A stretch of 64,000 nucleotides of DNA. Origin: Lytechinus variegatus (Eukaryota). Below the pieces are notes generated by a model. It did no database searches, was not told the origin of the DNA, and saw nothing but the letters and a program-made list of their open reading frames with translations. A program made the position numbers and the translations under genes. How positions within the stretch are numbered: the first letter of the stretch is position 1; each line of letters opens with the position of its first letter. Below are positions 1-64,000 of the stretch, one piece after another. The stretch covers positions 58,284,853 to 58,348,852 of the forward strand of contig NC_054742.1 in assembly GCF_018143015.1 (NCBI RefSeq), given 5' to 3'.

Positions 1-129
1 CAAACGACAGGTGTAAATTAATAACAAATCACAAGAGCAACAGGATGATCGAGTCAGCAATACACAGGCACCGAACTAGAAGGGCTGCTAGTAGTAGACT
101 ATTCCTATTTGATTATAGACAAAATGAAT

Positions 130-530
130 ATTGGACCTATTGATGATTAGACCAAATGATTGTTAGAAAAAATGGGTTGAGACTAAGTGACAGTGGATCA
201 ACTGCAGTTGGACCAAATTGAACATAGACAAAATGAAAGTAGACTAATTGGTCATTGGCCCATTTGCCCTTAGACCAATTGGCAAATGGACTTAATGGTA
301 ATAGACATACTGTAATGAAAATTGGACCGTGACAAAATGGCAAAAATTGTAATTAGACAAAATGAAAATAGACGAAATGGTTATTAGACCAACTAGCTAT
401 TGGACATAATGGTAATTGGAAGATTTGGGAAACAACTGATTTTAGAAGAAATGACATACCATTTGGTGAGTGGGCAAAATGGCAGTGGATGAAATGGCAA
501 TAAACCTACTGTAGGCCTACGGTAGAATTT
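130..530. repeat. Degenerate tandem repeat (~20-bp units of the type 'AAATGG(N)ATTAGACC')
   Basis: AATGG..ATTAGAC motifs recur at regular spacing. Confidence 0.6.
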
Positions 531-963
531 AGGTGTTTTGAGAGTTAAATTCTGAATGAACTGCTTTTGCTGGTAAGACATGCACCAAGGATCTGTTTCT
601 TTTATCCATTTTATTTTCCACATTTGTTTTGTTTGATTTCAGTTTTCAGGAGGAAGCCCCCCCCCCATCCTGTGGAAGCCAATGGGGCTGGGGCTTAGAA
701 TAGTGCAAGATAGAGAGGGTAAACCTGAACTTTAGATATCAAAAGACAAACAAAGAATTGTAAAATGAAAATGAATGAAACAAAGACAGATAGAGAGAGA
801 GAGTGGGTGAACTTTCGAGGGGCATAGGAAAGTCTGAGATTAGAAACAACGTTTTTGTTTATTTTTTTATTCATTTATTCTGTTTTCTTTACCCAGGGTA
901 GACTCTTGAGTACAAAACTGCTTTACAAGAGAGCACTGCACATCTACATGTATTTATCAGCAT

Positions 964-1676
964 TAATCCCATCTAGGCCTGGGGGCCTCGGAGGCCCCCC
1001 CCCCCCCTCAACGAATCGCGTGATATTTTCGTCGTGCGAAATTTTCTGACCGCGCCGCTCGCTGACTTTTTACTTTCAAGTCTTGCGCAACTTTTGAGAC
1101 CAATTTTGCGTCACCCGGGTACATGGTTCCGAAATTACGCAACATTATGTAAGTGCATGTCAGACCGAAAATTGCTCAAAAATTGTGTTTTCAACCAAAA
1201 TTCATAAATGTATGATTATTTTTAGTTTTTCTAGTCTAAATGTATTCATTTTATGCTTTTTATGATCACAGAAGAGTCCCCAACAAATTTCATTGAAAAA
1301 ACAATGAAAAACATAAGAAATTGCAATAAACAACATAATACATAAGAAAATGATTTGATATCACAATTTTTTTCATGTACACTTGCTAAGGACACCACAA
1401 AGAGTTTCTATACCAAAAATTAGTACATTTGGAGCTTTATTTAGGGAGTTAAAGGGAAAAGTATGATTTCGCATACTAATTACGCATAAATTAGCGTAAT
1501 AACTTAATAGCGATTCGCATGAAATAAATTACTATACAGTCTTGTAGATTATGCTCCAGGCAACCCGCGTGCCGATTTTCCGCGCGGTCGACGGCTGAGA
1601 TCTTGGGGGGGGGGCCTGGGAGCCCCCCCCCCCGGCCATAGGAACTCCAAAAATACCCAGGCCTAGATAGGGTTAA
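964..1676 (+). mobile_element. MITE-A, a non-autonomous DNA transposon (~710 bp). Its terminal inverted repeats are TTAATCCCATCTAGGCCTGGGGG... and ...CCCAGGCCTAGATAGGGTTAA, with internal poly-C/poly-G tracts. The TTAA-flanked CCC...GGG termini are piggyBac-like.
   Basis: The terminal inverted repeat is read directly from the sequence. A second, inverted copy is present at 9851-12272. Confidence 0.7.
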
Positions 1677-2343
1677 TGGTTTACATAATTTCTAAAATTA
1701 GCGCAAAGCTCTGGCTGAAAATGTGTGATATTCCAACCAGAAATATTGGCATTTTAAGTGTATAAGCCCCTGCCACCCACAGGAGGGCAGAGGGGGCCTT
1801 CCCGCCTATGCTTATTTAAAACAAGTCCCTCCTGCTCGGAGTGAACGAGTCGCTCCCTCACACATATTCAAAAATATTTTGACTAACCTGCCTTTCTTTT
1901 TGATCGGTTGCTTTGCTCCTTCACATACCCTAACAATTTTTTTCTCCTCTACATTTTCTTCTGCTTGGTCACTTCGCTCCCTCTGACATATTCCCAAAAT
2001 ATATTGGCCCCTGCATTTTTCATATATCCCTAAATAATTTTCTGCTCTGTCGCTTCGCTCCCTTGCACATTTCACAAAATGTTTTGCCCCCTCCCCCTGC
2101 ATTTTTTTTTTCTGCAGACATCCATGTCCAGTCCAAACTCTCTATCTCTTTCTCAAATACCTTGGACTGATGGGGAGGGGGGGGGGGTTGCTTTGGATAT
2201 GAGAGTGACTGAACAGTTGAAAATCAGTGAAATATTTGGCTTTTTTTCTTTTGTTAGTATTATCTGTGCGAGTGTATCTTACAAACAGTTTATACCAATT
2301 TCATTATATAAGACATACAAGTATTCTGAGAAATACCAACAGA

Positions 2344-3374
2344 AACAAGTGGAATGCCTCTGGCCTTCTCTCGCCTGCATTACGCGATTCGATATAGCAG
2401 TAGTACTGACTTTGAAAACAGCTAGTACATAATTATTCACAAAAGAATACTATGTCCATTGACCCAAGATGATTTTTGACCATGATCATATGACCTAAGA
2501 CATGTGCAAAACAATTATTTATACTTGATTACCTTATGTCTATGTTTCATGAACTACATGTGTAGATCCATACACTTTCTAAGTTAAAATGCAAATTCAA
2601 CAAATATACCCAACACAGCAAATTTCATTGACCCTAAATGACCTTTGATTTTGGTCATGTGTCCAGAAACAAGCACAAAATATTCAGGAATACATGGTTA
2701 CTCTAATGTCCCATGAACTAGATCTATAAACTTTAAAGTTATGACAATTCCACCAACCCCCCCTCCACATTATCAAAGTTCATTGTCCCTACATGACCTT
2801 TGACCTAGATCATGTTATATGAAACTTGCACAAGATGTTCAGGGATACTTAATTGATCTTAGTCTAAGTTACATGAACTAGATCTCTAAAATGACAGTTA
2901 TGACAATTCCTCAAGTACGCCAACATGGTCAAAGTTCGTTGACCAAAGTGACCTTTGACCTTGGTCAAGTGACCTGAAATTCAGGCAGGATCTTCAGTTA
3001 TACACTATCACCTTATGTCCAAGTTTCATGAACTAGGTCCATACAATCTAGAAGTTATGATATTTCAAATACTTAACCTTGGTTAAGATTTTGATATTGA
3101 TTCCCCCAACATAGTCCAAGTTCATTGACCCTAAATGACCTTTGACCTTGGTCATGTGACCTGACACTCAGGCAGGATGTTCAGTAAGACTGATTACCTT
3201 TACATGTATGTCCGAGTTTCATGTGCTAAGTCTATATATTTTCTACGTTATGATGACTTATGATTTCAAAACTCTAACTTGGTAAAGATTTTAATGTTGA
3301 CGACTCCGCCGTCATTGGAAAAGCGACGCCTATAGTCTCACTCTGCTATGCCGGCGAGGCAAAACCCAGATTCT
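2344..3374 (+). mobile_element. Composite element copy 1. It has an ~80-bp head (AACAAGTGGAATGCCTCTGGCCGTCTCACCTGCAT...), five to six tandem units of ~170 bp (core GACCTTTGACCTTGGTCATGTGACCTGAAA), and a tail (...GCGGCGCCTATAGTCTCACTCTGCTATGCAGGTGAGACAAAA). Head and tail form a 13-bp inverted repeat, GTCTCACCTGCAT / ATGCAGGTGAGAC.
   Basis: There are four copies with the same head, array and tail architecture. Confidence 0.7.
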
Positions 3375-4105
3375 TCCTTATTGTCCAAATCCTTAAAAAA
3401 ATTATGGTAATTTGGCTCTTTCTATATTACCGTCAGTCCCATGAACTAGATCTATAAACTTTAAGTTATGACAATTCCACCATACCCCCCCTCCACATTA
3501 TCAAAGTTCATTGTCCCTACATGACCTTTGACCTAGATCATGTTATATGAAACTTGCACAAGATGTTCAGGGATACTTAATTGATCTTAGTCTAAGTTAC
3601 ATGAACTAGATCTCTAAAATGACAGTTATGACAATTCCTCAAGTACGCCAACATGGTCAAAGTTCGTTGACCAAAGTGACCTTTGACCTGGTCAAGTGAC
3701 CTGAAATTCAGGCAGGATCTTCAGTTATACACTATCACCCTTATGTCCAAGTTTCATGAACTAGGTCCATACACTCTAGAAGTTATGATATTTCAAATAC
3801 TTAACCTTGGTTAAGATTTTGATATTGATTCCCCCAACATAGTCCAAGTTCATTGACCCTAAATGACCTTTGACCTTGGTCATGTGACTTGACACTCAGG
3901 CAGGATGTTCAGTAAGACTTGATTACCTTTACATGTATGTCCGAGTTTCATGTGCTAAGTCTATATATTTTCTACGTTATGATGACTTATGATTTCAAAA
4001 CTCTAACCTTGGTAAAGATTTTAATGTTGACGACTCCGCCGTCATTGGAAAAGCGACGCCTATAGTCTCACTCTGCTATGCCGGCGAGGCAAAACCCAGA
4101 TTCTT
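3375..4105 (+). repeat. Tandem duplicate (~730 bp) of the last four units plus tail of composite copy 1
   Basis: Region 2700-3374 is repeated nearly identically at 3424-4100. Confidence 0.75.
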
Positions 4106-4769
4106 CCTTATTGTCCAAATCCTTAAAAAAAATTATGGTAATTATGCTCTTTCTATATTACCGTCATTCTTAATTCATCTTTTTTTTCTATATCAACAGC
4201 TCATTCTTAATTGTCACCTTGCTCTATCCTGTTCTATTCTTCAGTCAGCTTGCCATCATTCCTTCTTTTCACAAACTTTTTTATCTTCTGCCATTCTAAG
4301 TCAGAATGAATATACTGTAAGACATCATTCGCAAACATTCCTATTTAATGAATTCACTTTTGTTACATGCCCAGTGATAAACTATTTCAAATAATCAGAA
4401 TGCACACAGTGTAAATTATTTGTTGTAAAGTTGTGCAAATTATGTTTGTCCAAACTTAACAGCAAGTACATGTGATCTACACTACAGGATTTCTGTGTGG
4501 TCTTCGGCCTCTTCTCCAAGTTTTTATAACAGTCCATTATTGGTGTTAACTTCCACTTTACTCCTCTTGGACTTTCTGGTATTGAGTAGTAGTGGTCCTC
4601 GAGAAATGAAGGTGCTGAAGACTTTGGTACAGGTGTCTTTGCAGTATCTGGGAGGGTGTTTGCAAAATCGAAATTCTTTCCAGGAATTCCTTGGTTTGGG
4701 TCATTTCTGTACGAGACAAATTAGAAAAAAGAAACATTTAAGAAAAAAAGATATCAAACAAAAGGGAAG

Positions 4770-5300
4770 GTGGTTATTTTCAAGATGGCGTCCAAGATGG
4801 CCGTCACTCAGTATCCACCATAGAATCCCATTTAGTTCGATTTTCATGGTCTATGGGGTAAACAAAATTGTTGATACAGGCTAGAGTGAATCATACATGT
4901 AATCCTTCCAATGTGATTGGCAAATCCAAGATGGCGCCCAAAATGGCTACCATAGGTTAAAAATCCACAATTCATCTAATTTGCTTTTATTTGGTTCTTA
5001 TTCAATGGTTTTAAGGGTGAAGTAGTACATTGGAACAAGTTACAAGGTCTGGTGTGTCCAAAAATCCAAGATGGTGTCCAAAATCCAAAGATGATCGATG
5101 GCTTCCCAAAATGGAGTTTAAAATGGCTGTTGAAAAATAAATTGGACATAGTTCTTTCATATCCACCTGGGACATAATGATTTTGGTTTCTAGACCAGGT
5201 TTCCAATGGTCAAATAAGACATTGGGATAAGTTACAAGGACAGTCGGTTCAAAAATCCAAGATGACTTCCAAAAATGGATTATAAATATTGCTGTTGCTA
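4770..5300. repeat. Array of the 'CCAAGATGGC..AAAATGGCTG' satellite family (~150-160-bp units)
   Basis: Tandem units are present. Related arrays lie at 6440-7780, 9340-9830, 12285-12445 and 13440-13900. Confidence 0.65.
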
Positions 5301-5306
5301 CTTTAA

Positions 5307-6409
5307 AACAAGTGGAATGCCTCTAGCCGTCTCACCTGCATCACGCGATTCAACATAGCAGCAGTGCTGACTTTGAAAACTACTTAACTCGCACAAGAAG
5401 TTCAGTGATACTTGGTTACTCTTATTTCCACATTTTATGAACTAGACCAATACACTTACAGAGATAGGATGGTAATTCAACAAATACCCCAAGGTTGCCA
5501 AAATTCACTGACCTAACATGACCTTTGACCTTGATCATGTGACCTGAAACTTGCACAGGATATTCAGTGATACTTGATTACTCTTATGTCCAAGTTTCAA
5601 AAGTCAGATCAATAAACTTGCAAAGTTATGATGGTAATTCAACAGATACCCCCATTATGGCCAAAGTTCATTGACCTTTGACCTTGTTAATGTGACCTAA
5701 AATGCGCACAGGATGTTCAGTGATACTTGATTACTCTTATGTCCAAGTTTTATGAACTAGACCAACATACTTTCAAAGTTATGATGGTAATTCAACAAAT
5801 ACCCCCAATTCGGCCAAAGTTTATTGACCCTAAATGACATTTGACCTTGATCATGTAACCTGAAACTTGCACAGGATGTTGAGTGATACTTAATTACTAT
5901 TATGTCCACGTTTCATGTATCAGATCCAAAAACTTTTAAAGTTTTGATTGTAATTCAACAGATGCCCCCAACTCGGCCAAAGTTCATTGACCTTAAATGA
6001 CCTTTGACCTTGGTCATGTGACGTGAAACTCATGCAGGATGTTTGGCGATACTTGATTAACCTTATGTCCAAGTTTAATGATCTAGGTCCATATATTTCC
6101 TAAGTTATGATGACATTTCAAAAACTTAACCTCAGGTTAAGATTTTGATGTTGATTCCTCCACATGGTCTAAGTTCATTGACCCTAAATGACCTTTGACC
6201 TTGGTCATGTGACATGAAACTCTAATAGGATGTTCAGTAATACTTGATCAACCTTATGGCCAAGTTTCATGAACTAGGTCCATATACTTTCTAAGTTATG
6301 ATGCCATTTCAAAAACTTAACCTCAGGTTAAGATTTGATATAGATGCCGCCGCCGCCGTCGGAAAAGCGGCGCCTACAGTCTCACTCTGCTATGCAGGTG
6401 AGACAAAAA
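5307..6409 (+). mobile_element. Composite head / tandem-array / tail element, copy 2
   Basis: Head at 5307 and tail at 6350-6409. Confidence 0.7.
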
Positions 6410-6439
6410 CGACAGTTTGCTCAATATCTAGAAATATGA

Positions 6440-7780
6440 TTTTTCTGTGTCTATAACATGGTTAGATGGGTCAAATAATACATTGGGACAAGATACAAGG
6501 AAAGTCAGTGGTCTGTAATGTGCAAAAATCTGAGATGGATCCAAAAATTAATTCTGAAACTGCTATTATTACTGAAAGCAGACATAGCTCATTTCATTTT
6601 GCCCTGGGAGTTGTGACTGTGATGTCTAAACCACTGGTTTCAATGGTCAAATAAAGTAATAGGATAAGTTACAAGGACAGTCAGTGGTCTGGTATGTCCA
6701 AAAATAGAAGATGGCTTCCAAAAACCGATCCTACAAAAAAGGCTGCTGATATTTAAAGCGGACATAGCTTATTTCATTTTGGCCTGGGATATGTGATTTT
6801 GTCTAAACCACTGGTTTCAAGGGTCAATTAATACATTAGGGCAAGTTACAAGTACATTTTGTGGCCTGGGTTGTCAAAAAATCTAAATTGGCTTAAAAAA
6901 ATTATTCTAAATTGACTGTTGTTACTTAAAGCAGACATTCATATCGGCCTGGGAGATGCGATTTTAGTGTCTGATTTCAAGGTTCAAAATAATACATTAG
7001 GACAAGTTATAAGAACATAATCTGGTCTGGTATGACCAAAAATCCAATATGGCTTCTAAAAATTGATTCTAAAGTGGCTGCTGATACTTAAATGTGACAT
7101 AGCTCATTTTATATCCACCGGTGATGTATGATTTTGGTGTCTAAACTATGGTTTCAAGGGTCAAATTATATAGGACAAGTTACAATGACACTCATTGGTC
7201 TAGTATGTTCAAAATTCCAAGATGGCTTCTAAAAATGGAGTGCAAAATGTCTGATGTTACCTTTTTTTTTAAGAAAAGGACATAGTTTGTTCAATATCTG
7301 TCTGGGGAATATGAGTTTGGTGTCTAAACTATGGTTTAAAGGGTCAAGTAATACACCAGGGTTAGTTACAAGACCAGTCAGTTGTCTGTATGTTAAAATC
7401 CAAGACGACTTTAAAAAAAAAAGTGGTGTAAATTGACTGTTTTTACTTAAAAGTGTAAATAGTTTATTAGAATTACACCTCGGAGGTATGATTTTGCCGT
7501 CTACACTAGAATTTTAAGGGTCAATTCGTGCATTGCGTTAAGATGAAAGGACAGTAAGGTGTCAGGTATGTCCAAAAAAAGAAGATGGCTTTTAAATAGG
7601 GGTATTAAATGACTGTTGTTACTTAAAAATGAATAAAGAACATTACAAATACACCTTGAGTGTATTATATTCGTGTCTACGCTAGGGTTTTAAGGGTTGA
7701 AAATACTTTGGGACTGGTTACCATGAATGCAGTTATCTACATGTACTTTCCTTCTAAAAGTTGGCTTCAAAAATGGGTTC
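6440..7780. repeat. About eight units (~160 bp each) of the 'GGGTCAAATAATACATTGGGACAAGTTACAAGGACAGTCAGTGGTCTGGTATGTCCAAAAATCCAAGATGGCTTCC' satellite
   Basis: A clear tandem periodicity with decaying similarity. Confidence 0.75.
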
Positions 7781-7849
7781 TAGATGAAAAAATTAAAATC
7801 CATAATTTATTGTTCAAAATAGACATGAAATGAAATACTCAGAAAATTT

Positions 7850-7995
7850 GCTTTGCCCAATTGATCATGGGCCCGGCAGCCACTATCCCTTTAATCGTTG
7901 AACGCCAAACAGGGTAGCTTGAACCCCCGACCTCCCAGTTGTGAAATAGGCGCTCTACCAACTGAGCCAACACACTGGTGTTGATGCTCATCAGG
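7850..7995 (-). mobile_element. tRNA-derived SINE head (minus strand)
   Basis: The reverse complement reads ...TGGCTCAGTTGGTAGAGCGCCT...GGTCGGGGGTTCAAGCTACCC, with pol-III A and B boxes. Confidence 0.5.
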
Positions 7996-8265
7996 GCCGT
8001 CACCAGCTTTTTTCTGGGGGGGGGGGGGGTGCTTTTTATGAAAAAAAACAAAAACACAAAAACAACGTATTAACTCAATTTCATGCAGTTATATAGCCCG
8101 CCGGCCCGAATGGATATAGAAAGTACATACTGGTCAACATGCCTATTGTTCCTCAATGCAGTTTCGGTGTCTGTGTGTCTTTTTCTTTTTTTTTGGGGGG
8201 GGGTTCTGAAGGGGGGTGCGTTCGCACCCTCCGCACCCCCCCCCCCTGGCGACGGCCCTGCTCAT
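7965..8265. mobile_element. Short inverted-repeat element (CAGGGCCGTCRCCAG ends next to G13 / C12 tracts)
   Basis: 7968-7990 is the reverse complement of 8237-8262. Confidence 0.4.
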
Positions 8266-8393
8266 AGTTCATACAATATCCACCTGTGAGAAATAATCTT
8301 GGTGCCTGCACTTATGCATGGGGATAAGTTGTTTCATGAGTTGGTAAACATACCCATTTTGATGAAAGCTTAGAATCCACCATGAGTTTTGAA

Positions 8394-9305
8394 ACAAATG
8401 GAATGCCTTTGGCGGTCTCAACTGCATCACGCGATTCTATATAGAAGCAGTGCCGACTTTGAAAACTACTATAACTCGCACAAGATGTTCAGTGATACTT
8501 GGTCACTATTATTTCCACGTTTTATGAACTAGACCAATACACTTAGAGATAGGATGGTAATTCAACAAATACCCCAACGTGTCCAAAGTTCATTGACCTC
8601 ACATGACCTTTGACCTTGAACATGTGACCTGAAACTTGCACAGGATATTCAGTGATACTGGATTACTCTTATGTCCAAGTTTCAAAAGTCAGATCCATAA
8701 ACTTTCAAAGTTATGATGGTAATTCAACAGATACCCCCATTATGGCCAAGGTTCATTGACCTTTGACCTTGGTCATGTGACCTAAAATGCGCACAGGATG
8801 TTCAGTGATACTTGATTACTCTTATGTCCAAGTTTTATGAACTAGACAAACATACTTTCAAAGTTATGATGGTAATTCAACAAATACCCCCAATTTGGCC
8901 AAAGTTCAATGATCCTAAATGACCTTTGACCTTGATCATGTGACCTGAAACTTGCACAGGATGTTCAGTGATACTTGATCACTATTATGTCCACTTTTCA
9001 TGTATCAGATCCAAAAACTTTTAAAGTTTTGATTGTAATTCAACAGATGCCCCCAAATCGGCCAAAGTTCATTGACCCTAAATGACCTTTGACCTTGGTC
9101 ATGTGACGTGAAACTCGTGCAGGATGTTTGGTGATACTTGATTAACCTTATGTCCAAGTTTAATGAACTAGGTCCATATATTTTCTAAGTTATGATGTCA
9201 TTTCAAAAATTTAACCTTAGGTTAAGATTTGATGTTGACGCCGTCGCCGCTGCCGTCGGAATAGCGGCGCCTTTAGTCTCACTCTGCTATGCAGGTGAGA
9301 CAAAA
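8394..9305 (+). mobile_element. Composite head / tandem-array / tail element, copy 3
   Basis: Head at 8394 and tail at 9240-9305. Confidence 0.7.
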
Positions 9306-9339
9306 ATGAAATATTTACCATCCTTGTTACTTGTCCAAA

Positions 9340-9830
9340 TATATTATTTGACCCTTTATACCAAATTTAGACACCAACATTATTTCTTATAGATAGATTA
9401 TGTACAACTCTGACCATTGAGAGATATGAGTCGTTTTAGATGTCTTTTTTGAAAACCATCTTAGATTTTTTATGCAAACTGGACAACTGCATATCAATGT
9501 GACCAGTCTAAACGCATAATTTTAAACATGAAACTTTAGTGTGGACACCGAAATCATATCTCCTTGGTGGATTTAAATAAACTATGTCCTTTTTTTAAAG
9601 TAACAGTAGTCATTTTAGACTCTGATTTTTGGAAGTCATCTCAGATTTTCGACATACTGGATGACCACAGACTGTCCTTGTACCTAATTTTCTGACTTTT
9701 AATACCATGGTAAAGACATAAAACCTTGGAGGATATTACATGACCTATGTCCATTTGTAAATGCCAGCGGCTAATATTATCTTTAAGGCCACCATGGAGT
9801 TAAAGACATAATTGTCCATCCATCATCCTT
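9340..9830. repeat. 'CCAAGATGGC' satellite family, inverted orientation
   Basis: It is the reverse complement of the 6440-7780 units. Confidence 0.55.
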
Positions 9831-9985
9831 GTAACATATTCTTATGTATTGTTTATGTTTAACCCTATCTAGGCCGGGGTATTTTGGGAGTTCATATGGC
9901 CGGGGGTGCCATGATCTCGGCCGTGGACCGTGCGATCGCGCCGAAAATTGGCACGCGGGGTTGCCTGGGACATAATCCCGGGGGG

Positions 9986-10486
9986 GCACTTACATTGACG
10001 AGTGGATATCATGCACGACCAAAAAACACGTAAAAAGGATGTCTTTTTCACGATAGGGCACGTTACGTACGTAACGTGATAAGGGTGTCAAAAACACAAA
10101 AATAATGAAAAAAGGGTATCTATTTCGCTAGGAAATTTACGTGTTTAGGGTCGAATTTGCGGGGATGATAAAACAAAATTAATTTGTTTTATAAAGGATA
10201 TCCTTTTTGCTCCAACACTTCGTGTTTAGAGTCCGATTTGCGCGAGGTGTAGAAGTAAAGCCGAAGACCGAAGGACCTGTAACAATAAGACATTCCTGTA
10301 CTTGTTTAGGGGTTCATTTCAGGGAATATTTGCCAAGAGTATCGTTTTGTTTCCAATACTTGTTAAGAGTAGGGTTTCACACGCCAATACTTGTTAAGGG
10401 GTGCATTTTCAGAATATGGAAATTACATGTTTAGGGTGCTTTTCGAGACCCCATGGTCGTGCATGGTATCCTCTCGTGAATGGAAG
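9986..10486. mobile_element. MITE-B (~500 bp), an hAT-like non-autonomous element. Its inverted termini are CCCGGGGGGGCACTTACATTGACGAGTGGATA... and ...CACTCGTGAATGGAAGTGGCCCCC, with an 8-bp target-site duplication ACATAATC.
   Basis: Terminal inverted repeat and target-site duplication are both read from the sequence. A second copy lies at 22655-23212. Confidence 0.7.
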
Positions 10487-10683
10487 TGGCCCCCTCAGGG
10501 ACATAATCTACTAGATTGTCTAGTAATTTATTTCATCCGAATCGCTATTAAGCGATAATGCTAATTTATGCGTAATTAGTATGCGAAATCATACTTTTTC
10601 CTCTAACTCCCTAAATAAAGCTCCAAATTTACTAATTTTTGGTATAGAAACTCTTTGTGGTGTTCTTAGCAAGTGTACATGGA

Positions 10684-11808
10684 AACAAGTGGAATGCCTC
10701 TGGCCGTCTCACCTGCATCACGCGGTTCAATATAGCAGCAGTGCTGACTTTGAATACTACTCTAACTCGCACAAGATGTTCAGTGATACATGGTTACCCT
10801 TATGTCCACTTTTTATGAACTAGACCAATAAACTTACAGAGATATGATGGTTATTCAACAAAAAACCCCAACATGGCCAAAGTTGAGTGACCTTACATGA
10901 CCTTTGACCTTGATCATGTGACCTGAAACTCGAACAGGATGTTCAGTGATACCTGATTACTCTTATGTACAAGTTTCATGAATCAGGTCCATAAACTTTC
11001 AAATTTATGATGGTAATTCAACAGATACACCAATTCGGCCAAAGTTAATTGACCTTTGACCTTGGTCATGTGACCTGAAACGCACACAGGATGTTCAGTG
11101 ATACTTGATTACTCTAATGTCCAAGTTTAATGAACTAGACCAATAAACTTTTAAAGTTATGATGGTAATTCAACAGATACCCCCGATTCGGCCAAAGTTC
11201 ATTGACCCTAAATGACCTTTGACCTTAATCATGAGACCTGAAACTTGCTCAAAACTTTCAGTGATGCTTGATTACTATTATGTCTAAGTTTCATGAATCA
11301 GATCCATAAACTTTCAAAGTTATGATGGGAATTCAACAGATATCCCCAATTCGGCCAAAGTTCATTGACCCTAAATGACCTTTGACCTTGGTCATGTGAC
11401 GTGAAACTCATGCAGGATGTTCAGTGATACTTGATTAACCTTATGTCCAAGTTTCATGAACTAGGTATATATATTTTCTAAGTTATGATGACATTTCAAA
11501 AACTTAACCTCAGGTTAAGATTTCGATGTTGAATCCTCCAACATGGTCTAAGTTCATTGACCCTAAATGACCTTTGACCTTGGTCATGTGACATGAAACT
11601 CTAATAGGATGTTCAGTAATACTTGATCAACCTTATGGCCAAGTTTCATGAACTAGGTCCATATACTTTCTAAGTTATGACGTCATTTCAAAAACTTAAC
11701 CTCAGGTTAAGATTTGATGTTGACGCCGACGCCGCCGTCGGAAAAGCGCCGCCGCCGTCGGAAAAGCGGCGCCTATAGTCTCACTTTGCTTCGCAGGTGA
11801 GACAAAAA
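10684..11808 (+). mobile_element. Composite element copy 4, inserted inside the inverted MITE-A copy
   Basis: Head at 10684. The tail has an internal CCGCCGTCGGAAAAGCG duplication. The flanks are contiguous MITE-A sequence. Confidence 0.7.
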
Positions 11809-12284
11809 TTGCGATATCAAATAATTTTCTTATGTATTTTATTGTTTTTTGCAATTTCTTATGTATTTTTCTTTTTGACCTTTCGTTTTTCATTGTTTTT
11901 TCAATGAAATTTATTGGGGACTCTTCTGTGATCATAAAAAGCAGAAAATAAATACATTTAGACCAGCAAAACTAAAAATAATCATACATTTATGAATTTT
12001 GCTTGAAAACACAATTTGCATTGACTTTGTACACGAAATCACGTTTTTGAGCAATTTTTGGTCCAACATGCACTTACAAAATGTTACGTAATTTTGGAAC
12101 CACGTACCCGGGTGACTTAAAGTTGGTCTCAAAAGTTGCGCAAGACTTGAAAGTAAAAAGTCAGCGAGCGGCACGGTCAAAAAATTTTGCACACCGAAAA
12201 TATTGCGCGATTTGTTGAGGGGGAGGGGCCTCCGAGACCCCCCCCCCCCGCCTAGATAGGGATAACCCATTTAACAATGGTATA

Positions 12285-12445
12285 GGCACAAAAATCATAT
12301 TCCGGATATTGAACAAACTATGACATTGGGTTTTTTTTAAGTAGCAACAGCATTTCTTACTCCTTGGATTTTTGAACATACCTGACCACTGAGTGTTGTC
12401 CCAATGTATTATTTGACCATTGAAACCATGATCTAGACAACAAAA
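12285..12445. repeat. Single unit of the 'CCAAGATGGC' satellite family
   Basis: Similar to the 6440-7780 units. Confidence 0.5.
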
Positions 12446-13439
12446 TCATATTCGCGCCTAATACTAATTTGTTATTATTATTAGCTCACAAGCTTCAGAT
12501 GAAAATTTTACAATTTTTAGAACTTTTTAAACTCAAACACAATTGAATAGGTTTACAGGATTTTATTAGTCATGATTTTAATGCATGTATTTCACATTGT
12601 AACAACTAAAGGGAAACTGTTTTTTATGCCAACATTTTACTCATTTTTATTAAGATTTCTTATGTGGTGGAAGATGTGTTATTTTACAAACTGCGTCATT
12701 CTCCAAATTTTAAGTAAGCGTTCTCAGAATTGAGCAGGACGGTTTCTTGGGACGGGCGACCACTCAGCCCCCCCCCTTGGTTCTTCTTCTTTTTTTTTTA
12801 TCTGTATGCTTAATGAGTGCAAGGTGTCAGGGGTGACTGCTGGGTTGGTGGGTGCAGTTGTTTGATTTAACGTGCTTATGGTTGGTTGTTTGGATGAATG
12901 AGGAGTGTGCTATGAATGTAAATGTTTTTTTTTTTTTGTAAGAGATTGTTTGTCGGCCCTATTAATGTAGTGAGGTTAGCTGACCCTAAGTTCCGCCTGA
13001 GCGATGGATTTGAATAACCAATTCCATTGCCCAGGTTGAATGGTGTTGTAGAGGATTGGCATTCCCTGGCTGGAGCTGTGCATTGAACTTGACTGCTCGC
13101 TCGTCCCCAGACACACTCCTGTCTTTAGTTCTTTTGTTACTTGCTTAAATCTACGTTTTTATTGTTTGAATTTGAGTGGCGATGTTTGTCAATAAGCATT
13201 CTTCCACCACCACCATCTTTCAGTCTTCTATTTGTTCTTTTGTTAAGTTGCATTATATTTTCTTAATCAATTCAAGTTTTGATGTTTTTAAATCAGCTAT
13301 TTATACATGTATATACCTGTAAATTGTACACAATACAGCCTTTTGGCTGCAACGTGCAATGATTTCGAATAAAATCTTTTCAATTCAATTCATCTCACAT
13401 GTAGATATGATATCAGCTATGTCCATTTTAATCATACAG

Positions 13440-13900
13440 CCATTTTAAACTCAATTTTTGGAAGATATCTTGGATTTTTGGACACACAAGACCACTGACT
13501 GTCCTTGTAACTTGTCCCGATGTACTACTTCAATACTTAAACCATTGCACAGAATTGAATTTAGAATTAAAGCCACTGAAGTAATAGATGAATTAGATTT
13601 TTTAGCCTACGGCAGCCATTTTGGGCGCCATCTTGGATTTCCTGGTACCTTGGAGTGCTAATATTCACTCTAACTTCTATCAATAAATTTCTTTACCCAC
13701 TGGACCATGGAATATGAACATAAATAGGATTCTAGAGTGGATAATGAGAGAACTATATCCATTTTCAGTGAATGGCGGCCACCTTGGACACCCTCTTGAA
13801 AATAAGTACTTTCCCAGATGTAGATTTTGGTAGATTTTTAGTACTTTATTCCTGAGGTCAAATACTGCCAGAAACAGTTGAAAAATCATTTGTTGCAATT
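13440..13900. repeat. 'CCAAGATGGC' satellite family, about three units in inverted orientation
   Basis: Contains GGCGCCATCTTGGATTT and GGCGGCCACCTTGGACA motifs. Confidence 0.55.
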
Positions 13901-14672
13901 TGTTCCAAGTCAAACCATATATTGACCCGTTTACAAATCAAAGGGAGATAATATGGAGTACCGGGTATATTTCTTTATAACACATATATGATATGGATCT
14001 ACTGTACCTACTTAAGACGAGGCGGGAAATCAAATATGGTTGGGGCAGCATCCTGTCTAATCAGAACAGAGTACAGAGCTCTTGGAGGAATTCAATGAAG
14101 CTTGCTTCATATTGACCATCCATACTATGTTACAGTACCGGTACAGTCCAAAAGCTGAATGGAAATCTGCAGAAAATGTAAACACATGTCATAAAATCAA
14201 TTACTCATGAGAAAACTCTAGGCCTACTCAGCAGTGGCCCATTTCTCAACAACTGGACAAGTTAGTCATATATCTTTATCTACCAAACACAGAGATAGTT
14301 CCAATCTTACCCAGAAGGATTAACTTGAATCCATTGATATCATTATATCAATACTATCAGTAGAAGGTACATAAGCCTAAGTCACATAATAGCATATAAT
14401 TTTCAAAAAGTAAACTTATGATAAAACTTACAATTATTGTGATGAATCTGGAAATACATCCAATCAAAATAATAGCAGAGGCAAAATAGAAGGGGGTGAA
14501 TATAAAAATAGTATTTTTTATTTGAAAAAAAATCAATTCATTTGATCACCTCCTAGTGTTTTATCATGTTGACCTGAGCATCCATGATTACAACTCATGC
14601 AGAAATTGTAACAAGCAGAACCAAACAGAATCAGTTTGCCACACTCAAATTAATTTGCATTGTTTATTTGTT

Positions 14673-17550
14673 ACATGGGTCAGTCCATGTCATATCAACC
14701 AATGCTTGTCACCCAACCCACTTTGATTTTCTTTAAACTCGCACAAAATGTTGCCCCAAGTGTCTGACGGAAAAATCTGAAATATTTTGCCCCAAGGTCA
14801 AATGGTTGCTAAGATACGGCCTCCCATAGCAACCAATGCGCGCACAACAAAATTATTTTAAATAAAATTGCCTATTTTTGATTGACTACTGCAGCAAAGT
14901 TTGATTGATAGCAGTCTTTATTTTCAGTAAATTGGAAGAACTTTTTGGTCTAAACATGCAGAGTATACTGTAGCGCGGACCTGTCAACCGGATTTTGCAC
15001 ACGAGGCCACCGAAAATGGCGTTAAGCATCCGTGTCAATGATTTCAGAAGCATGTTTGGAGGCTCATAAATCCAAAACTAAATTAGCTTAGAACCAAATA
15101 TTGTGCACATTAATGTACTTTCAGATACTCAACAGATTTACAAAAAATTGACCAAAGAGTATGTGTCGTTTTCCTGTAGGGCGCCGTCAAAGTTGGATAT
15201 TTTCAAAAGATGCCAAGTTCAAGGTCACGGATCGCCTCCCGTCCCATCGAGGAGGGGGACCAATTTCTGTGTTTTGATAGACATTTACCCATATTTTCAA
15301 GTGTTACTTGAGAAATTTTGCTAACGGAATGTTTAGGGGCTGATTTGCGCAATCCAAAATGGTCGTAAACACCCTAAAATTGATGTTAATGACAATATAT
15401 GCTTTTCAACAATTTTCAAATTGTGATAACTCAAAGATGAAGAGCCCAAAGACATTGATATCTTCTGTGACGATAGTCTGTAATTAGTATTAAAAGAATA
15501 TATCTTCAGAAATATTTTTATTGTTGGCAAGGACCTTGAAAACACACCTAAAATTCAATAAAAACAGTAAATTTGCTAATTTTCCAGAATCATAATGGTG
15601 TTTACATTGACTTTCAAATGGGTGTCATTTCAATACAAAGGGTGAGCTTAAGCCAAAACTTGAAAGACATGTTCAACTTTTGGTCTACTTTGGGCAACAT
15701 AAAATATTTGAACTCAAAACCATATCATTTGACCTTGAAATTATTCCAAATATAGCTATTTGTTGCTTCATAAGTACATGTAGCACATCCAAATCGCGCG
15801 TGTACTTTGTACTTTGCAACACATTTCAAAATGAATTTTCTCATAGAGAGAATACCTGATCAGGCTGATATTTGCAGTATAAGTAGTCTGTAATGGGTTC
15901 TTGGAGGATCTTAAGATTAAGTACCTATTCTCTCATGACAATGACCTTGAAAATACAGCTGAAAATAATCAATAAATCATACAATTTTCATAAATAATCA
16001 AGTGTTTTTTATCAACTTTTCATTGTGTGTTATTCCATCTTGGATTGTGAGTTCATGCTGATAATTGCAAATCCTGTTCCACTTTTGGTCTACTTTCAGC
16101 TACATAAAATATTTGAACTCAAGACCATATCATTTGACCTTGAAATTATTCTAAATATAGCTATATGTTGCTTTATAAGTAGCATATTCAAATCGTGCGT
16201 GTACATTGTACTTTGCAACCTATTTCAAAATGGATTTTCTCATAGAGAGAATACATGATCAGGCTGATATTTGCAGTATTAGTAGTCTGTAATTAGTGCT
16301 TGGAAAATCTACAGTTTAGGTAACTATTCTATCAAGACATGAGTGGGTTAAAAACACTTGATTACTAATGAAAATAGTATGATTTATTGATTTTCACGAT
16401 TATCAGCTGTATTTTCAAGGTCATTGTCATGAGAGAATAGGTACTTAATCTGTAGGTCCTCCAAGAACTCATTACCAACTACTTATACTGCAAATATCAG
16501 CCTGATCAGGTATTCTCTCTATGAGAAAATCCATTTTGAAATGTGTTGCAAAGTACAATGAACACGCGCGATTTGAATATGCTACTTATGAGCAACAAAT
16601 GGCTATATTTGGAATAATTTCAAGGTCAAATGATATGGTTTTGAGATCAAATATTTTATGTTGCTCAAAGTAGACCAAAAGTTGAACATGTCTTTCAAGT
16701 TTTGGCTTAAGCTCACCCTTTGTATTGAAATGACACCCATTTGAAAGTCAATGTAAACACCATTTGAATGCCATTATGATTCTGGAAAATTAGCATATTT
16801 ACTGTTTTTATTGAATTTTAGGTGTGTTTTCAAGGTCATTGCCAACAATAAAAACTATTTCTGTAGATATATTCTTTTAATACTAATCACAGACTACCAC
16901 CACAGAATATATCAATGTCTTTGGGCTCTTCATCTTTGAGTTATCACAATTTGGGAGGTGATCCGTGACCTTGAACTTGGCATCTTTTGATAAAAATCCA
17001 ACTTTGAGGGCGCCCTACAGGAAAATGACACGTACTCTTGGGTCAATTTTTTGTAATTCTGTCGAGTATCTGAAAGTACATTAATGTGCATAATATTTGG
17101 TTCTAAGCTAATTCAGTTTTGGATTTATGAGCCTCCAAACATGCTTCTGAAATCATTGACACGGATGCTTAACGCCATTTTCGGAGACCTCGTGTGCGAA
17201 ATCCGGTTGACAGGTCCGCGCTACAGTATACTCTGCATGTTTAGACCAAAAAGTTCTTCCAATTTACTGAAAATGAAGACTGTAATCAATCAAACTTTGC
17301 TGCAGTAGTCAATCAAAAATAGGCAATTTTATTTAAAATATAGGCAATTTTATTTAAAATAATTTTGTTGTGCGCGCATTGGTTGCTATGGGAGGCCGTA
17401 TCTTAGCAACCGACCTTCTGGCAAAATATTTCAGATTTTTCCGTCAGACACTTGGGGCAACATTTGGTGCGAGTTTAAAGAAAATCGAAGAGGGTCGGGT
17501 GACAAATTGTCTGAAAATTGGTTGATTTGACGTGGATTGACCCACATACC
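14673..17550. mobile_element. Foldback-like palindromic element (~2.9 kb). Its long inverted arms carry a ~400-bp sub-repeat, present twice in the left arm.
   Basis: 14673-16330 is the reverse complement of 16340-17550. A ~190-bp indel lies in the left arm at 15228-15420. A 21-bp duplication TAGGCAATTTTATTTAAAATA lies in the right arm. Confidence 0.7.
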
Positions 17551-18959
17551 TATCCCACTTATTATTACAAAAAATGCTTAGAATGACCATTTTTCGGGTC
17601 GGAATCTCAACAATTTTTAGCTCGCGCTTTGCGTTCTCACTATTGAAATATGTACTGTCCTCTAGGGTAAACAGTCCTTAACAGGTCCCTTTTCGATAAT
17701 GCTCGAACACTTACTTAAAACAATTCTGCTCATGCTTGGCATTTTTAGTAATTATCTAGTTACATATGCATCTTGTTCAGGATCACAAACAGTACCCAGA
17801 ATGTTGAATTTTCAGGACAAAATACATGAAATTCAAAAAAAGAAAGAAAAAAATATTGGCTCGCACTTTATATAGGGCCTATGAGATTATTTCATATTGA
17901 TGTTATTTTATAAGAATAATGCTAAGAAGTGACTGATCAGGGAAAATACAGATAATTTTGGGCCCCTTCCCGGGCCATCATCCCCTATTGGCGAAAGTCG
18001 GATCCACCCTTGTGACACACACACACAGAAGAAATGGTGCCCCCTGGCCCTGCCACTGAAAAAGCAAGGATCCCCAGTGCCCCCCCCCGGAAAAATATCC
18101 TAGCTACGCCACTAGACTGATTTCTTCATCCCAAACCATTACAAGATTATTTCTATCCAGGATGTAAATCAATTCTAGAGAGGCATCATTCTGGGAGTCT
18201 TACCTCTGGCCGGGCAGCGAATATTTTTTCTGCATATGGAAACGCTATGGAATATGAATAATTCATACGTTGATTTAAAAAAAATGAAGTGCGCAGGCGC
18301 ATGGACTTGGCAATAGTTCTCTAGCTTTATCAATTTGTACATGAACAAATGGACGAGCACACTCTTGTACATAAATTAATGGACTCCATCGCATCCTCCC
18401 CGCTTTCTCAAAGTTTTGATTTCTCTCCCTTCCTCTCTCTAATAGCTGGCTTGGTCACATTTGTCCTACGGCCGGCGTACGGCAGTACGGTGAGTCGAAA
18501 GCAGCAGTTTCTTTAATTAGGTGATCTGTCAATCGACAATAATAATGCCGTTTTTACATTATATATTAAGATCTAGGCCGGAATATCTTCAGCCTGTATA
18601 ATTCATTACCATTTCAGATGTGCAGAAAAAACAAATCACCCTCCCCGGCCCCATGCTGTACTGACAACAGTACATAAACTTGAATACACGGGACTAGCAT
18701 TGTTTTTGCAAATGCAAGTTTGGTAACGATTAACGAATTCGCGAATTTCCCTTTTTTAACGTAATTTTTGAGTCGAAAACATTTAAGCTGAACTTACGAA
18801 ATCAATGTCCATCCCAATCCTAGCGATTAGAGCAGTTGTATGCAGCTCATGTAGGCATGAATAATGTGAAATCTAAGCTAAGACAAGTTCACCAACTCGT
18901 CAACAACTACGTGACCGGCCCGACCGGAGCTTTAGTACAGCTAGCTAGCTGCAGGCGCT

Positions 18960-19930
18960 GGCAATCAGCGACCCATAGCAGACAGACGAGACAAAAATAT
19001 TTTTGTGTGTTTTGACACAAAATCATTTCGTCGACGGAATGATTTCGCAACGGAACGAAATGAATAGACAGAGACAAAAATTTTTTGTGTTTTGACACAA
19101 AATCATTTCGTCGACAGGATATCGCATCTGAACGAAATGAATAGACAGAGGAGACGAAATTTTTTTGTGTTTTGGCACAAAATCATTTTGTCCACGGAAT
19201 AGATATCGCATCGGAACGAAATGAATAGACAGAGACAAAATTTTTTTGTGTGTTTTGACACAAAATCATTTCGTCGACAGAATAAATTTTGCATCGGGAC
19301 GAAATGAATTTTGTGGACGAAATTGATTAAGGGTGACACAGAATAAATTTCGTATACGAAATCACACTGCATCATGACGAAATGATTTTCGTTTGAGTGA
19401 AAAAACAAAGTGTGCATACAGAATTTTCCATTGGACACTTAGGGCGCCATTTCGTTAGATCAAAATTCATTTTGTACATACGAAATAAATTTTGTGGACG
19501 CAATTACATTTCGTCTCAACGAAAATTGATTTCGTCGGACGAAATTAATTTTATGTGACAAAAAATAAATTTCGTATACGAAATAAAACAGCGTCATGAC
19601 AGAATGATTTTCATATGAACAAAAACAAATTTTGTGTACGGAATGGCGTGAATTGGACGGAATTAAACATCGGACATTTGGTGCGCCATTTCGTTTGATC
19701 AAAATTCATTTCGTATGGCACGCCAAATATAGTTTGTGAACGTAATTACATTTTGTCTAGACAAAATTTATTTCGTGCATTTCGTCGAGACGAAATTAAT
19801 TTTATGTGACAAAAAATAAATTTCGTATACAAAATAAAACAGCGTCATGACGAAATGATTTTCGTCTGAATAAAAACATATTTTGTGTACGAAATGACTT
19901 GATTTGGACGAAATATACTGGCGGACACTT
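18960..19930. repeat. Satellite built on the ATTTCGTC/GACGAAAT palindromic motif (~80-bp units about four times, then ~230-bp units about three times)
   Basis: Repeated units of the type 'TTTGTGTTTTGACACAAAATCATTTCGTCGAC...GAACGAAATGAATAGACAGAGACAAAA'. Confidence 0.65.
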
Positions 19931-20378
19931 GGCGCCCCATAGTCTACGACCCGTTTTTTTAATATAACGCAGTAGAATTTGATGCTAAATCTTGAGAATG
20001 GAACTTCTTACTGTGTAATGTTCTCAATCATCATACAAATGCTTACATTCAAATCTGTTACTATGCTGTCATCCTCATAAGAATAAAAGCGAATTTAATA
20101 TCTATCGTCGTAATGACGTCATAGCAATCTCTGCTACGATTTGAAATTAATTTGACCTTTACTCCATAACAAAGGTTTGCGTCATCCAAAATGGTTATTA
20201 GTATTCTTACATTTATTTTGAACCTTATATAAAAAGAGACGTTTCATTCACATTTGCAGAAAATAAGCAAAATGCGATTTGCTCCAAAATCTGATCATGG
20301 ACCAGTCGTAAGGTGTGCGGTGGCCCTCAAAAGTAATAAACAAACTCATAAATGTTTACCTTGTCGATGTTATCTGAG

Positions 20379-20433
20379 ATTTTCTTTTGGACAGCATTAG
20401 ATACAATAGAGCTTACCAATAAAACTAAACAGC
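20379..20433 (+). CDS. PARP4: Candidate upstream PARP4 exon (..IFFWTALDTIELTNKTKQP..)
   Basis: Resembles PARP4 'EMIWAEALGHLEHMLLKP'. An AG acceptor gives phase 0 at 20379. No phase-compatible donor was found, so the boundaries are unresolved. Confidence 0.3.
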
Positions 20434-21131
20434 CCGGGTTGTTGTTATTCGCTTATTTCGAAAAAAAGGCCAGCATTATATCATTTGACTTTTTAACATC
20501 TTTGTTGAATTCTTATCGTTCTTTGAACATTATGATAAAAAAATTAACAATTTTGTATCATTTGATAGTACACGAATACTAGTAAACGTATGATGTATAC
20601 TTATGACTATCATTATGTTTAATTATACGTGGATTTATTGCCTTTTTGTCTAAATCATTTTCAGAAATATAGTATGTTTCGCTCGAAAGATATCATTAAA
20701 AAATGATTAAAGACGTATCAAATAGCTTTTTGAATAAAACAACATACAGGGATTGGTAGAGAACCCATCAATAATACCCAAGTCCTTTGGAAGCGCATAT
20801 AGAGACATTATTCATAATGTGATATGCGCTATACAAGAACTGCATAGGAGTATCGATAATTAGCAGGAAGTAGACTATACAGTGTCTTTTTTAAGTTTAT
20901 AATCATCAATACGGATAATAAAATGAAATAGAATATTACTACACTCACGAAATACAGGAAAGGCATGCATGAAAGGAAAATGACAAAGACACTTCTACAC
21001 GACGAAACAATAAAAAATAAATCAGTTGGATGTCACCATGTAACTAATACACCCCATTTTTATGCTGATGATGGCAAATTGTCTTGAAACATAAATGACT
21101 GCTCTCTGTTTTGGTTGTTTCTTTTTTGCAG

Positions 21132-21395
21132 GTTGCGAAGGCAGAAGCTGTACTTTACCGAATGTGGAACATCTTATACGACAGGAAACACAAACAAAAA
21201 CACGAACACAAACACGAACAAAAACACAAACATAAGCACAAACATAAAAACAAAATTGATGAGGAGAGTGACGTCGAATCATCGAATGCTGAACTAAAGA
21301 CACTTGAGAAAGAATTCTACGGCCTTATTCCTCATCATGCCTATAAGCCACTCGTATTACTCAGCAGAGTCGCAACGAAGTTGGACTTATGTCAG
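21132..21395 (+). CDS. PARP4: PARP4 regulatory-domain exon (VAKAEAVLYRMWNIL...(HK)n...ELKTLEKEFYGLIPHHAYKPLVLLSRVATKLDLCQ)
   Basis: Acceptor is cag|GTTGCG and donor is CAG|gtaaac. The exon is 88 codons with phase 0 at both ends. It matches PARP4 'VSKAEGILLLVKAALK...EFYRLIPH...LLAKKADLCQ'. Confidence 0.75.
21194..21262 (+). repeat. (ACAAAC/ACAAAA)n microsatellite inside PARP4 coding sequence, encoding an (HK)n / HKQKHEHKHEQK stretch
   Basis: Read directly from the 21132-21395 exon. Confidence 0.8.
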
Positions 21396-22019
21396 GTAAA
21401 CTTATTTTAAAATGTGAGGATCGATCGGAAAACGATTTCTTCTTTATTTGTATCGGATGTTATTGTTTAATAAAGTTAATTTCTCGTTGAAATGCATACT
21501 AGTGCCCGAAGCTTCAAAATCTAAGGGGGTTAATTATGGTAAGAATTTCAGGAAATCACTCAGGATATTGCCGCAGTCTTTCATCCACTGTTGAATGTGA
21601 CTAGTATATAACCCTAGTACACTCTGCGTGAATGCTCATTTTGTTCAATTTGGTGGCGCCTACTTTATAAGCTGTTTTCTCCAGAATCACGAAAACATTG
21701 TGATTCATTTATTGTATGAAAAATAAATTGTATTTCGTATGACCGTACAGAGTGTAAAAACTTGTTTGATTGGCTATCAGTGTCCATACTTGGATGATGG
21801 TGGTAAAATACATTGATATTTGTAATGTATATGTAATATATCAGCAAATTTTCTCTGCCTCAATTTTCCCTTGCTTCTTTGTTCATTCTCATTTTCAATC
21901 ATTTTCCACATGTTGTAACCCGTGTCCCTTCCAATAAACTCTGCACCCCTTTATACAATTAAATGTAAACACGGCAATCAAACGCAATTTAAGTTTCAAC
22001 CAATTAGGAGCGCGTATTC

Positions 22020-22180
22020 TGACCTTATTATCGTTATTGTTATTATTGCTGTTATTATTATTATCATAACTTGTATGATTATTTATTGTTATTATTACTA
22101 TCATTATTACTCATGTAACTATCTGTCATTATTATTATTATCATTATTTACTCCTATAATTATTTATTATTATTATTGAC
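22020..22180. repeat. (ATT/AAT)n-rich microsatellite block. A second block lies at 22355-22440.
   Basis: Low-complexity TTATTATTA runs. Confidence 0.7.
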
Positions 22181-22654
22181 CACGACAATAGATGATTCGT
22201 GACGTTGTATACATTAATGAGGAGACTGGGTGGCAGAAACGACCAACCCAAATAGCCAAGTACCGAGCACTCCGTTGTTACATCCAACATTTACCATCAA
22301 ATCATCCAGAGTATGAGAAGATCAGACGTCTCGTCTTGTCGACGATGCCTGGGTATTTATCTTAATGATAATAATAATAACAATAGTAATTATTACAATA
22401 CAAGTTATTACAATACAAGTAATAATGATAATTCTTATTTTACCCTCGCCTCGGGTTTGGGACTAACACTTGTTTTGCGATTGAACTTAAGTTTCTTGCA
22501 ATGCCCAATTAAAGTTAGTCGATATTTCAAATTTAAAAAAATAAGGGTTTATGATAAATTTTCTAGCATTTATGATCAAGCATCGTCCTTGAGAAAAATG
22601 TCTTAGATGAAGGAAGATGAAATTTGGTATTGTTTGCACAATGGTTTGTCTCGG

Positions 22655-23212
22655 AACCCGGAGGGGCCCACTTACATTGACGAGTGGATACCATGCGCGA
22701 CCAAAAAAAACACGTAAAAAGGATGTCTTTTTCACGATAGGGCACGTTACGTACGTAACGTGATAAGGGTGCCAAAAACACAAAAATAATGAAAAAAGGG
22801 TATCTATTTCGCTAGGAAAATTACGTGTTCAGGGTCGAATTTGCGGGGATGATACAACAAAATTAAAATGTTTTATAAAGGATGTCCTTTTTGCCCCAAC
22901 ACTACGTGTTTAGAGTCCGATTTGCGCGAGGTGTAGAAGTGGGGTCGTACTAAACCAAATAAGGTAAAGCCGACGACCGAAGGAACCGTAACAATAAAAC
23001 ATTCCTGTACTTGTTTAGGGGTTCATTTCAGGGAATATTTGCCAAGAGTATCGTTTTTGTTTCCAATACTTGTTAAGGGTAGGGTTTCACACGCCAATAC
23101 TTGTTAAGGGGTTCATTTTCAGAATATGGAAATTACGTGTTTAGGGTGCTTTTCGAGACCCCTTGGTCGCGCATGGTATCCACTCGTGAATGGAAGTGGC
23201 CCCCCGGGTCTC
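22655..23212. mobile_element. MITE-B copy 2, with an 8-bp target-site duplication TCTCGGAA
   Basis: CCCGGAGGGGCCCACTTACATTGACGAG...CTCGTGAATGGAAGTGGCCCCCCGGG, flanked by TCTCGGAA on both sides. Confidence 0.75.
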
Positions 23213-23490
23213 GGAATTATCAATAATCTTTTTTTCTGTTTACATCCCCCTTATAACAAAACGCAATATGATTATCATTGTATAGTAAATCATTATGATT
23301 AATTATCAAGATGTAAATTATAAAAGATAAGGGTAATTTCGTACAAGCAAATTGTTTCATGAATTTCTCAAAAGTTTATTTCCATTGACCGATGAAAAGG
23401 CATAGACCTAAAATCATCATTGGATTAAAGTAAGTAAAGTAAGAAAGTATCTGATTTTATATTTTGCTTTTCTTGTTGCTCTTGTCAAGA

Positions 23491-23627
23491 GGAATGAAGT
23501 TGAATACACTGAGGATTTTCGCAGTAAGTAGACCACCGGAAGAAGAAGGTTACTGCCATGACATCGGTAATGACACTCTGCTCTTCCATGCCACCAAACC
23601 AAACAACGTACTTGGCATCTTATCCAG
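23491..23627 (+). CDS. PARP4: PARP4 catalytic-domain exon (GMKLNTLRIFAVSRPPEEEGYCHDIGNDTLLFHATKPNNVLGILSR)
   Basis: A polypyrimidine tract precedes the aag|GG acceptor. The donor is CAG|gtaaat, leaving phase 2. It matches PARP4 'VLQIFRVGRVNETTEF...LLHGSPVQNIVGILCRGL'. Confidence 0.75.
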
Positions 23628-24046
23628 GTAAATGGGGATAACACACGAACACCAGAGTGGTTAGCAATGCAGGAAAAACTCAAGAAGTGCTGAAACTACA
23701 CCAGTTTAGAATACTATTGTCCTGTGGAGAGTCACGTGACAATGAACAGCTGAATGGTCTTTATCGATAATTGGTAAACCGGGGCAGCAGTTTCATGGGA
23801 AGTTTCCGAGCTAACGAAAAATTGCAACTATTTCGTTTGCCAATAGTCTAGGGCGAAACTACTCTTGTGATTAACCATTTTTTTGACAATGACTTCATGG
23901 TTGCGCTATGTTATGAAGGGACAATATATTTTCTATGTTCTTGAATATGCCGTGCGTTGTGAAGCGAAAAGTCCCTATACACTATTAAAACAAATTAGTC
24001 AAATTGACTAGACCAGTAGTCAGCTCAGTGCAACTGATTTGTCTAA

Positions 24047-24182
24047 TCACATTTCTGACATACATTCTTTCAAGTCAGAAATTATGTTGTAGATTTATGC
24101 TATAAATGCAAAGAAACGCGTCACATTTTTCTTCAGTCACATTTCTGACATACATTCTTTCAAGTCAGAAATTATGTTGTAG
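24047..24182. repeat. Direct repeat (two ~55-bp copies), each containing a TTCTGAC...GTCAGAA hairpin
   Basis: cacatttctgacatacattctttcaagtcagaaattatgttgtag occurs twice. Confidence 0.6.
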
Positions 24183-24628
24183 TATAATACGATTATAAAA
24201 TAGTCAAATGTGACTAGAATAACAGTTGCACCAAGCTGACCCTATTAACTAGTCATTTTTGACTGATTTGATTCTTTGACTGACAGTGCGTTTCAAATAA
24301 AAAATAATCCAAATTTGGAGGGGCCATATTCCCAGTTCATGCATTTTTTATTCTATCACATAATTAAAAATGAACTCCTCGCCTTTACACTTTACAACGA
24401 TACGTTTCTTGAATCATATTTGTAAAGCATATTGAATAAATTACAAATGAATATGACAGGTACAAAATCCATTTATTCCAAGTTTGTTCAAAGGATGAAA
24501 GACTGATTATAGATGTTTCAAAGGAATTGAGCATCATTGCACGCAACCCTAATAACAATAAGGTCAAGAAGTTTGAAAAATACGCTTTATTTGCAATTTC
24601 TTTATTTTCATTGTTTTATTCACACAAG

Positions 24629-24727
24629 GGGTCTTCTTATGCCAAAGGTTGTGGTGGAGATGTTTAACGGACAACGCCGTGACGAAGGACTGCTTGGCCC
24701 GGGTCTTTATTTTGGTGATCGGATAAG
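24629..24727 (+). CDS. PARP4: PARP4 catalytic exon (RGLLMPKVVVEMFNGQRRDEGLLGPGLYFGDRI)
   Basis: Acceptor is cacaag|GG and donor is AAG|gtttta (weak). Phase 2 in and phase 2 out. It matches PARP4 'GLLLPKVVEDRGVQRTDVGNLGSGIYFSDSLS'. Confidence 0.7.
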
Positions 24728-25268
24728 GTTTTAATCTATTTCTTTTTACGATTTATAATTTTGAGATGATGATAGATTAATTCATGGCGAAGCCCGATTA
24801 ATTTCGTCGAAATTTATTTTATTTCATTCATTTCATTAATCCCACATCCAAGTGTGAAATTATTTTTTTAAAATGCATGTTTGCAATGTGTACAATTTTA
24901 AAAGGGATTGATTCCCTTTAAGAAGCAGAGTGCTTATCACCATGACATGACGATGATACAAATTGCATTTATAGCTTTGAATTATATATTTCATCAATAC
25001 CTGACGATGATACGTTTATTCTTGATTTTACACGATCAATATTATTGATATGTGACAATGATAGATGTTTTCACAACTTTACACTATCCGTATTAGTGCC
25101 CAGTAAATATAACTTTATCCTTAACTTCAGACGATTCATTTCATTGATGAGAGAAGAAAATTATACATTCATGACTTTGCATAAACTATTTCGTCAGTGC
25201 GTCACGCGTTTCTTTATAACTCAATATGATTTATTCCGTCGTTCCATAACTATGTGACCATAATACGT

Positions 25269-25900
25269 TAAAGGGGTATTCTGGGCTAAAAATATTTATA
25301 TCTACAGTAAATGAATAAAATTAGTAAAGATGAAAATGAGTAAAAATGAGAATGAATTAGTACTAAAATGAGTAATGCTGAAAATTTCATCAAACTCTGA
25401 TAACAAATAGTGAAGTTACTGAATTTTAAAGTTTAGCAATATATTGTGAAAACTGCAGTTAAATACGCACATCGTCATAAATTTTCAATATGACGCACAT
25501 CCCCACTTTGCATTTTCTTTATATTTCATTACATGAAATCGTAATTGCTTCTCTTTTACATACATGTGTGAATGATATTGTCTCCTTTATACTGAAATAA
25601 GTTGCAGCAATGAATATCTAATGCAATAAATCAGTTGACAATCCGATTTTTCTTAGTTCTTGGAGGAAAATATTTGAATAGACTTAATTTCATATAATGA
25701 AATACAAAATAAGTTTGCTCATTGAATGTTCATGAAGACATGCCTGGAACTGTTTCACCGGAATAATGCAAATCTTTAAAATGCCATAACTTTGTTATTC
25801 TTTATCCGAATTTTATAAAATTTTCAGTTTTTTATTGTCTGATATTTCTTTATCTGTTCAAATTATATTTTTTAGCCTGGAGTATACCCCTTTGATAAAT
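25269..25900. mobile_element. Intronic MITE (~630 bp) with inverted termini AAAGGGGTATTCTGGGCTAAAAA / TTTTTAGCCTGGAGTATACCCCTTT
   Basis: A terminal inverted repeat matching at about 20 of 23 positions. Confidence 0.6.
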
Positions 25901-26024
25901 GTGACTCATTTTCTTTGATAAACAATTGTGATTTATACATACGTTTATTTCTAATTTTGCTCGAATCATTTTCATTGATATGTGACAGCGATAATTTTGT
26001 TCATATATATATATTTAACAATTA

Positions 26025-26227
26025 CTCTAAAAATGAAATGTTAACTCAAATATAAGGTTGGAGAAGTGACAACCTTTTCCAAATGTTATATCCAACCTTT
26101 CATAAAGGTGAATCCAACATTCTAATTGAAGGGTCGAACCATTTCAAGTGGTAAATGCAACATTTAAAAAAGGTTTTCATTCCTCCAACCTTTTAAAATG
26201 TTGATTTAACATTTCATATTTTAGAGT
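26025..26227. mobile_element. Small hairpin-rich MITE (~200 bp). Its inverted termini are CTCTAAAAATGAAATGTTAA / TTAACATTTCATATTTTAGAG. It sits about 60 bp upstream of a PARP4 exon.
   Basis: A 20-bp terminal inverted repeat plus internal GTTGGAG/CCAACC palindromes. Confidence 0.6.
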
Positions 26228-26285
26228 GTGATATATCCCAGTGGAATGTCAAAGTGACATAAATGATAATATTTGTTCACCATAG

Positions 26286-26471
26286 CACATGCATTCAGTA
26301 CACAAAGAACGGATTCTTCTCCAAGACGAGGATGATACTTGTCCTCAAAGTCGCTCTGGGTGCCACTGAAGACTATTACGAATTTAACACCAAACTACAG
26401 CAAGCACCAGATGGTTTTAATAGCACTCATGGTGTTCGAGCTTCAGACGGCAGGCCCTCAGAGTTTACGGT
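26286..26471 (+). CDS. PARP4: PARP4 catalytic exon (S TCIQYTKNGFFSKTRMILVLKVALGATEDYYEFNTKLQQAPDGFNSTHGVRASDGRPSEFT)
   Basis: The acceptor ccatag|C rebuilds codon AGC with the preceding exon. It matches PARP4 'STSIKYSHPGETDGTRLLLICDVALGKC...APPGYDSVHGV'. The 3' donor (ACG|gttggt) is weak and uncertain. Confidence 0.6.
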
Positions 26472-26832
26472 TGGTGTCTTTGCAATGTTTCCGATAGGCT
26501 AGTGTTAGCGTTCGAAATTGAAATTATATCTGTTAGCTTTATCATTTAATATATTACATTACTCTCTTTAAATTCGAGAAAACAATTCACCAATTGAAGG
26601 GAACGAATGAAATTTATACAAGATTAAGAGGGGCTTTCACTTAATATTAATTTAATTTTACCCTTTTCACAAGTGAAAGTTGTATGAATTGTTCGTTCTT
26701 GTAATTATTTTCATTCTAAACCCACTCTATATTGACTCCTTAGAAGTGAAGAGCGAGTGAAATAATATATTATTCTTATTAGAGAGATGATGTCTCTTCA
26801 TATTGTCCATTATGTGTATTTTGTATACAAAG

Positions 26833-26995
26833 GAGGACGAGTTTGTTGTTTATTCTACCAAACAACAATGCATTCGTTACCTGGTCGAGTTCAGCTTCGA
26901 TGGCGACGACGATCTGGTCGATGGATACGACTACGATGAGGATGACGTCAAAGACGACGAGATGGAAGAAGAAAAAGAAACCCTTGATAAAATCG
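26833..26995 (+). CDS. PARP4: PARP4 catalytic-domain C-terminal exon (EDEFVVYSTKQQCIRYLVEFSFDGDDD...acidic linker)
   Basis: Acceptor is caaag|GAGGAC (phase 0) and donor is ATCG|gtttgt (phase 1). It matches PARP4 'EDDEFVVYKTNQVKMKYIIKFSMPGDQ'. Confidence 0.65.
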
Positions 26996-27438
26996 GTTTG
27001 TATCAACAGTAATAGCACAAGTATGAAATTGTTTTCTTTCTATCCTTTCTACAGCGATGCCTGTCTGGAGAAAATTCAAACTCTTTAACTTATGGATAAC
27101 GGAAGATGGCACCTCTCTATAGCTTTCAATTATTTTTTATTTCTACAGGTTGTGTTGTACTAACCTGAATATACTTTGTTTAATGTATAATGACTGTTTA
27201 AAATTTAAATCACATCATTAGCCAGTCTCTCTAACAACAAGTTGTCAAAACTTATACACAATAACTTTTTTGAAATGTTTAGAACTTTTTTAAACAACTT
27301 GTTTAAATCTGTAAACAAAAGTTTTGAGTGACGGGCTTAAACAACCTGCTTGAAAAGAAACCACGTTTTTTATAGTGTAGAGCTGAATACGATCAAATAT
27401 CATCAAGGTGTTTTATTTCTCTTTCTTTTGATTGTTAG

Positions 27439-27572
27439 ATTTGGCCGACGTACAGTGCTGTCAAGATCCAGTCAGTAGAACAGCCACTGGTCTTGTTGTG
27501 GATAACAGTAGAGAGGGCGTCCTACTTGAACAGGTTCATGTCAGAGGCCACATCACTGATCTTGCAGCAAAG
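27439..27572 (+). CDS. PARP4: Exon at the start of the VIT domain (DLADVQCCQDPVSRTATGLVVDNSREGVLLEQVHVRGHITDLAAK)
   Basis: Acceptor is ttag|AT (phase 1) and donor is AAG|gtacaa. It matches PARP4 'AGLQDASGNLVPLEDVHIKGRIIDTVAQ'. Confidence 0.75.
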
Positions 27573-28144
27573 GTACAATCTAAATCATATTTCTTTTTCA
27601 TAGAGACTTCATGGAAGAATAGCACAAACCATCTGTCAAGATAGAAAGTCGGACATTGAAATGGGGTCGGGAAGGAGGGACAACCAGTGGTTGTTTTTTG
27701 AAGGTGAAGGAAGAAGGCAGGGGGTGTATCTGAAGTTTAATGTCCATCATAGCATTGCAATTGGTGGGTGTGAGGGGTTTCTAAAGGTAAATGTCATCAT
27801 TACTGAGGGTGTCATAGGGATTGTGGAAGAAGGTTCATCAACTGGCCTGTGTGATTTTTTTATGGGTGAAAGGGCGGGAAGGGGGGAGAGAGAAATTGAC
27901 AAGAGGTGCTAGAAACTATTTAAGACCTATGTTCTTGCCTTTATTAAAACACCATGACACCACCCCTGTACTCTTACATTAATTTCATCATAAAATTCGA
28001 TCTTTAACATGTAATATCCAGCAGAAGAAGGAGGTATGCTACATTTATGACTTTGTAATAAACCTTGAGACAAAAATAATCATGTGAAAACTAAATTTCG
28101 ACCAATCCATGACCAGCAAAATGTTTCATATTTACTCCTTGCAG

Positions 28145-28369
28145 ATCACAGTCCTGCAAGTTTACCAGAACACTGTTGGAGGGACAGACGTTCCGGAAGC
28201 TCGCTATGTGTTTCCTCTGGATGAAAAGGCAGCAGTGTGTGGCTTTGAAGCGTTCATCAATGACAGGCATGTAGTGGGTACGGTGAAGACCAAAGAGAAG
28301 GCAAAGGAGGAATACCAGGAAGCCGTCCGTGAGGGCCATGGGGCCTATCTGATGCAAGAAGAAGCTTCG
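28145..28369 (+). CDS. PARP4: VIT-domain exon (ITVLQVYQNTVGGTDVPEARYVFPLDEKAAVCGFEAFINDRHVVGTVKTKEKAKEEYQEAVREGHGAYLMQEEAS)
   Basis: Acceptor is ttgcag|ATC and donor is TCG|gtatga. The exon is 75 codons. It is a near-exact match to the PARP4/VWA5A VIT signature 'PLDDKAAVCGFEAFINGKHIVGEIKEKEEAQQEYLEAVTQGHGAYLM'. Confidence 0.9.
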
Positions 28370-29422
28370 GTATGATGAGCTAACTTAATTAAGCCATGTT
28401 AAATCGTAAACCAACAGGTGTCACTCTTTGCAAGACATTTGCAATTTTCGAAAACCGTCTTGGTGTCATGACACGCTCCAGCGCCGTTGGAGGATTTTTC
28501 TCAATTATTGTTTGCATCTTGTCACTCTGCGGATCCAGGGGGAGCACATCCAGTTTTGAGAGCCATAATAACAATTGTAATGTTGCATGTCAAATTTTCA
28601 TCGGAAAATGTGTTTCCCCCCCCCCCCCCCTGGAAAATCCTGGATCTGCCTCTGCATCTTATGATATTTTCTTGAACATCAAACAAGGGGTGCGGAATTA
28701 CGGTGACATATTATTTTTTTTATCACATATTGGCTAAAAATGGCAACTTAAGGGAATGTAAAAACGGGTTAAATTCGGGGAAAATCAAGAATTGCTAGAA
28801 AACAGCATTTAAAAATGAAAGAAGATTTGGTAACAAAACATCTTGCTTGATCGAGGAATGTGATATTTAAAAATCTAAATACGGGGATTCAAACACCCTT
28901 TGCATTGGTCTTAACGTCTACAAATTCCGCGTTGATCGAACATTTCGACACTGCAAAAGCTTGACCCGATAAGACTCAATGGGGTGAATTAACATCCTGT
29001 TTCGAAGAATGAAAGTTAACTTCCTTTGCCTTTTCAGATATTTATCCCTGATTTACCAATGATTTCTATTTTGAATCGTGAAATTTTGTTGATAAGTTTG
29101 GAGAGTGTAAATGATATTGCCTATCAGGCAAACTTACTGGGAATGTGATTTCTATTTTCCAAAATGAATGCTACCCATCGTTTCATGCGATAGGTGTACA
29201 TGCTATATTATCTTGATATATTATCTTCTGTATCAGGTGTATATTCCTTATATTTGGTTTATTTGAATATTTATGTCATTTGCATTTTCTGATGTTATAT
29301 CTTATTTATTGTAATTATTGCTTATAAATTTTCTTGGAAAAATTGAATAAACGAATGAATGCTACTAATAAAAAACAAAAGGTTATTCTTAATCCTGTAA
29401 TTGCATATTTTTACTGTTAAAG

Positions 29423-29637
29423 AACGTTTTCTCAGTCAGCATCGGTAACCTCCCTCCGTATGCAAAAGTGGTGATCAAGATTACCTACGTCACCGAACTG
29501 GTAGAAGAGGATGGGGGCAAGATGGCGTTCTATCTTCTCGGTAGTGTTGCTCCTTGGTTGCAGGAGGAAATTCGTGGCACAAAGCTTACGGAGGAAGCTC
29601 AAGCTCTGGTGGGAGTTCCATCAAATGAGACCGATAG
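29423..29637 (+). CDS. PARP4: VIT-domain exon (NVFSVSIGNLPPYAKVVIKITYVTELVEEDGGKMAFYLLGSVAPWLQEEIRG...NETD)
   Basis: Acceptor is taaag|AAC (phase 0) and donor is TAG|gtagct (phase 2). It matches PARP4 'DVFTVSVGNLPPKAKVLIKITYITEL...PATVAPWQQD'. Confidence 0.85.
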
Positions 29638-30116
29638 GTAGCTATTAATCTCTGCATATTCCATTATGGTCATGAAAATATAATTTTTAAAAGCATAATC
29701 TTTTATCAAACTGGAACTGATATTTCTCGACCAATTAAGAAAAAAATCTGTTTGAAAAGGAACAAGCTATATGTCATAATTGCTTGTATTACATATCGGA
29801 GCAAGTCATTTCATTTAGAGGTGTTCTATTCCTTTATTTCTCAATTTCCGAATTATCATTTTTCTTGAGGTAATTGAATATGAATTGGGTTTTTTTTTAT
29901 TATGCAGATACTATCTGTTAAATTGAAATTGTGTCCTCGCTTTTAGCCAAACATCTGTGGGCAGATACCGTCTGTTAAATTGAGTATATATCCTTTCCTG
30001 AAACTAATGCAAACATATCACAAGTAATTGATATCTAAAACGATTTGATAATGAATAAATACAAATTTATTATGTCCCTCCTTATGAAAGTACTTTCTTT
30101 TATTTTTATTTTGAAG

Positions 30117-30198
30117 GAAAGAGTCTCTTCAGCTTACAGTCGAGATGCCGTCGGATATTTCAACAGTTCAATCTCCGACGCATGCGATTAAACTAAAG
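30117..30198 (+). CDS. PARP4: PARP4 exon (RKESLQLTVEMPSDISTVQSPTHAIKLK)
   Basis: Acceptor is ttgaag|G and donor is AAG|gtgaga. It matches PARP4 'SFSLTMSIEMPYVIEFIFSDTHELK'. Confidence 0.8.
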
Positions 30199-30612
30199 GT
30201 GAGATAACGTACTGTGCATTTTACGGCCAGCCTCGACCCAAGATAAATTATGTGGCATTGGCCTTTCCTTGTCTGGCATCTAGTCAATGTTTTTGGCCTA
30301 AACCTCGGATGTCTTGATTATTATGCCTTTGAACCTTGTCATTGTCATCGGACGTCTTGTTCTCGGCCTTGGCCTTGACCTCGGAAGTTTTAAGTCTTTT
30401 ACATTTTACCGTTGGTCTTAGCCTCGGTCAATTAGTCCTTTGGCCTGATCAGTGGACAAGTAGGAATATCCTTAAGTTTCCATCTTTTATAATATAGGCT
30501 TAATATTTGAATGTTTTTGTTTTGTTGAGTCTATCCTTTTGGAAGGGGTTCATGAAATAAAAAGAAAAAGGTATGTATTATGATTGTTTTATTACTATAC
30601 TCATTTCAATAG

Positions 30613-30747
30613 AGGGAGAAAATGAAGGCTACCGTCACTTTGGGAGATGGCGTGGGTCTTGGAGATGGTTTCCAACTGCTTATCGGCATCCTCAATGCTA
30701 ACAAACCAAGAATCTGGACTGAGTTTGATCCATCAAATAATTCATAT
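30613..30747 (+). CDS. PARP4: PARP4 exon (REKMKATVTLGDGVGLGDGFQLLIGILNANKPRIWTEFDPSNNSY)
   Basis: Acceptor is caatag|AGG and donor is TAT|gtaagt. Phase 0 at both ends. Confidence 0.75.
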
Positions 30748-31179
30748 GTAAGTTCTCTTGAAATTTTGTTTTTAATTTCATATACAAGCTCCATTCTTCT
30801 ACACTTTAAACAATATTTTCTGGTTTTATTCTAATCGTTCAGAACTGCAATGTACTTGTTATGAAAATGGCCTTAAAGTGGTACGACTGGAAATCTTCAC
30901 AATGTTTTAGAGCTATCTATAGAACTACATTGATCGAAAACAAAAACATGATCCTACAGAGAAAAAAGGTGGTGTGTTTATATAGATTATTTGGCGTATA
31001 ATCTCATGAATTTTATGAGGTAGAGAAGTCTATCTTACTACATGAATGAGAAGAAAGCAGGCCTAAGGGAAATAGGAAATGACGGTGTTGAAAACAAGTT
31101 TGCAAATGCCTACAATAATCTCCCTTAATCTAAATATCATCAACTTAAATGCGCACTGCGACTTTCTTTTTAACCGCAG

Positions 31180-31366
31180 GCTAGTATGGCGGTCTTCTAT
31201 CCGACGATTCAGTCCGATTCGATTCCTGACCCGGAAGTTGTTCTCTTGATGGACTGTTCAACATCGATGAAAGGGGAACCCAAACAGGACGCAAAGAAGA
31301 TTTGCAAAATGCTTCTTCAGTCATTACCAAAGAAGAGCCGTTTCAATGTCATCACCTTTGGCACAG
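31180..31366 (+). CDS. PARP4: First vWA-domain exon (ASMAVFYPTIQSDSIPDPEVVLLMDCSTSMKGEPKQDAKKICKMLLQSLPKKSRFNVITFGTG)
   Basis: Acceptor is ccgcag|GCT and donor is ACAG|gtccgt (phase 1). It carries the vWA metal-site motif DxSxS and matches PARP4 'VIICLDCSSSMEG...VNIIQFGTG'. Confidence 0.85.
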
Positions 31367-31615
31367 GTCCGTAACTATTTTCTTTTCATTGGTCCCCCCC
31401 CGTATCATTACATTCTCGTTGCATAAACTCAAATTTGATAATAACTACCATGGTAACAATACTCAATGGATCAATGATTCAATAGATGTCACCAATGAAT
31501 GGCAAAATTACCAAAATGGGTCCCGCAGCGTAAAGCTGACATAATGGTCAATCTGCATTTATAATAACCATAGAGTACCTATTTATTAAATACTGGAAGT
31601 GTTTTTTTTTCATAG

Positions 31616-31877
31616 ATTTCATTGAGCTGTTTCCAACTGTCGAACCAACTGGCCAGCAGCAGCTCCATCAAGCCTTTGAGTTCATCGAATCTGCAAAATC
31701 CATTGGAGGCAGCTCTGAAGGGTGGCGCCCTCTACGTTCCCTCTCCCTTCTTCCAATGATGAAGTCCGTTCGAAACGTATTACTTGTATCTGACGGTCAC
31801 CTCACCAACGAGAAGCTGATTTTGGAAATTGCCTCCAATTACAAGAACGTTAACAGGATATTCACTTGTGGTGTAGG
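31616..31877 (+). CDS. PARP4: vWA-domain exon (DFIELFPTVEPTGQQQLHQAFEFIESAKSIGGSSEGWRPLRSLSLLPMMKSVRNVLLVSDGHLTNEKLILEIASNYKNVNRIFTCGVG)
   Basis: Acceptor is catag|AT and donor is TAGG|gtaata (phase 2). It matches PARP4 'YLSLLYPARGSRNILLVSDGHLQDE...RLFACGIG'. Confidence 0.85.
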
Positions 31878-31983
31878 GTAATAATATTTAATTATTGGTA
31901 TCTACGGAAGATGTGAAATTCTTGAGAAAAAAATACTTGGAAGTTTATTGACCTAAAATTGAGCAATTCTTCTTTTATTTCAG

Positions 31984-32083
31984 TTCTGCTGGGAACCGTC
32001 ACATTCTTCGTGCTCTGGCAGATGTCAGCGGTGGTGCATTCGAATCCTTCAATCCTAAGGCGAAATCCAAGTGGGAAGGAAAG
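31984..32083 (+). CDS. PARP4: vWA-domain exon (GSAGNRHILRALADVSGGAFESFNPKAKSKWEGK)
   Basis: Acceptor is atttcag|T and donor is AAG|gtaata. It matches PARP4 'STANRHVLRILSQCGAGVFEYFNAKSKHSW'. Confidence 0.85.
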
Positions 32084-33290
32084 GTAATATAAATTTTACT
32101 CCGTTATGTAAACCGGTGTACATAATAAATGGCACAAGTCGTTTTACACCGTGTTAGATTTACAGGGCAAGTTCAACACCCATGTGCGTGATGATAAAAC
32201 CTTTGGTTGTTACATTAAAACTCTTTGGTGTTGTGTTCAAATTCTATGGTGTAAGTTTTATCTTCTCGTGTTTTTTTTGGGACACCAACTGGTGTCGCTT
32301 TTAACACTCAATACATTCTAGAGTTTTTACAGTGTACAGAGAATCCAAATATTTCATTCCGGCGGATTCTGGCTGACACTAGAGGATGTACAAGGACCTC
32401 AGGGAATTTACAAAGTAGAGACACTGCGTATGCCAGTTTTTCCATCCATCAGTTTTCGGGTGCAGCATGTTAGCATTAGAACCTATTGGATAAGTCAGCA
32501 TTAGCTTGATTCTCTGCATGTATAAATGCGAAGAAGAATTCATGCCCATATTGGATGCTTCGGGACTTTACTACATGAAAACTCTCTATATTTAAAATAT
32601 TCTTTCAAATAATTATAAACATGTCTATTAATTTTAAATTACATTTTTCATCTTGGATATTAATTTAAATTCGAATCTTTGATTGATTGATTTTATTCGT
32701 CAAGAATATCACAGGTGATATGAGATACAATGAATTTGAAGAATATCTTGACAGGATAGCACATAAAAGCCGAAAGGCTTGTTTCGAATGGGGTCATATT
32801 GTTAGTATAAAACATTAATATATTAACTATCAACGTCAAGGAATCGACAATAGATCATTGATCTTGGAAAATTGAAAAACTCTTCTTTTTTAAAGTCAAA
32901 ATTACTTTATAAATTATATTCCTAATTTTTGAACTATCAGTACTTTATTTGTTTATTGGAGGGTATGATGCTGACGAATTTCTCTATCTACCTTGATTAT
33001 CCCAGCTTTGATATTTGAAGTTATATCATATACATGTACATTGTTTACAAAAAGCTGTTTTAGTTTCTTCGGTACAAAGAAGAAGAGGACTTTTATAATT
33101 TCGTATTTTCCAGTGAATTTCTACGAATGTGCAATTTAGTGCGCACAACAAACAAAGAAGTACTGTAATGGAATGTTCAGGGGTACTATCATTCTACATC
33201 AAATCTTCTCTTACCCATAACACTTCCTTTCCTAATGTAAATTTTATTTTCAAATTCAATCTTTTATCACAAATATGGCCTCTTTAAAAG

Positions 33291-33476
33291 ATTTCTGCCC
33301 AAATTGACCGTTGTCGTCAGCCGTCTGTCAGTTGCGTAAACGCAAAATGGCGGACAGAAGAGAACGCGGACGGCAGCATGAAACTCAAGGATTTGATTCA
33401 GGTGCCAGCTCAGACGTCTTCAGTCTTTACAGGATCGAAGGTTCTTCTCTACTCACTTGGACCAAAAGTGCAAGAG
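33291..33476 (+). CDS. PARP4: PARP4 exon (ISAQIDRCRQPSVSCVNAKWRTEENADGSMKLKDLIQVPAQTSSVFTGSKVLLYSLGPKVQE)
   Basis: Acceptor is aaaag|ATT and donor is GAG|gtaaat. The exon is 62 codons. It matches PARP4 'SPSCHSVSVKWQQLNPDVPEALQAPAQVPSLFLNDRLLVYGF'. Confidence 0.8.
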
Positions 33477-33949
33477 GTAAATCTTTATCATGTTGGCGGT
33501 TGAGGATGGTCTGAGGGAATACGTTTAAGAATAAACACCAGTTGTTATGATTTCAAAATGAGGTAGTATAGAATCCAATAAAATAACCACCCAAGCATGC
33601 CGACTGTCTGTTTGTATGAAATTAAAAGTATGTAACAAAGGATTCTGGAAGAAACTAGGTAATTGCTGTGAAATTACAAGCAAAATAAACATGGCAGCAA
33701 CAAAGATATCATTTTTTTTTCTTTAAACGATAATACACTGCACAATTGTGCTTATGTGTGTTCGTGAACCTCCGTGTGGTCATTGGTCAGCTTAAATTTT
33801 ACTAATTCATATCTAGATTTACCATAATATAATGTAATGTAGTACAAACTAACCTTAGTTTTATAGACTTTCGCTGTAATAAATTTTTACAGCAACTACA
33901 TTCCTTTCTCTTTAAGGGTAGGGATGCGTCAGAGTGAGAGTTAAAAGTT

Positions 33950-34620
33950 TGTTAACTGGTAAGTGAGGGCGAGTAAGGGTAGGCCTACGAGAGTGTGGGT
34001 GTGTTGGTTTCGGGGTCATTGATGTGTAATGCTATGATTAAGGGGAAAAAAGATGTGGGAGTGGGCATTAGGATATGAGTGATACCGTTACTATGATGAT
34101 AATGTGTGGAATGTAAGGGGGTGAGTGAGCGCTTATAAATAGACTATAAGGTGTGGGTGTGGAAATGTGGGTGAATGAGTGCTATAAGGATAAGTTGTTT
34201 GTAAGTGTGGAAGAGAGAGTGCTAGTATGAGGAAAATGTGTGGGTGTGCAAGCGTGGGTGAGTGAGCGCTAGTTTGAGGATAAGGAGTTGGTGTGTAAGT
34301 TGTGCTGGGTGTGTAAATGTGGGTAAATGAGCGTTAGTTTGAGGATAAGGAGTGGGTGGATGAGCGCTAGTATGAGGATGAGGTGTTGGCGAGTGAGCGT
34401 TAGTTTGAGGATAAGGTGTGGGTGAGCACTAGTATGAGGAGCAGGTGTGGGTGCAAATGCGGGTGAGTGAGCATTAGCTTGAGGATAAGGTGTGGGATTG
34501 TAAGTTTGGGTGAAGTTAAGTAATGGTCTGAGGATGAGCATGATAGTGTGTGTATGTGCGGTCGGGTGTTTAGGTGCAGATGATGTGTGAGAGTGACAGC
34601 ATTTAATTCTCCTTACACTC
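33950..34620. repeat. GT-rich minisatellite (35-45-bp units such as GTGGGTGAGTGAGCGCTAGTTTGAGGATAAGG)
   Basis: About 15 imperfect tandem units. Confidence 0.75.
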
Positions 34621-34823
34621 TCCCAACAGTTGTGCAAACATTTAGAGCTGCATGTAAAAACATATATCTGCTTTGCTTTATTATTACCGCTGTCATATTA
34701 TATCTCTTTTAAATTGCCATGAAATTAACAGGCTTCATTAAAGATACATTAAAGATCTTCTTCCATGAAAAGTAATGCAATTATTGCTTCAAATAACATC
34801 AGTGTTAATTGTTTGAATTCAAG

Positions 34824-34904
34824 GTTCAACTGAATGTGGAAATAGCTGGTAAATCTGTTGAAGAATCACTCAAATCACCAATCGAGTTTGAAGGATCATC
34901 TTTG
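34824..34904 (+). CDS. PARP4: PARP4 exon (VQLNVEIAGKSVEESLKSPIEFEGSSL)
   Basis: Acceptor is ttcaag|GTT and donor is TTG|gtaggt. Phase 0 at both ends. Confidence 0.65.
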
Positions 34905-35346
34905 GTAGGTAGATGTATGCCTATATGATTGATTTGTCATATTTATGCCGAATGAAGCAAAAGTCAGAACTTTTGAATGATGATTGCTCATTTTATCACA
35001 AACATTGTACTAAAGCTAAACAATATTGAATTGAATTGATTGAACTGAATTTATTTTTTTTCTTCATTTCAAACAAATTGACAAAGTGAGTAGGAACGCA
35101 TAATGTCACATAAGACCCCTTACGCTTAACTTTGCGACATCATGCGCTGATATCACATTACACTTTGCTGCGATAATGTATGTACAATATGACTATCGAA
35201 ATTTGTTTAAATGTCTCGAAATTAAAAAAAAAGAATGTTTTTTTAAAACGAGTGCACACCTAATTACTAATAATGCATATAGCATTTCCGTTTATTTGAA
35301 AGCAGGATAAAAGAGCATCGTAGATTAAATGACTTGCTCACGGGCT

Positions 35347-35432
35347 CAGGTGCCGCGGCCGGGGATCGAACCCCAGCCTTTCCATGTATAGCCAGGCGCC
35401 TTAGACCACTCGGCCACGGCACCTCCCAAATG
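35347..35432 (-). ncRNA. tRNA-like sequence: a tRNA pseudogene or SINE head with a 7-bp acceptor stem and a type-II D-loop
   Basis: The reverse complement reads GTGCCGTGGCCGAGTGGTCTAAGGCGCC...GGTTCGATCCCCGGCCGCGGCAC. No canonical anticodon arm can be folded. Confidence 0.4.
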
Positions 35433-35518
35433 TTACCAGGAGCGATCGATTCACCTGCCAGTACATTATCAAATGCAAATATAGGCCTACATAACTACTT
35501 CCTTCTCGTCTTAATCAG

Positions 35519-35701
35519 ACTCTACATCGTCTAGCAGGAAGAGCACTAGTTCGTGATTATGAGTTTGGGTCGTTTCACCAAGACCACGCCCTTCATGAGA
35601 CCCGGATGTATGACCTCACGAAATATCTTACTGACCTCAGTATCCGGTTATCAATCATCACACCGCTCACAAGCTTCATAGCAATCGAAAAACGGGATAG
35701 A
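35519..35701 (+). CDS. PARP4: PARP4 exon (TLHRLAGRALVRDYEFGSFHQDHALHETRMYDLTKYLTDLSIRLSIITPLTSFIAIEKRDR)
   Basis: Acceptor is aatcag|ACT and donor is AGA|gtaagt. The exon is 61 codons. It matches PARP4 'MIHKLAARALIRDYEDG...LITQFTSFVAVEKRDE'. Confidence 0.85.
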
Positions 35702-35839
35702 GTAAGTGAGCTTCGACAAATTATCAATGCTTATAGATTATTCGAATCAAAACTTAAGACGTACATGTATCTATTACTTATTTAATAACAAGCATGCAGA
35801 AAAATATTATCTTGTTCGAATAAATTCACTCTTCTTATT

Positions 35840-36200
<361 letters not shown>

Positions 36201-36339
36201 ACGATTATATAGTAATGATTATTATCATTTATTATCATTATTATTATTATTCGTAAAAATGATATAATCATTAAAAAAAATGTGAATTGACATTAGTAAG
36301 CCATCAAATACAGAACAATATAACTAGAAGACACGGAAC

Positions 36340-36472
36340 TAATCCACATTTTCGGACTTGGTGACACGGTCATTAAAGTGCCCGCCTCATAAACGGGAGT
36401 TTGCGGGTTCGATCCAAGGCTGAGACATACCAAAGACATAAAATTGGGTAATAATAATAATAATAATAATCC
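36340..36472 (+). mobile_element. Truncated tRNA-related SINE fragment ending in (AAT)7
   Basis: A B-box GCGGGTTCGATCC followed by ATAATAATAATAATAATAAT. Confidence 0.35.
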
Positions 36473-36812
36473 GCTTTTATATAGCGCTTAATCCATCGGA
36501 ACGACGTTTCTAAGCGCTTTACAGATATATTATTACCCCGGTCATCGGATTCAATCAGTCATTCCCGCACACAATGTGTGCACATCCTCCACTCCCTGGG
36601 GAGTATTCCAGTCAGTCGCCTGTGAGGCGCACACAATACTGGACAAGCTACAATGACTTTCACATCCTACCGGGTACCCATTTAGCACCTGGGTCGAGAG
36701 TGGCAAAGTGTGGATTAACGCCTTGCCAAAGGACGCCAGACCGCGGTGGGATTCGAACACACGACCCTCTGTTTACAAGGCGAGAGTCAGAACCACTACA
36801 CCACGGCTCCTC
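36450..36812 (-). mobile_element. tRNA-derived SINE (~360 bp), minus strand
   Basis: The reverse complement starts GGAGCCGTGGTGTAGTGGTTCTGACTCTCGCCTTGTAAACAGAGGGTCGTGTGTTCGAATCCCACCG. It is a tRNA-like head with A and B boxes, and the body ends in (ATT)n. Confidence 0.6.
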
Positions 36813-37042
36813 CACGGTACCCTGCATGGCTGTTCTATTTTCTTGCGTTCGGTGTATTAGAATGTAGAATTGTAATAATAACCTATATTACGTTCGGAAA
36901 TGTGTACTGGGCATAGAGATATATACCAGTTTATTGGTATATGTCTCTATGTTACTGGGAGAACAGTTCATAAAATATAAAGCGGCTATCTCGGATAAAT
37001 AAGAAATATTATTATCATTCGGTTTGTAACGTTGTTTCACAG

Positions 37043-37150
37043 AAAACCAAAATAAAAACTGCATCACCAGATGTTGATAAATTACTGTCTATGATCACCC
37101 GTGACGATCTGGAATCATTGCATTGGACTGAAGTTATCTTGGAACAAGAG
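37043..37150 (+). CDS. PARP4: PARP4 exon (KTKIKTASPDVDKLLSMITRDDLESLHWTEVILEQE)
   Basis: Acceptor is tttcacag|AAA and donor is GAG|gtattt. The exon is 36 codons. It resembles PARP4 'ENESPFPDIPKVSELIAKEDVDFLPYMSWQGEPQE'. Confidence 0.75.
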
Positions 37151-37745
37151 GTATTTTCTTTATCTTGCAAAATATATTTATGTAAATTAAGAGAAGTTAA
37201 ATCTATATTATTTTAATTCACACTCTAATGCATGCCAATGGACATAAAGTTCTATGTTTTTTTTTGTTTTCCCGAAAATGTTGAATCGATATAATCAACA
37301 GTGTTGAGCTACCATCATGTCGGTTACATATTGTTTGACTTATTGGAATCTGCATGATTATGATTGAACCACTTTTTTTTGGGGGGGGGGGTGAAAATTG
37401 AGATTTTCAAAAATTCAATTAGTCATGATGTATGACTCCCATTGACATTTTCGTATTTCTCACCATTCAATGGAAATGATTTTCCATGAATTAAAAAAAT
37501 GTATGTGTTTCAGATTGTATGCCCCACCAATAAACTTGTAACTTTGAACATATTCACACAATTCTTTACTTACTATCATTTTGACATCTTTTTGGTCCGT
37601 TTGTTTTGGCCAAACCTTTCTGCAAATCTTCTGGGGTTGTTATGAACTGTTAAAACAAATTATAATCCAAGCACATTTCCATTTAACACTTTTTTTAATG
37701 TACTTATCCTCGTTCATTTTCTTTGTTGTTTCATCGACTCAATAG

Positions 37746-37895
37746 GGACCGGCAGAGAGCATTGTTACAAAAATTCTGAGACAGGCCAAGATTGCTCAAT
37801 CCAACTTCTCTTATGCATCAGCCGAGAAGTACTACAACAGCGCCTTGAACATGGCTAAAGAAAACATGACAAGCATGCAGGGTCTCTTCAAAACA
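37746..37895 (+). CDS. PARP4: Exon in the PARP4 disordered region (GPAESIVTKILRQAKIAQSNFSYASAEKYYNSALNMAKENMTSMQGLFKT)
   Basis: Acceptor is caatag|GGA and donor is ACA|gtaagt. The frame is open for 50 codons and both phases are 0. Confidence 0.6.
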
Positions 37896-38665
37896 GTAAG
37901 TCCATCAGCCCCCTTCCCCACTTTTTTCCCAAAACCGTGTACAAAAACGTAAAAATGACCATCTGATTGTGATTATTTTGCACGGTCAGCCCCCATTTTC
38001 AAAACCGTTCCGCGGCCTCTGCCCATCATGACTATTGTTTGTGTGTAGAAAAATGGATGGTGCCAGAAGGGACACAGCCCTTATCATTATTTAAGTGATT
38101 AAAATGTAATGAAAAGCAAAGCGTAGCAGGAGATCTATATAGGAAAGGGGTATTGAAAGAGAAAACTGTCGTTTGTCACGTGTATATATATATGAAGGAA
38201 CATTTATTGCGATATTTATGGAATTATATATATATATACACATATATATATCTATTCAAATTTATTTATATGAAAACATTATTTAAGTCATTGAAAGCAC
38301 TATAGAAGAGTCATAGTCGTGGAGCATACTATGTTTAACTTAATTGAACTTTTGAGAATAGCGCGATTCCACGTGAGAAAAAAACAGATTACTTCAGATT
38401 TAATGGAAAATAAAATCATGTTGAATGTTCTAAATAGCTCTATCCTTTAATTTATGCAGGGGTCATGGAATACGTATTTCTTTTGTAAGAAAATTTACTT
38501 ATTGATATAATTCTGGTAAAGCCAGGTGAATATCTTGGCCGGTCTTTTGGACTATTTTGTAAGCCCTTCACCCACTTCAAATCCTGTTCTATTGATGTTT
38601 TCCAATCTATGCATATTTTAAGAAAATGCCGTTTTCCCTTTTTTTTCCTCATCCTGTACTTGAAG

Positions 38666-38753
38666 TGTTGCTTGGAACTGTCGAAGTTCACAATGAGGGT
38701 TAAAGGCGATGCAGAGAAGGCATTGCAATGGATTCAGCCAGTCGTTACACATG
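38666..38753 (+). CDS. PARP4: Small PARP4 exon (CCLELSKFTMRVKGDAEKALQWIQPVVTH+G)
   Basis: A long polypyrimidine tract precedes the gaag|TGT acceptor. The donor is ATG|gtaaag (phase 1). It is needed to restore the reading phase between the flanking exons. Confidence 0.55.
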
Positions 38754-39382
38754 GTAAAGTTGTAAAAACAACACGTGTTTCTCCACACACACACTCGCCG
38801 TCACTCACCCATACAGGCATATACATGCGTACAAATTACGCAGGAATTGGCTTCAATAAAATGAGAAAATTGCAGCGACAGAGAATTACGGCATTATTAC
38901 TTATGTAATTATTCAAATGTTCGCCGCCGATCACCCTTTTCAGGATTTTCAATATATTATTGAATCTGGCGTGTATGGGTGCTCGTTTTGGTGTGCAGGT
39001 GGTGTTCGTTATTCTTATTTCAACAATTATTTGCATTAATAATAAGAACTATCATTAATATATATCATGTTGGTCATATTTGCTACTTTTGAATATGTGT
39101 TTGTAAACATCTTAAATGTCCTTAGAATAAAATGTATATTGAGTTCATTAGAAGTGTCAATAAAACATCAGTGAAATCGTAAATTATTATCCCATGATGA
39201 CGAATGAGAGAAGTTAATTTGAAAAATCATTTCCAATTTTAATTTCAACTCCATGATAGAACTTTACTAACTTGTTTTGGAATATTTTGTGAAGTTCAGG
39301 AAAATCTTTGTTCAGCTTAAGAATTAGTTCTACAGCAAGGTACACATTTTATGAAATTTTATATTTTTGTTATCATCAATAG

Positions 39383-39452
39383 TGACTGAGCAAGTGGAAG
39401 AGGAAGGGGAAGATCAAGCACTTGATACAACTGCCCGGGAGTATTCTCAGTT
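39383..39452 (+). CDS. PARP4: Acidic-linker exon of PARP4 (VTEQVEEEGEDQALDTTAREYSQ)
   Basis: Acceptor is caatag|TG (phase 1) and donor is TT|gtaagt (phase 2). Confidence 0.6.
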
Positions 39453-39764
39453 GTAAGTTAAATATATTTGACATATTAATATTCTATTCATACAAATCAC
39501 TATTAACCTTCACATAATTATAGAGCCAAAGGATTATCGATCATCCACGTGAGAACATATCATGTTCTCAAAGGAAAGGGGTGTGTCCAAAATTTTGAAG
39601 TTATCAATCATCCAGTTTTGCGTATTGTACGGAATACTCAGTATACTATATTATTTTTGTTGTTCGAAAAGTAATACTTTGATATTAAGAATTCAGTATA
39701 AATTGACTTTCTTCGAAATGATGAGCCATTAATCTTACAAATCATATTCCCAATTCGCTTCCAG

Positions 39765-39817
39765 ACTCCAAAACAAGGTGCGCCAAGGCCCGGCTGAAAA
39801 AGATGTCATTTCTCGTG
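39765..39817 (+). CDS. PARP4: Small PARP4 exon (LLQNKVRQGPAEKDVISRG)
   Basis: Acceptor is ttccag|A and donor is CGTG|gtacgt. Phase 2 in and phase 1 out. Confidence 0.6.
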
Positions 39818-40610
39818 GTACGTGTCATTACATTTCTTATTACATGTACCTCCCTTGTACTTTCTTAATTCTTTGTTTTGGAATTTATCCTAGTAGAATC
39901 TGAAAACCGAGAATTTCTGAGAATCAAAGGGCTTCGGAAAGTAGATTTATTTAGAGCAATTTTCAGTTTTTATAAAGTGAGTGCAGAAAACCTTTTTTAC
40001 ATTTTCAATAATCAAAATATGTCTTTACAATTTGGCTCCTTTTTTAATTCAGTCTTTGGGCATAGGATATTCATGGGATGATAATATTCCAAGTATCAGT
40101 TATTATAATGTGAAGCGTAGCACATAATATGATATTTTAATATCCTAGTTCTGGGGACATTTTCGTACACTTTACCCATCAGATGGGGACGTCCTATAAA
40201 ACCAGGGACGATTTATGGAGTCCAGATAACCATACAAAACAATTCCTCATCTCATTTCAAACCAATTCATATTAAGTAAACGCATGATTTGTGAAAATAT
40301 CCCGTTTGGCCAATTAAACTCAAGTCGTGTGTTTTAGGTTGAGGGTTGTCCCCGATTGGCGGACTATGTTAACGCTATGTCCGAAAATGAGCCAGGTTGG
40401 TGGATTAAATTCAAAATTTGGGTGTACGAGACCGCACATGCACGTCTCAACTTTGGAGATTAATGAAAAATATCGAGTGCCTGATTGTCAAATTACAAGA
40501 AACGGTGTGTGTGTGTGGGGGGGGGGGGTGTGGATGAATATTAGGGTGCGTGTGTGCGTTTGTAGTGTATTCACCTTACCTCTAACTTGATTTATATTTA
40601 TTGCACACAG

Positions 40611-42311
40611 CTACAGGATATGTCCAGAGAGGTCCAACTGCAGTCAGGCCTATAAGTCTAGCCAAAAAGGAAATTAGAAAAGCAGTTAAATACCAATCGA
40701 GAAGGACATTTCCTTTCTCTTCGTTCTTGAAGCCAAAGAAGAAGGAAAAGAAGAAAATGGAACCAATATCGTTCGCAATGCATTCCGCCGCACCTGCTGA
40801 GAGGAGGCAATTTCGTGGTGGTGTGGTGAGTATGTCGAGTAAACCTAAAGAAGAGAGAGCATTGGACCAAAGGGAAACCGAACTAGTAGATGATGATAAC
40901 AGGGCTACTACACTGGATCAAGCAACTCTAGATGAACTCAGGAGGCAAGCTACCCGACTTGAAGAACAGCTAAAAAAAGAAGACTCACTTCTAGCGTCGG
41001 TCAAAGTGTTTAAAAAGAAGAAATCGTTGGGAAGAAGTTCATTGTTTGGATGGGGGAAAGGAAAAAGCAAACGGGAAAAGACAGTAGTAAAGAGTAAGGG
41101 TGCGACTATTTCTATTGGTAGTGGTGAAAAAAAATACGAAGAGCGGGAAGAAGCTGCTAGATATCTACCATCTGCACGCTTGATGAAGTTTGCTGAGTCG
41201 GATAAGAAGGTATGTGATTCAACTGCAGAGTCTCGCCGGCCTTCACCCCCGGCCATGGATGCGGATGAGGATCGATCATTAGAAGCATCTAAAGATTCTT
41301 TACATGAGAAGGAAGGGGAAGATGAAACAACTTATGCATTATCAGCCGAGTACAGCCCGCCATCATCACCAGCATTAGCTAGGGCACGACCGATTGAGGT
41401 ACTGTCACAGGGGAGTCCGGAAACATCTGACGACGAATTTCAGCAAATGTACAGTCTACTGTCAGCATCAACTAAATCACGGTCACTATCTTCGACGCCG
41501 TCACCACCAGAAGTTTATCTGAAGTATGGGCCAGCCCGTCCGGAGTCTCCACCATCTCCACCGCTGGTACTAGGAGCGGAAGCTCCATTGCCATCACCAT
41601 CAGGACCACCACAACCTCCTCCAGTGCCTCCTACTTCTGGTTCCGTATTGACACGTAAGATGCTGGGAGTGACACGTAGGATGCTGGGAGTGTCACCTCC
41701 TCCACCATTGCCATCCCGCTCAATGCCCCTCTTCTCTTCTGCATCCTCCTCCGGATGCAGGCCCACCAATGCCGGGAGTGTCACCTCCTCCTGCTCCACC
41801 ATTGCCACCTCCTTCAGCAGGCCTGCCAACAAGTAGGAGGATGCCGGTAGTGCCACCTCCTCCTCCTCCACCATTGCCACCCCGCTCAATGCCCTCTTCT
41901 CTTCTGCATTCTCCTCTGGATGCAGCCCCACCAATGCCGGGAGTGTCCCCTCCTCCTCCACCAACGCCACCTCCTCCAGCAGGCCTGCCAACAAGTAGGA
42001 GGATGCCGGTAGTGCCACATCCGCCGACTGCCCCTCGATTCCAGCCTCGCTCAAAGTCATCTTCTCGCTTTGACAGTACTGATTTGAAATCGAAGGATAA
42101 ATCTGTCGCAGACCAAGATATGATGTTCGATTTAACACTTCTTAGTACTATTACCCCAATCATGGATGGTGATGATGATGATGAGGATGATATCATATGG
42201 GAAGATGGTGAACTAATGGAACCAAAGAAGACTTGCAAATCACCAATCATATTTAAAGAGTCAAAGAGGACAGTTTCGGATTTCAACCACGTGATGTCTT
42301 TACAAAATAAG
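40611..42311 (+). CDS. PARP4: Large exon for the disordered region of PARP4 (~1.7 kb, Lys/Ser/Pro-rich). It carries poly-Pro 'PPPPPLP' motifs and an internal ~165-bp tandem duplication. As assembled, an apparent +1 frameshift lies near 41726-41729.
   Basis: Acceptor is cacag|CT (phase 1, consistent with the upstream exon). The terminal donor is AAG|gtaagt (phase 0, consistent with the next exon). The 5' frame stops at 41836. The 3' frame (ORF 41769..42323) runs through to the donor. Confidence 0.6.
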
Positions 42312-42625
42312 GTAAGTTACTGAGAGATAATTGCAAATAAAACATGGGAATCAGTTCTGTGCAAATGTTGTTTTTATTTATCATATATGATGTGTTTTTT
42401 TATCATTCTTACAATAGCAAAGTATGTTTCAATTCATCCAAGATAATATTTATGTACCAGACCTTCATTTTTTGTTACAGCTTTTATGTTACTTGTCAGT
42501 TTCACATTCAAAATGAATCGGTTTCTAATATATATATAACCCTCGATCAAATTACCTGTAGCTTTTTTCTCTCGCATTGTGTGCTTTAATCTCTTCCTAT
42601 GAATGTTATTTGGTTACTATTGCAG

Positions 42626-42710
42626 GATGGTATGTGGTCATGGGAGGCTCATGGACACCTAATAGATGACTTGTTTGTGATCGATTTTCAGGATATATAT
42701 GCATTCTGTT
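42626..42710 (+). CDS. PARP4: Exon in the PARP4 C-terminal region (DGMWSWEAHGHLIDDLFVIDFQDIYAFC)
   Basis: Acceptor is ttgcag|GAT and donor is TGTT|gtaagt (phase 1). It matches PARP4 'EDGFWKLTPELGLILNLNTNGL'. Confidence 0.7.
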
Positions 42711-43206
42711 GTAAGTTGTAATCATAATTTGTTAATTTGAAGATGACTAACATCAATTATTTATTGCATCACATTCCATGCACTTAACTGAAACGAGCTA
42801 CAAAGATAAAACAAAAATGTTTTCACTGTATTAGAATATAGGCGAGGAAACAAGCCAACTAAATTCCTGTATCTACATACTGTTAATTACTTTATTATAT
42901 AATGTTTATTACTTGTTGATTATTTATTGTTGTTAACAGGGCCACATGGAAGACCACCAAGAAGGCGATAAAACTCTGCAACCCTGTATAAATATCAGAA
43001 ATAAATAAATGAAATTAATAGATAGTTAGATAGATAGATAAAATTTTGAAGTGTTAATAACGAATATGTTGGCCATCACTGGCTTTCCATTAATAACAAG
43101 ATATTGCTGTAAATGGTTGCATTCATTTTAGATGATGAAACTTAACGCCAGTTTTCGGTAGCGTTTGAACTGCTTTCAAATTGAAAAAAAATATCTTCCC
43201 ACACAG

Positions 43207-43463
43207 GCCAACTTCCGATTCTACCGTACGTGCGTCAAAATCTTCGCTCCATCCTTCTCACCCTCCTCCTGCTCATCTATCTGGAAGATGTTCTTCCGGA
43301 GGTTCTACCAAATTTGGAAGACACCTCTCCATCTAATCAGGATGCCAATGGTAAATTTGTGAACTACACGGAATGCACAGAGCGCGCGGAAGAATGGTTG
43401 AAACGCCGGGAAACAGATCAGCTACTATCTCTTAAGACGTTGCTATACAATAATCTTGGATAG
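43207..43463 (+). CDS. PARP4: Terminal coding exon of PARP4 (..QLPILPYVRQNLRSILLTLLLLIYLEDVLPEV...ANGKFVNYTECTERAEEWLKRRETDQLLSLKTLLYNNLG*)
   Basis: Acceptor is cacag|GCC (phase 1) and the stop codon TAG is at 43461-43463. It matches the PARP4 C-terminus 'RECLLDLIATMLVLQFIRTRLEKEG...SISRNIPWAFEAIKQASEWVRRTEGQ'. Confidence 0.7.
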
Positions 43464-44339
43464 ATAAGTTAATGATAAAAAAAGAGGCATTTGGCGTTGT
43501 TTTCGATCAATTATTTTCAGACTTTATGATCGTTGCAAGAAACTGACATCCAATATCAAATCAATTGCAATCAAGTCCCACAATCAAGCATAATTCTTTT
43601 GATTAAATAAATTAATGAATTAAGTAAATTTGTAGTTGGTTTATATTGCAACTCTACATTCTCGTTACAACCCATCGAGTTAGATGTTGGGTCTTGAATA
43701 TAAGTTTCTTCTAGGGCCCCATATTGTGATAGGTGAATAGACAGACGTCCAAGTGATTTCGGTGAGTTATCGATCTGCCTAGCCATGATATGTTTCCGTG
43801 AAGGGCAGAGTTTACGAATTTAAAACGTCGAGATTACAATACTTCTTTAGAGGACGATTACCAGAAAGATAACCACCATTTCTTTTCGAGATTATAGTTT
43901 ACATGGTGCTACCACAAACCTTATCATCCAGTCATCGATCTATTTTGTTATTAGGATGCTCCAAACTGAAGATATTTATATTTCCATAAATAGAGTAAAA
44001 TTCACAAATCGAAATCCTGAAAATTTGATTAAAATCGAATCGGATAACAAGTAACGGAGTTATTGAATTTAAAAATTTGCATTATTCCGGTGAAACAGTT
44101 CTAGGCATGTTTCATGAATATTCATTAGGTGGGCTAATAAAGTCATATCCCCACTTGTTCTTTTGTACTGTATGATGTGAAATTAGGTTTATTGAAAAAA
44201 AGTCTACCAAGAACTAAAACAATTGAATTGACAACTGATTAAGTGCATTAGTTATTTATTGCTGCAACTTATTTCATCATAATTTACACATGTATGAAAA
44301 ACTGAAACAATTATGATTTATTTTAATAATATACAGTAA

Positions 44340-44522
44340 GAAAAGGAATGTAGGATGTGACATCATAAGCCGACCTAATGTACCCGATCTGCTGAATAAA
44401 CTCTCCCAGCCCCCCGGACTAATAAATTTCTTGCTGAAGGAAACTACGCTGGGATTTAAACCCACGACCCTCTGTTTCAAAGTCCGGAGACTAATCCGCT
44501 AGCCTTAGGCCACAACTCTCCA
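44340..44522 (-). mobile_element. tRNA-derived SINE, minus strand
   Basis: The reverse complement reads GGAGAGTTGTGGCCTAAGGCTAGCGGATTAGTCTCCGGACTTTGAAACAGAGGGTCGTGGGTTTAAATCCCAGCG. Confidence 0.5.
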
Positions 44523-47089
44523 TATATTGATTTTTTTATATTATGAAATTGTTTAGTGTTCGATTTTAATTATTTAATTTTGATCTTGAACATCCAGCTA
44601 CTCTGTGAAATACCCATTCCTGTTTCATCAGATTAGTTTTAACAAGTTTTAAACGGATATTTCGGTTTTTATGATTATCAGTTCAAATCGCTTGTTAAAA
44701 TATAAAATCTACACTCAGTTGTGTTATATGTCCTAGGTGATTGCCTTTCTATTCATATTCTTTATCAGAGTGAACCTAATTTCGATAACAGTTCTTCAAT
44801 ATCATTTCTATGTATATGTTTTACTAATATATATTATACATCCATAACAACAAGAAGAGATTCAACTCATTTATTAATTCGGGTTGATGTATTCTTGTTC
44901 AGCGCTGAGGTGATTATTTTATTTACATATTAACATGTTTTCGTTCTTTTTGGTTTTAATCTCTTTTGCTATTTAACTCCAGTCCATCTCAATCTTTTAA
45001 TATTGCCCCCCCCCCTTTCTTTTTCTTCCTATTTTCATATCCAATATTATGTGTAGATGGTTATTTGTAATATATTTTTATGATTTTCCATAGGCAGCAC
45101 CCCCAGGAATTCTGGATGGTGTGGCAAAGATGGAGAAATGCAATTTAAATAACCTACACTTTGTACATAAGCCTCCCCCCCCTTCGCTTGTCAAATTTCT
45201 CGAGGCGAAAGTGTTCTTCATTTTGTAGAGAAACTTTTTTGTGTGTGTAAAAATTAATCGGGACCAAAATGGAAAATGACCTTCATTTTCTAGTGAATCT
45301 TTTTTTCTTTCTTTTCAAATTTACATCAGCACCTACCAGTCAGAAATCGTTCCCAGGGCCCTGTGTGTATTATATCATTCTTACGGTACTTTTTTTTCTC
45401 TGATGCATTATACGTGTACTTTATAGGGGATCTTATAAATAATTATGATAATTTATAAACAATAAGACAATAATATTTGGGATATTTTTGTCAGTTTCGT
45501 ATGATACATACGTATAATATAAGGACTTCCAGATGTCTATGAGAGAAAAACAGCTATGATGTACCAATTCGAATATGATCCAATAACTTTTGAAAGATAT
45601 TTTAATAACTGCACGCGTATATTGTCTAATGATAGTAGTACAGAATCATCGTCTAAACTTAATCAATAATAAATGCAATAGAATGTTTATTCCAAAGCAA
45701 CCCACGGTAATCGTAGGAAGTTATAATGGTATGCTTATGCAGTTGTTTTATAATTGAAATTTCCTGTGCTTTTTTAAATATCAAACTGCTTTTCTTATCA
45801 CACAGCATGTTATGATGTGACTGTAACCATGGTAACTGACATTACTCAGAAGGGACTTAGAAAATGGTGTAGAATCATACAGACATAAGCCATTTTTCAA
45901 AATCATTTGACATTATACCCAAGTCCATTGGATGGGATATGCAAACTACTGATCAATATTTACAATCTGTTTTAATTGCCATGAAAAAGTACTCACATTT
46001 TGTAAATGACGCTATTGAATTCCATGTAATGTTTGTATGTTTCCACTAGAGTTGAAACATTGACGAAGAAATTTACTGCCAATGTCATGTTAATTACCTG
46101 AATTTAACTTTAGTTTTAGTTTCAAATGAGTATATAGAAGGACATTTTATTGAAGAGAAAATACAAAAGAGCAGTTTTCATGCTTCATGAATGCATTGAT
46201 CTCTCTACTTTTGGTATTTTCTGCTACGTTGAATATCATAAATTGTCCATTACCTTTAATTGACTAATGTCGTAACTTTTAGTTTTCTTTAAATGCCGAT
46301 ATAATATTTATAGTAATGATTTTCTTTTACAATTTTATCAGTACAATAATGATAAATGGAGTAACCTAAACATATCAAATAATATGAGTAAAAGTATGAA
46401 TGATGTTCACAAAGTCATATAATTTGTTACATATGAAAGCATTTATTTTCATAATATCATTATCGCCATAATGCATATCTTACAAGTAAAAATATGTAAA
46501 GAAAATACACGTTATAAATATAACGTAGGAAACGAACACAAATATAACCAGCATTTCGTGCAGTGGAAATCTTGATTGTTTTCCAAATATATCTTTCCTC
46601 TATATACAGGTGAAAACAGCAACGATGGATATATGCATAATCACATATTACATGCATATTTAAACATTTGTTTGGGTTTTACTCATGAAATTGGCCTATG
46701 GCGAAATTAGACAAGATACTGTGTTTTGGCAAGACTGTCTAATTACTAAGTCGTCAAATTGTATCAAGCAGGACGACTTCATTAATCATCATTTATCTCG
46801 TCAGAAATTTGTCACACACAACCCCTTTTATTCAAACATTTACATCGTGGTGGTACACAGTGTCATTTCATATATGTCACAAGTGAAAGAAATTTTGAAG
46901 TCGAATCTGTCTGATTTGGCAGCAGCATATGCTAATACAGACTTTTACAATACTTATGTGGTGATTATGTATCTTAGCAATGCGTATCTGTTAAATATTG
47001 TGCTGCTTGTTTCTGCTGATAAGCATTAAGAAAATCATGCATCAAAACTTGGTTTAAATGATCACTGAAACGATATAATGCCCTAATAA

Positions 47090-48130
47090 GAAAGATGATA
47101 TCACAGTGAGTAATCACAATGTGTTCACAGTATGTCCACATGTGTAATGATGTCATGCACAAATTTAATGTGGAAATACTCAAATTTAATGATATGAAGA
47201 CAACTTTAAAGGGTGAACACCTCCTTGAGTGCTCACAGTGTGTTCACGTAGTGGATTCTATGAATGTAAGTGTGACCTTGCTGATTTTTGCGCATTTGAA
47301 AGTGTGAAGATTATTTCACTTTGTGTTCCACACTGTGGAAAATTGCGTTCTAGGGGTACTAACTTCCTGCTGGATATGAGATCATGATACCGCACAATGT
47401 GATCAAATACTAGGATATGATGTGTAGAGATGCGATTATTCATGTTAGAATGCTCAACCATACTGGAAAGAACAATGCCCCACAGTGTGTGCCACAGTCT
47501 GTTCACAGTGTGTAGCATAATGTGAAATCAACAGTGTGAATAGTCGACCATGTGAACATGCTGTAAACAGTCACACTGTCTATAAATGTCCACAGTGTGA
47601 AAACATCTTCAAACAGTTGAATTTGAGAATCTTAACAATGTGAATATATTTTCACAACACTGTGATCACACTGTGGACATCTGTACTGTAATATTGTTCA
47701 AGGTGTGTACACACAGTGGATTCTGTGAATATAAGTGATGTTTCCTTCCTTCTTTGTGTGAATATGAAATTCACAATGAGCATTTTAACAGTGTGAATAT
47801 GATAGCACATTGTGTTCCATACTGTAAACACAACATGAAGACACCGTGGAACACCGTAATCCAGGGAAACCAAAAAAACACACACACACACTTTGTCCTG
47901 ATTTGATGATGTGTGAGGATACGATTCACAATATTTAAGGCGGAGAGTTGAAAATGTGAAAATGATTTCAAATTGTGGACACGCACATCTGCTATGTGAG
48001 TGTTCTCAGCGTCTGCACATAATGGAGCTCTGTGAATGTGAGTCACAATAGCTTGAGCATTTCAACCGTTTGAAGAAAATTTCACTTTGTGTTCCACACT
48101 GTGAACACACTGTACACTAAGTTCTTTATC
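47090..48130. repeat. Degenerate tandem repeat family built on the CACAGTGTG/CACACTGTG palindromic motif (~150-170-bp units)
   Basis: GTGTTCCACACTGTG, CACAGTGTGAA and TTCACAATG recur. Confidence 0.55.
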
Positions 48131-51100
48131 GTGATTATTCCCATCCCCAAAATAAAGAGTGATTTTTATTCGTATAGTAGCAGTTTTTATTCACCTGGGG
48201 AGCGTTCCATCAACAGTTTTGTGCTACAAGTTAATTGTCAGATCTGATAACTTTCCTTGATTCTGTTAATGTGGTAAATGTCGGATGACTTGTCAGACTA
48301 AATGTCCGACAAGTCCTCTCAGGAAATGCTCATCTGGTCTACATTCCATGTTTTCTCTATTATAATGTAAACACCGTAAAATGCAATGTGGGAAAAGCTT
48401 ACAAAAAATGTAATATGGGGCAATCCTATTGGAAAATGTTAGGACCTAAATGTCATAATTTGAAAAAGATGTCCAAGTACAATCTACGAACTGGCTTATG
48501 AAAAGATGACTCATTTCATTTTCAAGCGCCCCAAGCATCAGTGGTCTTCACTGTGGGAGAAGGTTCAACTTTATTTCCGCCGTTCCTTTCTTCTTCAGAT
48601 TCTTTGCTCTTTGTACAAATACACCATCCAATCATCTCGTCCAGAAAGTATTCGCCTAGCTGGGCTATCGTCAGGAAACTTGCTCCTAAGAATAGACCAA
48701 GATTGCCTCCGAGTACGGCTGTATAGGAGGAAGAGTTACAGAAAGAAATATCGAGAGAGGAAGATAGAAAGTGGAATAAAGAGAATATTTTGATTTGATT
48801 TGATTAATTTATTGTTTCACATTCCACAAAAACATACATCTTGAACACAATTATGAATACAAGTCATGATGAAAAAAAATACATAGTTGTAGTATTTAAC
48901 AAGAAAATACAATTACGTGAAATATGAGGAACCTATTAAAAAGCAAAGCTTGTAAACATATAGGTTTGAAAGGGTAATGGAAGAAACGGACAAAAAAGGT
49001 AATCAAATATTTGTATATTAATTCCAATCCGATGTTATCTGTTTATTTTACCTTTTTTTTTTTTGGGGGGGGGGGTATTAAATATAGTCGCATTCTTAGT
49101 GTTTAACAGTGGGTATCATGTATCTAGAAATAATTTCTATTCATGTATCTTCGAGTAACAAGCAATTATGTCTAATGGAGACCTTATCAGTATTACTATT
49201 AAGCAGATAAGAGATGCGCAAAATGGATATTAATATTCATGAAGAATAGCATTTGGATGGAATAAGATATTAAACCAACTGGAATCATACGGAATCGATC
49301 GTTTATAATAATGGGAGTAAAAAATTCTGCTAAAATTTGTAATTCCTTACAGTCGGCGTGACTACGACTACACCACCATTTTAAGGTTTCCCTAATTCCA
49401 GTATTCCGTATTTATACACTCCATTTCTCTTCTCTTTGAATTCATTGATAATTAAAGAAACCATTTTACTGACTTTGAAACAGCGTTTTCATTTTAATGA
49501 AAGATTTATTCGTTCAAATTGAAGATTGAACAGAATGGTGCCTGTGTTTTGCAAAAAAAAGCAACAGAACAGTTTATGTCATTTGGAACACAATTTAAGA
49601 CCTTTTACTTACCTAGCAATGTGGCAAAGGTGTACTCTGGTAACATGTCAATGGTCTGGAAATTTAGAGCTTCGTAGTAAATTGAAACCACCGCAATGTT
49701 TTCGCTGCAATATTTCAAGGAAATATATACTTGCTAAAATAATCCCGCCGATTATGTAAATTTGGTGAATTGATTTGAAACAATAGCACATAATTAAATA
49801 ATTAAAAACAAACACTGAATAACGATGATAATAATGAACATAGTGATATAATGATAATAACAATAGTAATTAGAATAATTATAGTATTGAATCTACTAAC
49901 TCTACATTCTAATGATGATAATAATAATGATAATAATAATGAACATATTCATTTCAGAAGTGATAATAAAAGACCCATAGGGATTTCCATTTCTCTGTCA
50001 TTGAGAGTGGTCTATGATTTTTCAGACAATTCAAGGAATTTCAGGAACATATACAAGGAATGCATTTCTACCACGTATACCAATTCAGTTATTACACCTG
50101 GATGGATAATGGCAAACTAGTAATAATAATTTATGCTCGGCAATTCAATTGCATAGAATGATAAATCGTGTTTCTTTTCTTTCTATGGAGTTTCGCATCG
50201 CGACGCTCGACGGATTTAGTAACACAGTAAATGTATTGAAAATGCCCGTCAAATGACAATAAACAGCTGGGAGGACTTTGTCGAAAATTGGGAAACCGAA
50301 ATACCAGTTTCGCGCCCATTTTCGAATTTGGCGAATACAATATGAATTAATTAATAATCCAATCCATATTCCAGACGAAACTGCTGTTTTAATTCGCCAA
50401 TTTTCGACAAAGACGAACATTTCACAACAAATTATCTATGTTCTCAAATCTGTTTCGCGTCGTGGGGCGGGCTCTCCATTACCTGATGTAATCAGATGTG
50501 AAGTTGGTACTAGTGTTGGCGTAGAGTGCCTCTAGAAATAGTGGACGTAGTTTGCTAGTTGAGAGGGTGAAAGGGTAATTTTCCACGAGGCAGGGCGAGA
50601 AACACTCGCACGTATCTGAAGAGTTCAGGTTTCCCGAAATGAAATCAACTGAATTCAAAAGAAAAATAACAAATGATTAAATTTCATTTGTTTCTATCCC
50701 TGTTACTATATACCTTCTTGCTTCATTCATTTTTATTTGTTTGTATTTCAATACCTTTTGAAAGATAATAAAGGCCTAGTCCTACACTAGACTGTGAATA
50801 AATCAAAACATGGACATTTCGAAATAACATCAGTATTCTAAAATTCATCATAAGCATAATCTGCGCAAGATACTGATCCTTCACTGAATTGTCACATGAC
50901 AATGATAAACCAAACGTCTTCGAAGATATATCTCGTCATCCTTTATTTTGTCACATGTGTATAAGCTATTTAGTACTGCAAATTCTAGTGACGTATCAGT
51001 GGAAGGGAGGGGTGAGAAATAAATACGTTTGGCAATCGTGGATGTTGTTGTTGCTGTTGACAAGCAAAAACAAAGTTTTCTCGTTGAAAGGAAATTATGT

Positions 51101-51252
51101 GATTGCTTGTCATTGAATTAAACCACAACATATGAAAAGCATACACACAAAATGTTATCACAAATCCAGTAGGGTATATTTTTCTACTCTATTCTACACA
51201 CCCGACACCCCTGCTCCCCAGAGCCATGTTCATAAAGCTATTTATGACCTAC

Positions 51253-51463
51253 CTAAAGTAGGATGGGCGCACTCGTGGACGTCGGCCGGGCTGCACACGT
51301 CAGCATCGCCAGGCATCTCGGGAAGCCGACATCCACACTCGGCCTCGACGACCAGTGTCTCGCACTCTATTCTACAAGCCTGAAGAGAGTAGTGGCCGAA
51401 GTGGGTGATGATGTCCCCTCCGTCCGTTTCGCATTCCGTGTATGGCCAGGGCAGACTCGTGAT
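51253..51463 (-). CDS. ASIC-like exon (ITSLPWPYTECETDGGDIITHFGHYSLQACRIECETLVVEAECGCRLPEMPGDADVCSPADVHECAHPTL)
   Basis: Acceptor is ttatag|ATC and donor is TTAG|gtaggt. It matches ASIC1 '[49 protein letters not shown]'. Confidence 0.85.
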
Positions 51464-51529
51464 CTATAATGGGTGGACAAATTAAAATAGTTAATAAAGT
51501 TTATTTAACATAATACTTTACGTACAAAA

Positions 51530-51549
51530 CGTATTTATATATATGTATG

Positions 51550-51592
<43 letters not shown>
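51530..51592. repeat. (TA)n / (TATG)n microsatellite
   Basis: Read directly. Confidence 0.9.
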
Positions 51593-52110
51593 ATTTGCAC
51601 TTTGAACAAAAAATCATTTAAGATATTTTGGTATATCTGTATTTGCCTGAATCATGTCCAGTATTCATATAATCATTAAGTCCCTTTTAGAGAATGGCAA
51701 CATAACTGTCAAATATTTCCGCTTGAATGAGCACTACTTATTTTTAAACAGTTCTGTGTTATATTAAAAAAGTGAGCTATATTTGGCCCTGTTCCTGTTT
51801 TATGTGTAGTATGGCTCCCCCCCCCCCCTTCCGCTCAGGGGGTTATCTGCACCGCATCCATGTTCCCGATTTTTCCAGAAAAGGGGAATCTTTTTTTTTG
51901 GGGGGGGGATGACAACCGCTTCAATTCACGTTCAACATAATTATTCAAGGGGAGAAAATGGCACTTGAAGGGGGAGGGTATCTTTGTGCTATAGTAGCTA
52001 CACTGGTTGAATTGAATAAATTGGGGCGGGGTATACAGCTCTTCCATAGGACCAAATCCACTACTAACTTAGTGACATTGATATTGATAGCTAAATCTAT
52101 GTTTCCTAAC

Positions 52111-52301
52111 CTTCTCATGTCGCATAGAGATGAATGAGTGGTCTCCTGCCGAGACCGAGAAGCCCAGTTCTTTGGGGTAAGGCGGTTCGGTCGGGTAATG
52201 AAACATGATCCTTAGACCTGCATCCATGGCTCCTGAGTCGAGATCATTGCTAGGGGTGTACTCCGGGATCTCGGCGTTCAGGATCAGCTGTAAACCATTG
52301 G
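52111..52301 (-). CDS. ASIC-like exon (ANGLQLILNAEIPEYTPSNDLDSGAMDAGLRIMFHYPTEPPYPKELGFSVSAGDHSFISMRHEK)
   Basis: Acceptor is ccacag|CC and donor is AAG|gttagg. It matches ASIC1 '[64 protein letters not shown]'. Confidence 0.85.
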
Positions 52302-53373
52302 CTGTGGAGATCAACATTTTTTATTTATTCATTCATTACTTATTCGGCATTTTAAAACACATTCATGTATGTATAAAATGACATATATCATCTAAGAATG
52401 AAATTGATAGGAGCAATCAACCCAGTGTGTCAGATGATGGTCAAGAAAGAGAAGAACCCCAATCACTGTAAGCTGATGTCCCTTCGCCCGACCAATCGAT
52501 GCCGCGGCAATAATGATAAAATTATGCCACAATTATAATTGAAATGACAATATAGACAAGAATGATTATACAGAATTATGACGGAAAATCCAAAATATAG
52601 CCTAGTGTATAACGCTTATGAATAAATACTAAAAAAATATAAATTGTTATATCACATTATGTCACTGCTTGCATTGGGTGCTAGCTACATATTTTTCTCT
52701 ATGAGCACCTCCATGACATTGCATTAATTACATCCTTAATCATTAATCGTTCTTATTTTAATTAGTTCAAATGAGCAAACATTCTTCGATTCATCAATCT
52801 GTTTCAACGTCTTAATGAAATGACCAAATATTTACTCCGACTGAATGATTTTCTCGTCAGTGCTGGAACGCATCTGTCCATCTGATCAAACAGTGGTAAA
52901 CGAACGTATTATATGAATAGTTTAATTTGAATATTCATTAGGAATTAATAAAGTGAAATCCTAAGGGAAAAAAATCGCAGGTTTGTTAATGTGCTTATCA
53001 AATCAGATCAAAATATATAGATGACTTTAAAAGTTGATCAATTTCGGTGGATTTTTCTTATAACTTTATCCATACATGCTTACGACAAAAAACTATAAAA
53101 TCACATACGCCTAACACAGCGCAGAGGCGTATATAAAAAAATGACTTAATATTTTTGGGGGCATAATGTTTAAAAATATATATCATATTTTACCTTCTTC
53201 TTTTATTTTCCCCTTTTTATCTTTCTTTTTCTTGTTTTTCTCTTTCTATTTTGTTTTTCTTTCCTTTTTTTTTGGGGGGGGGGTCGAGGAACGTTTGGGG
53301 GCGGGCCCCCAGGCACTCCCCTATCAGTATAGTACGCCAGTGTGATAGGGGATAATATGTCTGGGAGTTTTAC

Positions 53374-53512
53374 CTGAACCAGCTGAATATGAGTGTTTCC
53401 AGTCGACTTCATTTGAGTTTTCTCCTTGTATATTGAAGGAATAACAATTTCCAAGATGTGTTAATGAATGCTGCAGATCGGTCTCCTCGCACGGCTCCTC
53501 TTTCCACAAACA
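53374..53512 (-). CDS. ASIC-like exon (CLWKEEPCEETDLQHSLTHLGNCYSFNIQGENSNEVDWKHSYSAGS+G)
   Basis: Acceptor is tttatag|TGT and donor is TCAG|gtaaaa. It matches ASIC1 '[32 protein letters not shown]...KTMKGGTG'. Confidence 0.8.
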
Positions 53513-54154
53513 CTATAAATACAGGATAATGATATTAATACTCCTAATAATAATAATAACAACAATAACATATAATGATAATAATAATAATAATATATAT
53601 TATAACATCACATATCATAATGTAATGTAATGTAATAGATTTAATAAATATGGCTTATGATAATAAGCATTCACTGTAAAAAAAAAAATATTGGATAAAA
53701 TGACTTTAAAAGTTGATCAATTTCGGTGGATTTTTCCTATAACTGTATCCATACATGCTTACGACAAAAACTACAAAATTTTACCACCACGAGGGTAATT
53801 TTATGTCCAACCAATTTGGGGCAGTATTTTCCCATGCGGGAAGCATATTGTCTAGTAAAGAATAAGCAGCAATTACTTATAGAAAGGGCAAAATTTTCAT
53901 CACACTGGATAAATAAAAACGCCCAAAAGAAATGCTAAATGTTAGTTGGACACATATTACCCTCATGGAGCACTTTTACCCAATAACTTTTAAGAGTGTA
54001 TTAGGTCAGAATATCTCACAAAAAAAATCTTAGCACATGGAAAGCCTTGTTTTCTTTTTTTTATACCGGACAACTTTCAAAGCTCAAATCATGTTGGTTT
54101 GAACATATCAATTTTCATTGGAACAGGAGTGAGGAAAATCGTGAAGTATTTTAC

Positions 54155-54321
54155 CGAAACGATCATGTCCTCTTGTTGGTGGCCAGTTCTGATGGTGAAT
54201 TCAGTCATGTTGTAATCGGGATCCTCCTCCACGGTCGTCCAGTTGACAGAATTGATGAAGTCTTTGAACTCATCCGTATAAAGATCGGGCAGAAGAAGAT
54301 TATAATCTTCATCTACGATAC
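54155..54321 (-). CDS. ASIC-like exon (SIVDEDYNLLLPDLYTDEFKDFINSVNWTTVEEDPDYNMTEFTIRTGHQQEDMIVS)
   Basis: Acceptor is ttacag|GT and donor is TCG|gtaaaa. It matches ASIC1 '[23 protein letters not shown]'. Confidence 0.75.
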
Positions 54322-55723
54322 CTGTAACAAATAATAATGATTACACCATCATATTTCATTGGCTCAAATGTGGCAAAATGTGCATGCCAATTGGAATATC
54401 GATGACCTTCTAATCTGAGATATCAAACATACGACTTTTGTGAAAGTTTGATCGGATCAAGAAGCTCGGGAATTATTAATAATAAGTTATAAGGAATAAG
54501 ATAGGGAAGAAGATTCCACAACTCTCAAAAGATGATCTACCGGAATGTTTTTCTTCCTTGTTTCAAAGAAACAACCTCATCCATTCTTACCCTACCCGCC
54601 AAAGGGACTCATTTCACCTTCCACGTACTCGTACGTTATTTGCTCAAAGAACAATTGTATTCAAAGGACCAAGGCTTTGGAATAATCTTCCAAGCGAAAT
54701 AACTAGCTGTTTATCTCTAAACTTGTATGTTTAAATGTAAACTGAAATCGTTTCTTTTGTCCAGTTATGGACACCGTTAAGACGCACTGGATGAATAATG
54801 TATTTGATTTGTACCATTTTAAAGGTATAATGTGGTATAGTTTTTTATTCATTTATTTTTTTCATTCTTCGCTCACCCCCCTCCTATATTTCACATTGTC
54901 CACTTTTCCTCTAATTCTTTACCCCTTGATTTTGCGCTAATGTTTGGCTTTTCCTTTGTAGTCTAATTCTTCTTTAGTGTCCGATCTCCTTACGTACTTC
55001 ATAATTACTTTAAGAAACCTGTAGACACTACAAGCTCTGCTTTTCATGCAGGTTCCTTCATATTTCACTTGCTGCCATTATCTTTGTACTTTCTATGAAA
55101 CCAAATGTATTTCTTGTATTATGTTATTATTTTATTATCTTGTGAAGTATGAAAATAAATTCAATTCAATTCAAATGAAATACTGTCCGACGTCGACGAC
55201 CCGCTCACGGCCGTTCTATATGATTATGTACATAACCACCCGGAAATTAGAGAATAGTAAAGTGCCACAATGGCCCTTTTTAAATGTTTTACTTTCTCTA
55301 TACCTTTGATTTGATTTTTGGACGAAAATGTCAATTGTTATTTATGCCTATTTTTTTCTTTTCATTCTGTTCGATCGTTTGGATATAACTGACTTTAACG
55401 TGATCGGAAATAAGTTCACATAATTTCATTCCCTTCATTGAAACATATAAACACAATAGATAATAACAATGGTCGCTACCACGTAAGACAAAAACAAATA
55501 AGCAAAACAAAACACAAGAGGTGAAAAGAGGAAAGTTCAGCTGAATCAGATATTAATTTCTTATCTGGATAGTACGGCTTTTTTCCATATTGTACAATGT
55601 TTTTTTTGTGATCGACATTGTTTAACTAAAATAAAACTAGGTATCCGATCGATCGGTCGATCGATCAGGATTTTTTTATTAGGGCCTATTTCGGATCCAG
55701 CATGCGTATAAATTCGTCAATAC

Positions 55724-55753
55724 TTTCAAGGCTCCTCATCACTATAAAGTTTC
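55724..55753 (-). CDS. ASIC-like micro-exon (GNFIVMRSLE)
   Basis: On the minus strand the acceptor is ctacaag|GA and the donor is GAAA|gtattg. It carries phase 1 across, which is exactly what joins exon 1 to the next exon in frame. Confidence 0.5.
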
Positions 55754-56301
55754 CTTGTAGGCTTATAACAAGTTGCATAACGCAAACAATAATAATGATA
55801 TCGTTGACTCTAAGCGAAATCCAGAAGCAATTTAATTTCCATTTGGAAGTGTTTGGCATCTGGTGCATTTGGTACTGATTTGAACTCTTACTAATTTGCA
55901 CTTTACTAGGGCAAATAAAGTATATTTTAAATAAGAGAGACTTACTATTTCCAGCAACAAAGTTAAATCAAATTAAGCAACTCATAAGAGTACGTTTGAT
56001 AATATATTCATATCCAATATATTAAAATCATATTTATGTAGCTTATGAATTCATACTCTAATATCTGATCCGTATTCCATGACAATGCTCATACCTTCTT
56101 CTCTTTGGAGAAGCATGGTTATGTAAACTTCTGTCATACAATTATACATAGGCCTATAATTTGACGTCATCTTATTTTACATTGTCTAATTCAGTTATTA
56201 AAGTAGATAGGCCCTATCAACAATATGACTTAGAGTTTAAGTTTAATTCAATTGTTACATTGGTTGAGGAGAAAATGATATAAGTGAACATCTGAACATA
56301 C

Positions 56302-56644
56302 CAAGGTGGACGCCGACATTTTTAATATCCTCTTCTGTAAGCGCCGATTCTCTGTATTTGTTGATATTACAGACAGTAATGGCTGGAAACTCCACTTCAG
56401 TCGTGTAGTAGACGTCAACTTGGGTGACATGGTTAAAAGAAATATATCCCTTTATAACAAGGTAGCATTCAAAAATACAGAAACCAAGTGCAGTTAAGAA
56501 GAGGCACAGCCAGATGAGACGTCGGAATGTGTTTCCAGATCCTGCTATGTGTTTGAGACCATGTAGATCGGAAGTGTCCGCGGCCCATCGACGAAGGTGG
56601 CATCTTCCAGGTCGGCATCCCATCTTCAGTTGGGATGTGATCAA
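56302..56644 (-). CDS. ASIC-like exon 1 (MITSQLKMGCRPGRCHLRRWAADTSDLHGLKHIAGSGNTFRRLIWLCLFLTALGFCIFECYLVIKGYISFNHVTQVDVYYTTEVEFPAITVCNINKYRESALTEEDIKNVGVHL)
   Basis: It matches ASIC1 'FASSSTLHGLAHIF...RALWALCFLGSLAVL...YYFHYHHVTKLDEV...FPAVTLCNLNEFR'. The donor on the minus strand is CTTG|gtatgt (phase 1). Confidence 0.8.
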
Positions 56645-58252
56645 ATCTCACCAAAGTCCTCCTTTATCCTTTATTTTGTTTTTCACACACCAAAATAAAT
56701 TTATACCCGCAAACAATTAGCACAATAGAAGATAAAATCTCTCCTATAGTACCACAATCAAACCAGTTTTGATAGAGACGTTGTCACGTTCAGTCCATTT
56801 TTCAGAAACTTTCACCTTTTCGCTGGCATAGATGATGAAATGAAAGTAAAGGAGTATCGGAGGCCTATAACTTGTGATATGGCTACATTGATTGCACAAT
56901 ATGAGTTTTGCAGAGAGGGCTTTTTTGCCCCTGTGTACCATATACGGATCGATATGCTCTGTGGTAACAGGTTCCGCACGTCCCGGTGTTTTTATCTGAA
57001 TCCTTAAAACCTACATGGGATCGATAAGGGCTTATTGTCACAAAGCACTGGGGGAAAGATGGGATGGGCTTCTTATCAATTACAGAGACGGCGAACAATG
57101 GTAATTGCGTCTATATATAATGTATAGGCCCTTTAGTGTGGTATGGAGGTAAGTGACTAAATTTCTCTCGCAAGATCAAAAAGTTGAAACGAAAATGTTG
57201 TCTCACTATGGGTTGAAGGCCCTTTCTTGACCCAAAACGTACGAGATAGTGAGAAAAGTCAAACAGAGAGAAAATACATCTACACAATAATAGACAATTA
57301 ATAGAGCCGTGTTTGCATGTTTGTTTTGTACTTCGTGTTTCATAATGAAGTTGCCCATATCGGCAAAAGCATGCATGCGCGCTTGCTTGCAAGTTGATTG
57401 AGTTAACTTTGAACATTGATTATTTTATTTATTGCCTAAACTTTACTGAAAAAGTACAGGCCTAAAGTTTTGAGCTACCCTCATATCTAAAATAAAACCA
57501 TACATGACACTGCATTCTCCATTCATTCAAAATGTATGTACTGATACTAATTAGGAAATGGCAGTTCCATTCCAACCGGTTTTGATTACACTTTTGTGAA
57601 ACCCAGTCTGTTTTCATAATCACATATTTTCAAATTTTATGCATACCTTTAAACAAGGTTCAAGGTTTATTCATATCAACATTTCACATTTTCAACAAAA
57701 TCAGCAACTCAGTAAAAATAATGATATTATACAATACAAATTGTCATAGATAAGCATAAATAAATATCGTAAAATATGACATGTGTACTTAATAAAACAA
57801 TAGAAAAAAAGTACTACAATGTATTTTTGTAATTGGTTGTAATATATTGACAAAGAAAGAAAATGAGAGGTGTGGATATGAGGAACCAAAGGTAAAAGCA
57901 GAGCTTGTTGGTTAAAGGCTCCAAAGAATATGCAGTGAGAGTCCCATAAACTTTAAAGGTGTATACATCAAATTTGAATATATTTAATGCAAACGTTGTT
58001 TTTTACAACCTAAAAGTGTGTCCCAGGCTTGTCTGACATAGCAACAAATAATACATGCAAACTGTCTTCTAACAGAAGATGTTTCAATCTATTTAAACCA
58101 AAGTCTGTTGTTTCTTTTACTGTTAATGTGGCCAGTAATGATATCATACATAAGCAAGATAAATTAATTTCGCCTTTTAAAGAAAATCATATCGACCATA
58201 TATTTATAACAGGAAAGGTTTATAAATTAAGGCTGATAAATTTGGAGATGAT

Positions 58253-59258
58253 ACCCCCCATGCTATACAGTGCGTATCAAAAAAAAGTTACACTTTGAAA
58301 AAGCCCTGGGAATTAAAAATATACAACAATGTGGGTAATTTTTTTCACATATAATCTTGGGTTTGGGTCTCATCTATCCAATGAAAGTAAAAGTTTTGTC
58401 AGAATGTTACACTTGAGTGAGCACTGTCCATTTTTGTAAAGCTCGCAGAAATCAGTTTGCGCAGAAATGCTCGTTTTCACGCTGTGTTAAGTGGAAACAG
58501 TGAAATCAAACTTACCCTGCGAAACATTTCTCATACATTTCCCTTGCACTTTTAGTCAGTTGAAATAAGATGGATACATTCAAGCATTTTGTAACGATTT
58601 TGCCACCCAAATTGAAATTTCAACACTTAGTAAGCACAACCTTTACCCTTTTTGTGCCAGCTGGATCTGAGGACATAACTGAATATGAACAAAAGTTTAT
58701 ATCAGACATCTCCAGCATTATTTCACTAAATTTTTACCATTGAAAGTGGGTTTACATTTCATTTTTCATTTAATACTTTTTTCTCCACACTTTTCCCAAG
58801 CTTGGCAGCGATTAACAAAATGAAAATCAAGCTTAAGCCATTCCATGTAAATCACAGCTCGGTGTAAAGCAAATATCGTCACGAAGGCCTCGGTATGTGG
58901 GGGAGAGGGGTGGGGTGAAATGCTCTCTTTAAAGCGTTTTGGGCAAGGAAACAAGTCAAAAAAGGTAAAAGATATCTTCAAATCAAATCTAATAGCTGAA
59001 TTATACATGTTCTTCATGATTAAGGTCTACTTTTATTCGCATAACTATTTCAAAGTTCTGCGCAAATCATTTTTCACTAACTTTTCAAAAGTAAGTGGTG
59101 CTCACTCAAGCGGAAATATTTTTCTACATTTATATCGTCATTTGATTAAATGGATCTGTACCAATGTTAAAATGTGGAAAAATCTTCAGGATATTACAAA
59201 TGTTTAATTTTATAGGATTTTTTCAAAGTGTAAACTTTTTTTTGATACGCACTGTAGT
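58253..59258. mobile_element. Tc1/mariner-like non-autonomous element (~1 kb). Its inverted termini are CAGTGCGTATCAAAAAAAAGTTACACTTTG, and a TA target-site duplication is present.
   Basis: TA|CAGTGCGTATC...GATACGCACTG|TA. CAGTG termini flanked by TA are a Tc1 hallmark. Confidence 0.65.
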
Positions 59259-59336
59259 TTTAGGAGAAGAAGAAGAAGCCAGAGAAAGAGACGAAGAAGA
59301 AGAAGAAGCAGAAAGAAGAAAGAATTCGTACTCAAT
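59236..59336. repeat. (GAA)n / (GAAGAA)n microsatellite
   Basis: Read directly. Confidence 0.85.
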
Positions 59337-61989
59337 ATTATCATAATGCATATATATGTTTTATGTATTGGGCAACATTATTTTTGCAGCCCCATTCTTC
59401 AGTCTTCGTTCTTTCGTCTCCTAGTTCATGTTATCGATTAGTCATCATACTCTATTGATATTATTGACAGGGGCGTCTATCCATCTTTCAGATGGGGGGG
59501 GGCAAAATCATGAATCAATTTTCCAAAGGCGCTCGATTACACAAGACAAACAAACTCACCCACACACACCCTCACACACACACGTAGTTCTATATTTATG
59601 CGTGTGTATATATATACACAACAAAAAAAGTAAGTCCCCCCTAAATCAAATTGCTGTAATTTTTGAACGGAATCAATTTGGGATATGATATTTCGTAGGT
59701 GGTTTTCTACACTCATTAGGCAACTCCTGGGGAAAAAATGAGATTGATCGGTTGAGTCATGCTTGAGTGATAAAAGATTGAATTAAAAATGACCATTTTT
59801 GAAAGTCACAAGAGTCGTTTTTCAGATTGTGCAAATACAAAGTTGGGCAAAAATTGTTTGGGGGGAATTCTATGTTGTTAATGCTGTTTTACTATCCATC
59901 ATTTAGCCACTCCACACACAATTTTGATATCGTATGTTCATGGTTGAGTGAGCACAATATTGCAGGGGCCGCGAAAGCAGGGTTGGGATGGGGCCCCCCA
60001 CTTTTTTCCCAAAGCATGTACAAAAATGTAAGAATGACCATATACGATTGTGATTTTTGCATGGTCAGCCCCCACACACCATGTATTGTATTGTGACGTA
60101 TCTTATAGGGTTTTTTTGGTAGTATTCTCTACAACTTGTCAGGTCACATTAAACTTTGAAAATGTTGGTGGCTCCACCGATTATAGGCCCCTCCCCAATT
60201 TTTAAATTCTGGATCCACCACTAATTCGTCAATAAATAAAAGTGATCATCAGAAATTGTTAGGAAAGGAATACATTTATGCAGTATAAAGAGTACTCATT
60301 CTAAGTTTTCGAATGTGCTCGCTCAACCATGAAAATGTTATAAGTTCGGAAAGAGTGTGGTGATAGAATGATGAATGATAAAAACAACAGCAATTAAAGT
60401 CACATTTGAAACCGAATTTGCCCCCATTATTGACCTTATTACCCTTTAAAATGAGTTTGTGACATTGAAAATACCAATTCTCCCACTTTGATGCGTGCTC
60501 ACTCATCCATAAATAAACAAATCGATTTCATTTTTGCACAGAATTCTGCTCATAGGTTGATAAACATTACTGCCAAATGACATTGCTAAAGACAGCCTTG
60601 AAAAAAGTTCCACCATATTGAATAAGGGGTTACTTATTCTTAAACATATGCACCCATAATGTACACAAGTCTATGAGAGAGGAAGCCAACATTTTAACAA
60701 ATATGAAATGAGGGTTTGTTTCATGGACGGTTTCTGTTACTTCTACCAACAGTTATTTCATGAAACTTCGCACATGGCTTCAGAGTGACACTATCCAAAA
60801 GGCGCGCACACCAAAATAACAATTCGATACGGCACAGAGTGGGGCCAAGGCCTTGAACTTTCTTCTCATTTGCATAATTTTCGAATATTGTGTGCTCACT
60901 GATGCATTAAACATCGGGATTTTCATAAAAATCAAATCAAATGAACCATGCAAGGAGGTTTGTAACAGATATCTATAGTTACAAATTGTATTTTTTTTCC
61001 AATAACGTAAAACATGTTCATTCAAGCGTGAATGTTTAATTAAACGCCTTTGAATCGTTGAAACATGTTAATTTTTCATGAACATAACAAAAAAGTTGAT
61101 AAAAGATCAGTTTCAGTTACCAAAATGAAACAATACTTGCCTATGATATTTGAAAATCGTATTTTTTGTTTTCAATAAATGTTCATTGAACCGTGAAACG
61201 ATGAATATTGTTGAAAATACTCTTCCCAAAAATAACTGTCACCATATTCTATCATTTTTATTGATAAAAATGTGTAAAAAATCCAATTATAACAAATTTG
61301 GATTTGTGTTTATTCAACCGTGAAATTTAGCTAAAAAAGGGGTATCGTCTTTTAGAAAGTACCTTTTACAAGCCTTCTGACTATTTTTCATGATGAGAAT
61401 GTGGAATCAGTTCCAATAAAATGGAATTAAATTCATGATATTTGGCTTGTGACTTTTGAAAAGTGACATTTTTGCCTTTTGACGGTGCTCACTGAAGCAT
61501 GGCGTAGAATACGTCCATAACATTTACTCAGAGGTTAGCTTATAAAATTACCTACACGCTCATGTAAAAATATATCAAAAACTCGAATTGGTTCGGAAAT
61601 TATTGATGTTTGTTCAAGGGGGCTTACTTTTATTTTGTTGTGTATATATAACACATGAGAAAGACTGGGCGCTGCGGCGTGCGCCTATCTAAGCTATGTG
61701 GGAAATTACAAATTGATACAGAGGTTCGAAGTTCGAGCCCTGGTCACGACTTTTGGATGGTGACGTTAAAGGTCGGTCCAATACGTTGATAATCATATCT
61801 GATTGATACACGTCTGGAAAAATTCAAATACACACATTATGAGAAAGAGAAAAATATCTCACAAACAAAGCTCGAATTGAATTTTTTTAATATACTGACC
61901 TGAAAACAGGAAAAAGATATAGTCCAGGATAGAAGAGGCGTAACCTTGTTTTTTTATATATACAATATTTTTTGATGGTTTCTTGTCAA

Positions 61990-63230
61990 TTCGAGGGTGC
62001 TGATTACGAATCTGAATGATGCCACTCGTGTAACCTTGAGCATTTTCCGCAAATTGGCAAAATCCAATATGGCCGCCAAAATATGCAAATTACCCATGAA
62101 AATCCTAAAATTGTCCGCACATTAGCTACGAAATGCATGAAATTGTGTGGCAGGAGTGAGATACTCTCTGAAAAAATAATTTTTGACAAAATATTTATTT
62201 TCCTCATATTCAAAATGGCCGCCATAGTCCATTGTATACTCTATTATGTACAATATGAATAGGGAAAACTAATTTTCACAAAAATGAGCAATAAACCGCA
62301 AAAAATCGCGATGTATGAACGAAGTGATATATGAAAATCATTATTACTAACGAGATATATCATTTATTATGTCATAAATGGGAACATTTTTGTATTTTGA
62401 TATCTAAAATGGCCGCCACTGGCCCAAACAGTAGGCCTATTGCGTACAATGGCAATGGGGCCAAAAAAATTAACAAGAGTGATCACTAAAATGCATATTA
62501 TTAAGATTAAACGAGTGGAATACTGACTAAAAACATAATTGTTAACGAAATATATCATTAATATGCCATGTATGTGATGAATGCTGCATTTTGATATCCA
62601 AAATGGCTGCCAAAGGCCCTAAAAGTATTATGCACAATGGGAAAGAGCGGCAAAGAAATCACAAGAATGATCACTAAAATGCATATGTAAATGTGATGAA
62701 TTAATGGGATACTGTTTAAAAACATATTTTCTAACGAAATATATCATTCAGGTTTAAAGTGTGTGTTAAATACTGTAGTTTTACTTTCCAAATGGCCGCC
62801 ATAGACATTAACAGTATTATGCACAATGCAAAGTGGGAAACCAATATGATTACCATAAATGCAAGTATTAATTAGTGATCTATGAGTAAAATATTGTCTG
62901 AAAGCATAATTTCTATTAAGGTAGATCATTTTATCTGCCAGTTAGGTGATAAATACTGTTATTGGAAAGTCAAAATGGCCGCTACATGCCCTTATGATAT
63001 TATGCACAATGTGAATGAAAACAAATTATTTCAACAGAATCCGGCTTTGCTTAGCCAAATGGTGATGTATGAGTGAAATATCGTCTGAAAACATGATTTA
63101 TAACAAAATATATCATCTCTTATGTAATTGAGGTGATAAATATTGTATTTCAACAATCAAAATGGCTGCCAGTGGCATAAAGAGTATTATGTACAATGGC
63201 GATCGCCTCCCCCCCCCTCTCGATCAGCGC
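61990..63230. repeat. ~185-bp satellite (about seven units) with a conserved CAAAATGGCCGCCA core
   Basis: AAAATGGC[CT]GCC recurs every ~180-190 bp. The array ends at GGCGATCGCCTCCCCCCCCC. Confidence 0.8.
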
Positions 63231-64000
63231 CTCTGATAATTGATATCATAACATAAATATATTGCAACATAAGCCATTACCTTAAAATCCAGAAAAATAG
63301 GGAAAATTGGGGTTAGTTGGAACGCGGGTAATTAGTTTACTCAATGTAATTTTCTTTATATTTATGCACTACTGCTCTAAATTTATTGCCATTATCAACA
63401 GCCATCCACCATATATCACAGACAACACATGCAACAAGCCTGGTGAAGTTAGAAAGGATTTTTTTTCACCTTCTGAGTAATTTTTTTCTCTTTCAGAAAT
63501 GTTTTATTATCTCATGCAGAGAAGTTTATAGATCAGTCAAGTTGGCCAGTTTGGGGTATAATATAGACACTCGTACCAAGCCACAAATGAGGTTATTAAA
63601 GTTCAAGTCCACCCCAGGAAAATGCCGACTTGAATAAATAGAGAAAAATCAAATGAGCATAGTGCTGAAAATTTCATCAAAATCGGATATAAATAAGAAA
63701 GTTATGTCATTTTCAAGCTTCGCTTATTTTTCACAAAACAGTGATATGCACAACAAAGTGAGTCAGTTGATGATGTCCATCACCCTTTTTTTTGTTTCAT
63801 TGTTTGAATTATACAGTATTTCATTTTTTTTTATAGATTTGACAATAAGGACCAACTTGACTGAACCATATAGTATTAAACAATGCTAATTCCACATGTT
63901 CAGGGAGGAATTGATTTGATGTATCACTTGACAATGAGGAGAAAATTAGAACATTTCATATTAAAATACAAAAGAAATAGTGGGTGGGTGACATTATAGT

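Follow-up and report, generated by a model that had tools for sequence, protein, structure and literature searches.

An inverted piggyBac-like MITE interrupted by MITE-B and a probable Helentron-type element within a tandem array of Lytechinus variegatus

The window analyzed here is a stretch of 64,000 nucleotides of Lytechinus variegatus DNA. At 9859–12265 it contains a copy of a piggyBac-like element, MITE-A, which is cut into three colinear pieces by two inserts, MITE-B and element C (Table 1). By its anatomy, element C can be classed with the non-autonomous Helentrons (HINEs) of pearl/DTC84/Cg_HINE type. The two inserts lie 181 bp apart, each directly within MITE-A. A second, uninterrupted MITE-A copy is found in the opposite orientation at 963–1676 and serves below as the reference. 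The nest is a real one, in which an inverted piggyBac-type element is interrupted by two later, unrelated insertions.

Table 1. Positions in the window of the nest, its component parts and related copies
Feature	Position	Strand	Basis or remark
MITE-A, uninterrupted copy (element 967-1672, TTAA at 963-966 and 1673-1676)	963..1676	-	sequence read; alignment; pattern search
HINE copy C2, no duplication, at A-run of plus-oriented ~177-bp array	5306..6409	-	flanks rejoin at monomer phase 114/117
HINE copy C3, shorter by one 192-bp unit	8391..9307	-	
Host ~177-bp tandem array, left flank of nest	9323..9858	-	flanks rejoin in monomer phase 8/9
TTAA target-site duplication, left, nested MITE-A	9859..9862	+	sequence read; TIR+TTAA pattern search
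MITE-A piece 1, left inverted repeat CCCTATCTAGGCC, ends with left ACATAATC (9970-9977)	9863..9977	+	matches reference 1676-1547
MITE-B, 523 bp, ~45-bp terminal inverted repeats (CCGGGGGGGCACTTACATTGACGAG... / CCCTGAGGGGGCCACTTCCATTCACGAG...)	9978..10500	+	second copy 95.4% identical
Target-site duplication made by MITE-B, right 8-bp copy ACATAATC	10501..10508	+	single in reference and five external relatives
MITE-A piece 2	10509..10681	+	matches reference 1553-1364, 92%; post-excision alignment
HINE copy C4, full-length, 1127 bp, putative non-autonomous Helentron	10682..11808	-	copy comparison and anatomy in PMC4067079, PMC7492417, PMC3879986
HINE 3' sub-terminal inverted repeat GCAGGTGAGAC (element strand), 24 nt from 3' end	10706..10716	-	
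HINE central tandem array, 163-bp units x 4.5 then 192-bp units x 1.9	10764..11723	-	Tandem Repeats Finder; unit order as in C2
HINE GC-rich microsatellite-like segment, 20-bp unit x 2.2 in C4	11724..11773	-	
HINE short partner repeat GTGAGAC	11778..11784	-	minus-strand reading
HINE 5' sub-terminal inverted repeat GTCTCACCTGC	11793..11803	-	6 pattern matches vs 0.39 expected
MITE-A piece 3, right inverted repeat GCCTAGATAGGG	11809..12261	+	matches reference 1374-981
Right target-site duplication, decayed, ATAA from TTAA	12262..12265	+	sequence read; alignment; pattern search
Host ~177-bp tandem array, right flank of nest	12266..12451	-	
MITE-B second copy, own 8-bp duplication TCTCGGAA at 22649-22656 and 23209-23216	22657..23208	+	
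MITE-B end sequence CCCGGAGGGGCCCACTTACATTGACGAG			

Alignment of the reverse complement of 940–1700 against the nest returned three blocks, at 9859–9977 (75%, E 6e-19), 10502–10691 (92%, E 6e-76) and 11801–12242 (81% with indels, E 1e-128). After excision of both inserts, the two MITE-A copies were identical at 632 of 690 aligned columns (91.6%; 91.4% in a second computation), and the three pieces joined without loss or overlap except for an 8-bp duplication. This duplication, ACATAATC, is exact on either side of MITE-B, and the reference holds the site once, as GCATAATC. The HINE lies in an A7/T7 run without any target duplication; the reference and five external relatives have A7-8 at this place. 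Colinearity, junctions, duplications, the anatomy of the elements and the existence of independent copies with other flanks are all directly observed.

A sequence-only reading had proposed an inverted MITE-A split by later inserts. The three colinear blocks and the empty sites in the unsplit copy bear this out, as do the flanks, which line up once the inserts are removed. Several details had to be revised. The nest had been placed at 9851–12272, but MITE-A with its TTAA borders occupies 9859–12265, and the reference begins at 963 instead of 964. The reference copy had been called intact, but the internal deletions described below show that it is not. For MITE-B, the proposed uninterrupted junction at 9985/10487 leaves 8 + 14 nt of MITE-B termini and both copies of the duplication in place, and the actual junction is 9977/10501. 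The HINE junction, given as 10683/11809, was right to within 1 nt. It had also been stated that the empty sites could be rebuilt base by base. This does not hold for the HINE junction, where an A7 empty site meets A-rich element ends (GAAACAA..., ...ACAAAAA) and the scores for cutting at 10681/11802 or at 10688/11809 are nearly equal (518 versus 516). The nest had been described as three-level, but it has two transposon levels, MITE-B and the HINE being siblings inside MITE-A, and its sole third level is the surrounding ~177-bp array, which had been missed. Since the two inserts are siblings, the order of events, previously considered fixed, is a partial one: MITE-A preceded MITE-B and MITE-A preceded the HINE, with no order between the inserts.

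Each of the two MITE-A copies of the window has inverted ends CCCTATCTAGGCC...GGCCTAGATAGGG bordered by TTAA on both sides (4 matches versus 0.13 expected), the target site being TTAA in three cases and decayed in the fourth. The first five bases, CCCTA, are those of the classic piggyBac end. Five external relatives, 66-74% identical and with different flanks, were found in two ENA metagenome assemblies, one labelled SOLA22-1. In these relatives, TTAA adjoins CCCTAA...TTAGGG; L004 and L008 have it on both sides, whereas L005, L007 and L009 have it on one. All five carry the MITE-B target as a single copy and the A-run at the HINE site unbroken. Neither insert is present in any of the six other family copies examined (one in the window, five external). 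Relative to other family members, the copy at 963–1676 has internal deletions of 22 bp and 29 bp, which are absent from the nested copy and from all external relatives but one (L008 is gapped over the 22-bp segment). Large ORFs beside the relative on contig L005 were considered as an autonomous piggyBac and rejected, as they are C2H2 zinc-finger genes. The MITE-A end pattern had no match in viral contigs.

The two MITE-B copies have 45-bp inverted repeats in common and are flanked by two different, perfect 8-bp duplications. Their termini are CCCGGAGGGGCC... / CCCGGGGGGCC... (CCCGG...CCGGG) and agree with none of the superfamilies against which they could be compared. Internally, the motif TAC(G/T)TGTT(T/A)AG(G/A)G recurs in the same orientation, with 4 pattern matches at 9978–10500 and 6 at 22657–23208. 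In hAT elements, the terminal inverted repeats are short and start with (T/C)A(A/G)NG, and the target consensus is nTnnnnAn for the Ac type and nnnTAnnn for the Buster type. With two sites for comparison, ACATAATC fits the Buster consensus alone and TCTCGGAA half of the Ac consensus. Duplications of 8 bp are also made by P, Merlin and some Mutator-like elements. A search with the longest MITE-B ORF gave no external relatives.

On the minus strand, element C begins with TTTTT, followed by a sub-terminal inverted repeat, a short inverted repeat, a GC-rich microsatellite-like stretch, the tandem array, the 3' sub-terminal inverted repeat and 24 nt ending CTTGTTTC. The 11-bp repeats GTCTCACCTGC and GCAGGTGAGAC, which lie 5 nt and 24 nt from the 5' and 3' ends, respectively, are perfect in C2 and C4 and have one mismatch in C3; their window matches form three convergent pairs. 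The partner GTGAGAC lies 8 nt downstream of the 5' repeat and is conserved in all HINE copies. The 5' repeat and this partner form a hairpin with good folding scores (z = -3.8 and -4.7 for the two copies folded). Near the 3' end, a HINE would be expected to have a palindrome or stem-loop; here the stem after the 3' repeat has only 3 bp (GCC-AGA-GGC), and the 3' end folds no better than shuffles (z = -0.6, 0.06 and -0.2). The microsatellite-like stretch that separates the 5' flank from the array is of GACGGCGGCG type, variable in length and without a clean tetranucleotide. Rfam gave no match at gathering thresholds, hence no tRNA- or SINE-type origin. The 5' flank pattern had no match in metagenomes; scanning for the array motif gave one 1-kb contig (L003) with ~25 nt in common and nothing in prokaryotic genomes.

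Sub-terminal inverted repeats of 11-13 bp, set back by a few nucleotides at the 5' end and by tens of nucleotides at the 3' end, are the criterion for a HINE (PMC4067079, PMC7492417), and such repeats, a microsatellite and a central array are among the features that define HINE, pearl and DTC84 elements (PMC4067079, PMC7492417, PMC3879986). Element C displays these features, with a complementary short repeat within the expected 1-22 bp downstream of the 5' sub-terminal repeat, a microsatellite by the 5' flank then central tandem repeats, and T-rich insertion without duplication. Regarding the labels proposed by the sequence-only reading, "piggyBac-like" fits MITE-A, judging from the TTAA targets and inverted ends in the window copies and external relatives. 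"hAT-like" agrees with the 8-bp duplication of MITE-B, but not with its CCCGG...CCGGG termini, its 45-bp repeats and the lack of a hAT motif. The "composite head/tandem-array/tail element" is indeed a full copy, colinear with C2 (5306–6409) across 1127 columns at 89.7%, but its anatomy appears to be that of a HINE rather than of a novel composite.

Four HINE copies lie on the same strand within 10 kb, with common ends and unrelated flanks. Other repeats harbor two of them, and another lies precisely where two inverted ~177-bp array blocks meet. For C2, the empty site rebuilt from the ~177-bp array reads CTTAAAG/CGG, again without duplication. The nest may belong to a local Helentron landing zone, with rolling-circle re-insertion or a nascent satellite-seeding cluster instead of four independent hits, although we consider this unlikely.

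The ~177-bp array also surrounds the nest. When MITE-A and one TTAA are removed, the array flanks rejoin in phase, and the additional nesting level is therefore real. We looked for signs that this array forms the center of a further HINE. Its shared "head" (4764–5006 versus 13815–13554) has no sub-terminal repeats and contains degenerate monomer-like motifs only. The contigs of two proteins matched by an ASC/ENaC exon (86% and 55% identity) carried none of the three elements.

Taken together, these observations suggest the following history. A degenerate ~177-bp tandem array would have been present first. A non-autonomous piggyBac-type MITE-A of ~740 bp would then have been pasted into a TTAA of one monomer by cut-and-paste, with the transposase supplied in trans. 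MITE-B and the HINE would have entered MITE-A independently, MITE-B through a DDE-type transposase whose 8-bp staggered cuts duplicated ACATAATC, and the 1127-bp HINE, with its 163/192-bp satellite-like array, into the A7/T7 run without duplication in a rolling-circle (Rep/helicase/endonuclease) fashion. All parts would since have diverged by roughly 5-10%. We infer all the enzymes, since the window contains no piggyBac transposase partner for MITE-A, no transposase partner for MITE-B and no Rep/helicase/endonuclease partner sharing the HINE termini; likewise, we infer that the insertions occurred at this very locus. Pairwise K2P distances (0.092 for MITE-A, 0.048 for MITE-B and 0.089 for HINE C2–C4) are compatible with MITE-A being older than MITE-B, and with two to three copies per family they cannot order MITE-B against the HINE. 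A stack of ordinary insertions (array, then MITE-A, then MITE-B and the HINE) is very probably the best explanation of the locus.

One alternative is that MITE-B, the HINE or both entered MITE-A elsewhere, and that the resulting 2.4-kb composite was moved here by a piggyBac-type transposase. PiggyBac transposases tolerate internal cargo, the nested MITE-A retains both inverted ends, and the window provides no date for the MITE-A insertion relative to its inserts. Against such a move, neither insert occurs in any of the other family copies examined (0/6), and the decayed ATAA, together with ~8-9% divergence, suggests that MITE-A has long been immobile. We find this scenario improbable.

We attach similarly little probability to the possibility that element C is a classical inverted-repeat MITE and not a Helentron derivative. 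It would then have been inserted by a DDE transposase duplicating AA, which is how pearl and DTC84 were originally interpreted. These were first described with inverted repeats near the ends and flanking A's (PMC3879986), and element C likewise carries an inverted repeat close to each end, with A's on either side. However, its repeats are sub-terminal, and each of the two rebuilt empty sites is an A-run in which no bases were gained that might count as a duplication. Moreover, Thomas et al. linked elements of this anatomy to autonomous Helentrons and saw no modification of the target (PMC4067079), and the oyster Cg_HINE elements match Repbase Helitron-N entries (PMC7492417).

The region is dense in repeats, with four HINE copies in 10 kb, and this is where assemblers tend to fail. 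An assembly chimera of reads from different repeat copies is nevertheless very improbable, as each junction bears exactly the mark that genuine insertion would leave: an 8-bp duplication without mismatch for MITE-B, an A-run as target for the HINE, and TTAA with host flanks in phase for MITE-A. Finally, precise loss of both inserts from an ancestral split copy, to give the unsplit one at 963–1676, can be invoked because this copy has lost other segments (22 and 29 bp), but it is effectively refuted by the five insert-free external relatives and by MITE-B and HINE copies that occur alone elsewhere, differently flanked and with duplications of their own, and the 8-bp target in the reference is clean, single and without an excision footprint.

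The locus, read as a stack of insertions, documents the empty sites of three element families cleanly and with internal controls. Among these families would be a Helentron-type carrier of satellite-like repeats, caught inserting in a T/A run without duplication, and the MITE-A family is common to other metazoan genomes. For annotation, it provides exact element boundaries and a caution that nesting yields a partial order only. It has little import beyond annotation and opens no new question: nested transposons of this sort are ordinary in animal DNA rich in repeats, and the nest does not represent a novel type of feature.

Cg_HINE (Crassostrea gigas), pearl (C. virginica), DTC84 (Donax trunculus) and DINE-1/HINE elements have the same module order as element C, with 5' T's, an 11-bp sub-terminal repeat, a complementary short repeat, a GC-rich microsatellite, an array, a 3' repeat and a short tail. 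They also share with it 2-6 tandem units of 160-190 bp, an array that moves with the element in fixed unit order, insertion in T/A runs without duplication, and transposons as targets; in oyster, HINEs are on record as having entered other DNA transposons (PMC7492417). In contrast, the microsatellite of element C is of GGC/GAC type instead of a clean GTCY or ACGG tetramer, and its 3' palindrome is minimal. Its monomer matched none of the oyster clusters compared, and its array motif TGACCTTTGACC was not found in the parts of the PMC7492417 supplements that were consulted. A literature search for diagnostic sequence strings returned unrelated primer matches only, and accession strings returned nothing.

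Like piggyBac-derived MITEs, MITE-A has a TTAA duplication, CCC...GGG termini and a 13-17-bp inverted repeat beginning CCCTA, is non-coding and ~700 bp long, and has family members in other genomes that are differently flanked; unlike them, it has G-run/C-run hairpins just inside both ends. MITE-B shares with hAT-type MITEs the 8-bp target duplication, seen in both copies, but differs in its termini, which are without the hAT terminal motif, and in its inverted repeats, which are not short. As in nested transposon clusters such as those of maize intergenic retrotransposons, younger elements interrupt older ones and so give a relative order. Compared with these clusters, the nest is small (2.4 kb), consists of non-autonomous DNA elements only and has two transposon levels only.

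A similarity search with the reverse complement of positions 940-1700 of the window, which is 64% A+T and repeat-dense, returned three colinear downstream matches. We excised the segments 9978-10508 and 10682-11801 and re-aligned the remainder with the unsplit copy of MITE-A. Our results showed that the two sequences agree in 632 of 690 aligned columns (91.6%), with 89 gap columns grouped in a few discrete indels; the element-only alignment gave 91.4% identity (K2P 0.092). On the strength of these identities, the inverted, split MITE-A copy is real and well past chance. MITE-A carries both structural hallmarks of the piggyBac type, the TTAA duplication and CCC...GGG inverted ends, and TTAA followed by CCCTATCTAGGCC (at most two mismatches) is found in the window at exactly the four MITE-A ends, against 0.13 expected.

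Coordinates of the nested elements, their other copies and further features (window positions, except for external contigs)
Feature	Position	Details
MITE-A block 1	9859-9977	75%, E 6e-19 vs reverse complement of 940-1700
MITE-A block 2	10502-10691	92%, E 6e-76 vs same
MITE-A block 3	11801-12242	81% with indels, E 1e-128 vs same
Unsplit MITE-A	967-1672	TTAA at 963-966 and 1673-1676
Split MITE-A	9863-12261	TTAA at 9859-9862; decayed ATAA at 12262-12265
MITE-B, nested	9978-10500	duplication ACATAATC at 9970-9977 and 10501-10508
MITE-B, second copy	22657-23208	95.4% identical, K2P 0.048; own perfect 8-bp duplication TCTCGGAA, unlike the nested copy's
Insert C (nested HINE, C4)	10682-11808	
Other element C copies	2342-3364; 5306-6409 (C2); 8391-9307 (C3)	same strand as nested copy; flanks unrelated
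External MITE-A relatives	L004 44-809; L005 5132-5858; L007 ~5146-5760; L008 ~2710-3314; L009 ~797-1487	
Tandem duplication (~730 bp)	2708-3438; 3436-4169	recent, 98.4% identical
Large inverted repeats	14676-17544	14676-15240 vs 17544-16953 (89.6%); 15417-16017 vs 16953-16342 (91%); palindromic core 15936-16844
Long open frames	40601-42323 (+)	internal repeat 41678-42066
Sodium-channel exon	56255-56644 (-)	

External relatives of MITE-A were found using a spurious 112-aa ORF in the right half of the element as query, and the encoding contigs were then compared. Five independent copies, 66-74% identical to the window copies and all with different flanks, came from contigs of metazoan appearance in two ENA metagenome assemblies, ERZ23498645 (SOLA22-1) and ERZ26222911; the MITE-A family is therefore common to several species. 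In contigs L004 and L008, CCCTAA...TTAGGG is adjoined by TTAA on both sides; in L005, L007 and L009 this is so for one end. An autonomous transposon on one of these contigs was ruled out, since the genes there are C2H2 zinc-finger genes, which mark it as metazoan DNA. Neither insertion site is interrupted in any of the five relatives: the first has a single ...GTAATCTAC... and the second an A7-8 run. The unsplit copy at 963-1676, previously taken as an intact reference, proved to have lost 22 bp and 29 bp when aligned with these relatives. Both segments are present in the split copy; the 29 bp are kept in all five relatives and the 22 bp in four, the exception being a gap in L008. The unsplit copy also has two substitutions in its right inverted repeat.

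The first insert, MITE-B, occupies a target site that the unsplit MITE-A holds once, reading GCATAATC. The junction proposed by the sequence-only reading, 9985/10487, places both cuts inside the inverted repeats of MITE-B, off by 8 and 14 nt. These terminal repeats are ~45 bp long and start with CCCGG. The motif TAC(G/T)TGTT(T/A)AG(G/A)G lies in the same orientation six times inside the second copy and four times inside the nested copy, and nowhere else across the window; it may represent transposase-binding sub-terminal repeats. MITE-B had been called hAT-like. Its 8-bp duplication is compatible with hAT, but such duplications fit several other superfamilies equally well, its termini differ from the hAT (T/C)A(A/G)NG type and a search with its longest ORF recovered no outside relative; for these reasons we assign it to no superfamily.

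The second insert, C, has the build of a HINE (non-autonomous Helentron), and the junction proposed for it, 10683/11809, agrees with ours within one base. The empty site reads CATG-AAAAAAA-TTGTG, and C itself has the termini GAAACAA... and ...ACAAAAA. Other possible cut points in this A-rich site have nearly equal alignment scores (518 vs 516), so the junction does not allow the base-by-base rebuilding that had been claimed. On the minus strand, element C starts with 4-5 T's at the 5' end. Next come the 11-bp sub-terminal repeat GTCTCACCTGC and, after a spacer of 8 nt, a complementary GTGAGAC. A GC-rich, microsatellite-like stretch that varies in length leads into the tandem array, made of 4.5 units of 163 bp and 1.9 units of 192 bp; the inverse repeat GCAGGTGAGAC follows, and the final 24 nt end in CTTGTTTC. 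Across the window there are six sub-terminal repeats vs 0.39 expected, arranged as three convergent pairs. Folding was significantly better than that of shuffles for the 5' hairpin and not for the 3' end. A HINE target preference is supported by a second rebuilt empty site, CTTAAAG|CGG, in a ~177-bp array that is split by HINE copy C2: the two array flanks meet at monomer phase 114|117 and show no duplication.

The four HINE copies lie on one strand within 10 kb (2342-11808), two of them inside other repeats; this could reflect local re-insertion or be a chance outcome, for which orientation by itself gives 1 in 8. The ~730-bp tandem duplication covers the end of the oldest copy and 75 bp of flank.

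B and C are 181 bp apart, each directly in A and neither within the other, and the nest described as three-level therefore has two transposon levels. There is a genuine further level below A, namely the ~177-bp tandem array in which it sits: the flanks of the nest (9323-9858 and 12266-12451) are inverted ~177-bp repeats, and taking out A together with one TTAA brings them back into monomer phase, at 8|9. The order of insertion, said to be fixed, holds for A before B and A before C, with B and C unranked relative to each other. Pairwise divergences (A, 0.092; B, 0.048; HINE C2-C4, 0.089) are compatible with A first and likewise give no ranking of B vs C.

The degenerate ~177-bp array forms two inverted blocks, 4764-8312 (+) and 13815-9323 (-), with HINE C3 between them; the plus block contains C2, and the minus block contains the MITE-A nest. 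Also in the minus block, ~940 bp (12452-13390) resemble neither the array nor any other window sequence and show no clear inverted repeats or duplication; they could be another insertion.

What the analysis shows directly is the junction signatures, the presence of every element in independent copies that have other flanks, and empty sites in the window and in outside genomes. We considered that A and its inserts were mobilised here as a composite; the six further A copies examined all lack the inserts. Reading C as a DDE-type "AA-duplicating" MITE is at odds with empty sites that lack a duplication, and the junction signatures speak against mis-assembly. Derivation of the unsplit copy through precise loss of the inserts is refuted by the outside A copies and by B and C copies that stand on their own. 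For nested insertion, knowledge of these families suggests that A would have moved by piggyBac-type cut-and-paste, B through a DDE transposase making 8-bp staggered cuts, and C by rolling-circle Rep/helicase/endonuclease integration at a T-run. The enzymes would all have been supplied in trans, because A, B and C do not code for protein.

Elsewhere in the window, the inverted repeats at 14676-17544 may be a foldback-type element. The frames at 40601-42323, rich in proline repeats (PPPPPLP-type), are probably a host-gene coding exon. The minus-strand exon at 56255-56644 encodes the N terminus of a sodium channel of the ASC/ENaC type; the two nearest proteins in the database share 86% and 55% identity with it and carry PF00858.

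Taken as a whole, the sequence-only reading was right about nested insertions, while one junction, the depth, the claimed order and two of the three element labels need correcting. Every component of the nest is of a known kind, and transposons within transposons, HINEs in DNA transposons included, were previously described; the observation is correct but ordinary. The anatomy of element C is that defined for non-autonomous Helentrons (PMC4067079). It matches that of the oyster Cg_HINE, which has satellite-like arrays, inserts at T-rich sites without duplication and is frequent inside other DNA transposons (PMC7492417); the oyster clusters available for comparison gave no match to the array monomer. 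Read in the opposite orientation, element C has the structure of pearl and DTC84, "L + core repeats + microsatellite + R, flanked by AA" (PMC3879986).

Follow-up and report, generated by a model that had tools for sequence, protein, structure and literature searches.

The 2.9-kb palindrome that lies within the 64-kb window (the whole stretch of DNA analysed here) represents one copy within a foldback family that is dispersed and non-coding. A second complete foldback, whose arms are about 96% identical to each other, lies on contig L003, which represents an unrelated locus and a different genome. The two full copies have in common an architecture of long inverted arms with sharp outer ends, termini that are both conserved and differentiated from one another, and arm interiors that co-evolve within each copy. 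The locus is probably an ageing member of a family of non-autonomous DNA transposons of the foldback type, in the genome of an animal. The first-pass annotation had offered the choice between a foldback transposon and a hairpin-forming palindrome; with a complete foldback recurring at the unrelated L003 locus the former is supported, and the idea of a one-off local palindrome is not.

The long inverted repeat announced by that annotation is present as a long inverted diagonal in a repeat scan, in self-BLAST (E = 0) and in a global alignment. Its left arm measures 1,342 nt (14676-16017) and its right arm 1,203 nt (16342-17544). The arms are indeed inverted copies of each other, while the earlier description of them as nearly perfect and 1.3-1.6 kb long was somewhat generous, given an identity of about 95% and the lengths above. 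Pairing occurs in two parts: an outer part, 14676-15240 with 16953-17544, with an identity of 89.6% when gaps are counted and of 95.2% over 561 aligned sites, and an inner part, 15417-16017 with 16342-16953, for which these values are 91.3% and 95.1% (594 aligned sites). The arms differ from each other by 56 substitutions (30 transitions and 26 transversions, K2P of about 0.05) and by indels of 176, 21, 11, 9, 6 and 6 nt. Specific to the right arm are a 21-bp tandem duplication (17315-17361) and indels of 9, 11, 6 and 6 nt. Folded as a single strand, the element is predicted to form 1,112 arm-to-arm pairs with a free energy of -1953 kcal/mol, versus -653 +/- 13 kcal/mol for shuffles. No second long, high-identity palindrome exists within the 64-kb window. 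The features of the element, in positions of the window, are as follows:

14677-17543: whole element, 2,867 bp, consisting almost wholly of two long terminal inverted repeats
14673-14676, no strand: left copy (ACAT) of a candidate 4-bp TSD, exactly at the inverted-repeat boundary
14677-14745, plus strand: A-type terminal region (GGGTCAGTCCATGTCA...CAATGCTTGTCACCC), 92.5% identical to the A end of L003, where the arm interior reaches about 80%
14677-15240, plus strand: outer non-repetitive domain of the left (A) arm, about 565 bp, pairing with 16953-17543
15241-15416, plus strand: 176-bp linker, kept in the left arm only; the right arm is without it, both L003 arms have it
15417-15524, plus strand: partial inner unit (unit tail), pairing with 16845-16952 and weakly matching unit positions 288-370
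15525-15935, plus strand: inner tandem unit 1, about 411 bp, sharing 95% identity with the inverted unit at 16430-16844 and about 80-85% with unit 2
15936-16341, plus strand: inner tandem unit 2, a direct repeat of unit 1 that includes the unpaired spacer
16018-16341: unpaired spacer between the arms, 324 nt
16342-16429, minus strand: inverted unit head, the first ~80 nt of a unit, adjoining the centre; the equivalent head in L003 is 111 nt long
16430-16844, minus strand: inverted tandem unit 1', 92% identical to unit 1 with gaps counted
16845-16952, minus strand: inverted partial unit (tail), pairing with 15417-15524
16953-17543, minus strand: outer domain of the right (B) arm, carrying the 21-bp tandem duplication
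17468-17543, minus strand: B-type terminal region (GGGTCAATCCACGTCA...CAATTTTCAGACAATTTGTCACCC on the minus strand), 96.1% identical to the B end of L003
17544-17547, no strand: right copy (ACAT) of the candidate 4-bp TSD, in direct repeat with the left copy

The segment that had been described as present in the left arm only, at 15228-15420, is real, and its bounds can now be refined to 15241-15416. Since this 176-bp segment is found in three of the four arms of the window and L003 copies, it must have been deleted from the right arm in the window. The sub-repeat of ~400 bp, of which two copies had been seen on the left and one on the right, corresponds to a unit of ~405 bp with two full copies on the left and, on the right, one copy plus an inverted head of ~80 nt. 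Just the first ~82 nt of unit 2 find an inverted partner (16342-16429, 91.5%). The weak partial unit tail can also be delimited as 15402-15484.

The element is without coding capacity. It holds no ORF of at least 90 aa, the longest stop-free frame being 86 aa, and it yielded no protein family match, no Rfam family even at E = 1 and no tRNA-like module. The window around it is animal nuclear DNA, in which long ORFs are nearly absent and satellite-like arrays are many; it contains a DEG/ENaC first exon on the minus strand at 56255-56644 (PF00858, E 5e-23), as well as a GC-rich, proline-rich exon at 40.6-42.3 kb, whose 305 aa gave zero matches in a protein search. Kinship of the element's units with the 163/191-bp satellites of the window was considered and rejected, as a sensitive BLAST found none. 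These satellites and the units have in common just a short TGACCT-type motif.

Relatives of the element were reached by way of proteins. Because gene-calling programs also annotate short ORFs in contigs of eukaryotes, the stop-free frame of unit 1 was used as a phmmer query against 1.84 billion protein representatives. One match, P0004 (86 aa), starts with MTMTLKIQLKI, identical to the translated unit head ATGACAATGACCTTGAAAATACAGCTGAAAATA, and stays in the frame of the unit; its contig is L003 (ENA ERZ26222911). Two other matches, P0003 and P0005, were discarded as spurious, being long repeat proteins in which many weak stretches add up. Cluster look-ups of ORFs within the L003 element then led to another four contigs of that sample, L004-L007. 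A protein search with the outer-domain frame and an exact look-up of one element ORF found no match, and neither did DNA and peptide-pattern scans of JGI metagenomes, prokaryotic genomes and viral contigs. The two contigs reached via the ENaC exon (L001 and L002) showed no shared repeat.

The copies in this sample are 86-99% identical among themselves and 73-83% identical to the copy in the window, which indicates that the window stems from a genome or sub-family that is related to, but distinct from, that of the sample. One arm of L003 is colinear with the left arm of the window copy over 1.38 kb (78%), and the left outer domain of the latter is homologous to L003 positions 2020-2587 (83%) and 11074-11635 (78%). 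The B arm of L003 is interrupted by a ~640-bp MITE and a nested 6.35-kb insertion, the latter devoid of Pfam domains, and aligns seamlessly once these are removed. At both ends, the homology that links the window copy to L003 breaks off within a few nucleotides of the terminal GGGTCA, and the flanks are unrelated at all five available ends (A and B of the window, A and B of L003, A of L006). Therefore the family is dispersed and its ends are sharp. An empty site reconstructed from the flanks of the window copy gave no match, and these flanks match nothing else. The remaining copies are fragments. In L004, L005 and L007 the outer ~390 nt of the arm are gone, with truncation at the same position, and L004 and L007 have 1.1 kb beyond that point in common (93%), which shows that they are copies of one rearranged segment. 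L006 has just one arm, of type A, behind which come a retrotransposon insertion and further units. Such fragmentary copies are consistent with the decay of an old family, of which two full-length copies (window and L003) were recovered.

Each of the two full copies has an A end and a B end, and L006 carries an A end as well. The A end reads ...TCCATGTCA...CAATGCTTGTCACCC and is marked by CCAT and by the short GCTT form, states also found in L003 and L006, while the B end reads ...TCCACGT.A...CAATTTTCAGACAATTTGTCACCC and is marked by CCAC and a 9-nt insertion. Within the terminal 90 alignment columns, where the full copies are 92-96% identical, three substitutions and the 9-nt indel sort the sequences by end type and none sorts them by element. 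In the arm interior, where identity between the full copies drops to about 80%, 84 informative sites sort by element; sorting by end type, or crosswise, is seen at none. The two arms of L003 are 96.4% identical to each other, while their identity to the other copies of that genome is 86-93%. The fact that the same A/B differences occur in the window and in L003 means that the foldback is older than the separation of these copies, from which it follows that it spread as a whole and was not made anew at each locus. It also follows that the ends are under family-level constraint, as would be the case for cis-acting transposon ends, since ~70-nt termini with 92-96% identity, against ~80% for the interior, are to be expected if mobility needs the ends. 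The arm interiors, on the other hand, have been homogenised within each element, and the simplest mechanism for this would be arm-to-arm gene conversion or recombination that spares the termini.

Palindromes are a known class of long-read artefact, and a chimeric fold-back read, for example, could produce one. However, the arms of the window copy are separated by 56 substitutions and several multi-nucleotide indels, their numbers of units are unequal and the structure is internal to the window. Together with the same design on an independent contig, these differences between the arms reduce the probability of an assembly artefact to next to nothing. We also consider it very improbable that a non-mobile inverted duplication formed in place, through fold-back replication error or palindromic amplification. 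While the asymmetric centre with its spacer resembles that of fold-back inversions, and L003 is without a clear TSD, such a local event does not explain why a second genome has this structure, its two distinct end types included, at a locus unrelated to this one, nor why arm copies with unrelated flanks lie at several further loci; a palindrome confined to one locus is rejected on these same grounds. A third possibility is that the mobile unit is a single arm, made up of a terminus, the outer domain and a run of tandem units, and that two such elements were inserted independently, head to head, as a chance or preferential inverted pair. Arm copies without an inverted partner do exist, namely L006 with its A-type terminus, L004 and L007, and these, in combination with the recovery of only two full-length copies, leave a small probability for this scenario. 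Yet both full foldbacks pair one A end with one B end, including the same 9-nt indel, and the arms of each foldback are mutual closest relatives (84 sites versus 0), those of L003 being closer to each other than to any other copy compared in its genome. Moreover, L004, L005 and L007 are cut at one position and represent one rearranged segment, not free insertions. On balance we find independent single-arm insertion unlikely.

The likeness of the arms could also have another cause. If the foldback now acts as a hairpin-RNA locus that the host either exploits or targets, providing ~1.1 kb of dsRNA for siRNA or piRNA, pairing itself would be selected. The predicted hairpin of 1,112 bp is very stable and the arms co-evolve in both genomes, as would be expected from such a locus. 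Against this, the indels of 176, 21, 11 and 9 nt remain unpaired, 5% of the positions are mismatched with no compensatory change seen, and the copies decay through truncation and nested insertion like ordinary repeats, so that we deem this reading quite unlikely. If true, it would mean that the co-evolution of the arms (84 versus 0) and their protected ends reflect a function, and not gene conversion alone.

Counts of the ~405-bp unit in the two arms are 2 versus 1.2 in the window and 2.6 versus 1.3 in L003, such that both copies have several units on one side, one unit and a short head on the other, and an asymmetric junction between them. The side with several units is next to the A end in the window copy; in L003 it is next to the B end. 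Such a swap would result if recombination between the arms had inverted the centre, and independent gain or loss of units could also produce it; as the junctions are located at different positions of the unit, inversion of the centre is a possible origin. For the same reason a central junction common to both full copies is ruled out. The units cluster strictly by genome. Although TGACCTTGA is invariant in nine out of nine units, it was rejected as a uniquely conserved site, because several other blocks are equally conserved. The asymmetric and differently remodelled centres, together with unit numbers that vary between arms and between copies, suggest that the structure may be unstable or recombinogenic, a possibility that the first-pass annotation had raised.

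So which transposase might have moved this family? In the window, the copy is flanked as ACAT\|GGGTCA...TGACCC\|ACAT, and the chance of such a repeat at a fixed boundary is P = 0.0058. In L003 the boundary, with flanks ATTT and AATA, shows no direct repeat; a 7-mer that is offset and has one mismatch comes closest. A Mutator-type TSD of 8-10 bp is absent at both full copies, which have no direct repeat of at least 7 bp at or near their ends other than this offset 7-mer. The termini GGGTCA...TGACCC fit the 5'-RR...YY-3' signature of Kolobok, a weak signature on its own, and the TTAA duplication of that group is seen at neither copy (ACAT/ACAT in the window and ATTT/AATA in L003). Tc1/mariner elements, Stowaway-like MITEs included, have a TA duplication. 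A TA is found outside GGGTCA at four out of four ends of the two full copies, at a distance of 3 nt (2 nt at one end); it is indistinguishable from AT-rich flanking sequence because the intervening nucleotides vary (CAT, TGT, TT, TTT). In L005, decayed Mutator-like fragments (PF20700) are located ~1.5 kb inside the arm (E 3e-12 and 4e-08). A MULE transposase as the family's own gene is nevertheless not supported, as no other copy shares these fragments and no second arm was seen in L005. No autonomous copy was found among the window and L003-L007. In structure, the element has what is typical of foldbacks, namely very long TIRs, a modular build with variable repeats, no coding sequence and dispersed copies. 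We would file it as a new family of the foldback type, so far unclassified, known from two full copies. There is a small chance that the family belongs to a transposase group undescribed for foldbacks, with GG...CC ends and a 4-bp non-TTAA TSD, that its arms are kept alike as a source of small RNA from a long hairpin, or both.

In plan, the closest known system is Tetris of Drosophila virilis, which has an outer flanking domain and ~220-bp tandem repeats whose numbers differ between the arms, and which lacks an ORF (PMC4079207). Few of its copies are structurally complete and many are rearranged fragments; its TSDs are 8-9 bp long and its repeats have expanded into satellite arrays (PMC4079207). 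Like Tetris, our element is nearly all TIR, with an outer domain and repeats of a few hundred bp (~405 bp here, 220 bp in Tetris) that vary between arms and copies, has no ORF, and is known from few complete copies and many rearranged fragments. In contrast, the two have no sequence similarity, and the 8-9-bp TSDs are absent here. Drosophila FB and Tm1 of root-knot nematodes have TIRs built from much shorter repeats (10-31 bp and ~14 bp), a 9-bp TSD and a link to Mutator-like transposases (PMC3169594), and a TSD of 8-10 bp is typical for Mutator-type foldback elements (PMC3169594; PMC4079207). Their long composite TIRs made of internal repeats and their many non-coding copies are reminiscent of the present family, whereas their short TIR repeats and 9-bp TSD are not. 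Furthermore, the outer ends of Tm1 carry asymmetric motifs, and the mean TIR identity within Tm1 elements is 93% (PMC3169594); the former resembles our A and B ends. Galileo, a member of the P superfamily in Drosophila, has long, internally repetitive TIRs reminiscent of foldback elements and shows great structural variation among its copies (PMC3573991, PMC4168063). It differs in encoding a P-type transposase, of which none was seen in our element. The TSD of Galileo is 7 bp long, and none of that kind is seen at the element.

Kolobok elements, with their 5'-RR...YY-3' termini and TTAA duplications, are widespread in marine invertebrates (PMC9587614). The GG...CC ends and the 4-bp flanking repeat of the window copy recall this group, yet the repeat is ACAT, with none in L003, rather than TTAA, and the element contains no transposase. 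KolobokP elements are different in that they have long terminal direct repeats, where we find inverted ones. Finally, DTC84, pearl and Cg_HINE of bivalves (tandem-repeat MITEs and Helentron-borne satellite arrays) are short and non-coding with few internal tandem units (PMC3879986, PMC7492417). They resemble our family as non-coding mobile elements with a few internal tandem units, but theirs form one direct array between short ends, and ours are divided over two inverted halves with arms of more than 1 kb. An assignment to tandem-repeat MITEs of the DTC84/pearl type was rejected accordingly: the array is split into inverted halves, and each arm is inverted-repeat sequence over its full length.

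Each arm consists of a terminus of ~70 nt, of type A at one end and B at the other, an outer domain of ~565 bp, the 176-bp linker (lost from the B arm of the window copy) and a variable number of ~405-bp units. A transposase acting in trans may have used the conserved termini as its recognition sites and transposed the foldback in one piece. Afterwards, gene conversion or recombination between the arms would keep these alike, without reaching the terminal ~70 nt, and recombination between the arms, combined with unequal exchange among the tandem units, would remodel the centre and alter the number of units.

For the annotation of this genome, these findings imply masking of the locus as a non-autonomous foldback transposon, rather than its treatment as a unique structural anomaly or misassembly. 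Hairpins or cruciforms can arise from inverted arms that are this long and this similar, and such arms can promote inversions and deletions, so that the locus is also a plausible fragile or recombinogenic site. In other respects the locus is ordinary repeat biology, with neat co-evolution of the arms and protected, differentiated ends. The comparison of two genomes provides a clean, small case of concerted evolution of transposon arms, in which the contrast between an interior homogenised within each copy and ~70-nt termini conserved by end type pinpoints the likely cis-acting ends from which a hunt for the transposase can start.

The 10-mer TGACCTTGAA (reverse complement TTCAAGGTCA) is found eight times in the foldback element, a non-coding transposon copy with two long inverted arms, and nine times in the window as a whole, versus 0.27 copies expected. 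It takes up two positions in the ~405-bp tandem units of the arms, unchanged in nine out of nine units across both genomes, and lies also within a 23-nt block common to all four outer domains, the distal ~565-bp parts of the arms. TGACCTTGAA could be a site for protein binding, but other blocks are conserved to the same degree.

Sites of the 10-mer and other features of the window
15218, 15730, 15942, 16135, 16414, 16619, 16829, 16966: TGACCTTGAA/TTCAAGGTCA sites
2619-2979, 5390-6336, 8473-9197, 10764-11723: a 163/191-bp repeat in four short arrays
6468-7236 and 12265-13530: 177-bp x 4.5 array and its matches
18980-19914: tandem arrays with unit lengths of 80-83 bp and 251 bp, ~1.4 kb downstream of the foldback element
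35854-36198: very long (AGT)n microsatellite, about 115 repeats
40601-42323: open frame of 411 aa, GC-rich (52%), followed by a proline-rich (FH1-like) 162-bp x 2 repeat
56255-56644, minus strand: DEG/ENaC gene (amiloride-sensitive sodium channel), first exon; PF00858 match at E 5e-23

The four 163/191-bp arrays, spaced 2-3 kb apart, look like transposon-borne satellite arrays. Every unit carries clustered TGACCT/AGGTCA hexamers (TGACCTTTGACCTTGGTCATGTGACCT), and the majority of the 83 hexamers counted in the window, where ~24 were expected, lie inside these arrays; as sequences, they resemble nuclear-receptor half-sites. The 177-bp array is matched weakly (66-83%), in inverted orientation, by segments at 9.5-9.8 kb and 12.3-13.5 kb, and together these may represent a further dispersed repeat family. 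In the 80-83-bp and 251-bp units, ACGAAAT and GACGAAATGAAT motifs are abundant; these arrays have no relation to the foldback. A strong GC skew (+0.50) at 34001-35000 spans TG-rich 33/65-bp repeats at 34237-34425.

As for coding sequence, the frame at 40601-42323 is probably a large exon; it contains no Pfam domain, and a search for homologues among 5.8 billion proteins returned none. A Logan contig from SRR28370583 matches the DEG/ENaC exon at 86% identity.

Further features are found on contigs of the related genome, among them L003, which carries a complete second foldback, and L005, which carries an outer-truncated arm.

Features of the related-genome contigs
L003 1378-2019 and 2588-8936: two nested insertions in the B arm (one of two end types) of the foldback
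L003 12212-13863: 72-bp tandem array, ~23 copies, ~92%
L005 7758-8236, minus strand: decayed Mutator-like transposase fragments (PF20700), adjoining the foldback arm
L004 127-493, 9721-10316, 10861-11202: self-palindromes
L006 2070-2536, 3033-3400, 16619-16866: self-palindromes
L007 1-668: self-palindrome

One of the insertions nested in the B arm is a ~640-bp MITE with ~24-bp TIRs (GGCGKTCATCCGAAC...) and AATT duplicated on both flanks; the other, of 6.35 kb, has 153-bp TIRs (99%) and four ORFs of 337-379 aa, in which no Pfam domain was found. The 72-bp array reads through as a 377-aa ORF, the Pfam matches of which are weak and were dismissed as spurious. On L005, the PF20700 fragments are also adjoined by a Ty3/gypsy-like gag/rve insertion; no connection between these fragments and the foldback family was found. 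The additional self-palindromes of L004, L006 and L007 measure 250-690 bp with identities of 68-92%, and hairpin-type repeats seem to be frequent in the related genome.

Follow-up and report, generated by a model that had tools for sequence, protein, structure and literature searches.

In the sea urchin Lytechinus variegatus, the gene for PARP4 (vault PARP) carries, in its largest coding exon, a tandem duplication of a proline-rich module of 54 codons, and the first copy of this module contains one cytosine in excess that breaks the reading frame. The extra base is probably a homopolymer consensus error of the assembly, a reading to which we assign a probability of around 60% on the basis of prior odds; the real gene would then read RSMPSSLLHPPPDAGPPMPGVSPP through both copies and on into the C-terminal tail. 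The duplicated module lies in a disordered linker of about 40% proline, and the whole is an unremarkable case of lineage-specific tandem duplication in a PARP4 exon that is known to be hypervariable. Positions are those of the window, the whole 64,000-nucleotide stretch of DNA that was analysed, and the features of the PARP4 gene described here are all on the + strand.

Fragments of open reading frame on the + strand, upstream of the large exon, match the PARP, VIT and VWA families of Pfam, and their best homologues in a word-indexed protein search were the PARP4 proteins of fish, corals and molluscs, with 46-60% identity over the VIT and VWA domains. When PARP4 proteins from fish, corals and molluscs were used as tblastn queries, about 15 exons, each in a single frame, were found at 22192-35725 in collinear order with the PARP4 of these animals. 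The corrected C-terminal half of the protein was also used as query in an exhaustive HMMER search against 1.84 billion representatives, and this returned two proteins only, XP_041460179.1 and XP_030842424.1 of S. purpuratus. The former (1759 aa) is 97% identical to the corrected C-terminal half over one stretch and bears the title 'LOW QUALITY PROTEIN: protein mono-ADP-ribosyltransferase PARP4-like'; it maps exactly onto the window in 26 coding pieces (21162-43460), and therefore the window is that locus. It contains a PARP catalytic domain (PF00644, E 1.3e-20) and a VIT domain (PF08487, E 5e-35) followed by a VWA domain (PF13768, E 7e-17; PF00092, E 8e-10), and it is the upstream 22 coding pieces (21162-39816), placed by this exact mapping and by Pfam, that encode the three. 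The first-pass annotation had called the gene PARP4; the Pfam domains, the closest homologues and the PARP4-like RefSeq model all agree with this, and on its sequence the gene is best regarded as that of the vault PARP. A further word-indexed protein search, with the corrected exon as query, gave no match, but the index evidently lacks these echinoderm proteins and its silence is not absence. A look-up of exact proteins, using the RefSeq model and the two four-C open reading frames, returned no independent DNA of the locus on record.

Many PARP4 proteins have an N-terminal BRCT domain, whereas the XP_041460179.1 model is without one. The first residues of the model (MWNILYDRKHKQ, at 21162) lie immediately ahead of the PARP regulatory/catalytic part, and no BRCT match was found in the model with Pfam; tblastn with a BRCT-containing coral PARP4 likewise gave nothing upstream of 22192. 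The N-terminus of the model may be incomplete, or BRCT exons may be present upstream (17500-21100).

The biggest of the 26 coding pieces is an exon of 1701 nt (40611-42311), with an acceptor (cacag/CT) at 40609-40610 and a donor (AAG/GTAAGT) at 42312, onto which residues 1080-1646 of XP_041460179.1 map. No Pfam domain was found in this exon, which encodes a disordered proline-rich linker running from the VWA-containing body of the protein to its C-terminal tail. The upstream frame (codon starts equal to 2 modulo 3) is open from 40586 and is terminated by a TAG at 41834-41836, as translation confirms for the stop at 41836 given in the first-pass annotation. The same annotation was right in stating that the downstream frame (codon starts equal to 0 modulo 3) stays open to the donor at 42311, but not in opening it at 41769, which is the position of its first ATG; following a TGA at 41670-41672 this frame is open from 41673 up to the GTAAGT donor after 42311.

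Within the exon, Tandem Repeats Finder detects an array with a period of 162 at 41696-42022, of 2.0 copies with 92% matches and a score of 561, and a second row prolongs this to 2.2 copies with an end at 42066. Copy 1, with the extra C, lies at 41696-41861 and copy 2, in frame with the downstream exons, at 41862-42022, both delimited by Tandem Repeats Finder, gapless repeats and alignment; a partial, diverged third copy follows at 42023-42066, from the 2.2-copy row and alignment. The unit of the tandem duplication is 162-166 bp in length, and the spacing between the copies, taken from gapless repeat families, drops along the unit from 166 to 165 to 162 nt. In a MAFFT pairwise alignment copies 1 and 2 are 93% identical (about 7% of their bases differ) and are separated by three indels: one of 6 nt and one of 3 nt, both multiples of three that keep the frame, and one of a single C. 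The earlier claim of a duplicated unit of about 165 bp in the proline-rich exon of PARP4 is borne out by these results. Just upstream of the array is a 21-bp tandem repeat (41649-41696; 2.3 copies, 92% matches with Tandem Repeats Finder) that encodes RKMLGVT / RRMLGVS, a short version of the RRM(P/L)(V/G)V motif of the larger unit. A short inverted repeat, CTGCATxCTCCTCxGGATGCAG, is also present in each copy (41740-41761 and 41905-41926), its stem being 7-8 bp long. This element is the main contributor to the local RNA fold, and its stability is ordinary (z = -1.49).

Alignment of the copies upholds the difference first noticed between them, in that copy 1 has CCCC at 41726-41729 and copy 2 has CCC at 41892-41894. 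At the corresponding position of a three-way alignment, the third copy, partial and diverged, shows three nucleotides (TCA). Since copy 2 and the partial copy 3 agree in this length, the extra C is derived and unique to copy 1. Copy 2 reads RSMPSSLLHSPLDAAPPMPGVSPP, in frame with the downstream exons, and for copy 1 to yield its counterpart, RSMPSSLLHPPPDAGPPMPGVSPP, one C of the run has to be left out; with this base removed, a single open frame of 575 codons results. From the three-way alignment and the gain in protein identity between the two copies, which is 43/54 with one C dropped compared to 30/54 with the RefSeq patch, we infer that the run at 41726-41729, one base in excess, is the true site of the frameshift. 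The coding pieces other than the large exon map without disruption, and the extra C is the sole disruption of an otherwise intact 26-piece coding sequence. Over all codon positions, the substitutions between copy 1 and copy 2 are 9 non-synonymous versus 2 synonymous, a count that is uninformative on whether copy 1 still codes. Because these differences are mostly non-synonymous, the exact sequence of the repeat is under weak constraint.

In the RefSeq model the large exon is read in the upstream frame at 40610-41788 and in the downstream frame at 41790-42311; according to the mapping of XP_041460179.1 it is base 41789, 60 nt downstream of the C-run, that is omitted. We take this omission to be the RefSeq correction of the type 'deleted 1 base in 1 codon', and a one-base correction of this kind explains the LOW QUALITY label. 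The case is like other corrected models of the RefSeq 'LOW QUALITY PROTEIN' class (NCBI Gnomon), since XP_041460179.1 carries the label and one genomic base is omitted from it. However, the model patches the frame at 41789 whereas the internal repeat points to 41726-41729, and on this comparison the patch is misplaced and belongs at the C-run. As a consequence of the distance between patch and indel, XP_041460179.1 contains 20 out-of-frame residues, LFSSASSSGCRPTNAGSVTS in place of SSLLHPPPDAGPPMPGVSPP, so that the model reads ...RSMP-LFSSASSSGCRPTNAGSVTS-PAPPLPPP... at this point.

An assembly indel, a polymorphism and a small intron had been left as causes by the first-pass annotation; all three are formally possible, and the intron is ranked last. 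A consensus error is favoured by the nature of the change, a difference in homopolymer length inside a near-identical tandem repeat, and by the fact that the gene is otherwise intact and its part downstream of the break is conserved in S. purpuratus. The assembly was presumably based on long reads. Against an error, a C-run of four bases is short to have caused one, and the other ~5 kb of PARP4 coding sequence is without an error of this kind. At 40505-40530, about 80 nt upstream of the acceptor of the large exon, a (GT)n run leads into a G12 homopolymer, which is far more error-prone than the C4 run.

The extra C could instead be a real germline slippage mutation on the assembled haplotype, in other words a segregating frameshift allele of PARP4, presumably a rare null. 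Although we hold this tentatively and at well below even odds, such a slippage allele is quite plausible, given the high level of polymorphism in sea urchins and an exon that changes by indels. Slippage in a C-run is a natural type of mutation, and here it would have occurred in an indel-rich and weakly constrained exon, as judged by the three inter-copy indels and the excess of non-synonymous changes; there is also no second frame error in the coding sequence of the window. As it stands with four C, the gene gives a product of 1487 residues (in the numbering of the model), 272 residues short, which under a real allele would be a protein that is devoid of copy 2 and ends before the acidic patch and the C-terminal tail. 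Another outcome would be degradation of the mRNA, because the TAG at 41834-41836 precedes the next exon junction by 475 nt. The whole of the downstream part is undamaged and conserved in S. purpuratus, which argues against a real allele, since the mutation would then have to be very recent. Furthermore, as a matter of general knowledge, the prior for a true frameshift, per gene and per haplotype, is low compared to that for the residual homopolymer errors of long-read assemblies. The length variation documented for the largest PARP4 exon (PMC4038475), on the other hand, is in keeping with a real allele.

It is improbable that the four C are real and that the gene works, with copy 1 either spliced out as an exitron of 163 or 166 nt or bypassed by +1 slippage on CCC-C. 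In the case of splicing, which also has little chance of being correct, copy 1 would be a small intron or exitron, absent from the mRNA, with the frame restored and one full proline module left. The best candidate for a cryptic intron is 41655-41817 or 41655-41820 (163 or 166 nt), with donor CAC/GTAAGA and acceptor CAG, and where the two open frames overlap, GT..AG pairs of length 3n+1 are numerous. For comparison, 14 introns of PARP4 were mapped, with splice sites picked by compatibility with phase and orthologues; these are 106-2042 nt in length, with a GC content of 0.25-0.39 and summed splice scores of 5.5-17.1, and many of them have weak consensus sites. The gene does therefore have an intron as short as 106 nt, and the scores of the candidates (sum 15-17) equal or exceed those of the mapped introns. 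However, the GC content of the candidates is 58-62%, and 0.60 in the best of them, versus 25-39% in the 14 introns, which is not an intron-like composition, and the candidate sequence is 92% identical to the coding copy 2, in which identical sites are present and necessarily exonic. The high acceptor scores, and the apparent 'polypyrimidine tracts', are a by-product of the CCT and CCA codons for proline. The resemblance to known exitrons is in the presence of GT..AG sites within a long coding exon, and the difference is in the exon-like composition found here. It also weighs against an exitron that RefSeq used a one-base patch and no intron, which, given the usual behaviour of the NCBI pipeline, presumably means that no RNA-seq junction was seen. 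If copy 1 were spliced out or slipped over, a frameshift would have turned one coding copy of a repeat into an intron, and PARP4 isoforms with 1 or 2 proline-rich docking modules would result. A shorter 'intron' of 25 nt (41655-41679; GTAAG..TAG, 3n+1) was also considered and rejected; it corresponds to the 21-bp coding repeat, and the resulting frame reads CWECHLLHHC..., unlike copy 2.

Programmed frameshifting, in which ribosomes would shift +1 on CCC-C so that some full-length protein is made from a real four-C run, was rejected as having next to no chance: CCC-C, a classic +1-prone site for proline tRNA, is present and the shift needed from the upstream to the downstream frame is indeed +1, but a stimulator, whether a slow A-site codon or a downstream structure, is lacking, as the codon that follows is an ordinary CTC, so neither a stop nor a rare codon occupies the A site, the 101 nt downstream are folded no more stably than shuffled versions of them (z = -1.49; 13/200 fold as well), and neither copy 2 nor the S. 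purpuratus relative requires such a shift. Any cause other than an error, a real allele, an exitron or a programmed +1 shift is likewise given only a few parts in a hundred at the very most.

The downstream frame continues across the end of the large exon. Its phase-0 donor after 42311 joins an exon at 42626-42710 and then one at 43207-43463, both with canonical splice sites. The penultimate coding exon (DGMWSWEAHGHLIDDLFVIDFQDIYAFC) is in phase with the downstream frame, and the last, which includes the stop TAG (43461-43463), encodes a tail that is conserved with S. purpuratus. Together these two exons make up the C-terminal tail of 147 residues, which is predicted by AlphaFold to be a helical domain (pLDDT 79.6, pTM 0.77) and is 44% identical to the tail of S. 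purpuratus XP_030842424.1 (E 1e-32, 149 residues). In human PARP4 it is the last 163 residues (1562-1724) that bind MVP (PMC2169495). The match between the urchin tail and the fish PARP4 tail was non-significant both with BLASTP (E 5) and with hhalign (E 0.44), the latter of which picked out a positionally equivalent DG-W...DLF motif in the two. For the urchin tail there was no Pfam family, no sequence match in the PDB and no significant Foldseek match in the PDB. A profile of the two urchin tails in the word-indexed search retrieved nothing, not even its own member XP_030842424.1, which the index evidently lacks.

XP_030842424.1, a protein of 496 aa automatically named 'formin-like protein 20', matches the large exon together with the tail (E 2.5e-36). 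Its similarity to the 5' part of the large exon is 31% over 111 residues (E 4e-8), while its proline-rich middle, composed of PPGAAPP-type repeats, does not align with the Lytechinus exon, and no counterpart alignable to the 162-bp unit was found in it. In the S. purpuratus protein a single frame runs through its own, different proline repeats and reaches the same tail. Pfam detected neither FH2 nor any other formin domain in XP_030842424.1; judging by these alignments, the protein may correspond to a 3' piece of the PARP4 gene in S. purpuratus that has been split off, and not to a formin, and its name may be derived from its polyproline content. The lineages of Lytechinus and S. purpuratus split about 45 My ago (cited in PMC11586663).

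The large exon is comparable to exon 30 of human PARP4, the largest exon of that gene, which is almost wholly disordered, evolves rapidly and is under recurrent positive selection (Daugherty et al. 2014, PMC4038475); among vertebrates both the sequence and the length of the largest PARP4 exon vary widely (PMC4038475). As in the human gene, the Lytechinus exon is the largest and separates the VWA-containing body from the C-terminal tail. Also as in the human gene, it is poorly conserved between conserved flanks, only the flanks being alignable between Lytechinus and S. purpuratus, and its length shifts through repeats and indels. The two cases differ in that the published one concerns vertebrates and is based on dN/dS, whereas that of Lytechinus is a lineage-specific tandem duplication in an echinoderm, and the equivalence of the exons is one of position, not of alignment.

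The duplicated module of 54 codons can be written as RRM(P/L)(V/G)V-polyPro-LP-RSMPSSLLH-PxDA-PPMPGVS-polyPro-AGLPTS. Proline makes up 40% of the 165 residues of the repeat region, which has runs of PPPPPPP and of PPPPP, three occurrences of PPLP and two of RRMPVVP, a class I SH3 consensus. Going by these motifs, the proline modules are probably docking sites for domains of the SH3, WW or profilin/EVH1 type. Mouse Parp4 and Mvp were inhibitor-sensitive matches in a VASP-EVH1 pull-down (PMC9581539, Table 2), where they were classed as not known interactors and where such matches 'will need to be verified' (PMC9581539). By analogy the pull-down would fit a docking role of the proline-rich region, and it proves nothing for the urchin protein.

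The first-pass annotation had described the motif as formin FH1- or WASP-like. This holds for composition, that is, for the 40% proline and the PPLP and RRMPVVP motifs, but not for architecture, as Pfam found no FH2, WH1 or WH2 domain. The likeness to formin FH1 and to the proline-rich regions of the WASP family consists of repeated polyproline tracks, PPLP, xPPPPP and RRMPVVP. In formins, however, FH2 follows directly C-terminal, and Pfam found none in the large exon, the tail, XP_041460179.1 or XP_030842424.1; in WASP/WAVE proteins a WH1 domain or GBD lies upstream and a WH2-central-acidic module downstream, and these too were absent here from the Pfam results. After the repeat, the only part of a WASP-like module that is present is an acidic stretch with one Trp. 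The resemblance to formins and WASP is limited to composition.

This acidic run with a single Trp (DGDDDDEDDIIWEDGE, partly a GAT x9 microsatellite) is found at 42165-42212, after the proline repeats. At a comparable place, by eye, S. purpuratus has DDDDVSSESDIWEDDEE and fish PARP4 has DDDDDDDDVDDGWVDEDEE. The acidic-Trp run could be a conserved motif, reminiscent of the Arp2/3-binding 'A' motifs.

The biological weight of the frame break is small: the problem is already in the annotation, and the indel-driven evolution of the largest PARP4 exon has been published. The LOW QUALITY flag and the patch have placed the frame problem on public record. What is new is at the level of curation only, namely that the patch belongs at 41726-41729 and that 'formin-like protein 20' matches the 3' part of PARP4. 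If the four-C allele were real, it would be a natural PARP4 allele without the presumed vault-binding tail, of modest interest for vault biology.

Several other features were observed in the window. A microsatellite-like tract of about 360 nt (35848-36209), which reads as poly-Val or poly-Ser depending on the frame, lies in the intron between the exons at 35519-35701 and 37043-37150. Stretches resembling tRNA-derived SINEs are present at 36514-36864 and at about 44400; neither ARAGORN nor Rfam called an RNA gene in them, and there were no tRNA or Rfam matches in the 64-kb window as a whole. The neighbouring gene, at 50482-56647 on the - strand, encodes an amiloride-sensitive sodium channel of the ASC/ENaC/ASIC family; when six of its exon ORFs are concatenated, they match PF00858 in one stretch (E 2.7e-74) with the frame intact. 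Recurring ORF fragments that share PYLG.GI.GV.MAGG occur on both strands (about 1494-1691, 9835-10090 and 12116-12445, among others), and these suggest several copies of an interspersed repeat. Finally, open reading frames at about 15082-15856 (+) and 16589-17112 (-) have near-identical translations, for example ISLEPNIVHINVLSDTQQIYKKLTKEYVSFSCRAPSKLD compared to ISLEPNIMHINVLSDTRQNYKKLTQEYVSFSCRAPSKLD, and this opposite-strand pair would indicate an inverted duplication of about 1-2 kb.
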